Source: Dehalococcoidia bacterium (GTDB lineage: Bacteria > Chloroflexota > Dehalococcoidia > Lucifugimonadales > CAUZJF01). From it: 64,000 nucleotides of DNA. The notes beneath the pieces are model-generated. The model saw nothing but the letters and a program-made list of their open reading frames with translations. It made no database searches and had not been told where the DNA came from. Positions 1 to 64,000 of this stretch are shown here, in pieces. The stretch lies in contig CBDAOG010000008.1 in NCBI GenBank assembly GCA_965197985.1, forward strand, positions 212,069 to 276,068, given 5' to 3'. Every line of letters begins with the position of its first letter. Within the stretch, counting starts at the first letter, position 1. Position numbers and translations under genes: made by a program.

Positions 1-687
1 CTCGTCGCCCTCCGCCACCTCCGGTACGGGCACACCCTTCCAGTCCGATGCGTTGGTCCCGTACAACTCCTCGATCTGCGACAACTCCGATGCCCCGTCG
101 CAGCTCGCCGCACCAACCCGCAGCCACGAGAGCCCATGCAGGTTGCTCACCACCGCGCTGGAACCGTGGAACGCGATGTCCACTCCCTCGGCGGGCAGGT
201 CCAACCACTCTCCGTCTTCTAGGTGGTAGTACTGGACCACGTACCAGCCGGCATCCTCTATGTCCTGCCAGTCCAACTGCACCATGCCGTGATGCAGGGT
301 TTCCGGCTCCGACAGCACCGGAGTGCCCAGGACCACGGGGCATGGCTCGGTCTCGTCGCCCTCCTCCACCTCGGGCACGGGCACACCCTCCCAGTCCGAT
401 GCGTTGGTCCCGAACAACTGCTCGATCTGCGACCACTCCGATGCTCCCGCACAGCTCATCGCACCAACCCTCAGCCACGAGAGCCCATGCAGGTTGCTCA
501 CCACCGCGCTCGATCCGTGGAACGCGATGTCCACTCCCTCGGCGGGCAGGTCCAGCCACTCCTCGTCTTCGACGTGGTAGTACTGGACCACGTGCCAACC
601 GGCGTCTTCTATGTCCTGCCAGTCCAGCTTCACCATGCCGTGGTGCAGGGTCTCCGTGTCCGACAGCACCGGCGTGCCCAGGTCCAC
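1..687 (-). repeat. Tandem 351-bp (117-codon, in-frame) repeat inside the surface-protein gene, about 2 units; may continue beyond the window
   Basis: Unit 1 starts at 1 (ctcgtcgccctccgccacctccgg), unit 2 at 352 (ctcgtcgccctcctccacctcggg). The units are near-identical to about 687. They encode GTPVLS.ETLHHGMV.LDWQDIEDAGW.VVQYYH.ED.EWLDLPAEGVDIAFHGSSAVVSNLHGLSWLRVGA. Confidence 0.85.
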
Positions 688-3600
688 CGCCGAGCCGGAG
701 GTGGGAGTGGAGCTCACCTCCTCGGAGGACGGTCCATATGGCCCGTAGCTATTGCCGTCATCGTTCTCGGCCTTTACCCGGAAGAAGTACTTGACTCCAT
801 TGGCCAGGTTGGCCTGGGCGTTCGTCGTATAGGTCGTCTCTTGCGATGTGCCCCAATCGTTCCTGTCGTAGTCCTTGCCGTCTACCCTCCACTCGATGCG
901 GTATCTCGTCGCGGGCGGGTTGCCGTTGTCGTCGGGCGGGTCCCAGGACAGGGTGACCTCCTTGTTTCCTGGGGTGGCGGTGAGGTTGCGGGGCGCTCCC
1001 GGCAGGCCGTCGCCCAACACCGGCTCCTCCTCCGGCCCGGCCCTCACCCAGTCCGAGCTCTCGCCCGGGCCGGACTCGTTGTGGGCGCTGACCTGGTACT
1101 CGTACTCGACGCCCTGTTCCGCGCTTTCATCGACATAGCTCGTTTCGGTGTTGCCGGTGTCCTCCACCAGGGTGTGGTGGTCCCTGGGCTGCCCATGGGA
1201 ACGCTGGGGACCGCTGCCCTGCTCGTCGGCGCGGCGACGCTCTATGCGGTAGCCGGTGACCGCGGCGCCGTCGGGGGGCTGCCAGGTCAGCCTGACCCCG
1301 CCCTTCTCCTCGACCGCACGCAGGTTTTTGAGCCCCCGCTGGACGGTCGTGCTGCTGTCGGCCGGGTGCTCGTCGTCATCCTCTGTGACGTCTTTGACCC
1401 GCAGCTTGTAGGTGCCCCACTCGAACGACTGGCCGCTCGCCGCGATGTAATAGCTGCGATTGCTAGAGGCGGTAAACGTCACCCGGAACAGGTAGTGGGA
1501 ATCTGATTCGTCGCTGTCCCACGTGTTGACAATGAAACTCCCCTTCGAATCGTAGATCGCGTTGATCTGCGGGAGGCGCAGGGTGAGACCGTTCGCGGTA
1601 GTGTGGCCCCACATGTCGATCCGGTAGGTCTTGTCCGCCTCCAGCTCCACCTCGAACCAGTCGGTGTCGAAGTCCCAACCGTCTACCTCGTTGGGGCCGT
1701 CCCCTTCCGAGAATTCCGGGGCGAAGATGTCTCCCCTGACCGCTGACTCGTTCACCTCCACCACGCCGGTCGTGGTGGTGTCGGCGGGCAGGTCGTCTTC
1801 CTCGGCCGGCGTGCCGCTGCCCGAGTCCGACCACGCGCCCGTGCCCTCGGCGTTCTTGGCCCGCACCTGCACCTGGTAGGAGGTGTTCTCTGACAGGCCC
1901 GTCAGCGTCGCTGTGGTCGCCGTGCCGGTGTGGCTCGCGTCACTCCAGCCCCCGCTGTTGCCCGCCCGGTACCGCACGTCGTAATCGGTGATCGGCGGAC
2001 CCTCGTTGTCCGGCGCCGACCAGTTCACCCTCAGACTCGTCGCCGACGCCGCCGACACCCTCGGCTTGGCCGGCTTGCCCGGCGCCTCGCCGCTCACGTC
2101 GGTCACCGTCACCGTGATGGTCTGCGTCGCGGTCTTCACCCGCGTCCCTGTGCCGCTGGTCGCCGTCACGTCCACCACGTAGGTGTTGTTGTTAAACTGG
2201 TCCTGCGGGGACTCGTGGTTGGGGGCCGCCTCGAAGGTCAGCGCCCCCGACGTCTCCCCTATGGAGAAGAACGTCTGGTCCGGACCGCCGGTGATCGCGT
2301 AGCCGGTGATGTCGTCATCCGCATCGCTGTCCGTCGCCAGCACCGTCACCACGGTCGTCTCGTTCTCCGCCACGCTGATCGTCGCCGACGAGGAACTGAA
2401 CGACGGCGACGCGTTGGCGGCGTCGGCCGCCGCGTCCGTCGTGCCGTTGCCCGAGTCCGACCAGGCGCCCGTGCCCTCGGCGTTGATCGCCCGCACCTGC
2501 ACGTCGTAGGACGTGTTCTCCGACAGGTTCTCGATCACCGCCGCGATGGACGGGACATTCTTCTCCGTCCACGAGCCCTCTGGCGAGGATGTCCGGTGCC
2601 GCACGTCGTAGCGCGTAATGGGCGGACCCGCGTTGGACGGCGCCGACCAACTCGCCCTCAGGCTGGTCGCCGACCCCGCCGACACGCTCGGCGCGCCCGG
2701 CTTGCCCGGCGCCTCCGTGTCCACGTCGGTCACCGTCACCGTGATGGTCTGCGTCGCGGTCATCACCCGCGTCCCCGCGCCGCTGGTCGCCGTCACGTCC
2801 ACCACGTAGGTGTTGTTCGTGCCGGAATCGTCCGCGTCCTCGTAGTTGGGGGCCGCGTCGAAGGTCAGCGCCCCCGAGGTCGCCCCTATGGAGAAGAACG
2901 TCTGGTCCGCCCCGCCCGTGATCGCGTAGCCCGTGACGCTGTCGTCCGCATCGGAGTCCGCCGCCACCACCGTGCCCACCACCGTCTGGTTCTCCGCCAC
3001 GTCGAACGTCGGCGACGAGGTGAACGACGGCGCGGTGTTGCCCGTCGTCCGCGAGCCGTCCACCTTGTGGTCCGAGTGGTTCCCCCGGCCCTGCCAGTAG
3101 AGCGGGACGTCGGTGCTGGTATCCTTGAACTCGATCTCATCGTTCGAATCGAGCCGGACCGGGCCGTCCGGGCTGTCGTAGTCCTGTTCGTCCCGCAGGT
3201 AGATGCCGTTGTTGTCCTCGTCGGTCGACACCACGGTGTAGCCGAACACCAGCGCCTTGGTGCCGGTGCCCGACACGTACGCCGCGTCGACCTCCCGCGT
3301 ATCGCCCGAGTTGCCGAGCACGAACTTGAGAACCGGGTCCCCGTCCACGTCCACCGCGACGTTGAAGGTCACCGTGAACTGGATCGTCTCGCCCGCCCCG
3401 TAGGTGTCGCTCTCCAGCTGCGGCATCGAGGTCACCTCCACCGAGACGATCGACCGCGAGCCGTCCACCTTGTGGTCGGAGTCCGTGCCGAGCTCGGTAT
3501 GGTCGAGGACCGCCGCCGCGCCGTTAGCCACGCTCGTGATCGCGCCGTTCTGGGGCTCCCCGTTGCGGTTGCCGACCAGGGTCCGGGTCTCGTCCCCGAT

Positions 3601-5613
3601 CCAGATGCCGTTGTCGTCCTCGTCGCTCGACACCACGGTGTAGCCGAACACCAGCGTCGCCGTGCCCGAGCCGCTCAGCAGCGGCGCGCGCCTGGCGCCG
3701 CCCACGCTCAGCACGAAGTCCGTGTTGGACGTGGCGTCGACCGCCTCGCTGAAGGTCACCGAGACCTCGATCGTCTCGCCCGCCCCGTAGGTGTCGGTCT
3801 CCAGCACCGGCATCGAGGTAACCGCCACGTTGGTGACCGTCGGCCTCAGGAACTCGCGCAGGCGCAGCGTGACCGTGGTTTCCGACGACCAGTCCAGGTC
3901 CGTCCGCGCGGGCCATCGGTAGGAGCCGGGGATCACCTCCGTGCTGTCGCTCCACACGAACGGGTCGCTCTCGCCGTCGACATGCAGCGCCAGGCTCTCC
4001 TCTTCGGTGTTCGTCAGAGTGTTGGACGTCACGAAAAACAGTTGTTCGCTGATGGCGGTCCTCGCCCCGACCACAATCGCCGTAATCGTGTAGTTGTTGG
4101 TGGTCCCGGTCTCGAACATGAGCGAGAACGTCTTGTCCGACAGGTCGCCCTTCGTTCCCTGGAATCCGTGACTTTGAGTCATTCCGCCGCTATTGGTGAT
4201 GGTCCCCACGTCCACCACGCCGCACCACAGGTCGCCGTCGTTCAGTGTGCAGGCCGCCCGCGTCACGGTCACCGTGTAGTTCTGCGTGGTGGTGCCGTCC
4301 TCGGCCGTCACCTTAACCTTGAAGACGGTGTCGCCCACGTCCAGCTCCACCTGGTGGCCGGCCGCGTTGGTGTCCTCGTCGTCGAGCGTGGCGTCGGACT
4401 CGTCCAGGTATTCGAACGTGGCGTCCGTGTCGGTCGTCGAAGCCGTCACCGTCACCTCGTCGACGCTGTTGGCCACCGACGCCGTGTAGGCGTACGTGTC
4501 CGAGGCGAAGGCCGGGCTCAGCGTCACGCCTGTGCCCAGCGACAGCCCACTCAGCGTCGCGTCCGTCGAGACCGCCGGCGTCCCGCCGCCCGCCGCGCTG
4601 CCGTTGACGCGGATCATGAATGGGCGGGAGGTACCTTCCGCCCATTGAGGAGGATCTTGAGTGCCTAGGGTCTCGTTGTTGCCTTCGATCTCCCAATCGG
4701 CAGTGCCCTCCGAGTTCACAGCGCCGCCCTCGTCCTTGTCATCCGAACTGGCGGTGGCCAAACGAAAGTCGTTGGAGGTTTCATCCGGATCGTCCGCGCC
4801 GGACACGACGATGTGGTAGGGCGTCGAAGCCATCAGGGTGGTGTTGGCGGGGGCGGTGAAGGTGTTGTCAGAATTGGCGACGACTCCGGCGGTCGGGTTC
4901 GTGAACGTAAAGATGCTCGTCCCCGGGTTTCCGGAGGAGTCCGAATAGAGGCGGACCGTGACCATGACGTTCTCGTACTGGGCTACCTTGAGTTCGACGC
5001 TGTCGAGGTTGTAGCCGCTCGTGTTGCCACCGGTGGTGAACTGCTGCGCTAAATCCCTTCGCACCCTGATATTGAAGAAACTGTTGGTGCCCTGCTCGAT
5101 ATTGCTGACCAGCACGGTGCTGCCCTCGGAGTGGGTGGTCCGTTTGCCGGGACCGCCGGGCGCTCCGCCGCCGTCGTCCTCCCCGTCCTGCTCGTCGCCT
5201 TCGGCGGCCTCCGGCGCGGCGGGGATGTCGATGTGGGACCACCGGGAGCGCTCGCTTGTTCCATGCTCGTTGATGGCCTTGATGCGGTAGGTGTAGCGAG
5301 TCTCCGCCGACACCGTGTCGTCGGTGTAGGTGGTGACGTCCGTTCCCGTGTTCGAGACCAGCTCACTGAAGTGGCCCTGGGGGTCGACCGCGGGAATGCG
5401 GCGCAGGACCACGTAGCCGGTGATGGTGTCGTCGCCGGGGTCGTCCCAGGTGAGGGTCACCGAGTCGTGGGTCGCCGTGGCTTCGAGGCCCCTGGGCTTG
5501 TCGGGGGCCGAGCCCTCCTGGGCCTGTACCGGGGAGAGGAGCATGGCCATCGCCAGGGCCGCTATGACGGCGAGCAAGATGGGAAATCGTCTTCTATCGG
5601 TGCGAGTCAACAT
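1..5613 (-). CDS. Giant secreted cell-surface (adhesin-like) protein with FN3, cadherin-type and PPC-like modules; C-terminus runs off the left window edge (at least 1871 aa)
   Basis: Hand translation of the minus strand. ATG at 5613-5611 is preceded by GGAGG (5618-5622). The frame stays open to base 1 (5613 nt = 1871 codons), so it is absent from the ORF track (no stop in window). All listed minus ORFs in 1-5600 are in the other two frames. N-term MLTRTDRRRFPILLAVIAALAMAMLLSPVQAQ looks like a signal peptide. FN3-like: PDKPRGLEATATHDSVTLTWDDPGDDTITGYVVLRR and PGKPGAPSVSAGSATSLRASWSAPSNAGPPITRYDVRHR. Cadherin-type: APSFTSSPTFDVAENQTVVGTVVAADSDADDSVTGYAITGGADQTFFSIG. Cadherin-like beta-sandwich: ATLSGLSLGTGVTLSPAFASDTYAYTASV. 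PPC-like: DTDWFEVELEADKTYRIDMW. Confidence 0.85.
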   Translation of the reverse strand, partial: MLTRTDRRRFPILLAVIAALAMAMLLSPVQAQEGSAPDKPRGLEATATHDSVTLTWDDPGDDTITGYVVLRRIPAVDPQGHFSELVSNTGTDVTTYTDDTVSAETRYTYRIKAINEHGTSERSRWSHIDIPAAPEAAEGDEQDGEDDGGGAPGGPGKRTTHSEGSTVLVSNIEQGTNSFFNIRVRRDLAQQFTTGGNTSGYNLDSVELKVAQYENVMVTVRLYSDSSGNPGTSIFTFTNPTAGVVANSDNTFTAPANTTLMASTPYHIVVSGADDPDETSNDFRLATASSDDKDEGGAVNSEGTADWEIEGNNETLGTQDPPQWAEGTSRPFMIRVNGSAAGGGTPAVSTDATLSGLSLGTGVTLSPAFASDTYAYTASVANSVDEVTVTASTTDTDATFEYLDESDATLDDEDTNAAGHQVELDVGDTVFKVKVTAEDGTTTQNYTVTVTRAACTLNDGDLWCGVVDVGTITNSGGMTQSHGFQGTKGDLSDKTFSLMFETGTTNNYTITAIVVGARTAISEQLFFVTSNTLTNTEEESLALHVDGESDPFVWSDSTEVIPGSYRWPARTDLDWSSETTVTLRLREFLRPTVTNVAVTSMPVLETDTYGAGETIEVSVTFSEAVDATSNTDFVLSVGGARRAPLLSGSGTATLVFGYTVVSSDEDDNGIWIGDETRTLVGNRNGEPQNGAITSVANGAAAVLDHTELGTDSDHKVDGSRSIVSVEVTSMPQLESDTYGAGETIQFTVTFNVAVDVDGDPVLKFVLGNSGDTREVDAAYVSGTGTKALVFGYTVVSTDEDNNGIYLRDEQDYDSPDGPVRLDSNDEIEFKDTSTDVPLYWQGRGNHSDHKVDGSRTTGNTAPSFTSSPTFDVAENQTVVGTVVAADSDADDSVTGYAITGGADQTFFSIGATSGALTFDAAPNYEDADDSGTNNTYVVDVTATSGAGTRVMTATQTITVTVTDVDTEAPGKPGAPSVSAGSATSLRASWSAPSNAGPPITRYDVRHRTSSPEGSWTEKNVPSIAAVIENLSENTSYDVQVRAINAEGTGAWSDSGNGTTDAAADAANASPSFSSSSATISVAENETTVVTVLATDSDADDDITGYAITGGPDQTFFSIGETSGALTFEAAPNHESPQDQFNNNTYVVDVTATSGTGTRVKTATQTITVTVTDVSGEAPGKPAKPRVSAASATSLRVNWSAPDNEGPPITDYDVRYRAGNSGGWSDASHTGTATTATLTGLSENTSYQVQVRAKNAEGTGAWSDSGSGTPAEEDDLPADTTTTGVVEVNESAVRGDIFAPEFSEGDGPNEVDGWDFDTDWFEVELEADKTYRIDMWGHTTANGLTLRLPQINAIYDSKGSFIVNTWDSDESDSHYLFRVTFTASSNRSYYIAASGQSFEWGTYKLRVKDVTEDDDEHPADSSTTVQRGLKNLRAVEEKGGVRLTWQPPDGAAVTGYRIERRRADEQGSGPQRSHGQPRDHHTLVEDTGNTETSYVDESAEQGVEYEYQVSAHNESGPGESSDWVRAGPEEEPVLGDGLPGAPRNLTATPGNKEVTLSWDPPDDNGNPPATRYRIEWRVDGKDYDRNDWGTSQETTYTTNAQANLANGVKYFFRVKAENDDGNSYGPYGPSSEEVSSTPTSGSAVDLGTPVLSDTETLHHGMVKLDWQDIEDAGWHVVQYYHVEDEEWLDLPAEGVDIAFHGSSAVVSNLHGLSWLRVGAMSCAGASEWSQIEQLFGTNASDWEGVPVPEVEEGDETEPCPVVLGTPVLSEPETLHHGMVQLDWQDIEDAGWYVVQYYHLEDGEWLDLPAEGVDIAFHGSSAVVSNLHGLSWLRVGAASCDGASELSQIEELYGTNASDWKGVPVPEVAEGDE
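1800..3060 (-). repeat. Approx. 630-bp in-frame duplication (cadherin-type repeat + FN3 module) inside the surface-protein gene
   Basis: Plus-strand shadow ORFs 1988..2182 and 2618..2809 are near-identical (MIGGPSLSGADQFTLRLVADAADTLG vs MGGPALDGADQLALRLVADPADTLG), offset 630 bp. Boundaries are approximate. Confidence 0.7.
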
Positions 5614-5877
5614 CGTTCCTCCTTGTGCTGGTGCGGGTGTGCGGGACGCAGCCCGTCCGGTCCGCAGGCGTCAGCCGATGGAGGCGTGGCGCACACCGGG
5701 TAGGGCGTTGCATGGTTGAAGGCGTGTGGACGCGAGGACGCGGGAAGCGCCCGGGGGAGCGTCCTTCGAGGACTCTGAAGGTTTCGGGCGCGCGCTCAGA
5801 GGGAGCGGCGATGGGAGAGAATCGGGCCTGCCGGCATGAGCCGGAGGGGACGAGGGGGCTAGAGCGGAGGGAAAATC

Positions 5878-5896
5878 GGGGGGGGGGGGGGGGGGG
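5878..5896. repeat. G19 homopolymer tract in the divergent intergenic region
   Basis: Counted directly: ggg at 5878-5880 plus 16 g at 5881-5896. It lies 265 bp upstream of the surface-protein ATG (5613) and 340 bp upstream of the kinase ATG (6236). It forms the poly-Pro tail of the weak minus ORF 5859..6047. Confidence 0.95.
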
Positions 5897-6235
5897 TGAA
5901 CATCTGTGCTAGGCCGCGATGGAAGGCGACCTCAAGCGCGGTCGTCGCGTCGGCGGCAAGGGCCGCCGGTGCGTTTGCCGTCTCTATTCCATCTATCGGC
6001 CTGTCGAATGCCAAATGAATCTCTCCCACAAAATGGGCAGTCATCAAGGCATTTTACCAAAACGCCTGTGAGGTATCTGTGAGAGTCAAGACTTTTGCAA
6101 CCGAATCTGTTGTGAGTTTTTCCTGGGCCAGCTATAATTGGGGCTGGCCGGGCCTAACGCGTTCTCGCATCCCGCATCCGGCGCGGCGGCGCCGGGCAAC
6201 CTCAGAGTCATCGGCAGCCCGGTTCGAGGAGGGAA

Positions 6236-8644
6236 ATGGAACAAGCAGACGATCAGGCGCGGGAGATAGCGGAGCTGCGGGACCGCCTCTCCAGGTTGAG
6301 CCAGGCCAGCCTGCGCATCAACGAGAGCCTGGACTTCGACACGGTGCTCCAGGGGGTGCTGGACTCCGCCTGCTCGCTGACCGGGGCGCGCTACGGCGTC
6401 ATCACCCTGCTGGATGGGTCGGGGAAGGTACAGGACTTCCTCTATTCCGGGCTGACTCCCGAGGAGAGCCGACGGTTCGCCGAATTTCCCGACGGGATGC
6501 TGTTCTTCGAGTACCTGAGCAGCATCAGTGAACCGCTGCGGCTGCGGGACTTCCACAGCTACGTCAGGGAGTTGGGCCTGCCCGAGTTCCAACCGCCGAT
6601 GGCGGTGAGCTCCCCGCTTCCCTTCCTGGCCGCGCCCATCCGCCACCTGGGGGAGAGCGTCGGTGCCTTCTACGTGGGCGAGAAGGAGCTGGAGTTCACC
6701 CCCGAAGACGAGGAGACCCTGGTGATGTTTGCCTCCCAGGCGGCGCTGGTCATCGCCAACGCTCGCAGGCACCGGGAGGAGCAGCGGACGAGGGCCGACC
6801 TTGAGACCCTGGTGAACACCACCCCCGTGGGCGTCATGGTGTTCGACGCCGGCACTGGCGAAGTCCGCTCCATCAACCGGGAGGCGAGGCGGATCGTCAG
6901 CGACCTGTGCGCGCCCGGCGGATCGGCGGAGCAGCTGCTGGAGGTGCTGACCTTCCGGCGGGCCGACGGCCGGGAAATCTCCCTGGTGGAGTTCCCCCTG
7001 GCCCAGGGGCTGCGCACGGGGGAGACGGTGCGGGCCGAGGAGATCGTCCTCCAGTCCCCCGACGGGCAGAGCGTCACCACCCTGGTCAACGCCACGCCCA
7101 TCTTCTCCGAGGAGGGGGAGGAGGGCGAGGTGGAGTCGGTGGTCGTGACCATGCAGGACATGACGCCGATGGAGGAGCTGGAGCGGCTGCGTGCCGAGTT
7201 CCTGGGCATGGTGAGCCACGAGTTGCGGACGCCGCTGGCCGCCATCAAGGGCTCCGCCGCCACGCTGACGGAGGCGGCGTCCGACCTGGACCCCGCCGAG
7301 ATGCTCCAGTTCTTCCGCATCATCGGCGAGCAGTCCGACCACATGCGCGACCTGATCGGCGACCTGCTCGACGTGGCCCGCATCGAGACGGGCGAGCTGC
7401 CGGTCGCCCCCGCGCCGGCGGAGGTGGCGAGCCTGGTGGACGAGGCCAGGAGCAGGTTCCAGAGCGGAGGGGGCAGGAACAACCTCCGCATCGACGTCTC
7501 GCCGGAGCTGCCGCTGGTCATGGCGGACGGCAGGCGCATCGTCCAGGTGCTGAACAACCTCCTCTCCAACGCGGCCTGGAACTCTCACGAGGCGTCCGCC
7601 ATCGGGGTGTCCGCCGTGCGGGAGGGCTACCACGTGGCTGTCTCCGTCACGGACGAGGGCAGAGGGATATCCGCCGAGCGGCTGCCTCACCTGTTTCGGA
7701 AGTTCTCCCGCATCGACGGCGAAGACCGGAGACGGGACATCGCGGGGTCGGGCCTGGGCCTCGCCATCTGCAAGGGGATAGTGGAGGCCCACGGGGGCCG
7801 GATATGGGCCGAGAGCGACGGGCCGGGCCTGGGGGCGCGTTTCACCTTCACCATTCCGGTGGCTCAGGACGCCGCTATCGGGGCCGCCAATCTCCTGGTG
7901 CGCTCCAGCCGGGTGGAGAGGGAGCGGACGCGCATCCTCGCGGTGGACGACGACCCGCAGACGCTCAGGCACGTCCGGGACGCGCTCACGAAGGCGGGCT
8001 ACGTCCCTGTTGTGACCGGAGACCCGGAGGAGGCGCTCAGCCTGGTGGAGGCGAACGACCCCCACCTGGTGCTGCTGGACCTGATGCTGCCGGGAACCGA
8101 CGGCATCGAGCTGATGCGGGGCATCCTCGACATGGCGGACGTGCCGGTCATCTTTCTGTCAGCCTACGGCCAGGAAGAGACCATCGCCAGGGCCTTCGAG
8201 AATGGGGCCGACGATTACGTGGTCAAGCCCTTTTCGCCGACTGAGCTTGTGGCGAGGATCAAGGCGGCCCTGCGCAAGCGGGAAGACCCCGAATGGGCCG
8301 AGCCGTCGGAACCTTACGTGCTGGAGGAGCTGACCATCGACTACGCCGAGCGCCGCGTGACGCTGGCCGGGCGTCCCGTGCAGTTGACCGCCATCGAGTA
8401 CGGACTGCTCTTCGAGCTATCGGCCAACGCCGGTCGCGTGTTGACCTACGACCGGCTGCTGCAACGGGTCTGGGGCCTGCGGAGGTCGGGCGACTCGCGG
8501 CGGGTGCGCACCGCCGCCAAGCAGCTCCGCCGAAAGCTGGGCGACGACGCCAACAACCCCACCTACATCCTCAACGAGCCTCGCGTCGGATACCGGATGC
8601 CGAAGGGGGAACAAACATCAGGTGAGCCCCCGGCAACTGATTGA
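6236..8644 (+). CDS. Cytoplasmic hybrid sensor histidine kinase fused to a complete OmpR-type response regulator (GAF-PAS-HisKA-HATPase-REC-winged helix)
   Basis: ATG is preceded by GGAGGG. GAF-like N-term (LDSACSLTGARYGVITLLD). PAS-like (LVNTTPVGVMVFDAGTGEVRSINREARRI). H-box SHELRTPL. N-box LNNLLSNAAWNS. G-boxes DEGRGI and GSGLGLAICKGIVEAHGGRIWAES. REC (RILAVDDD, LLDLMLPGTDG, VVKPF). Winged helix (LTAIEYGLLFELSANAGRVLTYDRLLQRVWG, PRVGYRM). No TM segment seen. Confidence 0.9.
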   Translation: MEQADDQAREIAELRDRLSRLSQASLRINESLDFDTVLQGVLDSACSLTGARYGVITLLDGSGKVQDFLYSGLTPEESRRFAEFPDGMLFFEYLSSISEPLRLRDFHSYVRELGLPEFQPPMAVSSPLPFLAAPIRHLGESVGAFYVGEKELEFTPEDEETLVMFASQAALVIANARRHREEQRTRADLETLVNTTPVGVMVFDAGTGEVRSINREARRIVSDLCAPGGSAEQLLEVLTFRRADGREISLVEFPLAQGLRTGETVRAEEIVLQSPDGQSVTTLVNATPIFSEEGEEGEVESVVVTMQDMTPMEELERLRAEFLGMVSHELRTPLAAIKGSAATLTEAASDLDPAEMLQFFRIIGEQSDHMRDLIGDLLDVARIETGELPVAPAPAEVASLVDEARSRFQSGGGRNNLRIDVSPELPLVMADGRRIVQVLNNLLSNAAWNSHEASAIGVSAVREGYHVAVSVTDEGRGISAERLPHLFRKFSRIDGEDRRRDIAGSGLGLAICKGIVEAHGGRIWAESDGPGLGARFTFTIPVAQDAAIGAANLLVRSSRVERERTRILAVDDDPQTLRHVRDALTKAGYVPVVTGDPEEALSLVEANDPHLVLLDLMLPGTDGIELMRGILDMADVPVIFLSAYGQEETIARAFENGADDYVVKPFSPTELVARIKAALRKREDPEWAEPSEPYVLEELTIDYAERRVTLAGRPVQLTAIEYGLLFELSANAGRVLTYDRLLQRVWGLRRSGDSRRVRTAAKQLRRKLGDDANNPTYILNEPRVGYRMPKGEQTSGEPPATD

Positions 8645-8691
8645 ACCGATGTTTACCCACCTTCAATGAGGAAGTGAGGGCTTGGAATACG

Positions 8692-8790
8692 ATGCCGCAC
8701 CTCGACCTCGCCGTCGTCACCGGCGCTTTCAGCTATACAGGAAGGTACGTCGCCAGGCGTCTGCTCGACCAGGGCGTTCGCGTAAGGGAC
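8692..8790 (+). pseudogene. 5' stub of an NAD(P)-binding SDR/epimerase-type gene, truncated at the island boundary
   Basis: MPHLDLAVVTGAFSYTGRYVARRLLDQGVRVR resembles the Rossmann N-terminus (TGxxGxxG-like) of SDR/NmrA-type enzymes. Similarity and the high GC end near 8790. The rest of ORF 8641..9111 is compositionally different. Confidence 0.4.
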
Positions 8791-9099
8791 TTCGAGGCAG
8801 TCGCAGAACCGGACGCGGCGGAACTTGCGAGTCTACGCAATCAGACTGAGCACCGATTCCTCAGTCTTCAGCATTCTGAAGCGGGAATGAGCAACGATAC
8901 ACACCGACTGATTCCGATAGGAGACTTCCAAGGCAGGACTCTCCGCCTGTTGAAAATGGCGCGTGAAGCATTGATTTACTTATCACTCGCCATGGATCAT
9001 GAAGAGGTCTTACGGAAGGCAGCCTCTAAAGATGAGAGTGAGATAACCGGGAGTCTGCAGCCTCGGCAGATTGAAACGTTTCGACGACCTGAGGTGTCT

Positions 9100-9531
9100 G
9101 ACTGGGGCTAACGTGATCCCTGAGGGCGTGGATGTCCACCGTCGCCTCGGGCTTGGTGAAAAGAACCGCAAGCTGAAGCAGTTGCCGTCTGGACGCAGCT
9201 ATCGCCCTTCGCTGACGCTCATCCCCCCGATGCGGGCCTTCCAGTTGTAGAAGGTCGCCGTGGAGGTCCCCCGCCTGCGGCACACATCAGACGTCGGCGA
9301 TCCTGTCGATTTACAGCATCGTTGACCCAGGGATTTATCCCATCCGCCTCCTGCACGACCCCGATGATCTGTGCCTCCGCGCCCTGGATGCTCTCCTCCC
9401 GATGTGCTCCAGAGGATTCCGAGAATCCATGGACCAGTCTTCGGAGACCAGGTCTCACGAATAGCCCGATGGTTCCGTCTTCTCCCATCTGGATGCTCCG
9501 CACGCGGTTCCGAGTCATGCTGCCCAGCTAG
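9100..9531 (-). pseudogene. Degraded IS3-family transposase OrfA remnant
   Basis: Pieces are spread over three minus-strand frames: EAQIIGVVQEADG; SDVCRRRGTSTATFYNWKARIGGMSVSEGR(stop); LQLAVLFTKPEATVDIHALRDHVS. This matches the typical IS3 OrfA HTH and leucine-zipper layout, broken by frameshifts. No DDE OrfB follows. Confidence 0.5.
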
Positions 9532-9581
9532 CGCACAAACCTCTGCCATTGACATAAACACAGTCCTCTTTGAAGATAAGC

Positions 9582-10970
9582 ATGACAGAAAACAGCTTAG
9601 CCTACATCGCCTGCGCTGGTATTTGCGGAAATCGGGGTAAAGGTATGCCTGACCTCCACCAGTGGCTGACAGTCTTGTATCAAGGCCTTCCCAACCATAA
9701 TTATGGCTGGTGGCTTACCACACGGGAACATCAGGACGTGGCCACGCTAGTAACCGCAGCACAGTTTGTATACGGGCGATTCGGCGAGCAGAGCGGGTCT
9801 TTCGACACCGACGATTACAATAATCTCCAACGGGCCTTGGGAAAAAGCGTTCCCGCAGGAGGTGCGCGAGTTGTACTCAATAGGCACCTCCTCCTGAATA
9901 TGTGGCGTCCTCTGAGGCTGCTCGACCGCGTTCGGACTCGGAACATCAACCCATTTCGATTAACTGACCAAGGGTTGGAACTTGCTCAATCCACAGAGCC
10001 TCGTCGTGTCCTTGAGCCAGTTCTCCGTGAGGTGAGATTTGTCCACGAGGACTGGACGCGACCGCAGGTAATGGCATCCTACACAGGTATATCCGTCCAC
10101 CCGTATCAGGTGCTCAGCGCCGTCCTGGGAGGGACTGACGGATACTTGGACCGCCATGAATACAGGTTGTTTGTTTCGAGGATGAGACATGATGATCAGG
10201 ATTCAATTGACCAAGCGATAGAGCTGGTCAGAGATTTCCGAACTCGCAATCAAGGAACCCGGGAAGGATTGCTTGCGTTGGAGGCGCCTGTATTTCCGGG
10301 TAAGAAGAGCTATCACAATTGGGTCGACATGGACCTTCACACATTCTCATTGTTTGCGCTGGGGACCCAGTTCAGAAGGAACGACACAGCACTTGTACTC
10401 GCGGGCACCGCAGTGGACGCAACGGTGGCAAACGCCTTCGTGTATCCGCAAGGCAGTGGCACTGTGGAGACTTCAATCCCCAATAGTGTAAGGAGACCAC
10501 AGCGGAGGCAAGTAGAACTGAGACCGCCTACCGCTAATCCGCTGTTCGACATCCCGCCCGCACCGAGTATTGAAGCCAACAGCGGTCAAGAGGCTGAAGG
10601 ATTCGTCAGGCGACTACTTGAGGCCAATGGGTTTGATGTCCGCGATTTCTCGCGACTGCGAGGTTACGGTTTCGACCTATGGGCACGACATCGGACTACA
10701 GGAAGCGTCTATTACTGTGAGGTCAAGTCTAGTATAGGCACTTTGGGTAGTGTCGAGTTCACTAGGCTAGAGGTCGAGGCGGCCGAGCAATATCGCGAAA
10801 GGTACGTCGTGTTCTGCGTAGAGAATTTCGACTCGTCTCAATCTGCCGGCGAAGTATGGACAGTACAGGATCCGTGGGCAGACCTTCCATCCGTCCAAAC
10901 ACCCAAAACGACCATAACCTATAGCGCTCCTCGCTCAGAGTGGCTTACAGTCGCCAAAAGATTAGAGTGA
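9582..10970 (+). CDS. Putative restriction endonuclease: unassigned N-terminal region + C-terminal PD-(D/E)xK (DUF3883-like) domain
   Basis: The C-terminal ~110 aa read GYGFDLWARH...VYYCEVKSS...FTRLEVEAAEQYRERYVVFCV. The gene is convergent with the methyltransferase gene, 100 bp apart. The start is uncertain (TTG 9570, ATG 9582, ATG 9645). Confidence 0.65.
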   Translation: MTENSLAYIACAGICGNRGKGMPDLHQWLTVLYQGLPNHNYGWWLTTREHQDVATLVTAAQFVYGRFGEQSGSFDTDDYNNLQRALGKSVPAGGARVVLNRHLLLNMWRPLRLLDRVRTRNINPFRLTDQGLELAQSTEPRRVLEPVLREVRFVHEDWTRPQVMASYTGISVHPYQVLSAVLGGTDGYLDRHEYRLFVSRMRHDDQDSIDQAIELVRDFRTRNQGTREGLLALEAPVFPGKKSYHNWVDMDLHTFSLFALGTQFRRNDTALVLAGTAVDATVANAFVYPQGSGTVETSIPNSVRRPQRRQVELRPPTANPLFDIPPAPSIEANSGQEAEGFVRRLLEANGFDVRDFSRLRGYGFDLWARHRTTGSVYYCEVKSSIGTLGSVEFTRLEVEAAEQYRERYVVFCVENFDSSQSAGEVWTVQDPWADLPSVQTPKTTITYSAPRSEWLTVAKRLE

Positions 10971-11071
10971 GGATAGACTTCGCCGTCTCCAGATGCCTCG
11001 GGCTCTAGTCAGCAACGACCGACTGCGCTCCCTCGTCGCGCTGCGGGGCAATTGCGATGCCCCCTTTGCCA

Positions 11072-13741
11072 CTAGGCCAACACGAGATACTGGTGCGATG
11101 TGACGGTACCTTTGTCTCGAATTCCGTGTGATTCGGTGTGGGCGACGCTCTCATCAAAGCGGTCTACTACTCGGAACCACGGAGCGGAGACGCGCTCCAG
11201 CGCATCCGACATGTTGCTCTTTCGACTCTTTCCTAGGTGCAGGACCAGTACGCCACTCTGTTTCAGTCGCTCGCGAGCCTGTCTAAGTACGGCTTGGTAA
11301 ACCGTGAAGCTCTGCTTCTGGCGTTCATCGACATATCTACGCGGTTCCAGCAAGAAATCATCCTTCTCCCAACCGCAGAACCACAAGCGCATCCAGTTCG
11401 CGAGGTAGAAGCGAGTGCTATCGAAGAACGGCGGCGAAGTTATGATTGCGTCGATCTCCCTGGCGATACCGGGCCAAGGAGCCGTTGCGTCTTGCAGAAG
11501 TGGCTCTCCTTGCACGAAAGATCCAGGCAAAGCTGCATTGATCATGCGGTCCACTTTCTCACGAAGGCGAGGTATGAGAGCACGGTACTCGGTCGGTCCA
11601 GTAGGTGCAAATGGGGTCATTGAGTGCGACCGGCGGCTCAAGGCATACGGTCGATTCCCATGCAGGATATGAAGGAGGCACGCAAGGACGAATGCCTTAG
11701 CTGGAGTCTCCTGTCGGGACAGCAGGTATTTCCTTGCTGCCAGTACCTCCCCAAAAGTTCGCTCATGAAAGTAATCCTCTAGCGGCCCATTGAAAGCCAC
11801 TTCGCGAGCGCGAGACCGATCGATGTCGTCAACTTCGGCCTTGCTCAAATGTTCCTCAAGGTCGTCTATGAGCCTAACAGCCTGCGTTCGGTCTGGGGGA
11901 GTCAACTTTGCCTTCATGATCGCTAGAGCTGCTGGAGATATCTCGAACCCGATAGCACGACGACCTGTGAGGCAAGCTTCAAACGGGATTGTCCCGACCC
12001 CGGCGAACGGATCAAGGACAAGGCCATTCTCGGGTGCAAAAACATCAACCAAGTGGCGAGCCAGGGAAGGTTTCATTTTCCCCTGGTAAGAGCAAATGCT
12101 ATGCCTCTCATTGCCCCAGTTGCGCTTCGAGTAAGGAATACTCTGGTGTGGAAGATTGGCTTTGAAGGCCTCCCATCTGTCAGTGAAGGACGGGGGCCGT
12201 TCGGTTTCCCGCTTCTGAGGATTCTTGCTTGGAGGTATGAATTCGAAAGTCAGAAGAGTTTGAGAGAGGGCGATTCCCGTCCGAGACATTCTAGTCCGCA
12301 GTACTTCACTTTCGAGCAATTGGAAGCCACGATCAGAAGCTGCCTCAGCTAGCAACTTGTCGGTTGGAACGTGGATACCACCGTAGGCGGAATCACCGAT
12401 GTCAAGAAAGACTGGCGCCCCCGCCTTCATGTGAGTGGCAAGGCCAGCGAAGACCTGGGACATGCCCTTGAGGTATGACGAAACCATCTTAGGGATTCTC
12501 GAATCATAGGCATTTTTTTCAAGGTCAGAAATTACCGCGCGTGCTGCCTCTGTGGAAACTGGAGCCTTGGGTCCCCGCACGTCATTGATCCCGGCAGTTA
12601 TTGCCGCGTCACGATACGACCGAAGGTCTGACTGAGTATTCAGTGCTCTAATGAACCAAAGTTCAAGCTTCGTGTTCCGTATATAGTTGGTTCCATTCAA
12701 GTACGGTGGACTGGTGACTACGGCGTCAATTCCGAGCGGGCGAATCCGGTCAAGACGCTGTGCGTCCTGCGCGACCAGGAGCGGTCGGCCGGCAATGACT
12801 TCGGTCGCTTCGATATCGTCTGCGATAGCTACGACGCGGTTGATGACCCCGTCCACGAAGGGTTCCATTCGTTCCAGCTCGCGTCCCTTTCTGAACCGCA
12901 AGTCGCCTGCTCGTATGAGGTAGGACGCAGGTTGGAGGGAGGCGATTGCGGCAATCTCGAGCAGGTCGGAAATTAGATCAACTCTCGTGTCCAACACGTC
13001 GATGACGCGCCGTACAGATAGGACCGCTTCAAGTGTGTAGTTATCAAAGAACTCACTGGAACGGAACGTGCGTTGATATGCTTCTCTTAGCCGCTGATCC
13101 GCTCTAGCTGCCGCAACAAGGGCGGGAAGACGGTCTGCCAAGGACCGGAGTTCACTCACTACTGTGGCTCGTTGCTCCGGACTAAGAGCAAGTGACTTGA
13201 ACTTTGCGGCTGCGACTCTCTGAAGTACCGGGTTAACCTCGGCATAGAACGCGAATGAGCCTCTCAGCGCCACTGCCAGCGGAGTAGTTCCCACACCAGC
13301 AAACGGATCAAGGACGCGCGAGGCACCCCCCGCACGCTCTGCTAGTAAGAGTTCCACAAAGGAGAGGGAATATCCTTCGAGTAGCGGGAACCAGCGCTGA
13401 AAGGGAGCAGCCCGATCCTCGGAGAAGGTAATGAGATGGCTGATTGGGCCGCCAAGTCCCGGGAGATCCGAAGCTGGCTCCGCCTCCTGCTTACGGAGCC
13501 ATGTCTTGAGAGCACGGATGCAGAAAGTGTTCACAGGCAAATCCTCCGCGGCAGCCGCAGATACAAGTGCAGCATAGGACGAGAACCCGATTGCCGTCCG
13601 GAGTTGGTGGCTACTCATGCCACGGATCGATTTGGCCAGCGTCGGCTCCCCGGTCCCGACGGCAAGTGTCAGCACCCTACGTTGAGAGTCGGGATTCGGA
13701 AAGTCTCGGAAATAGACTGATTTGTACGTTGGTGTAGCCAT
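11072..13741 (-). CDS. Fused two-module SAM-dependent DNA (N6-adenine/N4-cytosine type) methyltransferase
   Basis: One 889-aa ORF has two motif I / motif IV pairs: DPFAGVGTTPLAVALRG ... VVTSPPYLNG, and LDPFAGVGTIPFEACLTG ... IITSPPFFDS. Confidence 0.85.
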   Translation of the reverse strand: MATPTYKSVYFRDFPNPDSQRRVLTLAVGTGEPTLAKSIRGMSSHQLRTAIGFSSYAALVSAAAAEDLPVNTFCIRALKTWLRKQEAEPASDLPGLGGPISHLITFSEDRAAPFQRWFPLLEGYSLSFVELLLAERAGGASRVLDPFAGVGTTPLAVALRGSFAFYAEVNPVLQRVAAAKFKSLALSPEQRATVVSELRSLADRLPALVAAARADQRLREAYQRTFRSSEFFDNYTLEAVLSVRRVIDVLDTRVDLISDLLEIAAIASLQPASYLIRAGDLRFRKGRELERMEPFVDGVINRVVAIADDIEATEVIAGRPLLVAQDAQRLDRIRPLGIDAVVTSPPYLNGTNYIRNTKLELWFIRALNTQSDLRSYRDAAITAGINDVRGPKAPVSTEAARAVISDLEKNAYDSRIPKMVSSYLKGMSQVFAGLATHMKAGAPVFLDIGDSAYGGIHVPTDKLLAEAASDRGFQLLESEVLRTRMSRTGIALSQTLLTFEFIPPSKNPQKRETERPPSFTDRWEAFKANLPHQSIPYSKRNWGNERHSICSYQGKMKPSLARHLVDVFAPENGLVLDPFAGVGTIPFEACLTGRRAIGFEISPAALAIMKAKLTPPDRTQAVRLIDDLEEHLSKAEVDDIDRSRAREVAFNGPLEDYFHERTFGEVLAARKYLLSRQETPAKAFVLACLLHILHGNRPYALSRRSHSMTPFAPTGPTEYRALIPRLREKVDRMINAALPGSFVQGEPLLQDATAPWPGIAREIDAIITSPPFFDSTRFYLANWMRLWFCGWEKDDFLLEPRRYVDERQKQSFTVYQAVLRQARERLKQSGVLVLHLGKSRKSNMSDALERVSAPWFRVVDRFDESVAHTESHGIRDKGTVTSHQYLVLA

Positions 13742-13777
13742 TGCATGAAACTACCATATTCTGGTAGTTACATGCAA
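13741..13777. promoter_or_regulatory. 16-bp inverted repeat (1 mismatch, 5-bp spacer) abutting the methyltransferase start codon; candidate operator
   Basis: TTGCATGAAACTACCA tattc TGGTAGTTACATGCAA. The left arm begins at the last base of the ATG (13739-13741, minus strand). Confidence 0.5.
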
Positions 13778-14014
13778 GAACCAACTGGTGGACGAAGCCA
13801 GTCTGGGGGCTTTCCCCTGTTGCGGCATCAACGCCGTTACGTCACTGCTGCCTCATTCCGAATGTGAGCACACGGAACAGCCGTCTACGCCACTCGGCCT
13901 TCGACCCTCGTGAGCGGTGGCCTAGAAGCCATCCCGTAGTCGGAAGTTCCCGACCTCGTTTGGAGGCATGGCGTCGTAGTGGGTGGTCCCCGCGTCGTCA
14001 GGCAGTCTGTCCGT

Positions 14015-15106
14015 TCACCGCTCACACACGACACCGTCACCATCCCCGTCTCGGGCGCTGGGGACCATTGCCTTGGGGAACCCCCTCCCTGCGCCTGCTG
14101 ATCCCTGCACCCTGGTCTCCCCGGCTTCTACCGCTTCCTCACAGGACTCATACACGGGGGTGCTCTCCTCTGGTTCCGGCTCCGGTACTAGAGTCGGTGT
14201 TGCCGTTGCTTCCTCCGCTGTAGACTGCCCCGACGTTCCCGTTCCGGCCATATCCTCCGCCCTCTCGGCCTCGACCTCAACCGGCTCCTCACAGGTGTCC
14301 AGCATGTCAATGACTGCCTCTGTTTCCGTCTGGGTCATCGTGAGCCCCCACTCCAACTTCACCTCTGTCCAGTCCGTGGCATATTGGCACCAGTAGCCCT
14401 CGTCCGGGGGTCGCCAATCCTCTGGCCCCTTCGCTCCCTTTGACCGGTTGGCTCCCTTCGTGACCGCGATCAGGTGGTCGGGGTCTCCCAGGTAGTTGGC
14501 ATACTCCTGCTTCCTAGCTGCACTCCACGCCCACCCACCGGAATCGTGAGCGTTCTTCAGGGGTACCAGGTGATCGATGTCCAGGTCTCCGGGGGCCTCG
14601 ACGTAAACGCTAGTAAAGGCCCCGTACCACCTGCCCACTGCGACCCGGCACTCCTTATCCGTCTCGAAAGTAACCTCGACCAGGCTCTCCGCGATGAGGA
14701 CCTCCTGCCGTGCGTCCTGGCAATCCCCATCCTCGTCGCTCCAGTGCTTCCACTGGGACCGGTCGTACTCCGGGATGTCCGTCGGGACTTGGGCGACGGT
14801 GATCGACAGAGTGGTCGCTGGTGTTGCAGCGAGGGTCGGCGCACTGGTAGTCGGCTCTTGGGTCGGCGTCGACGTGGCCGCTTCCGTCGAGGAAGCTGGA
14901 GTTGGCGTGGCGGGCACCGGCGTGGATTCCGGCGTGCTATGAGGTAGAGGCGTCGCGATGATGTTCGTCGGCGATGGGGTTATGAGGCTTGATTCCGCCG
15001 TTGCCGCCACAGAGGTTGGGGTTGCCACCGGAGTCGTCGTCTGACCTGAGCAGGCGGCCAATATCATGAGTATCGGTATGAGTGCCCAAATCGGGAGTCT
15101 TGTCAT
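14015..15106 (-). CDS. Lipoprotein extracellular nuclease (DUF1524/HNH-like core + C-terminal Excalibur Ca-binding domain)
   Basis: Start set at ATG 15106 (GGAGAA about 8 nt upstream). MTRLPIWALIPILMILAACSGQ is a signal peptide plus lipobox. A Thr/Pro-rich linker follows. Core: DIDHLVPLKNAHDSGGW...AVTKGANRSKGAKGPEDWRPP. C-terminus: SARDGDGDGVVCE. Confidence 0.8.
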   Translation of the reverse strand: MTRLPIWALIPILMILAACSGQTTTPVATPTSVAATAESSLITPSPTNIIATPLPHSTPESTPVPATPTPASSTEAATSTPTQEPTTSAPTLAATPATTLSITVAQVPTDIPEYDRSQWKHWSDEDGDCQDARQEVLIAESLVEVTFETDKECRVAVGRWYGAFTSVYVEAPGDLDIDHLVPLKNAHDSGGWAWSAARKQEYANYLGDPDHLIAVTKGANRSKGAKGPEDWRPPDEGYWCQYATDWTEVKLEWGLTMTQTETEAVIDMLDTCEEPVEVEAERAEDMAGTGTSGQSTAEEATATPTLVPEPEPEESTPVYESCEEAVEAGETRVQGSAGAGRGFPKAMVPSARDGDGDGVVCER

Positions 15107-15175
15107 TCGTCCTGTTCTCCTTCTGAACGGGCACCGGGGGCCGATTACATCTCCACAACGCAAGTGCCTGATGGC

Positions 15176-16735
15176 CTAGGTTTGGGCAGGGACTGGGCGT
15201 CGATACCGTCCAACACGGTCGAATAGCGCTTCCGGTAGCGGCCTGTAGACATCAATCACCTCGTCCTCGAGCTCGAACCGCTCTGTGAGGACGTCGATAG
15301 CGGCTTGAGCAATCAGTGACGCGCATGCGAGAACGGAGGCGGGCGGCGCGTTGTTGACAGGCGCAGAGCAACCGAGGTCGGGCTCCGCGAAATCAACCTC
15401 TGAGTCGCCTGGCGGAACAATCGGATAATTGGGAGATTCGGGCCGGGCAAGAATTGAGGAGTCAGTTTCCAAGGCCTTCCTCTGAACCCGTCCAATGAAT
15501 CCACCGCGGAACAGCGCGCCGGAGACCAGCGGCTTGCCCAGTCCCTCCGCAACCCGAGCGACGGGATGCACAAAGGCATCGTTGCCGGTAGCGTCGATAA
15601 CCACATCAACGTTCTCGATGAGCTGCGCTATCTCCTGTGATCCATATGGGTTGGTCGCGGGCGTTATGGATTCCACCTTGGTCCACGGTGCGTGATTCCT
15701 GATGGCAGCCTCCACGGCATTCACCTTGGGTCCCCCAACGTGATCATGGCCCGCAACGTGGCGTACGACGTTTCCAGGCGACAGGAGGTCGCTGTCGACG
15801 ATTCTCAGGGAATCGATGCCGCTCTCAGCGAGAGTCACTGCTACATGACCTCCCAACGCGCCGGCCCCAAAGAGGACAGCACTGCGTCCTTTGAGAACCT
15901 CTGCGTCGGGTCCAGCTCTGAGCCTGAGGGTCCGCTCGTCATTCGGTTCGGCTACTAGTGCTGCTGCTTCCACTTTGTCTCCTATTCCTTCGCAAGCCAT
16001 GACAAGCAGGTCAGTGCGCTCTTGCCGTTGCCACGCGAACAGGATGATGTCCACACCGCCTCTTACCTGGGGGCCTCTGGGCTCGCGGCGTTGCGAGAGA
16101 GCTCTCTCCAACCCCTTTCGCTGCGACCTGCTGAGATGTCGCGGTAGCTCGGATAGGTTGCGCGGCGGTGGAGCCTGAAGTTGCCCGACCCGAAACCAGA
16201 GACCACGTATCTCTCGCGGCCCAGTCACCTGTCCCGGTCGAATGCTTAGCAATTTCGGGTTCGTCAGGACTCCATTCAAGTCTCCCCAGCTACCGATGCT
16301 CGTGCGCAGTGACTCAAAGTCGAACGTCGCCATCAGCGGCACCTTGAGCTTGAAATTCAGGTAAGCGTCAAAAGGGAGATCGTCGTCCTGCCAGCCGCTC
16401 CTTGCGCGCCTGCACCAGTCCTCAACACGGCTGAAGAGACCGTCAACGGTCTCCCACTCAGCGCTCAGTTCGCTGTCCCGCCACAGACAGACGAACCCGT
16501 CTAGTGTCGAGTGGTTGGTGTCGAGCCCCTGCACGAAGAGCCTGGGCGGCCGGTAGGGCCACCCAGGGTCAAAGACGATCTCCATGCTGAGCGTATCGGT
16601 GAGCCCGTCGAACGCCGGGTGGATTGGGCCTCGCCACATGCGGCGTTCAGTGCCGGGAACCGGCTCAAACCCTGACGCAACTAGGTCGGCTCGGAATCCT
16701 TCCAGCGAGGCGATGTCGAAGGATTCCTGTTCCAT
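15176..16735 (-). CDS. cap2: CBASS Cap2-like E2/E1 fusion protein
   Basis: N-terminal UBC/E2-like motif TNHSTLDGFVCLW. C-terminal ThiF/E1 Rossmann VLFGAGALGGHVAVTLAESGIDSLRIVDSDLLSPGNVVRH. Start chosen at ATG 16735, 4 nt after the CD-NTase stop; the alternative is ATG 16762. The track start 16879 overlaps the upstream gene by 140 nt. Confidence 0.8.
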   Translation of the reverse strand: MEQESFDIASLEGFRADLVASGFEPVPGTERRMWRGPIHPAFDGLTDTLSMEIVFDPGWPYRPPRLFVQGLDTNHSTLDGFVCLWRDSELSAEWETVDGLFSRVEDWCRRARSGWQDDDLPFDAYLNFKLKVPLMATFDFESLRTSIGSWGDLNGVLTNPKLLSIRPGQVTGPREIRGLWFRVGQLQAPPPRNLSELPRHLSRSQRKGLERALSQRREPRGPQVRGGVDIILFAWQRQERTDLLVMACEGIGDKVEAAALVAEPNDERTLRLRAGPDAEVLKGRSAVLFGAGALGGHVAVTLAESGIDSLRIVDSDLLSPGNVVRHVAGHDHVGGPKVNAVEAAIRNHAPWTKVESITPATNPYGSQEIAQLIENVDVVIDATGNDAFVHPVARVAEGLGKPLVSGALFRGGFIGRVQRKALETDSSILARPESPNYPIVPPGDSEVDFAEPDLGCSAPVNNAPPASVLACASLIAQAAIDVLTERFELEDEVIDVYRPLPEALFDRVGRYRRPVPAQT

Positions 16736-16739
16736 TCGT

Positions 16740-17801
16740 CTACCCGAACCGGGGGGCCTCATTGCGCCGAGCCGTTGCGCCGGTCCCACTTGCCGCACCG
16801 ACTCCGGCTGCTGTGACAGTGCTGCCCACACTTCCTCCGCTCTTCGGAGGATAGGGCAAGACCGGATTGGCGCGGTCATTGCCGCCGAGGATTTTGCGCC
16901 ACTCAGTGGCAGCGTCGGTGTCGTTCATGGAAAGCGCCCCGCTTGCCGCAGCCGCCAGCTTCGCGAAAATGGCCGCGGCTTGTTCGACCTGCCCTGCAGA
17001 CAACGGTGGGTCGACAGGGGTGCCGAGGACAGGGTCAAGGAGAGGATTGACTCCCGCCTGGCGAAAACGGTCCGCAATGCACTGGAGCGTTCGGGCCAAG
17101 AGCACATCCCATTCGCTCCCTGCGACCACTCCGGATCGCCATGCGTCAAAAGTAACGAACTCCAGGTACAGACCTCCAGGTCGCTTGTCTCCCAGATGGG
17201 TCTCCCGAATCTGGCGCACTAGCTTGACGATAGGCTTGTAGGCGGGCCGATCGCCGACCTTCGAGGCCGATTGATTCAGGTCGGTAGAGAGGTCTCCGAA
17301 AAGCACGGCCCCGGTGGTGACCCAACGGCCCTCGCCCTCAACCCACCGGTTCTGGTCCTTGGTCGGGATTGCCCAAAGCTCACCGTGACCTACGGCCGGG
17401 ACCGCATCAACAGAAAAATCTCCTCCAGAAATGCGGTCACGGTCAGGAAACAGGACCTTGACGCTACGCGCCTGCTGCTGTGCCCGTCCGCCGCCCTGAC
17501 CATATTGTCCGTACTTGCGGACGATGACCCGCCAGACGGCGTCAAACACAGCCCTAGGCGCGGCCCTCGTATCCAGCTTCGTAAAGCGCAAGAAGACGTC
17601 CACATCCTTGCCTGGATAGATACCGACATCCCGGCCGTAGGAGCCGATCAGCAGCGGCTCGACGCCCCATTCCTTCAACTGCTCGTCCTGTTGCAGGAGC
17701 TCTCTGATCTCCGTGTGGGCGTCTATCGCGCGCTTCCGCTTCTGCCCATTGATTTCGATGTTGGTGAGCGCCTGCTCGAATTGGTTCCGCAAGTTAGGCA
17801 T
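16740..17801 (-). CDS. CBASS CD-NTase (cGAS/DncV-like, SMODS-type nucleotidyltransferase)
   Basis: LLIGSYGRDVGIYPGKDVDVFL (GS...DxD). Third acidic residue in DFSVDAVPA. KPIVKLVRQIR...GGLYLE. GGAGGG RBS. A Gly/Ala/Ser-rich C-terminal tail ends ...APRFG. Confidence 0.85.
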   Translation of the reverse strand: MPNLRNQFEQALTNIEINGQKRKRAIDAHTEIRELLQQDEQLKEWGVEPLLIGSYGRDVGIYPGKDVDVFLRFTKLDTRAAPRAVFDAVWRVIVRKYGQYGQGGGRAQQQARSVKVLFPDRDRISGGDFSVDAVPAVGHGELWAIPTKDQNRWVEGEGRWVTTGAVLFGDLSTDLNQSASKVGDRPAYKPIVKLVRQIRETHLGDKRPGGLYLEFVTFDAWRSGVVAGSEWDVLLARTLQCIADRFRQAGVNPLLDPVLGTPVDPPLSAGQVEQAAAIFAKLAAAASGALSMNDTDAATEWRKILGGNDRANPVLPYPPKSGGSVGSTVTAAGVGAASGTGATARRNEAPRFG

Positions 17802-17816
17802 TACATCCCTCCAGAT

Positions 17817-19157
17817 TCATCTTTTGGCCGAAGTTTCTTGACGCATCGGCAAAACTACTCTCTCAATGGGGCTCCCGCCCGCGCCGGAGCGCATGACCAA
17901 GCTGGGTAGATAGCGCGGCGCTACGAGACTGTCGCAGTCATCTGGACCATCTTCCCACTCGTACAGGCTCACGCGGATAGTATTCAGCGTGCGCCCTAGG
18001 AGCAGGGCAACTGTCCACGGGCAGCGAAGGAGCAAATGGACTTCGGACGTCTCCGAGCGTGACGCTGCCTGGCGTATGGCATGGGATGCCTCTGCGACTA
18101 TTGCGCCTGCGTCCTCGGGGAGCAGGTTCCCTTCAGTCACTGGCCGGATGTGGAACACGCTTGCGGGGCGGCCAAGACGGGCCTCAACGAGGCGGTCGAA
18201 CGCGGGGTCGCTCCGCGTCGGCAGCAGGTCCACGTAGACGACTGCCTCACCTATGGGTGCCTTGTGAGGGGAGCGATCCGTGACCTCCAACAATCGTGTC
18301 GAGGTTGCTGGAGCCGGAGCAGTATCGGGGGATGTCCACGTGTGGCCAGCGGTGTCTTCTACCTGCACATCTCCAACGAGGGTAGTGGGCAGCGCGGTGC
18401 CAAGAGCGAATGCAACCGATAGGTGCGCTCCTCCACTGACCCTTGCGCGCTTCGCACCAGCGATCTCCAAGAGGTGGGGGAGATCACCGAGAAAGAGCCG
18501 AAGGTCTTCCAATCCTTGCCGATGCGGGCGGCGATCACCATTCATGGCCGGCCGCAAGCGCACGACCAGGTCTCCGTACGGGCCAACGGCCGATGGAACG
18601 ATGCGAGTTTGCAGATTGATGTCGATGACTTGCCCGGTCGACTCGATACCCTCCCGTAGCGCCTCCATCCTTTGGCGACAGTGACTTCGCGCGATGTCCG
18701 CGATTTCCCTCGAAGTGAAGGCCGGGTCCTGGCGCAGTCCCTTTAGGATCGGCATAGTCTGGGACAGAAAACGGTCGGGAGCGGAATAGTCCAAGCCTCC
18801 GGCTTCGGCCCCGATGGTCGACGCGACCGACAGTGTGAACGCTCCTCCAGCCTCCAAGGCGAGCAGTTGCGGGAGTTCTGTGTCCCTGATGACGGTTGAT
18901 GATCCGACATCTGGGGTCACGACCAACACAGCGCCTGATAGCCCGGACTGCAATGCCTCTGCGAGCCGGCGCTCCGTGTCGCCCGGAGGAAGATCACTCC
19001 GATCGAGCCACACGGGAACGCCTGCGGCCCTCAGAGCCCACGCCAAGGCTGTTGCGAGCTCAGCGCCGTCGCTGTGTCGGTATGACAGGAAGACCGGTCC
19101 GCGAGGGGATACGCGGCTGGAGCCGTTTTTCATACTCCTTGGAGGCCCACTACTCAT
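17817..19157 (-). CDS. CBASS effector: TIR domain fused to SAVED-like sensor domain
   Basis: N-term VFLSYRHSDGAELATALAWALRAAGVPVWLD (TIR). C-term VHLLLRCPWTVALLLGRTLNTIRVSLYEW (typical SAVED terminal strand-helix pattern). GGAAGGA RBS. It is the first gene of the operon, 15 nt upstream of the CD-NTase. Confidence 0.75.
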   Translation of the reverse strand: MSSGPPRSMKNGSSRVSPRGPVFLSYRHSDGAELATALAWALRAAGVPVWLDRSDLPPGDTERRLAEALQSGLSGAVLVVTPDVGSSTVIRDTELPQLLALEAGGAFTLSVASTIGAEAGGLDYSAPDRFLSQTMPILKGLRQDPAFTSREIADIARSHCRQRMEALREGIESTGQVIDINLQTRIVPSAVGPYGDLVVRLRPAMNGDRRPHRQGLEDLRLFLGDLPHLLEIAGAKRARVSGGAHLSVAFALGTALPTTLVGDVQVEDTAGHTWTSPDTAPAPATSTRLLEVTDRSPHKAPIGEAVVYVDLLPTRSDPAFDRLVEARLGRPASVFHIRPVTEGNLLPEDAGAIVAEASHAIRQAASRSETSEVHLLLRCPWTVALLLGRTLNTIRVSLYEWEDGPDDCDSLVAPRYLPSLVMRSGAGGSPIERVVLPMRQETSAKR

Positions 19158-19260
19158 CTGGTCCTTCCCATAGAGCGCTACCGATCCTGCTACGTGTTGC
19201 TACAGCATTAGTATATGTCTTCTGAAGAACAAAGACAATGATCGCAATACTACTTCTACT

Positions 19261-20073
19261 ATGCCTGTTGGTATGCTAAACTGGGGGCACCATGATTGGG
19301 GGTTAGCCGCAATGGCCATTGAAATCGCCGGTTTCGCCCAGGCGCTAGCTCGGTGTCAGGCCTTTGAGTCTGTCGATGCTGGCGAGCTCGAGAATGTGCT
19401 CTCCAGTGGCCAGGACCCACTGGAGATGCTATTTGTTGAACCCTCGGCTGACGTCGCGCTCATTCGGTCGGGGGAGCCGTTTAGGTACCTGTACTTCGTT
19501 CAGCACGGCATGATCGTTCCTTGGCAGTTTCCCTACTCGGAGCTGCTCTCCCCCTTCCTGATAGGGGACCACGAGTTCATGATGGATGCGAAGCGCTGGG
19601 TGGCCTCTTATTCGGCCGCAACACAGACGACCGTGGTAGCCATCCCCGTCGCCACCATGAGGCTCGCCGTTGAAAGGCTGCCTCAGATACGCGCCAAGAT
19701 GAATCTTGTGTTGCTGAGGCGAATGGCGCGCTACTACTGGATCTCACTCGCTACCAATGGGAGCCCGGCGCCAAGGGTTGCTGCCGCTCTGATCTCCCGT
19801 CTTGCCCTAAGTGGCGAGGATCACGGTTGCGAGCGCGAGATCACCTTGCGGCAGCGAGACATCGTCCGGCTAACGGTCATGTCGCGCTCAGCCGTCGCCG
19901 GAGGCATTGCAAGACTCACCGACGCTGACCTTATTCGTACCGGGGATGAGAACAGCGAAAGATTCACAGGACTCGTCCATGTCCCGGACGTCGACCGACT
20001 AAAGGACTACGCGCTCGGCGAGGTTCGTGAAAGACAGGTCCGCCCACTGCTCCCGTCTACCACGGACAGATAG
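19261..20073 (+). CDS. Crp/Fnr-family-like regulator (cNMP-binding-like domain with degenerate phosphate-binding cassette + C-terminal HTH)
   Basis: Beta-barrel-like region ALIRSGEPFRYLYFVQHGMIV...LIGDHEFMMDAKRWVASYSAATQTTVVAIP. HTH ITLRQRDIVRLTVMSRSAVAGGIARLTDADLI. Divergent from the CBASS operon across a ~100-bp AT-rich gap. Start uncertain (19261, 19273 or 19312). Confidence 0.65.
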   Translation: MPVGMLNWGHHDWGLAAMAIEIAGFAQALARCQAFESVDAGELENVLSSGQDPLEMLFVEPSADVALIRSGEPFRYLYFVQHGMIVPWQFPYSELLSPFLIGDHEFMMDAKRWVASYSAATQTTVVAIPVATMRLAVERLPQIRAKMNLVLLRRMARYYWISLATNGSPAPRVAAALISRLALSGEDHGCEREITLRQRDIVRLTVMSRSAVAGGIARLTDADLIRTGDENSERFTGLVHVPDVDRLKDYALGEVRERQVRPLLPSTTDR

Positions 20074-20242
20074 TTCGCCGAAAAAGGGTTGCCTTCATTG
20101 TGAGAGTAGATCAGACCGTGCCCTCCCAATTCCCACGACGCGAAGTCTGGTCAGATTCCGTCAAACGCCCATTGGCTTGATCTGCGGTCGCTAAGAGACC
20201 CGCAGGGGTGAATTAACAGAGGAGATGGTGTAAGAACATAAG

Positions 20243-23200
20243 ATGAGCGAGAACGCATTGAGAGAGGCTCACGAAGTCGATCGGGAACAGGCACACCGAA
20301 ACGATGCCCGGCGCATCCTCCAAAGAGTTGCTCTGGCTTTGGAGAGCCAGCTATCCTCCGGGGTTCGTTGGCCCTTTGAGCTCCTCCAGAACGCCCACGA
20401 TTTCGGCGCGCGGGAGGGAGAGGACCTCGTCGAGGTCGAGTTTTGCCAGAACGACGAGAATCTGGTTGTTTCCCACAACGGAAGGATATTCAGCATTCCG
20501 GAACTCAAGGCGCTGTTGTCCGGCGGATCGAGTAAGGAGTTCGATGGAATGGAAACGACCGGCCGGTTCGGCACAGGGTTCTTGGTGACCCATGCCATAT
20601 CGTCGCGGGTTGATGTGGATGGGATTCTGCAGAGGGCGGATGGGCAGCTCGAGACCTTCCGGATTGAGCTGAACCGGCCACCGGATGAATCCCTAATTCT
20701 GAAGAACATTGAACTCACGGATGAAGCGTTTGGAGCCGCGCGGCCCACCAATGGGCCAATGGATGTTCCAACCGCATCTTTCACTTATCACGGCGCCAAC
20801 TCCGAGGTGGTTCGGGTGGGTTTGGACCGCTTGGAGCAGACTATTCCCTACCTGTACGGGACTTGCGACAATCTGGGGCAGGTACGAATCCGGCGTCCAG
20901 AAAGGACGGTTGTTTTCAGGCGAGAGTCGCCTCCCGGCACTGGAATCAAGGACATTGACGGGTTCTTTCTCAAGGAGGCCATCGTTACGGCCTCGGAGGG
21001 CGTTGCCACCAGACAATTCGCAGCCGTCAGCATCCTTGCCAAGGCAGCAACAGGCCTGGACGGCGCCGCAGGTGACGAGCATGCTTCTGCAGGATTGCTG
21101 TTGATCTTGAAGAAAGATGACGGCCAAATGAGCAGCATCGTATTCCCCGAACCGGGTTTCCCCAGGATCTTCGTCCAATTCCCAATCAACGAAACGGGAG
21201 CTTTGCCTTTCAACATCGTACTTGAAAGCAAGTTCAATCCAAAGCAGGAGCGGGACGGCATTACAATGAACCTTGACGACCGGAGACTCCTGAAGGCAGC
21301 GCTGTCAGCGTTTCCTTCCTTGATGGAGTATGCCGTGAATTCCGGCTGGGAGAATGCGCATAGACTCGCGTTTGTCGACGTGCCGCTTCAGGCCCTCGGG
21401 GGGGAAACCGCAGCGTCGGAGGAACTGGCCTGGTGGAAAGAAGTAATAGGAGAAGTCGCCGCGGCAACGGCCTCGAAGCCAATCATTTCAACCAGTAAAG
21501 GGTACCTCCCGGCAATCTCCGGTGATGATGAGTTCGTCTCGTTTCCGGTGCCGGCGGTCGGTGAGACGGAACGATTCCCTGTCGACTACGACAGCTTGTA
21601 TGACCTGACGGAACGGGTTGCCAATATTCGCCTGCCTGACAAGGCAGTTGCGGGGGAGTGGGAGGCGATATCAGGCCGATGGGCTGGCATCGGATTACCC
21701 GTGAACCGGGTAGGATTGAGGGAACTGGTGGAATGGGTAAGAGCGGGATGCCGAGCAGTTTCGGATCTCCCCATTGCTGGAGACCCTTTCGAGTGGCTGG
21801 CTGACCTGCTGCTGCTCATCTCCAGCCTTCCTGACGAAGTAAACAAGAGACAGTTTCTTAACGGGATGATGCCGGACCAGCATTCGCAATTGCGAAACGC
21901 GGGCGACCTTCGTTTCGATGGCGGGATCTCAGAAGACGTGAAGGACATCGCCGATACGGCACGCCTTGACCTTCGATCCGGCCTGCTGCACACCGGTTTG
22001 GTTGCGGTCCTCGGCTTGCCAGGGTACGAACCGGCGAAAGCTCTTGCAGAAGAAACCCTGGGCCGGCCGAATTCTGAATCCGAGGCGATTGAAGCCGTAC
22101 TCGACAGGTTGGATGAGCGGTTGCCCGATGACAGCCCAGTATCATCGTCCGATGGGCCCTCCGCCCTGCGTACATCGGCCCGGCTGGTTGTGTTCCTGGC
22201 GCCCGAGGAGGGAAACGCCGGGCTCCTTCGAAGGTGTCCTCTCCTGACGTCCGAGGACAAGGTCGTCCGCCTGGCAAACAACCTGCAGATTCTCGCGCCA
22301 GTATCGCTCTGGCACGATTCGTCCAGGCCCTACAAGGACCTCTACACCCAGAACCGCGTGCTGTCCGACCGATACACGGACGATGCGGAATTGAACGCGG
22401 CCCTGGCCCCCTTGATCGAGCGGTCGCTGACGATTCCCGGGCCGTTCTTCAGGGGCCGGCGGTCTTCGCCGGTGGACGGTCCGCTGCTCAAAGAGATCGC
22501 CCCTGACTGTCCGCTGGAGAGGGTCCCCTATGGATCGCACGAGTTCGGGCAGATTGCGTTCCTAGCCAACGAGTTGGTCCCCCGCTGCGGTAACGACGAG
22601 AAGCTTGCTGTACTGCTGCTAAATTTCGTGGTCAATGTGGCCGCCAAGGAAGACCCGGAGTGGCACAGTGCCAGTTCCGTCACTCTCAGGCCGCGCGACG
22701 GCGAGGAAGTGCAATTTCAGACATTCAATTCGACATGGCCCTTTGAGCTTAAGGTACGGTCCTGGATTCCAGTTGTCGACGAAGAAGGGAAGATAATCGG
22801 CCAGGTCCCAGCCAACGAAGCCAATCTGAGGCCTCTGCTCGGAGAAGAGTGGTTGCAGGACAACCCACCAGGTATAGACCTCTTGCACCGGGCGTTCGGA
22901 TTTCGGCAGCTCACGCTGATGCTGGAAAGCATGGACAAGGGTGTTGAGATGGACTTGGTTCAACTGCTTCAGGACCCCAACCTCGTAAAGTCCGTAGCGG
23001 CAAACCTGGATCTCATCAAAGCGACGGTTTCAAATCCGGAGGTCGCCCGAATCCTCTCCGAAGCGGAAGCCGGTGAAATCCAGGAAATCCAGGACGAGCT
23101 TGACAAGAAGAAACGCCAGAACGAGATAAGGAACCGGAACAGCAACTTTGGGCACGCGGTCCAGGAAGCGGTCAAAAAAGCGGTGGAAGCCCTGGGCCTG

Positions 23201-23629
23201 AGGCTGGAGCTTGTGGACTGGGGGTACGACTATGAAGTCTTTCCGGATGGTGCGTCGTTCACCTTCGAGGTTGGGAGCTATTTCCTGGAGGTAAAGGCCA
23301 CCACCACCCGTGACGTCCGGTTGACCCCAACGCAAGCCAACAAGGCCTGGCACGAGCCGGATCGGTTCGTTCTGTGCGTCGTCGACCTTTTCGGCCAGCA
23401 GATCAAAGAGGCCTGGGAACCGGCGGACATAGTGCCCTGTGCCAAATTCGTAACCCGGATCGGAGGCGAATTCGAGGAGATCCACAAGGGTGTCACCAGC
23501 TTCTCCGACACCGCCAAGCCCGTCCACCTTCGCAATGAAGAAATGCTCCGTTACGGAGTTTCCGTGGACCTGTGGAGCCAGGGAGTTTCCATCACTGAAT
23601 GGGTCCGTTCATTACCGGGTTCACCATGA
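20243..23629 (+). CDS. 1128-aa GHKL-type ATPase (sacsin/NO VEIN-like N-terminus) with C-terminal PD-(D/E)xK DUF3883-like nuclease domain
   Basis: Bergerat-fold N-box WPFELLQNAHDFG. G-box ETTGRFGTGFLVTH. C-term WGYDYEVFPDG...SYFLEVKATTTRDVRLTPTQANKAWHEPDRFVLCVVDL. 170 bp downstream of the Crp-like gene on the same strand. Confidence 0.8.
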   Translation: MSENALREAHEVDREQAHRNDARRILQRVALALESQLSSGVRWPFELLQNAHDFGAREGEDLVEVEFCQNDENLVVSHNGRIFSIPELKALLSGGSSKEFDGMETTGRFGTGFLVTHAISSRVDVDGILQRADGQLETFRIELNRPPDESLILKNIELTDEAFGAARPTNGPMDVPTASFTYHGANSEVVRVGLDRLEQTIPYLYGTCDNLGQVRIRRPERTVVFRRESPPGTGIKDIDGFFLKEAIVTASEGVATRQFAAVSILAKAATGLDGAAGDEHASAGLLLILKKDDGQMSSIVFPEPGFPRIFVQFPINETGALPFNIVLESKFNPKQERDGITMNLDDRRLLKAALSAFPSLMEYAVNSGWENAHRLAFVDVPLQALGGETAASEELAWWKEVIGEVAAATASKPIISTSKGYLPAISGDDEFVSFPVPAVGETERFPVDYDSLYDLTERVANIRLPDKAVAGEWEAISGRWAGIGLPVNRVGLRELVEWVRAGCRAVSDLPIAGDPFEWLADLLLLISSLPDEVNKRQFLNGMMPDQHSQLRNAGDLRFDGGISEDVKDIADTARLDLRSGLLHTGLVAVLGLPGYEPAKALAEETLGRPNSESEAIEAVLDRLDERLPDDSPVSSSDGPSALRTSARLVVFLAPEEGNAGLLRRCPLLTSEDKVVRLANNLQILAPVSLWHDSSRPYKDLYTQNRVLSDRYTDDAELNAALAPLIERSLTIPGPFFRGRRSSPVDGPLLKEIAPDCPLERVPYGSHEFGQIAFLANELVPRCGNDEKLAVLLLNFVVNVAAKEDPEWHSASSVTLRPRDGEEVQFQTFNSTWPFELKVRSWIPVVDEEGKIIGQVPANEANLRPLLGEEWLQDNPPGIDLLHRAFGFRQLTLMLESMDKGVEMDLVQLLQDPNLVKSVAANLDLIKATVSNPEVARILSEAEAGEIQEIQDELDKKKRQNEIRNRNSNFGHAVQEAVKKAVEALGLRLELVDWGYDYEVFPDGASFTFEVGSYFLEVKATTTRDVRLTPTQANKAWHEPDRFVLCVVDLFGQQIKEAWEPADIVPCAKFVTRIGGEFEEIHKGVTSFSDTAKPVHLRNEEMLRYGVSVDLWSQGVSITEWVRSLPGSP

Positions 23630-23736
23630 ACCGGGGCCACTTCTTGGCACCGGGGTTTCACGGACTGGTGGAGTTGAGAGACTGCTTGGGATCACCCGAG
23701 CGCCGAGCCCTATGGGAATCCTCACAGGCCACCCAG

Positions 23737-24022
23737 CCACATCTCGAAGATGGTTCTGTCTATCGTCAAAGTAGGCCCACCTGAAGAGAGTCGAACCACC
23801 CCGTATGCCATCGCGGTGTTAAGAATCACAGGTCCCCCAGCCAAATCTCAATGAGGGCACCACCTCCCATCCCTCCGCCCTCGAGGTGTCACACTACAGG
23901 AATTGAGAGGCCTTGGTGCGTCGAAAGGCTACCGAGCCACATCTCGAAGATAGTGGTATCTACCGTATGCGTTGGTGGGCCTAAGTTGACGGTAGGCAGA
24001 ACCATCTTCGAGATGTGGATGG
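23737..24022. repeat. Three copies of a ~45-nt motif (CCACATCTCGAAGATGGTTCTGCCTACCGTCAACTTAGGCCCACC); two form a long imperfect hairpin
   Basis: Copies lie at 23737-23783 (+), 23937-23985 (+, diverged) and 23972-24022 (-). A fourth copy lies at 54946-54992 (+). Confidence 0.75.
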
Positions 24023-24110
24023 GGCTGTAGTCTATCGCGCCACTGTCTGGGCGACGCCATGGGGCCATGCTCTCCAGGCTAGTTTATTTGGCTGACCGGA
24101 CCGTTCAACC

Positions 24111-25289
24111 CTAGCGGCCCGGCGACAGCAGCTCGTTGGCGTACTTCGGAACGAACGTCTGCCTTGTGACCTCAACCTCCGAAATGCCGCCAGTTCGATA
24201 GGTAGCACATTCGGAGGAGCCGGCCTCGCAGGCATATAGCACAACATTGCCGCCGCGAGCCTTGCGCAGTGAGTATGGCTCCACCCTTTGCACGTCCCCC
24301 TCGTAATCCACGTCGACACACAGCCTGTTGGCAGCAGCAAAGCGAATGCGCTCCAGAGTGGAGGCGTTCATGCCCAGGTCCTGGCTCGTTGAGGATGGAC
24401 TCACGACTTCTTCGTCCGGGCCAATGGGCATTGGTGTAGGAGATGAAGAGGCTATGCTCCCGTGGAGCCATGTGAAGAACTCCGGAATGGCCGACCAAAA
24501 GGACTCGATTGGAGGCACCGCAGGCAGCTGGTGTCCGAGCATGACTTCCCAGTCGCTCTCCATCTCTTCCCTGAATGGCTGGAGAGAAGCCGGATTGGGA
24601 ACCTGTATGCCCTTGAACTCACACTTCTCGCGTAGGACATGGAGGATGGCAGCCGCATCTGGGCGAAGGTCTTCCCTTCGAAAGAGGCTGATCACGTCGT
24701 AGAGATCTCTCGGACGTGCGCGCTCCCCCAGGGCGCGTGTCTTCTCGCCCACGAGCTCCGCAAGAGGATATGTCCGGGCGGACATGCCGTCTTCCGGGTA
24801 GTCGGAGTAGAGATGGGAGACGGCTCGTTCAACAGGCCGATGCACAATCCTCTCATCGGCGGTCAGATCGAGCTTGACCCTGGGAAGGCTGCCTCTCGGT
24901 TGCATTGGGCCGCGGTAGTAGATGCGGCCTTCAATCTGGAGATTCCCTCTAGGATTGCGGTACGCCCTGAAACGAGGACTCTGCGTAGAGATGTCTATTC
25001 CGCTATGGTCGTACATCCAATCCGCAATGCCTTGGAAGACGTCCGCGAGGATTCTTCCATCCAATAGACTGGCGTCTTCTACCGTGAAGTCCAGGTCCTC
25101 CGAGAGCCGGTAGGTCTCGACGAAGCACTTCTTGAGGCAGGTTCCGCCCTTGAACACCCAAGCTGGGGCGAGTACGGGGTGGGCAAAGATTCCGGCCAGC
25201 ATCCAGCCTAGGACGTAGTCCTTCTCTATCATGTCGACTCGAAGATCCCGCTCGCCGGCAATGGTGAGCACCTCGCTCCGGTCAATCAT
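24111..25289 (-). CDS. abiEii: AbiEii/AbiGii-family nucleotidyltransferase toxin with ~90-aa C-terminal WYL-like extension
   Basis: IEKDYVLGWMLAGI, FKGGTCLKKCF, YRLSEDLDFTV, VKLDLT are typical DUF1814/AbiEii blocks. The extension reads ERIRFAAANRLCVDVDYEGDVQRVEPYSLRKARGGNVVLYACE...YRTGGISEVEVTRQTF. Overlaps abiEi by 8 nt. Confidence 0.85.
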   Translation of the reverse strand: MIDRSEVLTIAGERDLRVDMIEKDYVLGWMLAGIFAHPVLAPAWVFKGGTCLKKCFVETYRLSEDLDFTVEDASLLDGRILADVFQGIADWMYDHSGIDISTQSPRFRAYRNPRGNLQIEGRIYYRGPMQPRGSLPRVKLDLTADERIVHRPVERAVSHLYSDYPEDGMSARTYPLAELVGEKTRALGERARPRDLYDVISLFRREDLRPDAAAILHVLREKCEFKGIQVPNPASLQPFREEMESDWEVMLGHQLPAVPPIESFWSAIPEFFTWLHGSIASSSPTPMPIGPDEEVVSPSSTSQDLGMNASTLERIRFAAANRLCVDVDYEGDVQRVEPYSLRKARGGNVVLYACEAGSSECATYRTGGISEVEVTRQTFVPKYANELLSPGR

Positions 25290-26076
25290 GTCTCGGCTCC
25301 TCCCAAGACTTAGGTATCCAGAGTTGCCATCGCTTCACGAGCCGCCGGGACGGAGTGGAGGGGTCCAGTTGTGCGTTGCCTGCCGTAAGCCGGGACTGGC
25401 AGGCATCCAGCACCTGCTCGTCTGTCCCTAGCCGCGAGAGAAGGAATCCCAGGCGCTTGAAGACTGCGCCGTTACCCAGGCGGTCCGTATACTCGATGAG
25501 CTTGGAGAGGTCGACCCGCTCCGCCTGTAGGTAGGCCTGAAGGCAATCGAAGACATGCCGTATGCCGCCCCCGATGCGCGGTTCGTCCAGCATGTCCACC
25601 ACCGTCCGGTGAATGTCTGAAACCTGCACCTTCACCTTGCCATACCAGACGGGCCGAGTGCCGAATATCTTGTCGGGTTTGACCCGCTTCAAGACGAAGG
25701 TGGTGCCCTGTATCCGCTGCTCACGGGGCTTGCTGCCACTCGCCGTGCAGACGAGCACGCTGAGAAATATTTGCTCGGTCAGGTCCCAGTGTTCGGCAGC
25801 CGACCAACCCCCGACGTAGCCAGGGTAGAATAGCTCAGGAACCAGAATCCAAGGCTCTGTGAACACCTGGGCCTGAAGGGGGGAGTCCGGCGGGATGGGA
25901 GCGTAGAGGCCGCGTCTTACGTGTCGGAACCAACCCTGCTGGCTCCACCGCCACAGGGTCTTGGCGGCTTCCTGACGCGACACGCCAAGGGACTGTGCCG
26001 CATCTTCAACGGTCACCAGATCGCCCCCGTCGCGCAGGACGTTGGCTAGCCTCTCTCTTCCGATGCTGCGTCTCAT
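25282..26076 (-). CDS. abiEi: AbiEi-family antitoxin/transcriptional regulator
   Basis: N-terminal wHTH VTVEDAAQSLGVSRQEAAKTLWRWSQQGWFRHVRRGLY. C-terminal AbiEi-type domain (GYVGGWSAAEHWDLTEQI, VSDIHRTVVDMLD). Located upstream of abiEii and overlapping it. Confidence 0.85.
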   Translation of the reverse strand: MRRSIGRERLANVLRDGGDLVTVEDAAQSLGVSRQEAAKTLWRWSQQGWFRHVRRGLYAPIPPDSPLQAQVFTEPWILVPELFYPGYVGGWSAAEHWDLTEQIFLSVLVCTASGSKPREQRIQGTTFVLKRVKPDKIFGTRPVWYGKVKVQVSDIHRTVVDMLDEPRIGGGIRHVFDCLQAYLQAERVDLSKLIEYTDRLGNGAVFKRLGFLLSRLGTDEQVLDACQSRLTAGNAQLDPSTPSRRLVKRWQLWIPKSWEEPRHD

Positions 26077-26409
26077 TGGCCTTCAACCCCGCTCAGTCCT
26101 GCATTATACTGGAGAGCCACCTGTTCGCTGTTTAGGAGAACTGTCCTCCCATTGATGTACCTATCAGAGAAGGCGGTACTCTGGTATAACGAGTGGCAGT
26201 CTTAATCTTCAAAATAGAGAACTGTGCCCTGTATAGTATACCCCTGTATTCCTCACAAGGCTGGCACCGGTACATGTCCGGGGAGACGCTATCGCTGCCA
26301 GCAGACCGATAGCGGACCGCTGTGTGCAAGTTTTGGAACCACGGAATATGAGTCGTTTTCTGAGCGCAGATGGAATCGGAGCGAAGAACCTGGGGAGGGG
26401 CTGTCCAAA

Positions 26410-26481
26410 TTGGGCCAGTACTACGGTTACATTATGAGCAGCTACAAAGGGACCCTCTACACAGGATTGACCAGCGGTTGA
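26410..26481 (+). pseudogene. Possible GIY-YIG nuclease N-terminal stub
   Basis: YYGYIMSSYKGTLYTGLTSG(stop) resembles the GIY-YIG N-terminal strand pair. It is cut by a stop and then by the IS fragment at 26579. Confidence 0.3.
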
Positions 26482-26578
26482 ATCCGTATTGGTCCAACCT
26501 CGCTCGTCTCTGGACCCAAGACTCCCGGCCGCCCCAGACCCTTCGCCCCAATGAGAATCGGGACTCAGGGAACATTTA

Positions 26579-27613
26579 GTGCTGATGTCCCGGCTGCGCG
26601 AGGGCCGGGCCAACACCGCCCGCGGCGCCGCCCACTTCCTGCGTGAGACGGTGGGGCGGGTGCGCTACGGCGGGGCCAGGGGACAACTCACGGTGCGGGC
26701 CGACAGCGGCTTCTACGCCCACACTGTCGTTGCCACCTGCCGGGAAATGGATGTCCGCTTCTCTATCACCATCCGCCAGCACGCCAGCCTGCGGGACCTG
26801 ATCGAGGCGATACCAGAGGAGGACTGGACTCCCATTCCCTACTGGACGGACGGCGCCGCCGATGTCGCCGAGACGACTCACACCCCCGTTCCAGACCAAG
26901 CCGGACGCCGCGCCGGTGCGGCTCATTGTCCGGCGGGTGATAGCCGACGCCCGGTTCCCAGCTCGCCCTCTTCGCCAGATACAGCTATCACGCCTTCATC
27001 ACCGACCGCGATGGGGAGAGGCTGGAACTGGAGGCCGATCATCGCCGCCACGCCGAGGTCGAGAACGCCATACGCGACCTCAAGCACGGCGTCGGTCTGA
27101 ACCACATGCCGTCGGCGCGCTTCGCCGCCAACGGCGCCTGGCTGGCGGTCCAGGTGATGGCGCATAACCTGGCCCGCTGGACGGCGCGGATTGGTCTGGG
27201 CGAGCGGACCGTGATCACCAAGACCCTCAGGCGGCGGGTCTTCGCTCTGGTGGGACGGATCACCCGCTCGGCGCGCCGCCTCACTTTGCATCTCCCCCGG
27301 CGCTGGCCTTGGGAAACCCAGTTCAGTCGCGCCTTGGCCCGGCTGCAAGCCATTCCGTTCCCGGCCTGACGGCCAGCCTGCAACTGACCCAACGTCCCCG
27401 CAATCTCGCGCCACCCCGGTCGCGAGAGTCCCCTGCTGCGTATCCTCTCGCCTTCCCGCGCATCGCAACTCCCGCATAGGGCCTTAGGGGCCCTGTGCGG
27501 CGACTGAAGACCGGCCGCCGGCCTCCCATCCACCCCAAGACCCCAGGCCATCTCCCCTGTAGCTCCCTCACCCACCCCCTTCCGCTGTCCTCACGCCGTC
27601 CATCGGTGTCCTT
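26579..27613 (+). mobile_element. IS1380-family copy A: 5'-truncated, frameshifted transposase plus 3' UTR, lacking the terminal IR
   Basis: Homology to copy B starts at gtgctgatgtcccggctgcgc (VLMSRLREGRANTARG). The transposase is split over ORFs 26579..27100, 26862..27167 and 27106..27369. The 3' UTR runs to ...ccatcggtgtcctt (27613). Confidence 0.85.
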
Positions 27614-27709
27614 GGGGACAGCCCTTGAAGAAGCCAGCGGGTGCTCCTCTGAATCTGGGATAATGGTTTTGGAACAGAAACCCGCCCGGAAACAAGGAGC
27701 ACCCAATAG

Positions 27710-29029
27710 ATGCTGCCACAGAACAAACCCGACCGTATCCGCATCCTCTTTGACGACCATCGCCTGGTGGCCAATGCCGGCCTGCTCCTGCCGGCCACCC
27801 TAGCCCGGCACCTGGGCCTGCGGGAACTCGTCGACCATCACCTTGACCTCGGCGGAGCGCCGGGACGGGCGAACACTGGGGACAAGATGCTGACGCTGGT
27901 CGCTTCCGCGCTGGCAGGCGGCGACTGCATCGACGACGCCGATGCGCTGCGCGCTGGTGGGACGGTCGGTGTTCTAGGCTGCGTGGTCAAGGCGCCATCC
28001 ACCCTGGGGACCTTCCTGCGCAGCTTCCGGTGGGGGCATGTCCGTCAACTCGACCGCGTGAGCCGCCAGTTGTTGGCCTGGGCCGCTGGGGCCGGACCCG
28101 GCGACTCGCCCCTGACCATCGACCTGGACTCGACCATCTGCGAGACCTATGGACTGGCCAAGGAGGGAGCGCGCCACCACGGCTATACCGGCGCCCGCGG
28201 CTATCACCCGCTGCTGGCCATTGCCGCCGGCACCGGCGAGGTGCTGATGTCCCGGCTGCGCGAGGGCCGGGCCAACACCGCCCGTGGCGCCGCCCACTTC
28301 CTGCGTGAGACGGTGGGGCGGGTGCGCTACGGCGGGGCCAGGGGACAACTCACGGTGCGGGCCGACAGCGGCTTCTACGCCCACACTGTCGTTGCCGCCT
28401 GCCGGGAAATGGATGTCCGCTTCTCTATCACCATCCGCCAGCGCGCCAGCCTGCGGGACCTGATCGAGGCGATACCAGAGGAGGACTGGACTCCCATTCC
28501 CTACTGGACGGACGGCGCCGCCGATGTCGCCGAGACGACTTACACCCCGTTCCAGACCAAGCCGGACGCCGCGCCGGTGCGGCTCATCGTCCGGCGTGTG
28601 AAGCCCACGCCCGGTTCCCAGCTGGCCCTCTTCGCCACCTACAGCTATCACGGCTTCATCACCGACCGGGACGGGGAGATGCTCGAACTGGAGGCCGACC
28701 ATCGCCGCCACGCCGAGATCGAGAATGCCATCCGAGACCTCAAGCACGGCGTCGGGCTGAACCACATGCCCTCGGGCCGCTTCGCCGCCAACGCCGCCTG
28801 GCTGGCGGTACAGGTGATGGCCCACAACATCGCCCGCTGGACAGCGCGCATCGGTCTGGGCGAGCGAACCGTGATCACCAAGACCCTCAGGCGGCGGGTC
28901 TTCGCTCTGGTGGGACGGATCACCCGCTCGGCGCGCCGCCTCACTTTGCATCTCCCCCGGCGCTGGCCTTGGGAAATCCAGTTCAGTCGCGCCTTGGCCC
29001 GGCTGCAAGCCATTCCGTTCCCGGCCTGA
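27710..29029 (+). CDS. IS1380-family DDE transposase (439 aa, intact)
   Basis: HRRHAEIENAIRDLKHGVGLNHMPSGRFAANAAWLAVQVMAHNIARW is the characteristic IS1380-type C-terminal block. Full-length ORF. Confidence 0.9.
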   Translation: MLPQNKPDRIRILFDDHRLVANAGLLLPATLARHLGLRELVDHHLDLGGAPGRANTGDKMLTLVASALAGGDCIDDADALRAGGTVGVLGCVVKAPSTLGTFLRSFRWGHVRQLDRVSRQLLAWAAGAGPGDSPLTIDLDSTICETYGLAKEGARHHGYTGARGYHPLLAIAAGTGEVLMSRLREGRANTARGAAHFLRETVGRVRYGGARGQLTVRADSGFYAHTVVAACREMDVRFSITIRQRASLRDLIEAIPEEDWTPIPYWTDGAADVAETTYTPFQTKPDAAPVRLIVRRVKPTPGSQLALFATYSYHGFITDRDGEMLELEADHRRHAEIENAIRDLKHGVGLNHMPSGRFAANAAWLAVQVMAHNIARWTARIGLGERTVITKTLRRRVFALVGRITRSARRLTLHLPRRWPWEIQFSRALARLQAIPFPA

Positions 29030-29149
29030 CGGCCAGCCTGCAACTGACCCAACGTCCCCGCAATCTCGCGCCACCCCGGTCGCGAGAGTCCCCTGCTGCG
29101 TATCCTCTCGCCATCTCCCGCGCATCGCAACTCCCGCATAGGGCCTTAG

Positions 29150-30855
29150 CCCAAATCCACCGAAGGGATGACTATGCAGCAGCGGAACGGGCGATAGGGG
29201 CAAGGGAGGGCGATGGTCCGGGCACGATTTGGGGTAGAGGGGGGCCGGTGTTTGTCTTCAGTTGCCGCGGGGAGACTTTGTGACCGTCTGCGAATGTTGG
29301 TCAGGGCGAGATAGCGGGGAGAGGACGCAGCAAGAGGCACTCGCAGACCGGACTGGCGCGAGTTCGCGGGGACGTTCGGTTGGCCGGATGGCGGCCGGTT
29401 GCCGCCGCCGCCGTCAGGCAGGGAGTGGCAGGGCGCGCAATCGGGCCAGGGCACGATCGAACTGGGCTTCCCAAGGCCAGCGCTGTGGCAGATGCAGTGT
29501 GAGGCGGCGCGCCGAGCGGGTGATCCGTCCGGCCAGGGAGAAGAACCGCCGCCGGAGGGTCTTGGTGGTCACCACCTGCTCGCCCAGACCGATGCGCGCT
29601 GTCCAGCGGGCGATGTTGTGGGCCATCACCTGTACCGCCAGCCAGGCGGCGTTGGCGGCGAAGCGGCCCGAGGGGAGATGGTTCAACCCCACACCGTGCT
29701 TGAGGTCTCGGATGGCATTCTCGATCTCGGCGTGGCGGCGATGGTCGGCCTCCAGTTCGAGCATCTCCCCGTCCCGGTCGGTGATGAAGCCGTGATAGCT
29801 GTAGGTGGCGAAGAGGGCCAGCTGGGAACCGGGCGTGGGCTTCACACGCCGGACGATGAGCCGCACCGGCGCGGCGTCAGGTTCACTCTGGAAGGGAGTG
29901 CAGGTGGTCTCGGCCACATCGGCGGCGCCGTCCATCCAGTAAGGAATCGGCGTCCAGGCATCTTCGGGTATCGCCTCGATGAGATTGTGCAGGCTTTTAT
30001 GCTGGCGGATGGTGATGGAGAAGCGGACATCCATCTTGCGGCAGACGGATACCACGCCATGAGTGTAGAACCCGCTGTCGGCCCGTAGCGTGAGTCGTCC
30101 GTTGGCCCCGGCGTAGCGCACCCGTCCCACCGTCTCCCGCAGGAAGTGGGCGGCGCCGCGGGCGGTGTTGGCCCGGCCCTCGCGCAGCCGGGACATCAGC
30201 ACGTCTCCGGTGCCGGCGGCGATGGCCAGCAGTGGGTGGTAGCCCCGCTTGCCGGTATAGCCGTGGTGGCGGGCGCCCTCCTTGGCCAGTCCGTAGGTCT
30301 CGCAGATGGTGGAATCGAGGTCGATGGTGAACGGCGCGTCGCCGGGTCCGGCCCCAGCGGCCCAGGCCAGCAGCTCCCGGCTCACCCGGTCCAGCTGGCG
30401 GACGTGGCCCCACCGGAAGCTGCGCAGGAAGGTGCCCAGGGTGGATGGCGCCTTGACCGTGCCGCCCAGGGTGCAGGCCGTCCCACCGGTGCGCAACACA
30501 TCAGCGTCGTCGATGCAGTCGCCGCCGGCCATGGCTGAGGCCACCAGGGTCATCAGCTTGTCTCCGGTGTTGGCCCGCCCCGGCGCGCCGCCCAGGTCAA
30601 GGTGATGGTCAACGAGTTCCCGCAGGCCCAGATGCCGGGCGAGGGTGGCCGGCAGGAGCAGACCGGCATTGGCCACCAGGCGGTGATCGTCAAAGACGAT
30701 ACGGATACGGTCGGGCTGGTTGCGTGGTAGCATCTATTGGGTGCTCCTTCTCTGGGACTGTTTTGCCGTCACAAAACCATTATCCCAGATTCAGAAGAGC
30801 ACCCTCTGGCCACTTCAGGATGCTAACCCGACGCCCTCCCTCGGTGGATTCGGGC
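29150..30855 (-). mobile_element. IS1380-family copy C (1706 bp, complete), flanked by TTAG direct repeats
   Basis: Termini are CCCAAATCCACCGAAGGG (29150-) and CCCTCGGTGGATTCGGGC (-30855). TTAG lies at 29146-29149 and 30856-30859. Confidence 0.85.
29414..30733 (-). CDS. IS1380-family DDE transposase (439 aa, intact; second subtype)
   Basis: Full-length paralog of 27710..29029 and near-identical to 36499..37824. Confidence 0.9.
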   Translation of the reverse strand: MLPRNQPDRIRIVFDDHRLVANAGLLLPATLARHLGLRELVDHHLDLGGAPGRANTGDKLMTLVASAMAGGDCIDDADVLRTGGTACTLGGTVKAPSTLGTFLRSFRWGHVRQLDRVSRELLAWAAGAGPGDAPFTIDLDSTICETYGLAKEGARHHGYTGKRGYHPLLAIAAGTGDVLMSRLREGRANTARGAAHFLRETVGRVRYAGANGRLTLRADSGFYTHGVVSVCRKMDVRFSITIRQHKSLHNLIEAIPEDAWTPIPYWMDGAADVAETTCTPFQSEPDAAPVRLIVRRVKPTPGSQLALFATYSYHGFITDRDGEMLELEADHRRHAEIENAIRDLKHGVGLNHLPSGRFAANAAWLAVQVMAHNIARWTARIGLGEQVVTTKTLRRRFFSLAGRITRSARRLTLHLPQRWPWEAQFDRALARLRALPLPA

Positions 30856-31068
30856 TTAGGGGCCCTGTGCGGCGACTGGAGACCGTCCGCCGGCCTCCCA
30901 TCTACCCCAAGACCCCAGGCCATCTCCCCTGTAGCTCCCTCACCCACCCCCTTCCGCTGCCCTCACGCCGTCCATCGGTGTCCTTCGGTGGATTCGGGTT
31001 AAGCACAAGGAAGCCCCCGTCACCGGAGCAACGGGGGGCTTCCGTCGGCTCTAGGCTGTTGGCCTTGT

Positions 31069-31329
31069 CTATCGTTCGAGGAATAGCTTGAGTAGCAGAT
31101 TCAACGCCTCTAGCTTCCTCTCGATTTCTTCTCGCTGATACAGGTCTTGGTAGAGCATGTCCCTTCCCACAAAGTTGTCCTGCCACTGTGAGACGTAGAG
31201 CAGGATGGCGACTGCTAGCAGGGATACACCGATGGCGATTGTCCTCCTATCCTTCGTTCTCAGCGTGAGCCCAAAGCCGACAACGGCCACTACCAGACCA
31301 ACGGCTCCAGCTATGAGTAGAGCATCCAT
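31069..31329 (-). CDS. Small membrane protein (2 predicted TM helices), hypothetical
   Basis: MDALLIAGAVGLVVAVVGFGLTL...IAIGVSLLAVAILLYV. The start lies 2 nt after the stop of the upstream secreted-protein gene. Confidence 0.5.
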   Translation of the reverse strand: MDALLIAGAVGLVVAVVGFGLTLRTKDRRTIAIGVSLLAVAILLYVSQWQDNFVGRDMLYQDLYQREEIERKLEALNLLLKLFLER

Positions 31330-31331
31330 GG

Positions 31332-32009
31332 TCAGTCCGGGTTGGCGCAGAAGGTCCTGCGCTGGCCGGAGTACTTCACCGAGTAGAGTATTGTGCCGAG
31401 CGTGTTCTTCATCGCTCCAACGCCTTTTGCGCGGTACGTGTGGAGGCCACCCGCGCAGGAAGCGAATAGGCCAGCCGCCGCATATCTACCATTGCGCCAG
31501 CCTGAGTCGTTGCTTCCCTGTATGTTCCACCAACCTAAGAACACGTGACGCTCTATCGTGACCTTGAACCTGACCTGCGATACATTATTGCCGAAGCAGT
31601 AGATGGAGCCGGCGGAGCTGAGGTTACGGTGCGGCAGTACTCGAAGCGGGCTGATCAGAGTGGTGCAGGTGGTGATTTCACTCATCAGGTGCCCGTTGCC
31701 GTCGATCATGGCCTGAAACCCTGCCCTCACATTTTCCGGCAGGTGGTCGAGTAGGCCGGGAGGCAATTCGCTCAGGGCATTCTGTACCTCAGCGGGCGGG
31801 GCTTCCGCCGCAGCGCTTACCTGTGTCCCAGGCTCTTCGCCTGTCTCGACGTAGAACAGGCAGACCTCGGTTCCATCGGACGTTGTGTACGTGGCCGCAC
31901 AGTCTACCTCGGTGCCGTCGATGGCGTTGTCGTCATTCGACGGGCTGGCCGCCATCAGAACGAGGCCCGCCGCTGCCAATACGGTTAGGAGTAATATTCG
32001 CTTCAACAT
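31332..32009 (-). CDS. Secreted hypothetical protein (signal peptide, Cys-containing)
   Basis: MLKRILLLTVLAAAGLVLMAASP is a signal-peptide-like N-terminus. No recognisable domain. Lower GC than the flanking IS copies. Confidence 0.55.
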   Translation of the reverse strand: MLKRILLLTVLAAAGLVLMAASPSNDDNAIDGTEVDCAATYTTSDGTEVCLFYVETGEEPGTQVSAAAEAPPAEVQNALSELPPGLLDHLPENVRAGFQAMIDGNGHLMSEITTCTTLISPLRVLPHRNLSSAGSIYCFGNNVSQVRFKVTIERHVFLGWWNIQGSNDSGWRNGRYAAAGLFASCAGGLHTYRAKGVGAMKNTLGTILYSVKYSGQRRTFCANPD

Positions 32010-32437
32010 GTCCCGTCCTTTCCGGGATGCTCAGAAGCCCATGCATTCCAACTTCAGGTATTGATTCGGTCGACTTGAGCCTCCTTTCTGTTAGCGTCAT
32101 CCCGAAGGACTGAATCAAACTGCCAGAGTTGAGGGATTATGTGTGGTGTTGGTGGGGGAGCCCTCTCCTTTCATGCTATCCAATCCGATATTTCCCAGAT
32201 GGAATCCAGTGCTTTCATAAACACACCATCCTGAGACAGTCCAGACTATAAGATCGCCTGCTGAAGTTGTCAACTGCCACCAACCGCGCTAATATCACTT
32301 CATCTAGAGAAACAGGGTCTCCAAACCACTTGGAAAGGCTCTAAACGGATTATTCAGACCGAACCTCACGCTGCAAGTCGCGCACCTTGCTCAGGGCAGC
32401 CTCGATATGATCACGATTCCCTAACAGACACATGCTC

Positions 32438-32760
32438 CTATCCAGGATTGAAACGAAGTCTCCCTATCCGCTCCAGCATTTCATCGAACATCTCCCTGGT
32501 CACCATCACCTCGGCAAGCTGGAACACAAGCCTCCTCGCATGACGCACCAGTCGCCCGCCTATCTTGATGAGTCTCGTCTGAATACTTGTCAGGGACCAG
32601 CTCTTTATCGCTTCTGGCAGAGCCAGCCTTCTGAAGAAGTTGCCCAGATTGTATGCCAGGATGAATAGCCACAGCCTCACCTGATTAGCCACGAACTTAT
32701 GGCACGAGAGCCGAGTCCAATTGAGGGCGTATTTCCCCTCTTTAATCCACTGCTCTCGCT
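32438..32760 (-). pseudogene. C-terminal fragment of an IS4/IS1380-superfamily transposase
   Basis: WTRLSCHKFVANQVRLWLFILAYNLGNFFRRLALPEAIKSWSLTSIQTRLIKIGGRLVRHARRLVFQLAEV is a typical C-terminal block. There is no upstream catalytic part; it abuts another IS fragment. Confidence 0.6.
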
Positions 32761-32764
32761 CGGC

Positions 32765-33135
32765 ACGCCGGTTGACCCTGCATCTTCCGGATCGCTGGCC
32801 TTGGGCTGAGAAGTTCAGCCGCGCCTTGGCCCGGCTGCGAGCCATTCCACTCCCGGCCTGACGGCACCGTCGGCGACCGACCCACCCACCGGACAACCGA
32901 AGATCCCCGCAGACTCGTGCCAGCCCGGTCCGAGAAGAGTTCCCTGCTGCGTATTCTCTCGCCATCCCGCGCATCGCAGCTCCCGCAGACGGCCATAGGG
33001 GCCCCTGTGCGGCGATGAAGACCGTCCGCCGACCTCCCTACCCCAAATGGAACCCAGGCTATTTCCCCTGTAGCTCCCTCACCCCCCTTCCGCTTTCCTC
33101 ACGCCGTCCATCGGTGTCCTTCGGTGGATTCGGGT
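32765..33135 (+). mobile_element. 3'-terminal fragment of an IS1380-family element (last ~30 codons + 3' UTR + IR)
   Basis: Encodes ...LTLHLPDRWPWAEKFSRALARLRAIPLPA(stop), followed by a UTR homologous to copy B that ends ccttcggtggattcgggt. Confidence 0.75.
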
Positions 33136-33407
33136 TTACAATGCCGGACGGCCCCATTCGAGCCTTGGGGGAATGACGCCGGACCAGTTCTTTGACAGAG
33201 TGCCTGCCGAGTCCGCGGCGGCCTAACGCACGGCAGCGCGATTCCACTTATCAAACCGGGCAGCGCTGTTCAGACAAACGAGACCACCTCTCTAAGCCCA
33301 TCTTCATCGCCCCTTAAATGTAGATTCCACCTTGGCTTTAGTTTAGGAACTTGGTACGCCGAAAGCAAGAGAGATGCTCCCACCTGTCATTGCGATGTTT
33401 CCTCCGC

Positions 33408-33800
33408 TCACGGCTTCACCTCCTCCTGCTCCGGCCCCTCGCCCTTCGCCATCCGGTAGCCGACGCGGGGCTCGTTGAGGATGTAGGTGGGGTTGTTTGC
33501 GTCGTCGCCCAGCTTGCGGCGGAGCTGCTTGGCGGTGGTGCGCACCCGCCGCGAGTCGCCGGAGCTCCGCAGGCCCCAGACCCGTCGCAGCAGCCGGTCG
33601 TAGGTCATCACGCGACCGGCGTTGGCCGAAAGCTCGAAGAGCAGCCCGTACTCGATGGCGGTCAGCTGCACGGGACGCCCGGCCAGCGTCACGCGACGCT
33701 GGGCGTAGTCGATGGTCAGCTCCCCCAGCACGAAGGGTTCCGACGGCTCGGCCCATTCGGGCGCTTCCCGCTTGCGCAGGGCCGCCTTGATCCTCGCCAC
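33408..33800 (-). pseudogene. C-terminal (winged-helix) fragment of an OmpR-type regulator, paralogous to the 3' end of 6236..8644
   Basis: ARIKAALRKREAPEWAEPSEPFVLGELTIDYAQRRVTLAGRPVQLTAIEYGLLFELSANAGRVMTYDRLL... is very similar to residues ~680-800 of the kinase fusion. The upstream part is replaced by an IS fragment at ~33793. Confidence 0.8.
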
Positions 33801-34283
33801 AAGCGCTGGCTGGGGGCGACTGCATTGACGACGCCGACGCGTTGCGTACCGGCGGGACAGTTGGCGCCCTGGGCGGCACTGTCAAGGCGCCATCCACCTT
33901 GGGAACCTTCCTGCGCAGCTTCCGGTGGGGCCACGTCCGCCAACTGGACCGGGTGAGCCGGGAGCTGCTGGCACGGGCCTGGGCTGCCGGGGCCGGACCC
34001 GGCGACGCGCCGTTGACCATCGATCTGGACTCCACCATCTGCGAGACCTACGGACTGGCCAAGGAGGGTGCCCGCCACCACAGCTATGCCGGCCAGCGGG
34101 GCTATCACCCGCTGCTGGCCATCTCCGCCGAAACCGGCGACGTGCTGATGTCCCGGCTGCGCGAGGGCTGCGCCAACACCGTTCGGGGCGGCGCCCATTT
34201 CCTGCGTGAGACGGTGGGGCGGGTGCGCCATGCTGGGGCCAGGGGGCAACTCACTGTGCGGGCCGACAGCGGCTTCTATGCCC
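33793..34283 (+). pseudogene. Internal fragment of an IS1380-family transposase
   Basis: ALAGGDCIDDADALRTGGTVGALGGTVKAPSTLGTFLRSFRWGHVRQLDRVSREL...ADSGFYAH. Both ends are abrupt junctions. Confidence 0.8.
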
Positions 34284-34931
34284 ACGCCCTGCCGACTGTT
34301 CTTGCCGCAATCGTCGGGATCTCGATGGGATGCGATGCGGAGAAAGGAGAGGACATGACAACCAACACTTCCGGGGAGATCGTGATAACCGCCCTCAAGG
34401 AGCCGTCCCTTGCGGAATGTGAGGAAGCCTTCGGGGCAGCGGCTACGATGAACGTACCGCACGCCCACCCGTCTACCGCGTCTGCGGAGCAGATTGAAGA
34501 GACAACCGGCCGATTCCTGGTCCCGGAATCGGTTCCAGATGGTCTAGAACTCAAAGCCCGGCGCATAGGGAACCAAGTGTCCTTTACGCAGTTTGAGAGT
34601 TCCCCAGAGCAAGGACAGCGGGCACGTGTCCTCACAATCGAGCAGGGTCCAACAAGCGGGAGGGTCTGGCAGCTCAGTGCGAAGGACGGCCACTTTGACA
34701 GAGCGACTGTGAGAGGAGCGCCCGCATACATCATTCGCGGCAGTTTCGTCATCCGCGCCATAATGGTGAAGGGTGTCGAAACCATAGAAGGTTGTGGATG
34801 GGACCCGAACGAACAGAATAGTCTCGTGTTTGTTAATAATGGACAAGCGGTGCGGATTGCTGGCAGTCCCGCTAGCGACTTCCCTCCGAGTCGTCTCACG
34901 ACCCTTGCGGCCTCATTGGTAGAATCCCCTA
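34284..34931 (+). pseudogene. Hypothetical lipoprotein gene, 5'-truncated and split near its 3' end by IS630
   Basis: ...LPTVLAAIVGISMGCDAEKGE is lipobox-like. After removing the IS630 copy the frame ends ...LVESPRSQ(stop) at about 36102. Confidence 0.45.
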
Positions 34932-36092
34932 GTGTCCTGAGTTATGAAAGCATTGCAAAAGTACTTGCTGGGGTGTACCCTCCACGAAACGCTCATGGAG
35001 GTCACCATGGCCATCGGACGCCCCATTCCTCCCTTGCACCTTTCCTCCGACGAACGCGAGAGCCTCGAGCGCTGGAAGCGGCGTCCAACCACTGCCCAGG
35101 CGCTGGCTCTGCGATCCCGGATCATTCTCCGTTGCTCCGAGGGCAAGACCAATACCGTCGTGGCCGGGGAGATCGGTCTGGCCAAGCAAACGGTGGGGAA
35201 GTGGCGGGCCCGGTTCATCGAACGCCGCCTCGACGGCCTGCTTGACGAGCCGCGGCCCGGCGGCCCACGCTCCATCACGGACACCGATGTGGAGCGGGTC
35301 GTGACCCTCACCCTGGAGACGACGCCGGCGGATGCAACCCACTGGAGCACGCGCTCCATGGCTGCGCGTACCGGCCTGAGTCAGAGCGCCATCAGCCGTA
35401 TCTGGCGGGCCTTTGCCTTGCAGCCGCATCGGACCGAGACGTTCAAACTTTCGTCTGACCCTCTGTTCATCGAGAAGGTCCGTGACATCGTGGGGCTCTA
35501 CCTCAACCCACCCCAGCGGGCTCTGGTCCTGTGTGTCGACGAGAAGTCCCAGATCCAGGCCCTCGACCGGACGGCCCCGCTGTTGCCCATGCGCCCGGGG
35601 CAGATCGAGCGCCGGACCCATGACTACCGTCGTCATGGTACGACCTCTCTCTTCGCCGCCCTCGACGTGAAGGCGGGAGAGGTCATCGGCGCCTGCCACC
35701 GTCGGCACCGGTCCACGGAGTTCCGGCGCTTCCTCGACCGGGTCGATGCGACCGTACCCCCGGACCTCGACGTGCACCTTATCCTGGACAACTACGCCAC
35801 CCACAAGACCCCCGCCATCCAGCGCTGGCTGGCCCGGCGGCCGCGCTATCACCTGCACTTCACCCCCACCAGCAGCTCTTGGCTGAACCAGGTGGAGCGC
35901 TGGTTCGCGGTGCTGACAGAGAAGCAACTGCGCCGCGGGGTGTTCCGCAGCACTCGGGAACTGGAGCAAGCCATCGAACAGTACATTGACCAGCACAACG
36001 CTGCCTCAAAGCCCTTCATCTGGACCAAAACCGCAGACCAGCTACTAGCTACCATCGCCCGATTTTGTCATCGGATTCATAACTCAGGACAC
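34932..36092 (+). mobile_element. IS630-family element, copy 1, inserted in CTAG with TA duplication
   Basis: TIRs are GTGTCCTGAGTTATGAA / TTCATAACTCAGGACAC. TA lies at 34930-31 and 36093-94, within C-TA...TA-G. Confidence 0.9.
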
Positions 36093-36095
36093 TAG
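35007..36095 (+). CDS. IS630-family DDE transposase (362 aa)
   Basis: [23 protein letters not shown]... HTH. DDE region [15 protein letters not shown] ... ILDNYATHK ... WLNQVERWF. The stop TAG is completed by the duplicated TA plus the target G. Confidence 0.9.
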
Positions 36096-36234
36096 AAGCC
36101 AGTGAACATATGCCAGCCGAGGACAGCACGACTGATGTAGACGCCTAGCCGGCAGATCCGCCGCAGTAGAGTCCCAGGAAGTGGTGTAAGAGGGAGAGGG
36201 TCTGGAGAAAGAGAGACCACCGCGTCATCCTTAG

Positions 36235-37946
36235 CCCAAATCCACCGAAGGGATGACTATGCAGCAGCGGAACGGGCGATAGGGGCAAGGGAGGGCGATG
36301 GTCCGGGCACGATTTGGGGTAGAGGGGGGCCGGTGTTTGTCTTCAGTTGCCGCGGGGAGACTTTGTGACCGTCTGCGAATGTTGGTCAGGGCGAGATAGC
36401 GGGGAGAGGACACAGCAAGAGGCACTCGCAGACCGGACTGGCGCGAGTTCGCGGGGACGTTCGGTTGGCCAGATGGCGGCCGGTTGCCGCCGCCGCCGTC
36501 AGGCAGGGAGTGGCAGGGCGCGCAATCGGGCCAGGGCACGATCGAACTGGGCTTCCCAAGGCCAGCGCTGTGGCAGATGCAGTGTGAGGCGGCGCGCCGA
36601 GCGGGTGATCCGTCCGGCCAGGGAGAAGAACCGCCGCCGGAGGGTCTTGGTGGTCACCACCTGCTCGCCCAGACCGATGCGCGCTGTCCAGCGGGCGATG
36701 TTGTGGGCCATCACCTGTACCGCCAGCCAGGCGGCGTTGGCGGCGAAGCGGCCCGAGGGGAGATGGTTCAACCCCACACCGTGCTTGAGGTCTCGGATGG
36801 CATTCTCGATCTCGGCGTGGCGGCGATGGTCGGCCTCCAGTTCGAGCATCTCCCCGTCCCGGTCGGTGATGAAGCCGTGATAGCTGTAGGTGGCGAAGAG
36901 GACCAGCTGGGAACCGGGCGTGGGCTTCACACGCCGGACGATGAGCCGCACCGGCGCGGCGTCAGGTTCACTCTGGAAGGGAGTGCAGGTGGTCTCGGCC
37001 ACATCGGCGGCGCCGTCCATCCAGTAAGGAATCGGCGTCCAGGCATCTTCGGGTATCGCCTCGATGAGATTGTGCAGGCTTTTATGCTGGCGGATGGTGA
37101 TGGAGAAGCGGACATCCATCTTGCGGCAGACGGATACCACGCCATGAGTGTAGAACCCGCTGTCGGCCCGTAGCGTGAGTCGTCCGTTGGCCCCGGCGTA
37201 GCGCACCCGTCCCACCGTCTCCCGCAGGAAGTGGGCGGCGCCGCGGGCGGTGTTGGCCCGGCCCTCGCGCAGCCGGGACATCAGCACGTCTCCGGTGCCG
37301 GCGGCGATGGCCAGCAGCGGGTGGTAGCCCCGCTTGCCGGTATAGCCGTGGTGGCGGGCGCCCTCCTTGGCCAGTCCGTAGGTCTCGCAGATGGTGGAAT
37401 CGAGGTCGATGGTGAACGGCGCGTCGCCGGGTCCGGCCCCAGCGGCCCAGGCCCGGGCCAGCAGCTCCCGGCTCACCCGGTCCAGCTGGCGGACGTGGCC
37501 CCACCGGAAGCTGCGCAGGAAGGTGCCCAGGGTGGATGGCGCCTTGACCGTGCCGCCCAGGGTGCAGGCCGTCCCCCCGGTGCGCAACACATCAGCGTCG
37601 TCGATGCAGTCGCCGCCGGCCATGGCTGAGGCCACCAGGGTCATCAGCTTGTCTCCGGTGTTGGCCCGCCCCGGCGCGCCGCCCAGGTCAAGGTGATGGT
37701 CAACGAGTTCCCGCAGGCCCAGATGCCGGGCGAGGGTGGCCGGCAGGAGCAGACCGGCATTGGCCACCAGGCGGTGATCGTCAAAGACGATACGGATACG
37801 GTCGGGCTGGTTGCGTGGTAGCATCTATTGGGTGCTCCTTCTCTGGGACTGTTTTGCTGTTACAAAACCATTATCCCAGATTCAGAAGAGCACCCTCTGG
37901 CCACTTCAGGATGCTAACCCGACGCCCTCCCTCGGTGGATTCGGGC
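36235..37946 (-). mobile_element. IS1380-family copy E (complete), flanked by TTAG
   Basis: Same termini as copy C. TTAG lies at 36231-34 and 37947-50. Confidence 0.85.
36499..37824 (-). CDS. IS1380-family DDE transposase (441 aa, intact)
   Basis: Near-identical to 29414..30733, with a 2-codon insertion (LLARAWAAGAG). Confidence 0.9.
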   Translation of the reverse strand: MLPRNQPDRIRIVFDDHRLVANAGLLLPATLARHLGLRELVDHHLDLGGAPGRANTGDKLMTLVASAMAGGDCIDDADVLRTGGTACTLGGTVKAPSTLGTFLRSFRWGHVRQLDRVSRELLARAWAAGAGPGDAPFTIDLDSTICETYGLAKEGARHHGYTGKRGYHPLLAIAAGTGDVLMSRLREGRANTARGAAHFLRETVGRVRYAGANGRLTLRADSGFYTHGVVSVCRKMDVRFSITIRQHKSLHNLIEAIPEDAWTPIPYWMDGAADVAETTCTPFQSEPDAAPVRLIVRRVKPTPGSQLVLFATYSYHGFITDRDGEMLELEADHRRHAEIENAIRDLKHGVGLNHLPSGRFAANAAWLAVQVMAHNIARWTARIGLGEQVVTTKTLRRRFFSLAGRITRSARRLTLHLPQRWPWEAQFDRALARLRALPLPA

Positions 37947-37986
37947 TTAGCGGGCAAAGAAGAAAGCTCGAGAAAGGAGGACAACA

Positions 37987-38205
37987 GTGGCCAAGGAAAG
38001 GATGGACCTGCTGGAGCTATTGCGCAAGGGGGGAATGGACGGTGACGTGGACTTCCTACGGGAGGCACTGAGAGTGGTGGTAGAGGGGATCATGGATGCG
38101 GAGGTGTCATCGAGGATCGGTGCTGAGTATGGAGAACGCAGCCCTGAGCGGGTGACCCAGCGCAACGGGTATCGGTCCCGGGCGTGGGATACCCGGTGCC
38201 TCCGC
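37987..38205 (+). pseudogene. N-terminal fragment of an IS256-family (mutator-type) transposase
   Basis: DLLELLRKG...DFLREALRVVVEGIMDAEVSSRIGAEYGERSPERVTQRNGYRSRAWDTR is the canonical IS256 N-terminal block. Homology stops after WDTR. Confidence 0.7.
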
Positions 38206-38368
38206 CGGACTCGAAGTGGCTCCAAAATGAAGGTGCGTCGTTTGTGCATTCAAGGTGAGAATAGGTAACGCCGGTGTAGCTCGGCACGTCCACAGGACGA
38301 CTTGTCGTAGTCACGGGTGCCCAGGAACCTGAGTGTGGTGATAATCATGTAGTTCGAGGTTCCTCACG

Positions 38369-40156
38369 TCAATTTGCCGCCGTCGTTGAACCAGGGCTGT
38401 CGATCTCGCCCGCCCACAACCGCTGCATCTCGGCGGATGTGGCGAGCAGGTTGTCAAGCGTCCCCTCGGCATCCACGCGACCGTCCTTGAGGACGACGAT
38501 ATGGTCGGCGCAACGGAGGGCCGCCCGCCGGTGGGAGACTGCAAAGACGGTGCTGTTCGGGCGGTCGGACAGCCGCTCCCATAGGGTCTGCTCGGTCTCG
38601 ACGTCGAGGCCGCTCGACAGATCGTCGAAGACCAGCAACTCCGGCTCTCGGACGAACATGCGCGCCGCGGCGGCCCTCCGTTGCTGTCCGCCGGAGAGTT
38701 TCACCCCGCGCGGCCCGACGACGGTGTGCAGCCCATTCTCAAGATCATCAATGTCGCGTTCCAGCACGGCGGAGCGGACGGCCCCGGGCAGGTCAGCTCT
38801 GTCCTCAGGAAGGCCCATTAGGATATTGCCCCGGAGTTCCTCACTGAACAGGCGAGGGACCTGGGACGTGTAGGCAACGCGAGGCGGCACCATAACCTCG
38901 CCCGCGTCTTCGATCGACCTCCCGTTCCACCGCAACTCGCCGGCCTGCAGCGGCAACGAACCCAACAGGACGCGCAACAGCGTGCTCTTGCCCGAACCGA
39001 CTCTTCCCGCTATGACAGTGAACGAACCCTTTCGCAGGGAGAGCCCGATGTCATGTACACCGCGCCCGGACTGCGGGTACACATAGGTCACACCGCGCGC
39101 CTCCAGGCTCTCGAGGCGGTCGGCTTCTGTCTTCGCTGCGGGTATTGGGTCGGTAGGTGCTCGGAACAGATGAATCGCGTTGCGCTCGACCAGCTTCTCA
39201 GGCGGGGACCCCGGCAATAGGTCACGGAGCCGTCCGATGCCGACACCGACCTGTCGATACGACACGACGAGTTGGCCGACGTCCATCACCAATGCCGAGA
39301 ACGCCCACAAGTAAAAGGTAAACAGCGCGAGGTCACCAACGGTGAACTCTCCACTGAGCATTGCGTGGCCGGAGACGATGAGAATCGCGCCGGTGCCGAT
39401 GTGCTGAACGTTCTGGAAAACCGCGTTCAATGACTGAGTCAGGAGTGTATCTCGCAGAGTTGCACGTTTGCGCGCCGTGTTCACGCGGTCGAACTCACCG
39501 AGGACGCTGACCTCGGCCCCGGCGACCTTGATCGCCTCGACGGAGCCGAACATCTCGCCGATGAAGCCTGTCACCTCCCCGGCAGCCTCACGGCTGCGCG
39601 TTCGTGCCCGTTCGATGCGGGCCTTGGCGGCGTTGACGACGACCAACACCACCAGTAGGGGAACGAATCCGACCAACGTTATGAAGGGAGATACCCGGAA
39701 CATGATGAAGATCGCGACGACGGCGAACACAACGTGGGTCGCTAGGAATTTGGCCTCTCCAACGAATCCGCCCACACTGGAAGCATCGTCACGGAACCTG
39801 GTCACGGCCTCGCCGGGTGATGCGGGAAGGCTCCGGTCACCGCGCAAGCCCATCAGATGAGCGAGGGCGTTCCTCTGCATGAGTGTGCCGATCATAAACT
39901 GATTGGCGGACTGCAGGGCGGACACCGCTACGTCGATCACGAGGCGAGCAGTCGAGATACCCACGAACATCGCACAGAGGGCCCATACGCTCAGCGAGGT
40001 CCGTGCGTTCCCTGTCAGGGTATCGAAGACCTCCCTCAGAATGAGGGCGTACGCCTGCTCGAACCCGACTATCACTGCGACTGATGCGAGGAAATCGAGC
40101 GTGAGCAACCACTTGAATGTCCACGAGAGAGAGGCGATGTATCGCCAGGTACTCAC
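38369..40156 (-). CDS. ABC exporter, fused permease + ATP-binding protein
   Basis: Six-TM-type N-terminal half. Walker [10 protein letters not shown], signature [14 protein letters not shown], Walker B LLVFDD. The GTG start overlaps the upstream fragment's stop (GTGA). Confidence 0.85.
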
Positions 40157-40320
40157 GCCAGGACCTCCTCGAGACCGGTCTGGAGGAGACGGTGGAACTG
40201 TGTGCTCGCGTCCGACGCCAACAGCTCCCGCTCACCGGACTCCACCACCCGGCCGTCTTCGAGGATCACTATGTCGTCGCATCGCTGAACGGTGGCGAGG
40301 TGGTGGGCGACGATCAGGAC
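40153..40320 (-). pseudogene. 3' end of the partner ABC exporter gene, 5'-truncated
   Basis: Minus-strand translation [54 protein letters not shown](stop). The homologous sequence starts abruptly near 40320. Confidence 0.7.
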
Positions 40321-40401
40321 AGTTCAAAAGTTCGTACCACTAGTGGTCCACCATCATTGAAATGAAGACCATGATAGTCATTGTTTCTCTTGGGGGGCAG
40401 G

Positions 40402-40737
40402 TCACATGTATAGCTCACTGAACCCTGGGTCTCCCGGCTCTGAGTAGTCTCGAGCCTTGGAGAACGGCTGACATGGAAACCCCGCGCAGAGGATGTCGTG
40501 GCTCGGGATAGTCTCAACTGCAACCTCGCGGATGTCTCCAAATGGTGTCACTCCGAAGTTCTCGTAGTAGGTCGCCCGCAGACTCTCGTCGATCTCGGAC
40601 GCGAAGACGCACCTGTGGCCGAGATTCTTGAGCGCAAGATGAAATCCACCAAGGCCGGCGAAGAGATCAATGAAACGCATCTGTGTCTGATCCGCTCCAT
40701 TCCTCAGGGAATCTGTGAGACTACCCTCGGACATCAT
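40402..40737 (-). pseudogene. N-terminal fragment of a DNA cytosine-5 methyltransferase
   Basis: Motif [13 protein letters not shown] and motif [10 protein letters not shown] are present. The ORF ends ~15 codons later and lacks motifs VI-X. Confidence 0.75.
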
Positions 40738-40930
40738 CACTCCTGCCACGCGTCGCTGTGTCGACGGCCATATCCTCCATCCAGCGGTCGATCCGCTCCT
40801 GTCTGAAACGCCAACGGCTTCCGACTTTAGAGGCGGGAATCTTTCCGCTTTGAGCAAGCCGATATATCAGGTCCTTGCTCAGCTGCAGGTACTCGGCGAC
40901 CTCTTGAAGGGTCATCCATCTGTTTTGCAT
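40721..40930 (-). CDS. Excisionase/MerR-type HTH (HTH_17-like) DNA-binding protein
   Basis: [46 protein letters not shown]. Confidence 0.7.
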
Positions 40931-41300
40931 GTGGCATCCATTGGGTCATATCCCTTCCTAGTCAATACTAATGGAGCATAGGCTCACATATAGCTGACGT
41001 CAAGACGAGCGACCACAGCAGACAGTGAGAGATTGCCTCTTGCGGAATGATCGCAGGACCTCAAGAAGCTACATCGAGACATATACGGGGTTCGAGCCAC
41101 GTGGGGGCCCAGGTCCTCGACGGAGCCACCGCCCAGGCCGACGTCGCGAGCTGAGCCGCCCTGGTCCACGGCGCGCCCAGGCCCGATCGACCGCTGCCTT
41201 CGCCCAAGGCGCGCCCTGGGCAGGTCCGCCGCAGAGTTGAACGCCTGGGGGGTACCGTGGCCCGGGCCACCGCTGCCTCCGCCCAGGTCGTGGTTGTGAT

Positions 41301-41330
41301 CTGTCCTGCCCTGCCCTGCCCTGCCCTGCC
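41301..41330. repeat. Pentanucleotide microsatellite (CTGYC)6 = (GGCAG)n on the minus strand; only 2 units in the right arm (53845..53854)
   Basis: ctgtc ctgcc ctgcc ctgcc ctgcc ctgcc versus ggcag ggcag in the right arm. This is a 20-nt length difference. Confidence 0.9.
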
Positions 41331-41719
41331 AGCACCGACCCGCTGATCTCGTACTGCATGGTGTAGTAGATATATACTTACCCAGAGGCAGAAATCCACC
41401 CATTAGATATTGCTTGCACCATTGCATGTTTGCATTTCTGGAGCTCTTCGACCGCCTATTCGCCTTTCGGCTAACCGCCTATTCCGTTCAACTGAGCGTG
41501 TCCAGCGATCTCCCTTCGATCGCCTTGATGCTCGGTATCATTGTGGTGGGTCTCGTCGTGGCCCGGGCCACGGTGCGCCTACACGATACCCCTACAAGGA
41601 GAGCTGCATGTCCAACCGCGACGGAATCCTAGACTCGCGGTGGTGTTTGCGGTACCTTCGAGAGCGTTGAAAAACCCGCGTGGTGGCCCGGGCCACATCC
41701 CCTGCAAAGGAGGGGCTAC

Positions 41720-41902
41720 ATGTCCAACCGCGACGGAATCCTAGACTCGCATCCTTCGGAGCGCGTCAAAATGCCGCCGGAGCTGGCGGCCTTCGACCGA
41801 TGGGACGCCGATCCGAACGACCTGGCGAAGTGGGAGGCGGCTATGGCGGCCTTGGCCCCGGCCGCCGGAGCCGACAATTCCAACGCCACCGTCAATCTCT
41901 AA
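41720..41902 (+). CDS. Small acidic hypothetical protein (60 aa), arm-borne
   Basis: Strong SD AAAGGAGGGG 5 nt before the ATG. MSNRDGILDSHPSERVKMPPELAAFDRWDADPNDLAKWEAAMAALAPAAGADNSNATVNL. The mirror copy 53272..53454 differs at 2 residues. Confidence 0.55.
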   Translation: MSNRDGILDSHPSERVKMPPELAAFDRWDADPNDLAKWEAAMAALAPAAGADNSNATVNL

Positions 41903-42544
41903 GCCAGCAAGTCGAAGCTCGTGTTCCAAGCGTAGGTAGGCCCTCCCCCGTCTCCACCACGAACACTAGCTGCCAAACGTTTTCGAGTGACCCTGGTCTG
42001 ACCCGGCCGCGCAACGCTGGATTGAGGCTGTGCTTAGACTTCCCAGCGGCAGCATGCTGCGTGCGTAATGCCGTCTGGCTCCGTAATGTAGTACACGGTA
42101 AGGATGCTTCCGTCGGCCAGCTGCGTCGACACGGGATATCCGAGGTCGCCTTCTGGCCTCGACCGTGTCTCCAGTGGAGGGTCCCCGTGCCGAACTCGTC
42201 GCGCCAGACCTCCAGGCGGCGGCGGAGCTTGTCGGGGGTGTCAAGCAGGCCGACGGCCTCGCCGAAGGTCAGGTGGTCGCCCCAGGAGACGCTCGCGATG
42301 TTTCGGCCGTGGCCCAGCGTCATCTTTGGAGATCTCCTGCTGCCTGGTCCATGACATCACCTGAAGCGCCATCCAATGAGACGCCCAGAAAGGGAGTCCT
42401 TTTGGTACGGCTGATATTACGGCTCGTGGTAGCTACGACGCAAGACGGCCCCCTTTTGGAGCATAGGCACTATAGCAGGTGCGGAACAGCAGGCTGGGGC
42501 GGTGCTTCGCTATGGCGGGTGGAACGGACAGGACCGAGCCGTAG

Positions 42545-44155
42545 CTATGAGAAGGCGGCCTCGAATACGCGCTCGGTACGTTCCTGTTGTTTCCGGTCAG
42601 GACCAGGCGTAAGAGATACGCCGGAGCCGGCACGGGTGGTTGCCAGATGGAAGACCGGCCTGAACGGAGCTTTGGGCTTGATGGCGACGACCGAACGGGC
42701 GTCTTTCGTGTCAACGTAAACGGCGTCCAGCATGGCAAGCAACAGCTTCCGACGCTCTTCCATGTTGGCACCAGCCCATAGCTCAGGCAGCCTCTCTATC
42801 AGCTTCCCCGCCTCTGCGGCAGCGGCAGCCTTTGGCACAACGAGGGACTCGAGCTCCATCTCCAGGTTCCGCTTCTGCCGCTTATACTCCTGGTCATCAT
42901 AAACTCCATCGACATAGGTCTTGGCGAGTCTCCGAAGCCTCTCCTGGACCTTTCGCCGCTTGGCTTGGACTACTTCGACCTCGTCCCTGGCGCTGATTAT
43001 CGAGAGGAGCTGCTCTTGCCATGCAGGTCCCAACTCGATGGCCTCGACGATCCTTCCGACCTGCTCATCAGCCAGGCGGCACGGTATCGAGCCATCGTGA
43101 GCTGGGCATTGGGTGTTACTGCGAGACTCCCTGTGCTCACGGTAGTACCTTCTTCCGCTTTTATAGGTCTGTGCCCACATCGGCATCTTGCAGTAGGCGC
43201 AACGGATGATCCCTTTCAGAAGATAGTCACGCTCAGGGTGAGGGCTCAGGGTCGTTGATCTGCCGCTGTTGTGCCGCATCTTGTCCTGGACCAGATCGAA
43301 GAGCTCCTGGCCGACGACTGGCTCGTGGGCTCCCGGTCGGAGTTGTTTCCTGTGCCTGACAAGACCCGAGTAGAAAGCGTTATGGAGGATGCCCCTCACT
43401 GAGGCAGTGGTAAATAGCTTCGGACCGGGCGAGAGCTTGCCATCAGCGCCTGCCAGCTGCTTGGTGTTGCGAGTCCGTAAGCCGCTCGCGTTCAGCCACG
43501 CGGCGAGCTGGCTTAGTGTGGTCGATCCCGTCGAGTACCGTTTGAACATCTCCTGGACCGCGGCAACCTCGGACGCAATAAGATGAACGCCCCCGGAATG
43601 CTCTTTTGGGCATCTGCGCCTGCGCTCTCCGTCCTGGCTCATCCAGCAGGATTCGTATCCAAACGGGATGCCGCCGGTGTGTCTGCCCTCATTGGCCCTC
43701 TCATCCAGACCCTTGCTTACGTGAGTGCCAAGCATGTTGGAGAAGAACTGGGCGAAGGACCCCAGAAGTTGAGTCGTCAACATCCCCTCAGGGGTCGAGT
43801 AGTCGATGTTCTCGGTGATGGAGACGAGAGCGACGTTGTGCATGCCCAGGTTGGCCAGCGACTCCAGGGTGACCCTGAGGTTGCGAGACCATCGGTCAAG
43901 GGTATGGACTACGACGATATCGAATTGATCCCTCCTGGCGTCCTCCATCAGTTGGCGGAAGATAGGGCGCTTCTTCACCGACTCTGAGTGGGCCGACTGG
44001 CCCTCTTCCCGATAGACCCTGACGGCCGCCCAGCCTCGGCTCTCACACAGCTGATTGAAGAGCCGCTCCTGGGCGTTCAGAGAGTGCCCGTCCACCTGTG
44101 AGATAGACGATACCCTGAGGTAGGCCACAGCTCTCTGGGAGTTCGCGTCGCTCAT
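42545..44155 (-). CDS. Large serine recombinase (536 aa)
   Basis: Resolvase catalytic N-term AVAYLRVSSISQ. Recombinase domain. Zn-ribbon CAYCKMPMW...CPAHDGSIPC. C-terminal coiled coil. Confidence 0.9.
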   Translation of the reverse strand: MSDANSQRAVAYLRVSSISQVDGHSLNAQERLFNQLCESRGWAAVRVYREEGQSAHSESVKKRPIFRQLMEDARRDQFDIVVVHTLDRWSRNLRVTLESLANLGMHNVALVSITENIDYSTPEGMLTTQLLGSFAQFFSNMLGTHVSKGLDERANEGRHTGGIPFGYESCWMSQDGERRRRCPKEHSGGVHLIASEVAAVQEMFKRYSTGSTTLSQLAAWLNASGLRTRNTKQLAGADGKLSPGPKLFTTASVRGILHNAFYSGLVRHRKQLRPGAHEPVVGQELFDLVQDKMRHNSGRSTTLSPHPERDYLLKGIIRCAYCKMPMWAQTYKSGRRYYREHRESRSNTQCPAHDGSIPCRLADEQVGRIVEAIELGPAWQEQLLSIISARDEVEVVQAKRRKVQERLRRLAKTYVDGVYDDQEYKRQKRNLEMELESLVVPKAAAAAEAGKLIERLPELWAGANMEERRKLLLAMLDAVYVDTKDARSVVAIKPKAPFRPVFHLATTRAGSGVSLTPGPDRKQQERTERVFEAAFS

Positions 44156-44286
44156 TCTTCGTCCTCGTCGTTCGGCCTGCGGGCTGCAACGGCCATGGCC
44201 GCATTGGCAAGTGTCTCAAGGAAGTTATCGATCATGATGGGGTCTGTCTCACCGTATCTGGCAGCACCCGGCTTTGTGGCGGTACA

Positions 44287-44308
44287 GTGTATACGGGAAC
44301 GTATACAC
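44287..44308. promoter_or_regulatory. Perfect 9-bp inverted repeat (GTGTATACG n4 CGTATACAC) overlapping a TTGACG/TACACT promoter-like pair upstream of the recombinase gene
   Basis: Read directly; the mirror copy is at 50866..50887. It lies ~130 nt upstream of the recombinase ATG. Confidence 0.4.
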
Positions 44309-44364
44309 GTCAACCCGTTTTGAGGCACGTTTAGTGGATGTACAAGCGTTCCCAAGGCAGCCAC

Positions 44365-44740
44365 CTAGCCAGCCGGCTCTTGTGCGTCGATCAGGCGTTT
44401 GAGCGTTGCATAGCCGATACCCAGTTCAAACGCCGCCTTACGTCTCGATAGTTCTCCCGAGCTTAGGCGCTCCAAAATAGCTCCAAAACGACGATCGAAG
44501 CCTCGCCGGTCCGTTACCCTGGGACGCCCTATCCGCTTGCCCTGTCGGCGAGCCCTGTCCATCCCCGCCTTCACACGCTCGCGGATCAGCTCCAGCTCGA
44601 ACTCTGCCAGAGAGCCCAGGATGTTCAACATCAGCCGGCCTACGGCGGTGGTGGTCTCGAAGTTCTCCCTCATGCTCTGGAAGCCTACGCCTACCATCTC
44701 CCAGGCTGACAACGTGTCGTGCATGTGCTTGACGGACCTG
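44365..44740 (-). pseudogene. Small serine recombinase (resolvase/invertase) 3' fragment
   Basis: FQSMRENFETTTAVGRLMLNILGSLAEFELELIRERVKAGMDRARRQGKRIGRP plus a C-terminal HTH. The catalytic N-terminal half is absent; it is cut at 44740. Confidence 0.8.
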
Positions 44741-44771
44741 TGACGTCTCTTCCAGGTTGGAGAGCTTCTTT

Positions 44772-44843
44772 GATTCCCTCGTAAAAACCCGTTTTGAGGA
44801 AGTTCCAGCGATTTAGCACATCTGCGCGCTACCGTATGTTGGT
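44772..44843 (+). mobile_element. Partial copy (left ~72 bp) of the 161-bp MITE
   Basis: gattccctcgtaaaaacccgttttgaggaagttccagcgatttagcacatctgcgcgctaccgtatgttgg matches the left half of the copy at 48011. Confidence 0.8.
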
Positions 44844-44944
44844 GTCAAGGGCGGTGTGAAAACGTACCAGCGGGGCGGAGCAAAACTGTACCACTGAACG
44901 CCGTAGAATGGGCATCAAGGTTCGTGGGGCGTTGGAGATCAGGG

Positions 44945-45245
44945 TCAGTCAGATAGCTGGCGGCCAGAAGTCTTCTTGCTGTGCTTGAGTCGGTAGCTGT
45001 CCCCGTTCATCTCCAGGATGTCGACATGGTGGGTGAGGCGGTCGAGGAGAGCTCCGGTCAGCCGTTCAGAGCCGAACACCTCGGTCCACTCGACGAAGGG
45101 CTCACTTGGAGGTCACCAGGACCGATCCACGCTCGTAACGCTGGCTGAACACCTCGAAGAGCAGCTCGGCGCCAGTCTTGGACAAGGGCACGAAGCCCAG
45201 TTCGTCGATGATCAGAAGATTGAATCCAACGTTGGGCCGCATGCC
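44945..45245 (-). pseudogene. IS21-family IstB helper ATPase 3' fragment (frameshifted)
   Basis: LLIIDELGFVPLSKTGAELLFEVFSQRYERGSVLVTS, then a frameshift, then EPFVEWTEVFGSERLTGALLDRLTHHVDILEMNGDSYRLKHSKK. Confidence 0.75.
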
Positions 45246-46460
45246 GGACAGGGTGGAACCGGTGATGTGGATTGCCGAGGGCATGACGTCGCAGCCGTAC
45301 AGGACCTCCTCCATCATCACGGGATGCAGCGATGTGGAATCGCCACCGGCGCGCTCGTGGCGGGAAGCAACCTGCTCGTACACGGCCGACAACAGGGCGC
45401 CGGTGCCGCAGGCGAAATCTCCGATGCGCAGCCTGCTTATGGCCTCGGCGTCGGACCAGTCCACAGAATCCATATTGGCCACGGCCAGACGCGCCAAAAG
45501 CGCAGCCGACGCGGGCAGGGTGTAGAAGGTGGCCAGATACTTCCGGTCGGCGATCAGCCGTTGGAAGATGCGTCCGGTCAGGTCGTGGGCGTTGTCGACG
45601 CCGGTGGCTTCAACTTCCTGGGCGGTCTCCAGCAACTCCCGTAAGACGCTAGTGGCAACGTCTCCGGGAAGCTGCTCCAAGATGTCTTTGGCGATGGCAA
45701 AGATGGGCCAGTAGTTGATCTTCAGGATGTCTTCCCAGGCCGCCAGCGCCTCACTCTGGGGACTTGCAACGTTGGGGCCGCACACCAAGCGCAGGGTTCT
45801 CACCTCCTGGTGCATCCCCGCGATGCGCTGGTGAAAGACCATAGCGTTGGCGATGATGGCACAGGCCATGCGACGGGTCTGGGGAACGTCGCTCATTCCC
45901 AGCAACCGGGCAATAACAGGGGTGACATTGGGGCGCAGCGTCGCCATTTCCTCCAAACGGGTGGCGGCCTGCCCAATGCCTTGCGAAAGCGTGTAAGCTG
46001 CCTGCTCCACTGCTTTATGTGGGACGGACACCAAGCGGGCTATGTCAGCCAGATCGCTCACTGAGCCGCCCAGCCATCCCGATTCGGGAAATCGGCTGCC
46101 GTCCTGATGAAGGACGCAGTAGGTTAGGCGTGTCTCGACTAGAGCCAAGCGCAGGTCATAGGCGTCTTCCACAGTCTTGGGATAACGCAGGGCTATGGCA
46201 GCCTCGACGGTGCGCGGAGCACCTTTCACGCGAAGCCCCAGCCGTTCGGAGGCATCCTTCTCCGCTTCGACAGCCGGCTCATACTCAGCCTCGACGACCA
46301 CCGGGGAGCGGCCCGGCGCGACGATCAGCACATCGGCATGGCGGCCCGGATGGTCGATGAAGGTCTGGGTGTTCTCAGAGCGGACTTCACAGTCCGGCAT
46401 CATGCCTCGTAGGATGTCGCCCAGTGCGTTGTTCGCGTTCGGTTCTGTCTGTCGCGGCAT
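45246..46460 (-). pseudogene. N-terminal part of a type IIG-like restriction-modification enzyme (PD-(D/E)xK-like N-term + N6-adenine MTase motif I), truncated by the IS21 fragment
   Basis: HADVLIVAPGRSPVVVEAEYEPA (nuclease-like). IGDFACGTGALLSAV (motif I). The ORF runs directly into IstB sequence before any NPPY/DPPY motif. Confidence 0.6.
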
Positions 46461-46500
46461 TCTACCTCGCTAACCCACTTACTCCTACCGGATGGAAGAC

Positions 46501-48466
46501 TCACAACCCCACTTGACCGGCAAGGTCTTTAATACGACTGCGGAGGGTGTTACCCCGCTCCTCAATGAACTTCTCGAAGTCGCCTGGTGTAAACGGGTTT
46601 TTCATGAGGATGTCAAAGGCGCGGGCTGAGATGAAGTGCGACTCCAGTATCCTCATCACCTCATCTTTCCCATTGGTGGCGATAAGTTCCGGCAGGTACT
46701 CGTTGGGAAGACGATCCCTGATGACCTTGCGGTTGGTTTCGCTGGTTAGGGGTGTCCGGTTGAGTATCGTGTCAATAGAGGTGCTCAGCGCGTATTGGCT
46801 CCCAAGGCTCTTCGGCACGATGTGATGGTCATCAAGGTCGCCGTGCTGAGGAGCGTTACCAGATATCCAGTCGCGAGCACCGTTGAGGACCAACAGGTTA
46901 AATACGCCGTTGTAGACAGACGTTCCTCGCCGCGTCTCACGCCTGAGATCGAGATTGTCAATGTCTCTTTGGAACTCGGAAATCGACCCGGGTTCGGCGT
47001 TGTCGTCTACATACCAAGTCTTGATTTCCCTGTAATCTTGAGCGGCTGTGGATTCAACTGCTCCTGAATAGCGGTTGGTGAAGACGCTGGCCCAATACCA
47101 GAGACGTATCTTTCGCTGAGCATCGAGCCTCTGTTCGGCGGGAAGCTGACCGGCTTCGACCTGCAAGGCAGCGAAGGATGGCAGAATAGCTGCGTAGGGC
47201 AAGTATTGAGAAGATATTGCGCCAAATTTCCTGCGGGTGGCGCAGTAGATTGAGCGCCCGTTCTAGTGCCTCGACCGCTTCATGCCAGAGATTCTTGAAT
47301 TCGATAGGGTCAGCAACAAGCACCTCCGACCGGAGTGTGCCGTCCGGCCCACGCACCTGCCTTGAGCTACCAGGAATCAGGTTGTATAGATACTTCGGGG
47401 AACAGTAAGCCTGGCGAAGTATGGACATCACCTGAAGCACATACACGTTCATCCGCCCTGCCTCGGCAAACTCCAGACGAGGAGATGCATCTCTCCACAA
47501 GTCCTGCCTGAGTCGAATTTCCTTCGGCCTTAAGAGGGCGTTGAGGAGGTCGAAGATATCGAGTCTAACGCCCCGGCTGTTGATCTTTGTGAAGATATCG
47601 CAGACCTTGTCGAGTTCAAGGTCTCGATCCAACTCAATATACGAGATCTGGTACTGTTCCGTAATATCTTTCAAGTGCTCGCCAAACTTCTTGGCGTTCT
47701 CCGCCTGGAACGCGGCAGACTCGGCCTCAGTTCCTTCGAGTGTCTCCGCCGCTTCACGCCAGTGTTTCTCATAACCCTGTACCCAGTTAGGTAGTTCCCA
47801 GCCCCCTGCCCCGACTACGGAGAGCGGGAACATGTGTTCCTTGAACTGGCGCGTCCGATCACTCAGCAGATTCAGCCCCCTGCGAGTCCAGTCGTATATG
47901 AAGGCGTCATCGTATGCCTCATCCATGAAGCGATCGACCTTGATGAAGTAGAGGAATCGATTGCGACGGTTGGGTGCGGGCTTGTTGGGTGCCATGAACG
48001 AGTAATACATGATTCCCTCGTAAAAAACCGGTTTGAGGAAGTTCCAGCGATGTAGCACATGTGAGCGCTACCGTATGTTGGGGTAGGACACGGAACAGAG
48101 ACTGTATATTGTACCCAGGCAAGGGTACGGTTGTTCTAATTCGACCTGCACAGACTTTTTACGAGGGAATCAATACATGGCCGTGAGACGCTGCTGACCG
48201 TCCAAGACGATATCGGTTCGGCCATCACCACCCTCAAAGCCGTAGATCGCCTCACAGGAGAGTGCCTCAAAGTTTTCGTCTTTGCCCTTCCAAAGAAGAA
48301 GGCTACCGATGTAGTAGTCGCGGAAGATGGAACTCATTAGCTCTTTGATGTCCCACGGCTCCCATTCAAAGTCACGCTGGAAATCGGGGATCACGTACCG
48401 CCCCTCGCGCAAACGTCCGACCATGTTGGCGAGACTCACGTGGTCGGGTTTTTGTGAGTCCTTCAT
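46501..48466 (-). pseudogene. GmrSD-like type IV restriction enzyme (DUF262 + DUF1524), disrupted by a MITE and a 1-nt frameshift
   Basis: The DUF262 N-term contains DGQQRLTAMY and is then interrupted by the MITE at 48011..48171. It continues as YSFMAPNK.... A frameshift lies near 47228 (RHPQE / FGAISSQYLPY). DUF1524 motif DLDDHHIVPKS...NRTPLTSETNRK. Confidence 0.8.
48011..48171 (+). mobile_element. 161-bp MITE, complete copy, 7-bp TSD AATACAT
   Basis: TIRs are GATTCCCTCGTAAAAA / TTTTTACGAGGGAATC. AATACAT lies at 48004-10 and 48172-78. Confidence 0.85.
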
Positions 48467-48879
48467 GACGACTTACCTCCAGGATTCTCCACCAAGATTG
48501 CTCCCTGCATCCTGGCAAGTCTGCGGTCAAAGGTGTAGAGGGGCGTCGCTCCCACCCGTTCGGCCGCTGTAAGGATCATCAAGTCCGAAAACCCGGCGCC
48601 TCCTTGCCGATAGCGATGTGCAGCTGCGGCGACGTCAACAGAATTCTCGACGACGAGACTGTCTGAAGCTGTTAGGTCCATCAATGCCTCCGCGACTCGG
48701 GTTCGTGTGAAGCGGTAGCTCCGTTCCAGTACCCAGGCGACCTCTACGACGACCTCACGGCAAATGAATCCTGGATTACCGGGCGTCAGCCCGTCCAGCA
48801 ACGCGCGAGACGCCTCGGCGTGTTCAGCGTGGTCGCCCACCAAGTAGCGTACGATCACATTTGTGTCGAGCGCGGTCAT
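48463..48879 (-). CDS. vapC: PIN-domain toxin VapC
   Basis: MTALDTNVIVRYL...FSDLMILTAAERVGATPLYTFD shows PIN acidic residues. 4-nt overlap with the antitoxin gene. Confidence 0.85.
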   Translation of the reverse strand: MTALDTNVIVRYLVGDHAEHAEASRALLDGLTPGNPGFICREVVVEVAWVLERSYRFTRTRVAEALMDLTASDSLVVENSVDVAAAAHRYRQGGAGFSDLMILTAAERVGATPLYTFDRRLARMQGAILVENPGGKSS

Positions 48880-49109
48880 TCTTCGATTGCCGCCTCTGCG
48901 ATGGCACGGTCCATGTCTTCCAAGCTCACCGGCGGGCCGTCGTACTTGAGGCTACCGAACAGTCGGCTGGTGGACCGCACAGGCATTATCAGCACCCCCT
49001 CGTCCAGAATGACATAGCGGACCCTATCCCCTGCCTTCACTGCCAGCGAATCCCTGACGGCTTTGGGCAATGTGGTCTGGCCCTTCACGGTTATGCTGGA
49101 TTCAAACAT
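48876..49109 (-). CDS. vapB: AbrB/MazE/SpoVT-type antitoxin (VapB-like)
   Basis: ITVKGQTTLPKAVRDSLAVKAGDRVRYVI is a swapped-hairpin AbrB-type motif. Confidence 0.8.
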   Translation of the reverse strand: MFESSITVKGQTTLPKAVRDSLAVKAGDRVRYVILDEGVLIMPVRSTSRLFGSLKYDGPPVSLEDMDRAIAEAAIEE

Positions 49110-49555
49110 TGAAAATGCTCCTTTACCTCAAAGAGTGGCCATTGGCCTTACATTATGGCGGTCGGTAATGCCTTTGGCAATAGTGCTAGCTTGTTTTGGT
49201 TTGAGTAGGCCGTTTCTGAGTCATGGCGATCCATCCACCCAATACCACCCCCCTCCCCCCCATGCATTCGTCATTGTCTACGGGCTTTTGACCGAGCCCT
49301 CTGGCACGCGTGGTTGAGCGGCTTGTGTCGTTTGGGAAGTGGAGTGATAAAGCGAAGGCAGCGAGGGATCGGCACGTCCTGAGGAGGGTCGCGTCGCTGG
49401 GAATGCACTCGGGACCACCTCTCCTGTGCCAGAGGCTTGGCTGCACGAACGAATGGCCCCTGCTCTAGAGAACAGGGGCCTCGTTTCCATGGGATGGGAA
49501 GCTGGCCCAGCCTACAGGTTCAAGGTGAGCGTCAATGTGAAAGTTCTTGATTTTG

Positions 49556-50008
49556 TCAAGCGTGGTGGACCGACCTTCCCTCTTCCAAAAGCCTTATCAC
49601 ACTGGGCCAACTAAGCCTGGAGCGCGACTTATGGTACCAGCGGTAAGCCTCGCCTTCCCAGCGGTTGTCGTAGTCGTGACCGGTGCGTCCCGCCGACCCC
49701 ACATTCGCAACAATCAGAACCTCGGCCTGATGCTCCACAATACCTGATTCTCTCGTAAAAAGTCTGTGTAGGTCGAATTAGAACAAACGTACCCACACCT
49801 GGGTACAATATACAGTCTCTGTTCCGTACACTACCCCAACATACGGTAGCGCGCAGATGTGCTAAATCGCTGGAACTTCCTCAAACCGGGTTTTTACGAG
49901 GGAATCAATACCTGTGTCCCAATTTCCACCCTTTGCATCGCGGGGCAGTCCGGCTGGTTCCTTCACATCCGCCCTCGTGTACTTGTCGCCTGCTTCGAAA
50001 GTTGACAT
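49556..50008 (-). pseudogene. Small (~94 aa) hypothetical gene split by a MITE
   Basis: MSTFEAGDKYTRADVKEPAGLPRDAKGGNWDTGI | MITE | VEHQAEVLIVANVGSAGRTGHDYDNRWEGEAYRWYHKSRSRLSWPSVIRLLEEGRSVHHA. The frame is continuous once the MITE plus one TSD is removed. Confidence 0.55.
49746..49906 (-). mobile_element. 161-bp MITE, complete copy (inverted orientation), 7-bp TSD AATACCT
   Basis: AATACCT lies at 49739-45 and 49907-13. The TIRs are as in the other copies. Confidence 0.85.
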
Positions 50009-50204
50009 GTTCGATCGTCATCATTCGTCAGGTAACGGGATTGGCACGGAACAACAACCTGGCCCATGTGATGGACGCGGGCTCCTTCCAATCTTTGCCG
50101 GCTCTACAGATCGGAGGTTGTTTCAGCCAGGTCCATCTCCCGGATGGCGTTGCCGCTTTTGGGCGATTCGCATAGCTATACCTTGACGTCGCTCGGGGCA
50201 ACGG

Positions 50205-50809
50205 ATGATGGGCGCGGCGTCAAATGGGAAAGAACCTAAGGAAAGAGTCAATCAGGCGCTATAGAGATCCGCTCAATCGGTTTTCGCGCCGGCTATACCA
50301 ATCCAGAAACCTTGGGAGCTCGAGGCTATCCCGCCAACGACCTGGTGCATCGGACGGCATGGCGCGAACTACTCGACGACGCGGCCAAGAAGAGGTTCAA
50401 GACCGTCGTGGTGTTCAAGTTGGACCGGGCGTTCAGGTCCGTCAAGCACATGCACGACACGTTGTCAGCCTGGGAGATGGTAGGCGTAGGCTTCCAGAGC
50501 ATGAGGGAGAACTTCGAGACCACCACCGCCGCAGGCCGGCTGATGTTGAACATCCTGGGCTCTCTGGCAGAGTTCGAGTTGGAGCTGATCCGCGAGCGTG
50601 TGAAGGCGGGGATGGACAGGGCTCGCCGACAGGGCAAGCGAATAGGGCGTCCCAGGGTAACGGACCGGCGAGGCTTCGATCGTCGTTTTGGAGCTATTTT
50701 GGAGCGCCTAAGCTCGGGAGAACTATCGAGACGTAAGGCGGCGTTTGAACTGGGTATCGGCTATGCAACGCTCAAACGCCTGATCGACGCACAAGAGTCG
50801 GCTGGCTAG
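50205..50809 (+). pseudogene. Small serine recombinase (resolvase/invertase) with degenerate/frameshifted catalytic N-terminus
   Basis: From 50240 the frame reads ...FKTVVVFKLDRAFRS...ENFETTTAAGRLMLNILGSLAEFELELIRERV...GRP plus an HTH. No in-frame ATG/GTG lies before TTG 50312. No Y-x-R-V-S-T-x-x-Q block is seen; a possible remnant (MMGAASNGKEPKERVNQ) is in another frame. Confidence 0.7.
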
Positions 50810-50865
50810 GTGGCTGCCTTGGAAACGCCTGTACATCCACAAAACGTGCCTCAAAACGGGTTGAC

Positions 50866-50887
50866 GTGTATACGTTCCCGTATACAC
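50866..50887. promoter_or_regulatory. Mirror copy of the 9-bp inverted repeat/promoter-like element upstream of the recombinase gene
   Basis: TTGACG(50861-66) tGTGTATACGttccCGTATACACt. Confidence 0.4.
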
Positions 50888-51018
50888 TGTACCGCCACAA
50901 ATCCGGGTGCTGCCAAATACGGTGAGACAGACCCCATCATGATCGATAACTTCCTTGAGACACTTGCCAATGTGGCCATGGCCGTTGCAGCCCGCAGGCC
51001 GAACGACGAGGACGAAGA

Positions 51019-52629
51019 ATGAGCGACGCGAACTCCCAGAGAGCTGTGGCCTACCTCAGGGTATCGTCTATCTCACAGGTGGACGGGCACTCTCTGAACG
51101 CCCAGGAGCGGCTCTTCAATCAGCTGTGTGAGAGCCGAGGCTGGGCGGCCGTCAGGGTCTATCGGGAAGAGGGCCAGTCGGCCCACTCAGAGTCGGTGAA
51201 GAAGCGCCCTATCTTCCGCCAACTGATGGAGGACGCCAGGAGGGATCAATTCGATATCGTCGTAGTCCATACCCTTGACCGATGGTCTCGCAACCTCAGG
51301 GTCACCCTGGAGTCGCTGGCCAACCTGGGCATGCACAACGTCGCTCTCGTCTCCATCACCGAGAACATCGACTACTCGACCCCTGAGGGGATGTTGACGA
51401 CTCAACTTCTGGGGTCCTTCGCCCAGTTCTTCTCCAACATGCTTGGCACTCACGTAAGCAAGGGTCTGGATGAGAGGGCCAATGAGGGCAGACACACCGG
51501 CGGCATCCCGTTTGGATACGAATCCTGCTGGATGAGCCAGGACGGAGAGCGCAGGCGCAGATGCCCAAAAGAGCATTCCGGGGGCGTTCATCTTATTGCG
51601 TCCGAGGTTGCCGCGGTCCAGGAGATGTTCAAACGGTACTCGACGGGATCGACCACACTAAGCCAGCTCGCCGCGTGGCTGAACGCGAGCGGCTTACGGA
51701 CTCGCAACACCAAGCAGCTGGCAGGCGCTGATGGCAAGCTCTCGCCCGGTCCGAAGCTATTTACCACTGCCTCAGTGAGGGGCATCCTCCATAACGCTTT
51801 CTACTCGGGTCTTGTCAGGCACAGGAAACAACTCCGACCGGGAGCCCACGAGCCAGTCGTCGGCCAGGAGCTCTTCGATCTGGTCCAGGACAAGATGCGG
51901 CACAACAGCGGCAGATCAACGACCCTGAGCCCTCACCCTGAGCGTGACTATCTTCTGAAAGGGATCATCCGTTGCGCCTACTGCAAGATGCCGATGTGGG
52001 CACAGACCTATAAAAGCGGAAGAAGGTACTACCGTGAGCACAGGGAGTCTCGCAGTAACACCCAATGCCCAGCTCACGATGGCTCGATACCGTGCCGCCT
52101 GGCTGATGAGCAGGTCGGAAGGATCGTCGAGGCCATCGAGTTGGGACCTGCATGGCAAGAGCAGCTCCTCTCGATAATCAGCGCCAGGGACGAGGTCGAA
52201 GTAGTCCAAGCCAAGCGGCGAAAGGTCCAGGAGAGGCTTCGGAGACTCGCCAAGACCTATGTCGATGGAGTTTATGATGACCAGGAGTATAAGCGGCAGA
52301 AGCGGAACCTGGAGATGGAGCTCGAGTCCCTCGTTGTGCCAAAGGCTGCCGCTGCCGCAGAGGCGGGGAAGCTGATAGAGAGGCTGCCTGAGCTATGGGC
52401 TGGAGCCAACATGGAAGAGCGTCGGAAGCTGTTGCTTGCCATGCTGGACGCCGTTTACGTTGACACGAAAGACGCCCGTTCGGTCGTCGCCATCAAGCCC
52501 AAAGCTCCGTTCAGGCCGGTCTTCCATCTGGCAACCACACGTGCCGGCTCCGGCGTATCTCTTACGCCTGGTCCTGACCGGAAACAACAGGAACGTACCG
52601 AGCGCGTGTTCGAGGCCGCCTTCTCATAG
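51019..52629 (+). CDS. Large serine recombinase (536 aa), identical in protein sequence to 42545..44155
   Basis: The protein string is the same as the left-arm copy. Only two nucleotide differences were noticed, both synonymous (ACC/ACA Thr, GGT/GGA Gly). Confidence 0.9.
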   Translation: MSDANSQRAVAYLRVSSISQVDGHSLNAQERLFNQLCESRGWAAVRVYREEGQSAHSESVKKRPIFRQLMEDARRDQFDIVVVHTLDRWSRNLRVTLESLANLGMHNVALVSITENIDYSTPEGMLTTQLLGSFAQFFSNMLGTHVSKGLDERANEGRHTGGIPFGYESCWMSQDGERRRRCPKEHSGGVHLIASEVAAVQEMFKRYSTGSTTLSQLAAWLNASGLRTRNTKQLAGADGKLSPGPKLFTTASVRGILHNAFYSGLVRHRKQLRPGAHEPVVGQELFDLVQDKMRHNSGRSTTLSPHPERDYLLKGIIRCAYCKMPMWAQTYKSGRRYYREHRESRSNTQCPAHDGSIPCRLADEQVGRIVEAIELGPAWQEQLLSIISARDEVEVVQAKRRKVQERLRRLAKTYVDGVYDDQEYKRQKRNLEMELESLVVPKAAAAAEAGKLIERLPELWAGANMEERRKLLLAMLDAVYVDTKDARSVVAIKPKAPFRPVFHLATTRAGSGVSLTPGPDRKQQERTERVFEAAFS

Positions 52630-53271
52630 CTGCGGCTCGGTCCTGTCCGTTCCACCCGCCATAGCGAAGCACCGCCCCAGCCTGCTGTTCCGCACCTGCT
52701 ATAGTACCTATGCTCCAAAAGGGGGCCGTCTTGCGTCGTAGCTACCACGAGCCGTAATATCAGCCGTACCAAAAGGACTCCCTTTCTGGGCGTCTCATTG
52801 GATGGCGCTTCAGGTGATGTCATGGACCAGGCAGCAGGAGATCTCCAAAGATGACGCTGGGCCACGGCCGAAACATCGCGAGCGTCTCCTGGGGCGACCA
52901 CCTGACCTTCGGCGAGGCCGTCGGCCTGCTTGACACCCCCGACAAGCTCCGCCGCCGCCTGGAGGTCTGGCGCGACGAGTTCGGCACGGGGACCCTCCAC
53001 TGGAGACACGGTCGAGGCCAGAAGGCGACCTCGGATATCCCGTGTCGACGCAGCTGGCCGACGGAAGCATCCTTACCGTGTACTACATTACGGAGCCAGA
53101 CGGCATTACGCACGCAGCATGCTGCCGCTGGGAAGTCTAAGCACAGCCTCGATCCAGCGTTGCGCGGCCGGGTCAGACCAGGGTCACTCGAAAACGTTTG
53201 GCAGCTAGTGTTCGTGGTGGAGACGGGGGAGGGCCTACCTACACTTGGAACACGAGCTTCGACTTGCTGGC

Positions 53272-53454
53272 TTAGAGATTGACGGTGGCGTTGGAATTGT
53301 CGGCTCCGGCGGCCGGGGCCAAGGCCGCCATAGCCGCCTCCCACTTCGCCAGGTTGTTCGGATCGGCGTCCCATCGGTCGAAGGCCGCCAGCTCCGGCGG
53401 CATTTTGACGCGCTCCGAAGGATGCGAGTCTAGGATTTCGTCGCGGTTGGACAT
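53272..53454 (-). CDS. Small acidic hypothetical protein (60 aa), right-arm copy
   Basis: MSNRDEILDSHPSERVKMPPELAAFDRWDADPNNLAKWEAAMAALAPAAGADNSNATVNL. Same SD as the left-arm copy. Confidence 0.55.
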   Translation of the reverse strand: MSNRDEILDSHPSERVKMPPELAAFDRWDADPNNLAKWEAAMAALAPAAGADNSNATVNL

Positions 53455-53877
53455 GTAGCCCCTCCTTTGCAGGGGATGTGGCCCGGGCCACCACGCGGGT
53501 TTTTCAACGCTCTCGAAGGTACCGCAAACACCACCGCGAGTCTAGGATTCCGTCGCGGTTGGACATGCAACTCTCCTTGTAGGGGTATCGTGTAGGCGCA
53601 CCGTGGCCCGGGCCACGACGAGACCCACCACAATGATACCGAGCATCAAGGCGATCGAAGGGAGATCGCTGGACACGCTCAGTTGAACGGAATAGGCGGT
53701 TAGCCGAAAGGCGAATAGGCGGTCGAAGAGCTCCAGAAATGCAAACATGCAATGGTGCAAGCAATATGTAATGGGTGGATTTCTGCCTCTGGGGTGAGTA
53801 TATATCTACTACACCATGCAGTACGAGATCAGCGGGTCGGTGCTGGCAGGGCAGATCACAACCACGACCTGGGCGGG

Positions 53878-54446
53878 GGCTCCATCGAGGACCTGGGCCT
53901 GGTCCAGGGTGATCGGTGGGGCCGGCCGCGGCATCGGTGGGGCTGGCCAGTTCGCGTCGTGGACCAGGGCGGCTCAGCTCAGGACCTCGACCTGGGCGGA
54001 GGCAGCGGTGGCCCGGGCCCACGGTACCCCCCAGGCGTTCAACTCTGCGGTGGACCTGCCCAGGGCGCGCCTTGGGCGAAGGCAGCGGTCGATCGGGCCT
54101 GGGCGCGCCGTGGACCAGGGCGGCTCAGCTCGCGACGTCGGCCTGGGCGGTGGCTCCGTCGAGGACCTGGGCCTGGTCCAGGGCGATCGATGGGGCTGGC
54201 CGCGGCATCGGCGGAGCTGGCCAGCTCGCGTCGTGGACCAGGGCGGCTCAGCTCGCGGCATTCGCCTGGGCGGAGGCAGCGGTGGCCCGGGCCACGGTAC
54301 CCCCCCAGGCGTTCAACTCTGCGGCGGACCTGCCCAGGGCGCGCCTTGGGCGAAGGCAGCGGTCGATCGGGCCTGGGCGCGCCGTGGACCAGGGCGGCTC
54401 AGCTCGCGACGTCGGCCTGGGCGGTGGCTCCGTCGAGGACCTGGGC
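53878..54446. repeat. GC-rich tandem repeat, period 274 bp (sub-units ~123 + ~151 bp), about 2.1 units; left arm has only ~0.7 unit (41108..41295)
   Basis: The marker gtggaccagggcggctcagctc occurs at 53959, 54110, 54233 and 54384 (spacings 151/123/151). The units contain the palindrome GTGGCCCGGGCCAC. Confidence 0.85.
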
Positions 54447-54707
54447 ATGAACGCCTCCACTCTGGAGCGCATTCGCTTTGCTGCTGCCAACAGGCTGTGT
54501 GTCGACGTGGGTTACGAGGGGGACGTGCAAAGGGTGGAGCCATACTCACTGCGCAAGGCTCGCGGCGGCAATGTTGTGCTATATGCCTGCGAGGCCAGCT
54601 CCTCCGAATGTGCTACCTATCGAACTGGCGGCATTTCGGAGGTTGAGGTCACAAGGCAGACGTTCGTTCCGAAGTACGCCAACGAGCTGCTGTCGCCGGG
54701 CCGCTAG
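54436..54707 (+). pseudogene. Duplicated 3' end (WYL-like extension) of abiEii, no N-terminal toxin domain
   Basis: DLGMNASTLERIRFAAANRLCVDVGYEGDVQRVEPYSLRKARGGNVVLYACEASSSECATYRTGGISEVEVTRQTFVPKYANELLSPGR is near-identical to the C-terminus of 24111..25289. Confidence 0.85.
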
Positions 54708-55006
54708 GGTTGAACGGTCCGGTCAGCCAAATAAACTAGTGGTGCGAAATCTTTGAAATGAGGGACAGCCTGGATTGGTGAGAGCTCACGGCACCGGTGA
54801 GCCCCTTCCCCCGTCAAGGGGGAAGGTTGGGATGGGGGTGTCGAACAGCATTCGCGCTACCATTCATTGCTAGGATGTTGGGCCACTAGCCTGGAGAGCA
54901 TGGCCCCATGGCGTCGCCCAGACAGTGGCGTGATAGACTACAGCCCCATCCACATCTCGAAGATGGTTCTGCCTACCGTCAACTTAGGCCCACCAAACTG
55001 GACTCC

Positions 55007-56100
55007 TTATATCCGAACTTCCCACCGAAAAGTTCGCAATTCGGTACGTGTAGGCCCACCATGACGTACCGAATTCATAACTCGCCCATTCAGGGCGATC
55101 TCTGCGGCGTCCGCTCCCCCTATGGGAGAATCCTCCGGCGTCGGTATTGAGTAGACGATGGCGGCCCTGCCGGGCTTGACCACGACCTCCTTGACGAAGG
55201 AGCCGACGAAGGCTTTGGTCTCAGTCAGCTCGCTGGTCTTGAGGAACTCGCTCATCTCGGCGGCGAAGGCGGCGATGGTGTCGGCGCTGTCGAGGAACTG
55301 CCGCCTCTCTTTTAGCAGCGCCCTCGCCTCCTCTGTGGCGATCTCCAGCTTCTCCTTGCGCTCCCGGAGTTCCACGATGAGGTCCGAAGCCTCGGCCACG
55401 TCTACGCTGTCGCTCCTCGCTATGAAGTGCCAGACGCGGCCCAGTTGGTTCTTCACCTCCTCAAGCTCCCCGTCGATACTCTCCAGCCGCTCACGCTGCT
55501 CGCGGGCCACTCCGTCCATCTCCTCGTCCAGCAGCTTCACCAGGTCTCGGATGTTGGACTCGGTGAGGATGTTGGCGCGAATCTCATCGACGATGATCTT
55601 CTCGAATTTCTTGGCATTGAGCCTGGGGGTCTCGCAGGTGCCCTTGCCGCGCTTGAGCAGGGAGTGGCAGATGTAGTAGGTGTACTTGCCGCTCTTGGCC
55701 TCGGCTGCGGTCATGGCCTTGCCGCAGGTCTCGCACTTGGCGATGCCGCTGAGCAGGTAGGGGCTGGAGGCGCGGCGGGGGTTCACCTTCTTGGGGGCGC
55801 GGGAGCCGAGCAACCTCCTGGCCTTCTGGAAGTCCCGCTTGGAGACGATGGCGGGGTGTGCGTCCTCGACGCGCACGGGGGGAGCTCCGTCTTTGGCGTT
55901 GGCTCCCCAGACCACGGTGCCGGTGTAGGCCCGTCAACGACGCGCTCCCGCCCGGGCGTCACGTCGTCGGCCTCAATCACCGCTGCCCGTTCCAGCGGGA
56001 GCCGGAAGGTCCCGCCCTGGCTGTTCGCCTGTACGCCGTCAACAAGGCCGTGTCCTAAGCTGGCCCTGGCCATCTCCGCAAACGTCGCCGTCTTCTGTTC
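55007..56100 (-). pseudogene. Large serine recombinase lacking the catalytic resolvase domain and frameshifted near 55920
   Basis: VWGANAKDGAPPVRVEDAHPAIVSKRDF, Zn-ribbon CETCGKAM...YYICHS...GTCE, and a coiled coil are present. The upstream piece (MGKEQKTATFAEMARASLGHGLVDG...) is in another frame. No RVS(S/T)xxQ block is seen. Confidence 0.75.
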
Positions 56101-56101
56101 T

Positions 56102-56626
56102 TTACCCATGATTCTGATTGTCCTCCGCTTCGGATTCCGCTTCAAAACGTGTGTTTAATTCTGAGGTTATGCCGTCTATCGCATCGTCTACTAGGCGCTC
56201 GACCTGGCCCGGGTCAAGGTCGAACTCGAGTAGCAGGCGACGGACGAAAGCTCCTTGTAGGTGCATGCGCCATAGGCCATATTGCCCGTGAAGCGCCGCT
56301 AAGAAATCGTCCTTCGCTACATGATTCACACACTTGTTCGCGCGAATCTCGGCGCTCGCGGCCTTGAAGACGTGGGCCGCAGCCGACACGCTACCGTTAC
56401 GCGCCTTGTCGACCAGGACGTCGAGCCCCACCGATTGCGCTGTCTCTAGGTCAACATGGCCGTTGCCGTCCGGCGCAGGCGTAGACGGGACGGGCTCAAG
56501 GCCCCGGCAATGACGCCACACCGTTTGCCGGGTAACGCCTACTTCCGAACATATGTCGTTGACCGAGAGGCCCGCCCGCCTCAGCTCCCGTATCCGTTCC
56601 GGTCGGTCCATTTTCTTCTCAATCAT
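56102..56626 (-). CDS. HTH-domain protein, phage/mobile-element type (possibly terminase small subunit-like)
   Basis: The N-terminal HTH RIRELRRAGLSVNDICSEVGVTRQTVWRHC is resolvase/Hin-type. The rest is unassigned. Confidence 0.5.
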   Translation of the reverse strand: MIEKKMDRPERIRELRRAGLSVNDICSEVGVTRQTVWRHCRGLEPVPSTPAPDGNGHVDLETAQSVGLDVLVDKARNGSVSAAAHVFKAASAEIRANKCVNHVAKDDFLAALHGQYGLWRMHLQGAFVRRLLLEFDLDPGQVERLVDDAIDGITSELNTRFEAESEAEDNQNHG

Positions 56627-56763
56627 AGTTACCGTTACTGGTATTTCCGATTAGGACTTAGTGAGAAAAGGTCGGAGGCTACGCCAACCCTCTTTTTTAT
56701 TCGCTAGCAAGAACCTAGATTCATGAATCCCACGTCATGTATCAGAACAATAGCCCTATGGAA

Positions 56764-57078
56764 TCAGACCTGTAGCTCTAGCTCCCGCAGCCGTTCCTCG
56801 TACTGCTTCACCACGTCTAACTTGGCGGCTGTTGTGGGAGCGGCTCGATGCTTTGCTCGCCAATACCTTCCGGTCTTCATCATTGCGGCTCGCGCTTGCG
56901 AACGCCACTCCTTGTGCCAAAGAAAGCGGCTTTCGGGCGGCTCGGAGTAGGCGAGCCGTAAATATCCCCTGACAGTCGCTCGGCTCCGCCCTGAGCGTCG
57001 GGCGATTGCCTCCGTCGATAGCCCGTATCCGAACATCCGCCGGACGCTTTGAGCGCCCGCCCGTGTTGCGGAGTCCAC
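56764..57078 (-). CDS. Small HTH-like hypothetical protein
   Basis: GLSTEAIARRSGRSRATVRGYLRLA is HTH-like. The ORF is compact and sits between phage-like genes. Confidence 0.4.
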   Translation of the reverse strand: MDSATRAGAQSVRRMFGYGLSTEAIARRSGRSRATVRGYLRLAYSEPPESRFLWHKEWRSQARAAMMKTGRYWRAKHRAAPTTAAKLDVVKQYEERLRELELQV

Positions 57079-57083
57079 TAACG

Positions 57084-58022
57084 CTAGAGGCCGGTCTCGG
57101 CCTTGGCCGCCGTTGCCGCCTTGTCGCGCGTCAATCCGTTCTCTAGGCCGGTATCGAACGCCTTGAAAAACTCCTCGAGCTTCGAGCGTTGACGCTCAGA
57201 GCCCTTCCCGGAGCGCAGGACCTCGCGAGCCGCCGCGAGACTCAGGCCGGTCAAATCAGACGTGCTGACGACGTTGTGAACCTTCCCGTTCGTTGTGCTC
57301 ATGGAAGCCTCCATATTCAAGACTCTAGCGCCGTAGAATCGCGGGCCTGTGACTAAGCTGCACTCGTATATTTCGGACTGTTTGACCTGCATATTGAAAT
57401 CGTCGTCGAAGTCGATTTCCCGGATTAAGAACGCCGGGGAGACGCCGAGCCGCGCCCCTGTTCGGAGCTCCGCTAACGTCTCCTTCCCGCGCGGTATATC
57501 CGCGATTTCCGCCTGACCAAAGATGGCCCATGCGCCCGTCCGGTCCTGGACGTGCTGAAGCGATAGCACGCGGCCTACAGGATCGTCGTCGTTGTGCTGG
57601 CGCAAGAGAGACATCGTCCCGAGCGCCAGTCGCCTCATGTTGTGCGCCTCGGGGGAGCAATGAAAGATCATGTCTCCGAATAGCCCGGGCATCGCTTCTT
57701 CGCTCGCTACAGCCAAGGTGATGCGGGCCAGCGGCTTCGTGTCCATGTCCGGCGCGAAAGTCTCGAAAGCCTGGAAAGCCTGATGCGTAGTAGTCCGGGG
57801 CTTCGGCGTAGTGGTCCGCTGGGCTTGAGCCTGTACGTCCCGCTTAGGTGTCAAAGCATTGATCGTGCGCTTGTGCGTCTCCGTAGCCACCCCAGGACCC
57901 CACACGTGAGCTTTCACGGGCTGGTCTTCCACGGGAAGTGCGGGAGCGGTCGAACGTTCCCCCTCGGGTAGCCGGAAGCGACGGGCCGGAATCGGAGTGG
58001 TGTTTATCCTAAATCGCGGCAT
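57084..58022 (-). CDS. HK97-family prohead protease-like protein with C-terminal extension
   Basis: FHCSPEAHNMRRLALGTMSLLRQHNDDDPVGRVLSL...GAWAIFGQAEIADIPRGKETLAELRTGARLGVSPAF fits the prohead protease (S78-type) layout. Start placed at ATG 58022; the track start 58241 looks too far upstream. Confidence 0.55.
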   Translation of the reverse strand: MPRFRINTTPIPARRFRLPEGERSTAPALPVEDQPVKAHVWGPGVATETHKRTINALTPKRDVQAQAQRTTTPKPRTTTHQAFQAFETFAPDMDTKPLARITLAVASEEAMPGLFGDMIFHCSPEAHNMRRLALGTMSLLRQHNDDDPVGRVLSLQHVQDRTGAWAIFGQAEIADIPRGKETLAELRTGARLGVSPAFLIREIDFDDDFNMQVKQSEIYECSLVTGPRFYGARVLNMEASMSTTNGKVHNVVSTSDLTGLSLAAAREVLRSGKGSERQRSKLEEFFKAFDTGLENGLTRDKAATAAKAETGL

Positions 58023-58340
58023 TGCCGTCACCTGCCCTCGTCCGATACTTCGGTTGCGGCAAGTCCATAGCCCCTCGGCTTTTGGGGCCGCTGGGTTGTT
58101 AGGTAGAACGAATACCCGCCCAGCGGCCCTTCCACTCACCGACGGAGATGCCCTTCGCAGGCGTCGGTGAAGCGTCTCGACAAAAGTTACCTCAATGGTA
58201 ACACGGCGCAGCGGGATAAAAAACGTATCGAAGCGATACATAAAGAGGATCGTAGCGATGGTATAGGGTATTGACGGGTATCGTCGCGATAGACTAGGAA
58301 GAAAACGGATGTTGTGCTATGGTGTGAAAAGGAGGGAAAA

Positions 58341-58532
58341 ATGGAACTGTTGACTGCGAAGGAACTAGGCAAGATGTTGAGGCTGACGACCCGAAGTATT
58401 TACCGGCTTCAAAAAGAGGGACGAATTCCAGCGTCCATCAAGATTGCACCTGGCACCGCACGGTGGGATTCCGCCGAAGTTTTGAAGTTTTTGCGGAACT
58501 CTCCCCGCTTCCAGGCGGAAATCGCCGACTAA
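58341..58532 (+). CDS. AlpA/excisionase-type HTH regulator
   Basis: AAGGAGGG lies 5 nt before ATG 58341. MELLTAKELGKMLRLTTRSIYRLQKEGRIPASIKIAPGTARWDSAEV. Confidence 0.75.
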   Translation: MELLTAKELGKMLRLTTRSIYRLQKEGRIPASIKIAPGTARWDSAEVLKFLRNSPRFQAEIAD

Positions 58533-58550
58533 CACGCCGAAGAAATAAAA

Positions 58551-58574
58551 GAGCCCCGGCGGACGCCGGGGCTC
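58551..58574. terminator. Perfect 10-bp GC-rich hairpin (GAGCCCCGGC ggac GCCGGGGCTC); the T-tract is on the minus-strand side only
   Basis: Read directly. It is flanked by aaataaaa and aaaagaaa, so the U-tract exists for minus-strand transcripts. It may also act as a stem-loop stop for the AlpA gene. Confidence 0.45.
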
Positions 58575-58605
58575 AAAAGAAACAAAGCGAAGGACAGGTT
58601 CGCTC

Positions 58606-59850
58606 TTGACCCAATTATATCAACCCGTCCTCGACAGCGTCAATACTCTATACGATGCAGGCGCACGCCTTTTCCGCCTCACCGACGAAAACCGGCCCGC
58701 CGAGAGCCGGGGCTTTTACGGCCGGCAACTGAGTCTCGATGATCTGCTCGAACATCTAGAGCGTGGGCACCTGTTAGGCCTTGAGCCCCAAAGCATCAAC
58801 ACCGTTGCCGTGGACATCGACCACGGCAACGGCGACCGCCTCCTTCACAACTTTCCCCCGCTATCTATGTACCGGAGCAAAACGCCTGGCAGGGTCCACG
58901 CCTACTATCGTCATGTGGGTGAGAAAGTCGGCCCTCAGCCCTTCAACGCGCCGGTGTTCAGAATCAGCGGGGATCTGAAGCACGAAAGGTCATATGTCGC
59001 GTTGTACGACGCCTCGCAGCTCGCGTTCGACCTTAGCCCAAATCCACCGAAAAGATGAATGTAGCGGCGTGCTGAAGGGGTAAGAAAGTGCTCCTGTGCT
59101 TCTGGGATAATGGTTTTGGAAACACGAAACCGACCCCAGACAAGGAGCACCCAAAAGATGCTACCACGCATCCACCCCGACCGCATGCAAATCGCCTTTG
59201 ATGACCACTGCGCGCCAGCCTCATCCCTATTCTATTGGAATCGGGCCTGGCCCGTTCGCCTTCCCTCACCCATCAGCCCTTGTGTCAACGCCAGGGCCCA
59301 TCGCTTCGGTGGATTCGGGCTTAGCAGGGGTTCGCTCGGCGTACCCTTCATTGAATTGGAGAAGGCCCTCGTGACCGGCCCGCTCGCTGCACAGGGCGGC
59401 CAGCGCGGGCCGTTGACGACGCCGGTAGGGTCGACCAACCCAGGCGATTCGACAGCCTCTCCGGGTAACCACCGACATAACTGGATTCTCGGAAAGCTCA
59501 CGGCGGCGCGCGTGGATGGAATGGACGGGAAGGAGCTACGTCGCTATGCCCACAAGCTCCACACCGGTCTAGTTCAGACTCCCGGACTGGTGCCGCATTT
59601 CTTTGAGTTGGCCGAAGCCCTTGCCATCGCGAACTTCGTTGCGGCTCGGAGCTACTCCGTGGCGCATCAACGAGCCGCCGGGGTATCCTCGGGACAAGCC
59701 CGCCGCGCCAAGTCCGCGCTCCGTGACAAGCGGATATTAGCCCTGCTAGACAAGGGCCACTCGATACGGCGAATAGCGGAAGAGATCGGAGTGTCCCGTC
59801 GTACAGTGGCAAGGGTAAAAGACCGCCAAGGGGCTAGAGCCCTAAGATAA
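58606..59850 (+). pseudogene. Prim-Pol/PriCT-like replication protein with C-terminal HTH, interrupted by a 274-bp IS1380-derived element
   Basis: AVDIDHGNG is a Prim-Pol-like acidic motif. GNHRHNWILGKL is PriCT-like. HTH GHSIRRIAEEIGVSRRTVARV. The reading frame is restored exactly (…QLAFDLSRGSLGVPF…) when 59047..59324 is removed. TTG start. Confidence 0.65.
59047..59320 (+). mobile_element. 274-bp internal-deletion derivative (MITE) of the IS1380-family element, TTAG duplication
   Basis: The 5' end is CCCAAATCCACCGAAAAG plus the first ~17 codons (MLPRIHPDRMQIAFDDH). The 3' end is CTTCGGTGGATTCGGGC. TTAG lies at 59043-46 and 59321-24. Confidence 0.85.
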
Positions 59851-59940
59851 GACAAGTCCGGTTCGCGCCCATGCAACATCCGTTCTAGTTCGACCAAAGC
59901 GGAGACGCCATAAGGAGATACGGGCTTGACAAACCTACCC

Positions 59941-60413
59941 ATGCCTCAAAGATGGACACGCGAACAGGACTTGGCAGTTTTGTATGTCAAGCTTGATTCC
60001 CTCGTAAAAACCCGTTTTGAGGAAGTTCCAGCGCTTTAGCACATGTGAGCGCTACCGTATGTTGGGGTAGGACACGGAACAGAGACTGTATATTGTACCC
60101 AGGCAAGGGTACGGTTGTTCTAATTCGACCTGCACAGACTTTTTACGAGAGAATCAAGCTTGAACACAAGGGGCGATTGACGTCAACACATCCGGCCATC
60201 GGAATGATCGCCAAAGCCATGAACCGCACTGAAGCGTCTATATGGATGCGAAAAGGCAACTTTGACTCCTTAGACCCCCATGCCGGCACCGGATTGAACC
60301 ATCCCGCGAAGCTAACTAAAGACATATGGGCAGAATACGAAGAAGCGCCAAAGCGCCTCTTTGCCGAAGCCCATAGAGCCTACTTATGCGTAGCGGGCAA
60401 GCCCCGCAGCTAA
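59941..60413 (+). pseudogene. Small hypothetical gene split by a MITE
   Basis: MPQRWTREQDLAVLYVKL | MITE | EHKGRLTSTHPAIGMIAKAMNRTEASIWMRKGNFDSLDPHAGTGLNHPAKLTKDIWAEYEE.... In frame after removing the MITE plus TSD. Confidence 0.55.
59995..60155 (+). mobile_element. 161-bp MITE, complete copy, TSD (C)AAGCTT
   Basis: AAGCTT lies at 59989-94 and 60156-61. Confidence 0.85.
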
Positions 60414-60647
60414 CATCCATAAAGCCCATAACTATTTATTCCGTAAGTATAAGGTGTTGACAAGCGGAGCCGGTAGGCCCACACTGCCGTCTGTAGCAGA
60501 TGGCCCGGCGATGCTTCTAACACCCCGGGCTGCGGCGCCACCTGAAGAGACAGGTGATGCAAGTAGCATTGTACTACTCGCAGACCCGCTCCCGACAGGA
60601 GGCGGGTCGCTTTAGTTTCAGGGAGCTAAGAGCAAAGGAGATCGATC

Positions 60648-61030
60648 ATGGAACAGCAGGCAAACGGCAAGGGGGCGGCAATCTACACACGGGTAAGCAG
60701 CGAAGCGCAGGCCTTAGAGGAGTCGGTATCGCTGGCCGAACAGGCCAGGGACTGTGAGGCGTACGCAGCCGAGCGCGGGTACACCATCATCCAACGCTAT
60801 CAGGACGTGGAGAGCGGAGTATCCCGAACCCGTCCAGGGTTCCAGCGCCTACAGGCCGACGCCAGGGCCGGGCAGTTCGACATCATCATCGCGTGGAAGG
60901 CTGACAGGCTGGCACGCTCCGGTTCCGCGATGGGCGACCTATTGGACGCCGTAGAACCCCGCAGAGTGTCCATAGAGACGGTCGTTGACTCCTTCGACAA
61001 GCGGTACGCCGAGCTAATGGCAAGTATCGC
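60648..61030 (+). pseudogene. Serine recombinase N-terminal (catalytic) fragment, ends at the IS630 insertion
   Basis: AAIYTRVSSEAQ is the catalytic block, followed by DIIIAWKADRLARS. The sequence beyond IS630 copy 2 does not continue a recombinase. Confidence 0.75.
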
Positions 61031-62118
61031 TAGTGTCCTGAGTTATGAATCCGATGACAAAATCGGGCGATGGTAGCTAGTAGCTGGTCTGCGGTTTTGG
61101 TCCAGATGAAGGGCTTTGAGGCAGCGTTGTGCTGGTCAATGTACTGTTCGATGGCTTGCTCCAGTTCCCGAGTGCTGCGGAACACCCCGCGGCGCAGTTG
61201 CTTCTCTGTCAGCACCGCGAACCAGCGCTCCACCTGGTTCAGCCAAGAGCTGCTGGTGGGGGTGAAGTGCAGGTGATAGCGCGGCCGCCGGGCCAGCCAG
61301 CGCTGGATGGCGGGGGTCTTGTGGGTGGCGTAGTTGTCCAGGATAAGGTGCACGTCGAGGTCCGGGGGTACGGTCGCATCGACCCGGTCGAGGAAGCGCC
61401 GGAACTCCGTGGACCGGTGCCGACGGTGGCAGGCGCCGATGACCTCTCCCGTCTTCACGTCGAGGGCGGCGAAGAGAGAGGTCGTACCATGACGACGGTA
61501 GTCATGGGTCCGGCGCTCGATCTGCCCCGGGCGCATGGGCAACAGCGGGGCCGTCCGGTCGAGGGCCTGGATCTGGGAATTCTCGTCGACACACAGGACC
61601 AGAGCCCGCTGGGGTGGGTTGAGGTAGAGCCCCACGATGTCACGGACCTTCTCGATGAACAGAGGGTCAGACGAAAGTTTGAACGTCTCGGTCCGATGCG
61701 GCTGCAAGGCAAAGGCCCGCCAGATACGGCTGATGGCGCTCTGACTCAGGCCGGTACGCGCAGCCATGGAGCGCGTGCTCCAGTGGGTTGCATCCGCCGG
61801 CGTCGTCTCCAGGGTGAGGGTCACGACCCGCTCCACATCGGTGTCCGTGATGGAGCGTGGGCCGCCGGGCCGCGGCTCGTCAAGCAGGCCGTCGAGGCGG
61901 CGTTCGATGAACCGGGCCCGCCACTTCCCCACCGTTTGCTTGGCCAGACCGATCTCCCCGGCCACGACGGTATTGGTCTTGCCCTCGGAGCAACGGAGAA
62001 TGATCCGGGATCGCAGAGCCAGCGCCTGGGCAGTGGTTGGACGCCGCTTCCAGCGCTCGAGGCTCTCGCGTTCGTCGGAGGAAAGGTGCAAGGGAGGAAT
62101 GGGGCGTCCGATGGCCAT
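61030..62118 (-). CDS. IS630-family DDE transposase (362 aa)
   Basis: Differs from the copy at 35007..36095 by 2 residues (DENSQ vs DEKSQ, VKTGE vs VKAGE). Confidence 0.9.
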
Positions 62119-62194
62119 GGGTGACCTCCATGAGCGTTTCGTGGAGGGTACACCCCAGCAAGTATTTTTGCAATGCTTTCATAACTCAGGACAC
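61033..62194 (-). mobile_element. IS630-family element, copy 2, CTAG target with TA duplication
   Basis: Same TIRs as copy 1. TA lies at 61031-32 and 62195-96. Confidence 0.9.
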
Positions 62195-62196
62195 TA

Positions 62197-62522
62197 GGTG
62201 CTTGTACCACAATAATGGTTGGTTTCTGAGTGAAGGTCGCACTAGTCTCGGAGCCGTCCTCGTCCCTGCAATATACCCGAAGAATGGGCGATGCACCTTC
62301 TACGTTCTTTACCACAGAACTTGTCCGGCCAAGTCGCTGGTCTCGGGGCAACTTGTTGAACTCGGCAACATCTCGCTCGACGACTTGGAACAGTGTCTCA
62401 AAGATTACATTCATCCGGCATTTGGCCCGTTCAGCTACCCACTTCGGCGGTTGTTCATGGTCGAGCATGGGGTCAGTATAGCACATACGTCTCACTTGAG
62501 TCGAAGCCACCTGGCTAAGCTT
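62197..62522 (-). pseudogene. Hypothetical gene fragment between IS630 and a MITE
   Basis: Open minus-strand frame ...DPMLDHEQPPKWVAERAKCRMNVIFETLFQVVERDVAEFNKLPRDQRLGRTSSVVKNVEGASPILRVYCRDEDGSETSATFTQKPTIIVVQAP. Both ends are cut by mobile elements. No domain recognised. Confidence 0.35.
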
Positions 62523-62683
62523 GATTCCCTCGTAAAAACCCGTTTTGAGGAAGTTCCAGCGCTTTAGCACATGTGAGCGCTACCGTATGTTGGGGTAGGA
62601 CACGGAACAGAGACTGTATATTGTACCCAGGCAAGGGTACGGTTGTTCTAATTCGACCTGCACAGACTTTTTACGAGAGAATC
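62523..62683 (+). mobile_element. 161-bp MITE, complete copy, flanks AAGCTT / AAGATT
   Basis: Identical to the copy at 59995 over its full length as far as read. The flanking hexamers differ at one base. Confidence 0.85.
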
Positions 62684-62940
62684 AAGATTGTATATAATTC
62701 CCTTTCCTTTTGTGTCAGCAACTCCGTCTCGAACCTACCCATCTCGCTGGTGCTGGCCGCGTTCCTGTCAGGGCCTTTCCAGCCTACCACTACTCTCAGG
62801 GCTGGGTCTTGGGAAAGGCGGTCGGCATCATTGGTGTCGTCGTATCCAGCGAGGCGGCTGTAGACTGACTGTCTCAGCAGTGGGATTAGCTGATGCAGGA
62901 TGTTTTTGCCCGTTCGACTCTCTTTGAGGAATTCGTCGGC
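62684..62940 (-). pseudogene. N-terminal fragment of an IS4/IS1380-superfamily transposase
   Basis: NILHQLIPLLRQSVYSRLAGYDDTNDADRLSQDPALRVVVGWKGPDRNAASTSEMGRFE is a typical N-terminal block of this superfamily. Confidence 0.6.
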
Positions 62941-63180
62941 AGAGTCGGTCAGGCTGAACCCAACGCCAACAATGCCTTGGGAGACTTGCTCCGCAGCATG
63001 TTGCCTGGCTGCCAGGTGCGCTCCGAGAATACCCAGACCTTCCCCAACCACCCGGGCCGCCATGCCGACGTGCTGATTACCGCACCTGGCCGTTCCCCGG
63101 TGGTCGTCGAAGCGGAGTACGAACCGGCCCCCGAAGCGGAAAGGGACGCTTCCGACCGGCTGGGTCTCGCCGTCCATCCA
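62940..63180 (+). pseudogene. Paralogous fragment of the nuclease-like N-terminus seen in 45246..46460
   Basis: EPNANNALGDLLRSMLPGCQVRSENTQTFPNHPGRHADVLITAPGRSPVVVEAEYEPAPEAERDASDRLGL compared with PNANNALGDILRGMMPDCEVRSENTQTFIDHPGRHADVLIVAPGRSPVVVEAEYEPA. Confidence 0.65.
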
Positions 63181-63545
63181 GTAGGGAATGGTGGCCGTCG
63201 AGCGCAGTCTCGCCCGGTGTCTCGTCGTGTTGGTGAGAAGGTCAGGCTGAGGGCGATTCCAGGGGCTTGCCGCGCCAGACCAGCGGTTTGCCGGTCTCGG
63301 CGTCAAGAACCCCGTCAAGCCTGGGCGGATTATCTGGGTCGGCGCGCCCTGGCCAGCTCCGCCGATTCGCCGCCCGCTGCAGGTCCACTTGCCACGTGCC
63401 CATAACGTTCTGCGCGCGGTGCGGCTGCTGGATAGACGGACGCCGCCGCAAGCACACGACCAAACCGAACTACTGCGGCGTCCGATGCCGCGTCGCCGCC
63501 CACCGCGACAGTCGCCGACCATCTCCGCCGGCGCGGTGTCCGACC

Positions 63546-63794
63546 ATGCCGAGAATAGGGTTTTTGCTGATTGCTATCGTATTCGTAGCGGCCGCATGCG
63601 GCGGGCAGGAGGAAGCGGCGAGCTTCCCCCGCGGAAGGCCTGCGCCGGCCCCGGCGATGCCGACCGCGGCCGCGCCTCCGCTGCCCGCGCCTGCGGCAAA
63701 GGCTGCACCCGCGCCCAGGTTCGTCGAGAGGCTTGTCCAATCCGAAGCGGTGAAAGCGGTGTCCGTCGAGACTGACCGCACATGTTTGTTATAA
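63546..63794 (+). CDS. Small Pro/Ala-rich lipoprotein (82 aa), hypothetical
   Basis: MPRIGFLLIAIVFVAAACGGQ is a signal peptide plus lipobox. Confidence 0.45.
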   Translation: MPRIGFLLIAIVFVAAACGGQEEAASFPRGRPAPAPAMPTAAAPPLPAPAAKAAPAPRFVERLVQSEAVKAVSVETDRTCLL

Positions 63795-63814
63795 TGGCTG
63801 TTGGAGGTGGTTAA

Positions 63815-64000
63815 TGTGCAATTGAACTACGCATTTCTATGTGAGCGCACAGAAACTAGAGGCTCTAAACTCAATGCCTACGGTGTAGGTGTGCAATACA
63901 TCCGTTTTGCCAAACTACCCCGTATTCAGCCTAAGATACAATTTGTCGCCAGCGTGCATGTCTTAAAGACAGAAATGGGCAGGAAAAGCGTTGAGCTAAG
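63815..64000 (+). CDS. Hypothetical protein, 5' part only (runs off the right edge)
   Basis: GGAGGTGG lies 5 nt before GTG 63815. VQLNYAFLCERTETRGSKLNAYGVGVQYIRFAKLPRIQPKIQFVASVHVLKTEMGRKSVEL. The frame is open to the window end, with an abrupt drop in GC. Confidence 0.45.

Follow-up and report, generated by a model that had tools for sequence, protein, structure and literature searches.

The window, the 64,000-nucleotide stretch of a Dehalococcoidia genome analysed here, carries a type II CBASS operon and, divergent from it, two genes that follow one another on the opposite strand (Table 1). Both reading frames given by the first-pass annotation, 19261..20073 (+, 270 aa) and 20243..23629 (+, 1128 aa), were confirmed. 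The first gene encodes a Crp/Fnr-fold regulator, and its real start is most likely at 19312, because 69 homologs begin at M18 of the 270-aa frame. The region between the regulator gene and the CBASS operon is indeed divergent and AT-rich (GC 47% compared with ~60% around it); its size, put at ~100 bp before, comes to 154 bp with the regulator start at 19312. The true start of Cap2 is probably later than that of its annotated frame, and neither Pfam nor PADLOC found a Cap3 in the window's CBASS operon. The stretch that separates the 1128-aa gene from the regulator gene contains no predicted promoter, terminator, operator-like site or Rfam match, its RNA structure is not unusual (z = 0.26), and it is conserved with one other locus only (L079), from 20087 onward.

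Table 1. Features of the locus, in coordinates of the window.
Feature	Position	Strand	Evidence and remarks
Type II CBASS operon, presumed target of regulation	15176..19157	-	TIR-SAVED, CD-NTase, Cap2
Cap2 E1-E2	15176..16879	-	Pfam and PADLOC; E1-E2, E 2.7e-168
CD-NTase	16740..17801	-	Pfam and PADLOC; Cyclase, E 1.6e-100
TIR-SAVED effector	17817..19157	-	Pfam and PADLOC; Effector TIR, E 9.4e-136
Portable cassette (both promoters, operator, regulator gene)	19195..20077	+	blastn between loci
Sigma-70-type promoter into the TIR-SAVED/CD-NTase/Cap2 operon	19210..19238	-	Promoter scan and conservation
Candidate operator TGTCTTCTGAAGAACA	19216..19231	.	Consensus TGTCT-N6-AGACA, core TGT-N10-ACA; conservation
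Promoter of the regulator gene (probable)	19254..19282	+	Conservation
Crp/Fnr-fold transcription factor gene	19312..20073	+	253 aa from the conserved, most likely start; longest ORF from 19261
Spacer between regulator gene and TmtA	20074..20242	+	169 bp
TmtA gene cassette common with L080	20220..23635	+	blastn, 83% identity over this span only
TmtA (Tiamat), 1128 aa	20243..23629	+	PADLOC PDLC03967

The 1128-aa protein is TmtA (Tiamat)

The larger protein matches the PADLOC TmtA profile at both ends (aa 7-597, E 1.8e-91; aa 890-1123, E 2e-27), while the central ~250 residues of the profile (about 575-827) remain unaligned. Its layout comprises an Hsp90/sacsin-type GHKL ATPase with a middle domain (about aa 1-600), a helical coiled-coil region and a C-terminal PD-(D/E)xK nuclease domain, recognised by Pfam as DUF3883/NOV_C, with D996, E1016 and K1018. 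NCBIfam independently reports a sacsin-type ATP-binding match (3.4e-16), and the AF2 model (pLDDT 82.8) has Hsp90, HtpG and TRAP1 as structural matches. Across 72 homologs (41-86% identity) the residues N50, D53 and G107-x-F-G-x-G-F of the ATPase and the three nuclease residues are invariant, with E46 conserved in 90% or more. The original reading of the protein as GHKL plus PD-(D/E)xK was thus correct. Its description as part of an undescribed defence module was not, as GHKL+DUF3883 proteins of this type are Tiamat, a named single-gene anti-phage system. The name reportedly comes from Millman and colleagues (2022). The idea of a stand-alone ATP-dependent nuclease-type defence gene is supported for the 1128-aa protein by the TmtA assignment and by the lack of a recurrent neighbour across 83 homolog loci.

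The regulator has a Crp/Fnr fold and a non-canonical pocket

In the regulator, a cNMP-type beta-barrel is followed by a long dimerisation helix and a winged HTH. Its AF2 model (pLDDT 89.4, pTM 0.80) matches full-length Crp/Fnr regulators, with GlxR, Mtb CRP, Clr and FNR found by Foldseek at probability 1.0 and TM up to 0.58-0.64, and the Crp-like assignment is right at the level of fold. Pfam matches stayed sub-threshold (17.7 bits for cNMP_binding, where the cut-off is 27.5, and 16.8 for HTH_Crp_2, where it is 27), and none of the PADLOC Cap models matched. The degenerate phosphate-binding cassette noticed earlier was borne out: there is no indel after the conserved Gly, and the equivalents of CRP Glu72, Arg82 and Ser83 are Asp, an invariant Trp and Val. 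Neither the pocket nor the recognition helix varies between the groups of the regulator, paralogs with no CBASS nearby included. A search of 1.84 billion representatives returned only 100 proteins at E <= 1e-3. They form a small clade that stands apart, comes almost entirely from Chloroflexota and, as expected from the first pass, falls outside the ordinary cAMP/FNR regulators.

Genomic context of the regulator family

The census of the regulator covered 78 Crp-like genome loci. Its closest members always lie divergent from a type II CBASS operon or another operon with an E1 gene, and these operons have at least four architectures: TIR-SAVED/CD-NTase/Cap2 (group A), nuclease-SAVED/CD-NTase/Cap2/Cap3 (group B), CD-NTase/Cap2/Cap3/TIR-SAVED (group C) and an E1-E2-JAB fusion with patatin, in which no CD-NTase was recognised (group D). 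Further homologs lie divergent from ThiF and multiubiquitin operons. An E1-domain protein is encoded in the divergent operon at 29 of the 50 non-ICE loci and at no other position in any locus, which supports the proposed tie between the regulator and the neighbouring CBASS operon. In the regulator tree, groups A and B are interleaved, as are C and D; the pairings of regulator and operon therefore arose repeatedly. When CD-NTase homologs were sampled reciprocally, 20 of 120 CD-NTase clusters had a longest contig equal in length to that of a Crp-like cluster. Among the loci from this sampling, L166 and L167 have the regulator and the promoter block, L162-165 are missing the regulator along with the 5' part of TIR-SAVED, and L168, a CBASS relative of other gene order, has no such regulator.

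Divergent promoters, a candidate operator and a portable cassette

The promoter reading into the CBASS operon consists of a -35 element TTGTCT (19238-19233; TTGACT in most relatives), a 17-nt spacer and a -10 element TATACT (19215-19210). It was also called by an independent scan (1 site versus 0.6 expected), and it is conserved in 19 aligned cassettes, with an information content of 1.4-1.6 bits versus 0.5-0.9 in the flanks. The candidate operator lies wholly within the spacer of this promoter, between -35 and -10. Its TGT is invariant (2.0 bits), its ACA reaches 1.7 bits and its central 6 nt 0.94 bits, and TGT-N10-ACA is kept at this position in 17 of the 19 cassettes. The perfect form, TGTCT-N6-AGACA, occurs at 10 sites in 161 loci, eight of them at this cassette position; the window's copy is slightly degenerate, with GAACA where the consensus has AGACA. 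We infer that the regulator binds this palindrome from its geometry and from its conservation in sequences that are homologous and so not independent of one another.

Back to back with the CBASS promoter lies the probable promoter of the regulator gene, with -35 TTCTAC (19254-19259), a 17-nt spacer and an extended -10, TGC-TAAACT (19274-19282). Because a simple promoter scan missed it, this call rests on conservation, namely of the blocks cTTTnCA and TGCTAAnAT in the cassette alignment. In groups C to E this promoter is conserved, yet no palindrome is shared at the equivalent place.

Group B loci, which have nuclease-SAVED as first gene, are homologous to the window by blastn only from 19195-19210 to 20054-20077, that is, from ~15-20 nt past the CBASS -10 element to the regulator stop codon. 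The same cassette is thus common to groups A and B, which differ in the first gene of their CBASS operons. A regulator-plus-promoter cassette of this kind has not yet been described for CBASS.

Regulator of CBASS or of mobile islands

A further ~27 paralogs, 53-57% identical and unchanged in pocket and recognition helix, are found in ICEs without CBASS. They have a relaxase/T4CP/VirB4/pilin module on one side and, on the other, variable cargo that includes type I and IIG RM, SspA/DndA with PbeA/PbeC, HmaB/HmaC and PLD-helicase. Relaxase and serine-recombinase genes are also present in group A loci (L001, L015, L040 and L044). These observations, together with the invariance of pocket and helix over all groups, would fit a backbone regulator of ICEs or defence islands that controls transfer genes or adjacent cargo, CBASS being merely a frequent cargo of the hotspot. 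We regard this explanation as unlikely for the present locus, given that, wherever the locus is intact in the window's clade, the palindrome-bearing promoter reads into a CBASS or E1 operon, that the gene content downstream of the regulator is variable there and has no conjugation module, and that no conjugation genes lie within the window. The two explanations overlap, as adjacent cargo is regulated in both, and they differ mainly in the generality of the role. Since the ~27 ICE paralogs have no CBASS, the family as a whole may be a general island or ICE regulator, not specific to CBASS. The location of the gene on islands and ICEs beside defence genes does not suggest a global regulator.

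The regulator and TmtA are separate units

The two genes share a strand across a 169-bp gap with no predicted terminator or separate promoter, and their adjacency is seen again at L079 and L169, which might speak for a two-gene defence module of a dedicated regulator and an ATP-dependent nuclease. Both of these loci, however, belong to the island lineage of the window (L169 is 99.5% identical to it; L079 also has GmrSD_C, Cap2, CD-NTase and TIR-SAVED). TmtA is absent from all 78 Crp-like loci (0/78). Conversely, a Crp-like gene adjoins a TmtA homolog in 1 of the 83 TmtA loci (L079, also the only one with CBASS genes) and is missing from the other 82, with no recurrent partner of TmtA among them. 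At L080, which has no Crp-like gene or CBASS and is flanked by a type IIG RM gene, an integrase and a PLD-helicase, homology to the TmtA gene begins 23 nt before the ATG. Homology breakpoints at 20077 (regulator cassette) and 20220 (TmtA cassette) thus part the two genes, and Tiamat is defined as a single-gene system. The censuses largely refute the two-gene module, which we consider hardly credible, and the claim that the two genes form a functional unit fails: TmtA is an independent insertion next to the regulator. Because no terminator is predicted after the regulator gene, TmtA is possibly co-transcribed by read-through in this island.

The first-pass annotation had also raised a second arm of CBASS, with the CD-NTase product as ligand of the Crp-like protein and TmtA as the gene that it turns on; in a variant considered here, the ligand is the same but the protein feeds back on CBASS expression. 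The cNMP-type barrel with its conserved non-cAMP pocket and the tight linkage of the regulator to CD-NTase operons would suit such sensing, and cyclic-dinucleotide-binding Crp-family proteins exist, e.g. Xanthomonas CLP (PDB 3iwz), one of the fold matches of the regulator. Against it, paralogs next to RM, Ssp or Hma cargo, with no CBASS nearby, and those next to group D operons retain this pocket motif without change. The TmtA arm is contradicted by the absence of TmtA from all other CBASS-Crp loci and of any operator-like site upstream of TmtA. As for feedback, CBASS signalling quickly kills or arrests the cell (abortive infection), which leaves little room for transcriptional control. Sensing of the CD-NTase product, in either form, therefore seems very unlikely.

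Proposed mechanism

We consider it likely that the locus, part of a defence island in a Dehalococcoidia-like genome of the Chloroflexota, holds two independent units, a portable regulator cassette repressing CBASS and a single-gene Tiamat beside it. The regulator is most likely a repressor of CBASS, with operator binding, repression and sensed signal all putative. The gene of a dimeric Crp/Fnr-fold protein and a pair of back-to-back promoters would travel in a single cassette, one promoter serving that gene and the other, palindrome-bearing, serving the divergent type II CBASS operon. Bound to TGTCT-N6-AGACA, the dimer would occlude RNA polymerase and keep the abortive-infection operon low until a signal on the non-canonical cNMP-like domain frees the promoter. 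TmtA combines an Hsp90/sacsin-like GHKL ATPase with a PD-(D/E)xK domain and is presumably a nuclease gated by ATP, with nucleic acid as its substrate. It would have been inserted behind the regulator gene as a gene-tight cassette, and read-through transcription may reach it there.

Comparison with known systems

In the literature, Tiamat is a single-gene PD-(D/E)XK system located in island hotspots. The 1128-aa protein shares with it both ends of the TmtA HMM, with the GHKL/sacsin-type ATPase N-terminal and the PD-(D/E)xK domain C-terminal, and its homologs are likewise solitary genes with variable, often defence-related neighbours. It belongs to a Chloroflexota-lineage subfamily, compared with Tiamat through the PADLOC profile; a phage assay on any member of this subfamily was not found in the literature. 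The Hsp90-like GHKL N-terminal and middle domains are alike in eukaryotic sacsin and Hsp90/HtpG, although identity to Hsp90 is only 10-12%. The C-terminal NOV_C/DUF3883 domain is alike in eukaryotic NO VEIN, and for YenY4I it has been proven to be a PD-(D/E)XK endonuclease domain (PMC6765204). Unlike sacsin, NO VEIN and Hsp90/HtpG, TmtA is a bacterial defence-island protein, and no chaperone role is implied.

With canonical Crp/Fnr proteins (E. coli CRP, C. glutamicum GlxR, M. tuberculosis CRP, S. meliloti Clr, FNR) the regulator shares fold, domain order and a recognition helix with a conserved Arg at its start, and the candidate site has the TGT-N10-ACA geometry of the family. It differs from them in its ~20% identity, below Pfam thresholds, in having Trp and Val for the cAMP-contacting Arg82 and Ser83 of CRP, and in lacking the FNR-type Cys cluster. 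Canonical sites lie at -41.5 or -61.5, whereas the candidate site here lies in the promoter spacer, a repressor position.

Several regulator families are known beside immune-operon promoters (PMC13373217). CapW/BrxR, CapH+CapP and CapK+CapS adjoin promoters of CBASS, Bub, BREX and other immune operons (PMC13373217, PMC9122588, bioRxiv 10.1101/2022.04.27.489752), and the regulator would fill their role with an unrelated fold, a Crp/Fnr-type cNMP barrel with a wHTH. In place of a WYL domain, a peptidase or a kinase partner it has a small-molecule-type pocket, and its input is therefore probably not ssDNA; it is almost wholly confined to Chloroflexota MAGs, and its regulatory role is putative. 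As in these systems, a small regulator gene adjoins the promoter of the immune operon, a palindrome overlaps that promoter, the association is facultative, with some related CBASS operons having no regulator, and several unrelated immune operons are served, notably CBASS and E1/E2/JAB (ubiquitin-like) operons.

The large protein is assigned to Tiamat

Both plus-strand ORFs beside the CBASS operon, coding for the small regulator and for an 1128-aa protein, stand as called in the first-pass annotation, and so does its description of the larger product as a GHKL ATPase with a PD-(D/E)xK nuclease domain. Among 72 homologs with 41-86% identity, neither the Bergerat residues N50, D53, H78-x-G80 and G107-x-F-G-x-G-F nor the nuclease triad D996/E1016/K1018 show any variation, and conservation of E46 is 90% or higher. 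The N-terminus matched NCBIfam P_loop_sacsin (sacsin-type ATP-binding) over cut-off (3.4e-16), while the Pfam NOV_C score of 19.2 bits was slightly below the 22.1 cut-off; DUF3883 is the catalytic PD-(D/E)XK domain in the characterised endonuclease YenY4I (PMC6765204). In the AlphaFold model (pLDDT 82.8), the N-terminal and middle domains of Hsp90/HtpG/TRAP1 were matched across 550-750 columns. A PDB sequence search with the protein's profile gave no match to any solved structure.

The combination of GHKL and DUF3883 had been thought to belong to no named system, which was wrong, because the protein matches the TmtA profile and Tiamat is already in the literature. PADLOC model PDLC03967 aligned to aa 7-597 over profile positions 6-575 of 1063 (E 1.8e-91, 306 bits), the C-terminal half alone matched at 2e-27 (aa 890-1123, profile 827-1055), and seven other PADLOC TmtA models also matched the GHKL core. 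By profile HMM we assign the protein to Tiamat (TmtA), and phage protection by this copy is predicted. Tiamat is counted among single-gene PD-(D/E)XK systems (bioRxiv 10.1101/2024.10.26.620412), is often found in island hotspots (PMC12629846) and has an uncharacterised mechanism (PMC12926258). A plasmid collection contained weak partial matches to TmtA only. This part of the locus is ordinary; what it contributes is one more subfamily, from Chloroflexota, together with an Hsp90-like model of good confidence and the set of catalytic residues that do not vary.

Regulator and TmtA do not form a unit

The first-pass annotation had proposed the two genes as a candidate undescribed module or a second arm of CBASS. 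With the nuclease being Tiamat, a census from either side supported neither version. Scanning one genome per species gave 78 loci with the Crp-like regulator, nearly all from Dehalococcoidia/Chloroflexota MAGs and two from Latescibacterota, with 3-6 copies per genome in several genomes; tblastn with the window's proteins found TmtA at 0/78. From the other side, 83 TmtA loci (three close homologs and 80 distant full-length metagenome relatives) had no recurrent neighbour, the biggest neighbour cluster being a methyltransferase with five members in four loci. A Crp-like or CBASS gene adjoined a TmtA homolog only at locus L079, which shares the GmrSD_C-Cap2-CD-NTase-TIR-SAVED block of the window and is therefore the window's own island lineage. 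By its sequence, L169 (99.5% identity to the window, TmtA frameshifted) also belongs to this lineage.

The boundaries of homology lie between the two genes. In blastn comparisons, the similarity of other Crp-like loci to the window ends at 20054-20077, that is, at the regulator stop codon, and L080, a TmtA locus lacking the Crp-like gene, is homologous over 20220-23635 only; TmtA thus came in independently, as a gene-tight insertion. The spacer before TmtA was searched for a promoter, a terminator, an operator-like site and Rfam families and contained none, and its RNA fold is unremarkable (z = 0.26). Apart from a chance-level match inside Cap2, no operator-like site with at most one mismatch was found upstream of TmtA or elsewhere in the window. 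Read-through from the regulator promoter into TmtA is possible and would be incidental. That the two genes adjoin is an accident of how the island was put together.

Features of the window discussed in the text
Feature	Coordinates	Strand	Evidence or remark
Hybrid GAF-PAS histidine kinase/response regulator	6236-8644	+	OmpR-type output
DUF3883/NOV_C + Mrr_cat nuclease	9570-10970	+	466 aa
N6/N4 methyltransferase	11072-13741	-	889 aa
GmrSD_C (DUF1524-type HNH) + Excalibur protein	14015-15163	-	
Cap2 (E1-E2)	15176..16879	-	Pfam + PADLOC; E1-E2 2.7e-168
CD-NTase	16740..17801	-	Pfam + PADLOC; Cyclase 1.6e-100
TIR-SAVED	17817..19157	-	Pfam + PADLOC; Effector TIR-SAVED 9.4e-136
CBASS-side promoter	-35 TTGTCT 19238-19233; -10 TATACT 19215-19210	-	alignment + independent scan
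Candidate operator	19216-19231		inside minus-strand promoter spacer; consensus TGTCT-N6-AGACA; window copy TGTCTTCTGAAGAACA
Probable regulator promoter	19254-19282	+	conserved -35-like cTTTnCA + extended -10 TGCTAAnAT
Regulator ORF	19261..20073	+	longest ORF; probable start 19312, 253 aa
Regulator-TmtA spacer	20074-20242	+	169 bp
TmtA	20243..23629	+	ORF, 1128 aa
Element AGGCCACCCAGCCACATCTCGAAGATGGTTCTGTCTATCGT, ~45 nt	23726-24023		three direct copies, one inverted
Element AGGCCACCCAGCCACATCTCGAAGATGGTTCTGTCTATCGT, fifth copy	54948-54967		
AbiEii/AbiEi toxin-antitoxin pair	24111-26076	-	intact; PADLOC 3e-158 and 9e-110
DDE_Tnp_1_4 transposase, copy 1	27710-29029	+	~440 aa
DDE_Tnp_1_4 transposase, copy 2	29414-30733	-	~440 aa
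DDE_Tnp_1_4 transposase, copy 3	36499-37824	-	~440 aa
Inverted duplication, left arm	41680-44155		
224-aa ORF, left	41680..42354	+	
Serine recombinase, left	42545..44155	-	536 aa
Inverted duplication, right arm	51019-53494		
Serine recombinase, right	51019..52629	+	536 aa
224-aa ORF, right	52820..53494	-	
Caudovirus prohead protease-like ORF	57084-58241	-	

A Crp/Fnr fold with a remodelled pocket

Pfam scores of the regulator were below gathering (cNMP_binding 17.7 vs 27.5 bits, HTH_Crp_2 16.8 vs 27, MarR_2 likewise sub-threshold) and an NCBIfam search gave no family match, so that membership in Crp/Fnr rests on the fold and weak profile matches. The AlphaFold (AF2) model built from 69 homologs (pLDDT 89.4, pTM 0.80) has an N-terminal cNMP-type beta-barrel, a long C-helix and a C-terminal winged HTH. 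Foldseek returned full-length matches to T. thermophilus CAP, GlxR, M. tuberculosis CRP, Clr and FNR (4ev0, 3r6s, 3i54, 7pzb and FNR; probability 1.0, 210-243 columns, ~20% identity). Since Met18 of the ORF is the N-terminus of 69/69 aligned homologs, the real start is probably the internal one; counted from there, the intergenic region is 154 bp long, with 47% GC vs ~60% in the surroundings.

The Crp-like fold and altered phosphate-binding cassette described at first pass were thereby borne out. The G-E...R-[ST]-A of cAMP-binding CRP is absent and the regulator has G-D...W-V-A, in which Trp and Val vary little or not at all; there is no indel after the conserved Gly, so CRP Glu72 becomes Asp, Arg82 an invariant Trp and Ser83 Val. 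The regulator is a Crp/Fnr-fold protein, not a cAMP-type CRP. Three alternative roles were considered and ruled out: canonical cAMP sensing, as the cassette Arg and Ser are replaced; an FNR-like Fe-S sensor, as only one Cys is conserved; and an anti-CBASS sponge, as the HTH and dimer helix are complete.

A profile search of 1.84 billion representatives retrieved 100 proteins with E <= 1e-3, of which 40 reached E <= 1e-30; fragments were numerous among them. PLSDB plasmids and INPHARED phages contained no match. Judged from these searches, the family is tiny and isolated.

The regulator recurs at CBASS and E1-containing operons

The window's minus-strand operon, recognised at first pass as TIR-SAVED/CD-NTase/Cap2 divergent from the regulator, was confirmed by strong Pfam and PADLOC matches and has the type II CBASS composition (CD-NTase, Cap2 and a SAVED-fused effector); no Cap3/JAB gene was found within it. 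If the Cap2 ORF is begun at its first ATG, it shares 140 nt with the CD-NTase gene, and homologs align only from residue ~42-52, so the true start is probably later. The GmrSD_C + Excalibur gene directly after Cap2 is syntenic in L079, L162, L164 and L165 and partly in L002, and may serve this CBASS lineage as an accessory gene rather than form a system of its own.

We called ORFs at the 78 Crp-like loci, grouped the neighbouring ones into clusters, annotated the cluster representatives and sorted the loci by neighbouring operon.

Neighbours of the Crp-like gene by locus group
Group	Identity to window regulator	Neighbouring genes
A	62-90%	divergent TIR-SAVED/CD-NTase/Cap2, as in the window
B	76-86%	divergent nuclease-SAVED/CD-NTase/Cap2/Cap3
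C	57-59%	divergent CD-NTase/Cap2/Cap3/TIR-SAVED
D		divergent operon of E1-E2-JAB fusion + patatin protein
Single loci		ThiF-type E1 or multiubiquitin proteins upstream
E		upstream genes unknown
F (~27 loci, multi-copy)	53-57%	relaxase/T4CP/VirB4/pilin conjugation module

The divergent operon contained an E1-domain protein at 29 of the 50 loci outside group F, and no such protein was found elsewhere in any locus. The gap between regulator and operon is ~105-155 bp in groups A and B. In a neighbour-joining tree of regulators, calculated without bootstrap, A was interleaved with B and C with D, and the nearest relative of the window regulator was that of a group B locus (L005). Re-pairing of the regulator with different operons has thus happened repeatedly and speaks against mere hitch-hiking.

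For a reciprocal sample we took CD-NTase homologs (120 clusters, 20 of which had a longest contig of the same length as that of some Crp-like cluster). The regulator was present in L166/167 and absent from L168, a CBASS relative with a different gene order. L162-L165 lacked both the regulator and the 5' part of TIR-SAVED, and their joint absence indicates deletion. In these loci TIR-SAVED (~5050-5980) is cut at the 5' end, beginning at residue 138, or is more fragmented, which suggests that regulator, promoter and TIR domain were deleted together and that decay followed. The regulator is facultative, like CapW.

In group F, the other side of the Crp-like gene carries type I + IIG RM, SspA/DndA with PbeA/PbeC, HmaB/HmaC or a PLD-helicase. 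Loci L036-L077 of this group share a conserved Dehalococcoidia ICE conjugation module (~10000-20500 in each) composed of a relaxase (Replic_Relax), a TrwB-type coupling protein, a VirB4/TraC ATPase, a PrgI-like protein and a T4SS pilin. Large serine recombinases lie close by, and a genome can contain as many as 4-6 copies of the module; the Crp-like gene adjoins a hotspot for defence cargo. At one such locus, L041, a CapP-like/RmrA-like peptidase gene (8173-9354, plus strand; PADLOC capP 2.9e-18) lies immediately 5' of the Crp-like gene, adjoining HmaB and HmaC, and two controller types may co-occur at this hotspot. The window was also screened for ICE genes by tblastn, using relaxase, T4CP, VirB4 and pilin sequences from related loci; serine recombinases alone were found.

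A promoter cassette with a candidate operator

Alignment of 19 intergenic regions (groups A and B and three further loci) revealed two conserved back-to-back promoters, with the consensus TTGACT-N17-TATTCT on the minus strand. The candidate operator within its spacer is most constrained at the ends of its core: TGT carries 2.0 bits and ACA 1.7, compared with 0.94 for the central six bases and 0.46-0.86 for the flanks. TGT-N10-ACA, the core geometry of Crp/Fnr sites in CRP-DNA structures, is retained at this position in 17/19 cassettes, and eight of the ten perfect consensus sites across 161 loci occur here. The recognition helix is R-S-A-V-A; its Arg, which in CRP recognises the G of TGT, is retained, and Glu181 is replaced, a change that would fit the half-site TGTCT rather than TGTGA. 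No shared palindrome was evident in groups C, D and E, though each has its own conserved promoter and RBS, and the operator proposal is therefore confined to the A/B clade. Group F upstream regions had no block in common with A/B.

A dimer site that takes up the spacer of a promoter close to consensus is in a repressor position, and we therefore propose repression of CBASS. The regulator dimer would bind the spacer palindrome and keep the operon repressed until the effector domain receives its signal. All groups keep the recognition helix as well as the pocket motif PFLIG.HEF.M.A.RW.ASYSA, and because even the ICE-only paralogs keep the pocket, a particular CD-NTase product is unlikely to be that signal.

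Other features of the island

The intact AbiE pair lies downstream of TmtA, so a 17-kb part of the island has a minimum of four defence units: CBASS, Tiamat, AbiE and a methyltransferase/nuclease pair. That pair, a second DUF3883 nuclease adjoining the 889-aa methyltransferase, may be an RM pair on the other CBASS flank; L001 has this N6/N4 methyltransferase too (78% identity), 2 kb downstream of its Crp-like gene. The GAF-PAS hybrid kinase on the left side lies in higher-GC sequence that is probably core.

A ~45-nt element is repeated between the TmtA stop and AbiEii (4 matches vs 0.02 expected), with a fifth copy beside a truncated serine-recombinase ORF. Related 50-60-nt pieces occur at distal CBASS operon ends in L003, L005, L008 and L013, and the element may be a cassette boundary or a MITE/REP-like repeat. 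Insertion sequences are dense just past the AbiE pair, where the three transposase copies lie. Further right, an inverted duplication, with identical tblastn statistics for its two recombinases and a 224-aa ORF beside each, encloses ~7 kb including an IstB-like ORF and a GmrSD_N ORF; it could be a composite or invertible element. Close to the right end of the window, the prohead protease-like ORF may be what is left of a prophage. No tRNA was found in the window.

Comparison with known controllers of immune operons

How abortive-infection systems such as CBASS are silenced and released is only partly understood. The known regulators beside immune-operon promoters, CapW/BrxR, CapH+CapP and CapK+CapS, occur with operons that include CBASS and Bub (E1/E2/JAB), and the three families all sense DNA damage by responding to ssDNA (PMC13373217). 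A Crp/Fnr-fold controller with a ligand pocket would indicate a different input, e.g. a metabolite or nucleotide, and would carry the idea of a controller for the neighbouring pathway into a phylum that branches deeply and is mostly uncultured. In the literature searched, no paper links CBASS with Crp/Fnr or cNMP-binding regulators in this sense.

What retains interest is a Crp-like controller cassette of type II CBASS/E1 operons on Chloroflexota mobile elements, with putative binding, direction of control and ligand. Comprising regulator, two promoters, operator and sharp recombination breakpoints, the cassette is a ready part for reporter assays and a practical marker for defence cargo on these elements. 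A bolder reading, to which we give little credence, would make the regulator a fourth, structurally unrelated class of immune-operon controller: a portable regulator plus bidirectional promoter that marks Chloroflexota island/ICE defence hotspots and gates type II CBASS/ubiquitin-like operons via a small-molecule ligand, perhaps an alarmone or a second messenger of nucleotide type, that binds in an altered cyclic-nucleotide pocket, unlike the ssDNA-sensing CapW/CapP/CapK.

No PADLOC family matched the regulator at E <= 0.01. Like the Cap regulators, its gene sits recurrently at an immune-operon promoter, in at least four CBASS/E1-operon architectures, with a preference for CBASS and E1-containing operons. 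Its position is thus Cap-like and its repression of the operon is predicted; with a Crp/Fnr fold, unlike CapW (WYL-wHTH), CapH/CapP (HTH + peptidase) and CapK/CapS (STAS-wHTH + kinase), it is a member of none of the three Cap families.

Follow-up and report, generated by a model that had tools for sequence, protein, structure and literature searches.

Inverted recombinase arms in a Dehalococcoidia genome as probable remnants of a tmRNA-gene island

Described islands and the present locus

The ssrA-specific genomic islands of Dehalococcoides bear vinyl-chloride and other dehalogenase genes. Their serine-recombinase crossover point is some 20 nt away from the 3' terminus of ssrA, the tmRNA gene; a direct repeat of this terminus remains after every integration, and islands accumulate serially (McMurdie et al. 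2011, PMC3146451). They form a single tandem array within about 100 kb on the downstream side of the one ssrA gene, duplicate islands being reported as absent, and the published module next to attL runs from DsiB (540 aa) and DsiA (200 aa) to Mom (PMC3146451). A co-oriented pair of serine recombinases, CcrA/CcrB, is also thought to integrate and excise the SCCmec island at one essential single-copy gene.

We analyzed a stretch of 64 kb from a bacterium of the class Dehalococcoidia (the window), in which two inverted arms, each with a gene for a large serine recombinase (LSR), flank a centre of 5.7 kb. These arms are probably the decayed integrase ends (attL side) of an ssrA island of the Dehalococcoides type and not a purpose-built switch. 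The features are as follows.

23972..24382, minus strand: outer piece of the left arm, displaced from it (99% in each of inverted repeats I10 and I21), which bears a terminal repeat of MITE-like type (23972-24083) as well as a copy of an 86-aa ORF (24111-24371)
24383..41106, no strand: 16.7-kb block interrupting the left arm, outside the repeat
41107..41936, minus: outer part of the left arm, with a small-ORF cluster and the 274-bp repeat unit present once (41107-41320)
41937..41966, plus: ssrA 3'-end copy of the left arm, a direct-repeat remnant reading toward the LSR gene (exact TGGTGGAGACGGGGGAGGG)
41967..42394, minus: 428-bp variable segment (gene remnant), from the ssrA repeat to the boundary J1
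42395..42544, minus: 150-bp conserved tail 3' of the LSR gene (alignment and motif search)
42545..44155, minus: left LSR, 536 aa, DsiB-like, intact
44156..44364, minus: 213-bp spacer, a nominal 70-codon ORF with a promoter-like site and a 9-bp palindrome
44365..44740, minus: truncated small serine recombinase, DsiA-like, residues ~77-203 only
44770..45240, minus: truncated MITE of the 164-bp family (44770-44845) and IS21 IstB stub (~45102-45240), which terminate the left arm
47054..48466, minus: split GmrSD-like gene (GmrSD_N fragments in two ORFs), with the 163-bp MITE that splits it at 48010-48172
48463..48879, minus: VapC (PIN) toxin, apparently intact
48876..49109, minus: AbrB/PrlF-type antitoxin, apparently intact
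49745..49908, minus: copy of the 164-bp MITE
50339..50809, plus: truncated small serine recombinase, DsiA-like, residues ~45-203
50810..51018, plus: 213-bp spacer
51019..52629, plus: right LSR, 536 aa, DsiB-like, intact
52630..52779, plus: 150-bp conserved tail, ending at J1
52780..53207, plus: 428-bp variable segment (gene remnant)
53208..53237, minus: ssrA 3'-end copy plus 7 nt, convergent with the LSR gene
53238..54996, plus: outer part of the right arm, with a small-ORF cluster, 2.2 copies of the 274-bp repeat (53845-54449), an 86-aa ORF (54447-54707), a 145-bp MITE-like insert found in this arm only (54740-54884) and the terminal 55-77-bp repeat (54885-54996)

Anatomy of the arms and the centre

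The repeat search of the window gave an inverted repeat of 3360 nt (41381-44740 and 50434-53793; 99% complementary, 5693 nt between the copies), over which base-by-base comparison counted 21 mismatches, so the near-identical inverted arms of the original prediction are borne out. Shorter matches carry the arms outward to 41106 and 54446. The limits first proposed (41108-44740 and 50434-54446) mark real arms, both of which are longer: the true outer limit of the right arm is 54996, and the left arm resumes at 24382-23972, beyond the inserted 16.7-kb block, as a piece of 411 bp that is 99% identical to positions 12998-13407 of a related locus, L001. The inserted block bears AbiEii/AbiEi, an ABC transporter, a C5-methylase fragment and transposase genes (three IS1380-like and one IS630-like), and is bounded on both sides by an 11-bp duplication, GCCCAGGTCCT. 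The gene remnant, small ORFs and variable repeats expected in each arm are present, including the 274-bp variable tandem repeat. The terminal 55-77-bp repeat was considered as a piece of a tRNA or tmRNA gene; ARAGORN and Rfam gave no match to it, and it behaves as a MITE-like hairpin.

From the centre outward, each arm holds the small recombinase, the 213-bp spacer, the LSR, the 150-bp tail, the 428-bp remnant and the 30-bp ssrA copy. Both 536-aa ORFs contain the Resolvase, Recombinase and Zn_ribbon_recom domains (Pfam PF00239, PF07508 and PF13408), which confirms that an LSR is intact in each arm. The translated proteins are identical, as had been noted, and the genes differ at three sites and not at two as was claimed, all synonymous (codons 462, 507 and 530). 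The motif RVSS begins at residue 14, which places the active-site serine at Ser16, LDRWSR begins at residue 86, and Cys-rich motifs begin at residues 319 and 350; the protein thus has the catalytic domain with active-site serine, the recombinase domain and the zinc ribbon of a large serine recombinase. It matches the phrog_95 integrase (E = 1e-95), and its best matches among solved structures are the TP901-1 and A118 integrases. Models of CcrB and XisF match at E ~1e-32, under their cut-offs; the NCBIfam CcrB model scores 110 bits (E = 1e-31) against a family cut-off of 900 bits. The locus also differs from SCCmec in that the partner is a small resolvase-type protein of 200 aa, not a second large recombinase, and the target is ssrA, not orfX/rlmH. 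A tblastn search of phages and plasmids with the LSR found nothing above 27% identity, megablast of one arm against plasmids gave no match, and there was no exact-protein record for the LSR or the VapC of the window.

The resolvase-like pseudogenes predicted at the inner ends of the arms are indeed truncated genes. The left one is limited to residues ~77-203, so its catalytic N-terminus is missing; the right one, which extends inward past the repeat boundary to ~50339, spans residues ~45-203 and therefore lacks the region of the catalytic Ser10. The adjacent spacer had been described as a promoter/operator region. A promoter-like site (TTGACG-16-TACACT, 50861-50888 in the right spacer) overlaps the palindrome GTGTATACG-N4-CGTATACAC; the promoter match is no better than chance for the region.

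The ssrA copy is 30 bp in each arm and aligns to the 3' end of the tmRNA gene of another related locus, L009. It includes TGGTGGAGACGGGGGAGGG, with exact matches in the window at 53215 (plus strand) and 41941 (minus strand), which is identical over 19 of 19 nt to REC_001eR, the primer for the ssrA direct repeat of Dehalococcoides (McMurdie et al. 2011, PMC3146451). Primer REC_003eF of the same study has no match within the window (PMC3146451). Rfam gave no score to the 30-bp fragment, which is too short, and the 64-kb window holds no tmRNA gene. The repeat start at 53208 is 578 bp from the LSR stop at 52629; the distance is 210 bp in a related metagenome-assembled genome (MAG), where a 60-bp segment takes the place of the 428-bp remnant.

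The centre is a pile of IS and MITE debris plus one toxin-antitoxin pair, and not a unit. It had been described as a cassette of decayed defence genes; the split GmrSD gene and the IstB stub are indeed decayed, but the VapBC pair looks intact. The MITE/IS21 junction said to cut the inner end of the left arm is there, as the truncated MITE and the IstB stub.

Relatives, selection and gene conversion

An LSR protein 99% identical to that of the window heads a cluster of 262 sequences at 90% identity. One related Dehalococcoidia MAG contains at least six full copies of the module and one partial copy (98-99% protein identity), three of them in the same orientation within ~103 kb, and three more copies come from another sample. 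In relatives the module is single, in direct arrays, or in a convergent pair with 26 kb between its members. Both arms, and 10 of the 12 loci with close copies (L001-L008, L011 and L014), have GTGTTCG-TGGTGGAGACGGGGGAGGG or a sequence close to it 3' of the LSR, the first repeat falling 67-3100 bp past J1; it was not found in two short loci, L012 and L013. An intact small recombinase of 203-205 aa lies directly upstream of the LSR on the same strand in L008, L012 and L014. L007 and L008 have a Mom-like gene at the second position upstream, and one is also found upstream of the 63%-identical LSR of L009; the window arms stop before this position, and Mom is absent there. Between the stop codon of the L009 LSR and a complete tmRNA gene, which ARAGORN places on the opposite strand, there are 48 nt; Rfam confirms this gene (RF00023, 155 bits).

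The module of the window and its relatives therefore resembles that of the Dehalococcoides ssrA islands in several respects: a CcrB-like LSR of ~540 aa, which we liken to DsiB on its published description; a small serine recombinase of ~200 aa just upstream on the same strand, intact in relatives; an LSR 3' end that faces an ssrA 3'-end copy with the published 19-nt repeat; a Mom-like gene farther upstream in relatives; and a host of the class Dehalococcoidia, with a relative of the LSR adjoining a complete tmRNA gene. There are also differences. The dsiB ORF overlaps the repeat/attL, whereas the LSR here has its own stop, the repeat lies 210-580 bp away, and a variable segment separates module and repeat. 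The Dehalococcoides module has RecF-like and ParB-domain genes between dsiA and mom, and a tRNA-like element within mom; none of these was detected here. A single coiled-coil ORF of 327 aa, of no Pfam or PHROG family, occupies the RecF/ParB position in L007, and ARAGORN found no tRNA in L007 or L008. Moreover, the published islands are unique and form one tandem array, while the module here is multi-copy and occurs in both orientations, the nearby cargo consists of defence and toxin-antitoxin genes and not of dehalogenases, and both small recombinases of the window are truncated.

The original prediction had proposed purifying selection or gene conversion on a functional recombinase, and signals of both were found. 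Across 10 copies the LSR gene has a pN/pS of 0.16 and zero stop codons, which indicates a functional gene and not a dead duplicate; pN/pS is 0.86 in the 213-bp spacer. The longest difference-free tract between the arms is 1431 bp (P = 1.75e-4). Selection alone predicts about four synonymous differences in this tract (P of zero synonymous differences ~0.02), and the tract thus points to gene conversion keeping the two arms alike. In the LSR gene the arms differ from each other at 3 sites and from other copies at 12-31 sites. In the spacer, for which at least six substitutions had been reported and exactly six were found, the arms are as unlike each other as they are unlike copies in other genomes (4-10 differences from other copies). 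Several arm-arm differences are alleles common to other copies.

Origin of the arrangement and its meaning

On the reading we favor, the window would hold two inverted copies of one block, made up of the module, the ssrA repeat and a tail from the neighbouring island, in a lineage whose genomes would each carry the integration module in many near-identical copies. Each arm would include ~1.8 kb of the neighbouring island beyond the ssrA repeat. The inner parts of both blocks would later have been lost through IS/MITE insertions and deletion, the left block would additionally have been split by the 16.7-kb insertion, and the 5.7-kb centre would be trapped debris. Purifying selection would have held the LSR genes intact and gene conversion would have homogenised them between the arms. 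The long arms could allow homologous recombination to flip the centre, as a by-product and not as an LSR-driven switch. What the sequences show directly is the anatomy of the arms, the number of copies, the ssrA repeat, the signal of selection and the difference-free tract; we infer integration at ssrA by this enzyme, the order in which events took place, and any inversion. The two geometries originally offered were an invertible segment and two recombinase-borne copies placed head-to-head. The latter comes nearer, but not as two clean independent insertions: both arms have the same 428-bp remnant and the same ~1.8 kb of DNA past the ssrA repeat, so they did not arise as independent events.

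The 150-bp tail ends at a sharp module boundary, J1 (...CCGTACCAAAAGGACT), whose position is identical to the nucleotide in 13 loci that between them show six different flanks. The flanks past J1 resemble the inverted module end at 40 of 72 positions (17.4 +/- 3.6 in random DNA), a level reached in none of 20,000 random trials. This sharpness and the half-site-like flanks hint at a second recombination site, beyond the simple island model. A hairpin terminator at J1 was also considered; the fold is weak in the window lineage (z ~0.5) and good in L009 (z = -3.7). An autonomous unit, in which the ~2.6-kb block of small recombinase, spacer, LSR and 150-bp tail is mobile or self-replacing, would recombine at J1 (core ...AAAAGGA-CT-...) into sites like its own inverted end, and each arm would record one such event, or the replacement of a module in a resident island. 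We consider this unlikely, even though the fixed boundary and its flanks favor it, as do a high-identity 5' limit that varies (resolvase codon 1, ~45, ~95 or ~120) while the 3' limit does not, and LSR copies that are all intact amid decayed surroundings. When an arm was compared with other genomes, as had been suggested in search of a discrete mobile element, near-identical module copies with the fixed 3' edge J1 appeared, but no discrete 5' element end: a transposon of 2.6 kb beginning on the left with the resolvase start codon was rejected once the gene upstream turned out to be homologous, though diverged, and a search for a second half-site that could pair with J1 at the left end gave no convincing candidate. 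An ssrA repeat follows every copy whose flank is long enough to show it, which means that insertion has not been into unrelated targets, and J1 as the crossover of a multi-targeting LSR is weakened; the common flank of the two arms also speaks against separate events. Ordinary gene conversion would leave an equally sharp edge if homology ended in a conserved palindrome. DUF4368, which is typical of LSRs in the multi-targeting clade (Durrant et al. 2022, PMC10083194), has no Pfam match in this protein. The locus does share with LSR transposons (Tn4451 TnpX, Tn5397 TndX) and multi-targeting LSRs a single 90%-identity cluster with several flanks, a recombinase gene at the element end and a degenerate dyad motif in the flanks; it differs from them in the missing DUF4368, in the ssrA repeat kept by every adequately flanked copy, and in that neither a target duplication nor a second end of the element came to light. 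It is quite improbable that the dsiA-dsiB block ending at J1 is a self-propagating integrase module sweeping through resident ssrA islands. If it were, each sweep would be one site-specific crossover at the J1 dyad plus one homologous crossover upstream, which would explain why the 3' edge is fixed but the 5' edge varies and why decayed islands contain intact, near-identical LSRs, and the window pair would be two replaced modules still exchanging sequence.

A programmed invertible segment, in which the LSR flips 44741-50433 between sites in the arms and so switches the central genes, is very unlikely. Its appeal lies in the inverted geometry with outward-facing, intact and identical LSRs, and in the homogenised tract, which shows that the arms interact. 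However, the LSR belongs to what is probably a tmRNA-gene island integrase module, and the candidate sites in the arms (the ssrA repeat and J1) are identical copies of junction type. Large serine integrases pair attP with attB, or attL with attR given a directionality factor, and we know of none that pairs two identical junction sites. Unlike the segments of Hin, Gin, Cin and Pin, which also join a serine recombinase to DNA bounded by inverted repeats, the centre has no short crossover sites around it: the inverted repeats that bound it are MITE copies and the arms, multi-kb copies (3.4-4.6 kb) of an LSR locus. Those systems use crossover sites of ~26 bp and an invertase of ~190 aa with an enhancer, not an integrase-type LSR, and their invertible DNA itself contains a promoter or alternative gene ends; the centre described here, with its debris, broken GmrSD gene and toxin-antitoxin pair, has neither facing the arms. 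The arrangements of the module in relatives also argue against a switch. An assembly artefact, either one copy duplicated or a fold-back chimera from long-read assembly, is extremely improbable, although the source is probably a metagenome assembly. The arms differ in 21 substitutions, in tandem-repeat copy number, in the 145-bp insert and in the 16.7-kb interruption of one of them, and so are not an assembly duplicate; furthermore, an asymmetric unique segment of 5.7 kb separates them and the sequences flanking them on the outside are unrelated to each other, neither of which is expected of fold-back artefacts.

If the arms are island remnants, as we think probable, the locus carries a caution that a striking inverted recombinase pair can be island accretion and IS wreckage, not a switch. 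To our knowledge, the DsiB/DsiA integrase has never been studied biochemically. The same module would be highly multi-copy in another Dehalococcoidia lineage with a larger genome of ~60% G+C, where selection keeps it intact amid defence and toxin-antitoxin genes. These relatives supply a clean set of junctions, at J1 and at the border of the ssrA repeat, which may serve as a basis for the design of att sites.

Structure of the inverted arms

A repeat search of the window (G+C content ~60%) identified two arms, at 41381-44740 and 50434-53793, which each comprise 3360 nt, are 99% complementary and lie 5693 nt apart, an inverted repeat far beyond chance. Shorter matches prolong the arms to 41106 and 54446, and base-by-base comparison revealed 21 mismatches between them. 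The whole-window search gave two further inverted matches, both at 99% (24079-24382 with 54436-54739, and 23972-24083 with 54885-54996), so that the right arm reaches 54996, and the outer 411 bp of the left arm lie 16.7 kb apart from its remainder. Hence, the original prediction correctly described two near-identical inverted arms with recombinases, but both arms are longer than it claimed and the left one is broken by a 16.7-kb block. The right arm also has one 274-bp repeat unit more than the left arm and a 145-bp insert of its own (54740-54884). Taken together, the repeat copy number, the insert, the break and the substitutions exclude both a simple duplicate made in assembly and a fold-back chimera. 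The main features are as follows.

Features of the window (minus and plus denote strands; LSR, large serine recombinase)
23732-24030 and 54938-54996: copies of a 55-77-bp repeat family, also found at 6665-7043 and 13350-13432 of locus L001
24383-41106: AbiEii/AbiEi, three IS1380-like and one IS630-like transposase genes, ABC transporter, C5-methylase fragment
41937-41966 and 53208-53237: ssrA 3'-end block, by alignment to the tmRNA gene of locus L009
42545-44155, minus: 536-aa LSR ORF of the left arm (Pfam Resolvase, Recombinase, Zn_ribbon_recom)
51019-52629, plus: 536-aa LSR ORF of the right arm (same Pfam domains)
within 44741-50338: truncated 164-bp-family MITE and IstB stub
within 44741-50338: two ORFs without family match
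within 44741-50338: GmrSD-like gene cut in two by a 163-bp MITE
within 44741-50338: VapC (PIN) and AbrB-type antitoxin pair, apparently intact
within 44741-50338: a further MITE copy
within 44741-50338: ~430 bp without assigned feature
48010-48173, 49745-49908, 59993-60157 and 62521-62685: full 164-bp MITE copies
44770-44845: truncated 164-bp MITE copy
55007-58241, minus: C-terminal portion, with zinc-ribbon domain, of another, unrelated LSR; HTH_7 protein, prohead protease (S78) fusion

The segment between the arms is a patchwork rather than the predicted cassette of decayed defence genes: the split GmrSD-like gene is indeed decayed, but the VapC/antitoxin pair appears intact. The 164-bp MITE family (four full copies and one truncated in the window), one copy of which interrupts the GmrSD gene, also occurs in related genomes (loci L005, L011 and L012) and may derive from an IS21-type end. 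The 145-bp insert, which has two copies of 84% identity in locus L006, probably represents another MITE family.

The block in the left arm is bordered by an 11-bp direct duplication, GCCCAGGTCCT, at 24372-24382 and 41107-41117. Its extreme ends are not IS ends, and the AbiEii ORF (24111-25289, minus strand) runs through the junction into the 86-aa ORF of the arm. The outer end of both arms is marked by the 55-77-bp repeat family (CTACAG..CATCTCGAAGATGGTTCTG..GGCCCACC), which has no Rfam or tRNA match; the two copies at 23732-24030 form a strong hairpin (z = -6.9). Neither tRNA nor Rfam-level RNA genes were found in the 64-kb window. Two small minus-strand ORFs at 53427-53570 in the right arm (mirrored in the left), the first of ~60 aa (MSNRDEILDS...), share their starting 32-bp sequence, 112 bp apart.

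The three features directly outside the right arm look like a separate prophage remnant. Two inverted, 100% identical copies of an IS630-like (DDE_3) transposase gene (35005-36095 and 61030-62120, 25 kb apart), whose identity indicates recent transposition, bracket the whole region studied. Part of a 366-bp inverted repeat (8245-8610 and 33439-33804, 94% identity) is similar (73-78%) to the 5' portion of L001's small recombinase gene, so the repeat may also be debris of a recombinase gene. Tandem repeats of 627-630 bp (1792-3020, 84-88% identical) lie within a 912-aa ORF (1930-4668), suggesting a repetitive protein.

Signs of selection and gene conversion on the recombinase

The LSR proteins of the two arms are identical, and their genes differ at three synonymous sites (codons 462, 507 and 530), one more than first counted, while the 213-bp spacer upstream has six differing sites, in line with the predicted minimum. 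On the inward side of each arm, a small resolvase gene keeps only its 3' portion; both copies lack the N-terminus with the catalytic serine and are pseudogenes, as had been proposed. Across ten LSR copies, no stop codon was observed and pN/pS was 0.16 (pS = 0.039, pN = 0.0064), compared with 0.86 for a nominal 70-codon ORF in the spacer, which is therefore probably non-coding. The longest difference-free stretch between the arms measures 1431 bp and takes in most of the LSR gene; random placement of the 21 differences gives a gap of this size with P = 1.75e-4. Even under purifying selection, ~4 synonymous differences are expected in this tract (flank divergence 1.1%; P(0) ~0.02). In the LSR gene the arms differ at 3 sites, versus 12-31 to other copies, and their six spacer differences are no fewer than those to copies from other genomes (4-10). 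Several inter-arm differences are alleles common to other copies. These sequence comparisons indicate a functional LSR gene that has been homogenised by gene conversion between the arms, which agrees with the earlier proposal of purifying selection or gene conversion rather than a dead duplicate.

Upstream of the LSR gene, a perfect 9-bp palindrome, GTGTATACG-N4-CGTATACAC, overlaps a TTGACG-16-TACACT promoter-like site (50861-50888; mirrored in the left arm). It is the same in both arms, though no part of the module varies more than the spacer around it.

Homologs of the LSR were found in Chloroflexota, and a protein with 99% identity to it is the representative of 262 sequences clustered at 90% identity. 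In a scan of species-representative genomes, one Dehalococcoidia MAG (CBDEFX01) contained six full and one partial LSR copies (98-99% protein identity), including three in direct orientation within ~103 kb and a convergent pair ~26 kb apart; another sample yielded three additional copies. In an all-against-all comparison of the loci, every copy shares a block with 96-100% identity, which opens inside the small recombinase gene and extends 150 bp beyond the LSR stop codon. Intact small recombinases (203-205 aa) are present in loci L008, L012 and L014. The 5' limit of high identity differs among copies and is not an element end, since homology continues, in diverged form, into the upstream coiled-coil gene. 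Farther upstream, a Mom-like gene (PF25680, phrog_1384) is present in L007 and L008, and L009, whose LSR is 63% identical, has a Mom homolog upstream too.

The tmRNA gene and the 3' edge of the module

In L009, a complete tmRNA gene (tag peptide ANEAVPVAA by ARAGORN; 155 bits against Rfam RF00023) lies on the opposite strand, 48 nt from the LSR stop codon. A block downstream of the LSR gene, GTGTTCG-TGGTGGAGACGGGGGAGGG-CC.., aligns with the 3' end of this gene; the window has it, as do 10 of the 12 loci with close copies, and none was found in L012 and L013, both of which are short. Locus L010 (56%-identical LSR) has the same ssrA 3' fragment followed by a complete tRNA-Pro(cgg) gene (L010 1378-1532), pointing to island accretion or a change of target in this lineage.

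In Dehalococcoides, ssrA-specific islands integrate at the tmRNA gene, leaving a 20-bp direct repeat of its 3' end, and pile up in tandem (McMurdie et al. 2011, PMC3146451). Their integration module beside attL carries DsiB (a 540-aa serine recombinase, CcrB homolog), DsiA (a 200-aa small serine recombinase), RecF-like and ParB genes, and Mom (PMC3146451). According to the literature, islands of this type use the DsiB/DsiA pair to integrate at ssrA, probably in the manner of CcrAB with SCCmec. The published direct-repeat primer, TGGTGGAGACGGGGGAGGG (PMC3146451), matches exactly in both arms, which points to the arms as attL ends of ssrA-specific-type islands. The LSR is likened to DsiB by published description, and several differences were evident. 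Here the LSR has its own stop codon, and its distance to the repeat is 210 bp in the MAG and 578 bp in the window, whereas the published gene overlaps the repeat; the RecF-like gene, the ParB gene and the tRNA-like element in mom were not detected here; and modules are multi-copy, near-identical and in both orientations, while Dehalococcoides strains are reported without duplicate islands (PMC3146451).

High identity stops at the same nucleotide (...GCCGTACCAAAAGGACT|) in 13 loci, with six different flanks beyond this edge, termed J1. Of the 72 positions in the first 12 nt of the six flanks, 40 match the inverted J1 end; the value for random DNA was 17.4 +/- 3.6, and none of 20,000 trials reached 40. 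The segment from J1 to the ssrA repeat varies in length: most MAG copies have 60 bp, both window arms 428 bp, and other loci ~540, 1280 and 3100 bp. More distant relatives likewise show a palindrome, of different sequence, in the interval from the LSR gene to the ssrA end. One reading of J1 is a second recombination site for module exchange; another is a conserved protein-binding or hairpin motif that just marks where homology ends for gene conversion. A search for a left-end partner site found none. A J1-like sequence, GCCG-ACCAAAAGGACTC (24489-24505; 17/18 nt match to the conserved J1 end), within the 3' part of abiEii and ~110 bp from the arm/block junction, has no dyad in the flank beyond and could be a chance or relic site.

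Probable origin of the inverted pair

Beyond the ssrA repeat lie small ORFs, the 274-bp repeats, the 86-aa ORF and a MITE-like terminal repeat, and this tail recurs after the repeat in L003, L005 and L014. Under an accretion model, it would be the tail of an adjoining island. Both arms are inferred to descend from one block (module, repeat and neighbour tail) later present in both orientations, both copies having then been shortened through IS/MITE activity.

The original prediction had, with justified caution, left the choice between an invertible segment and two head-to-head recombinase-borne elements. The site pairs used by serine integrases are attP with attB and, given a directionality factor, attL with attR. 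Because both DsiA copies are dead and only junction-type sites are present, the local LSRs would not be expected to invert the centre, although homologous recombination between the 3.4-kb arms (99.4% identity) could flip it. The structure is best classed as a pair of inverted remnants, each from the integration module of a tmRNA-targeting island, which favours the second option in this modified form. The multi-copy modules, the spacer before the ssrA repeat and the J1 edge are lineage-specific features. The J1 junctions and the intact multi-copy integrase, more than the inverted pair itself, are the parts of the finding that merit pursuit.
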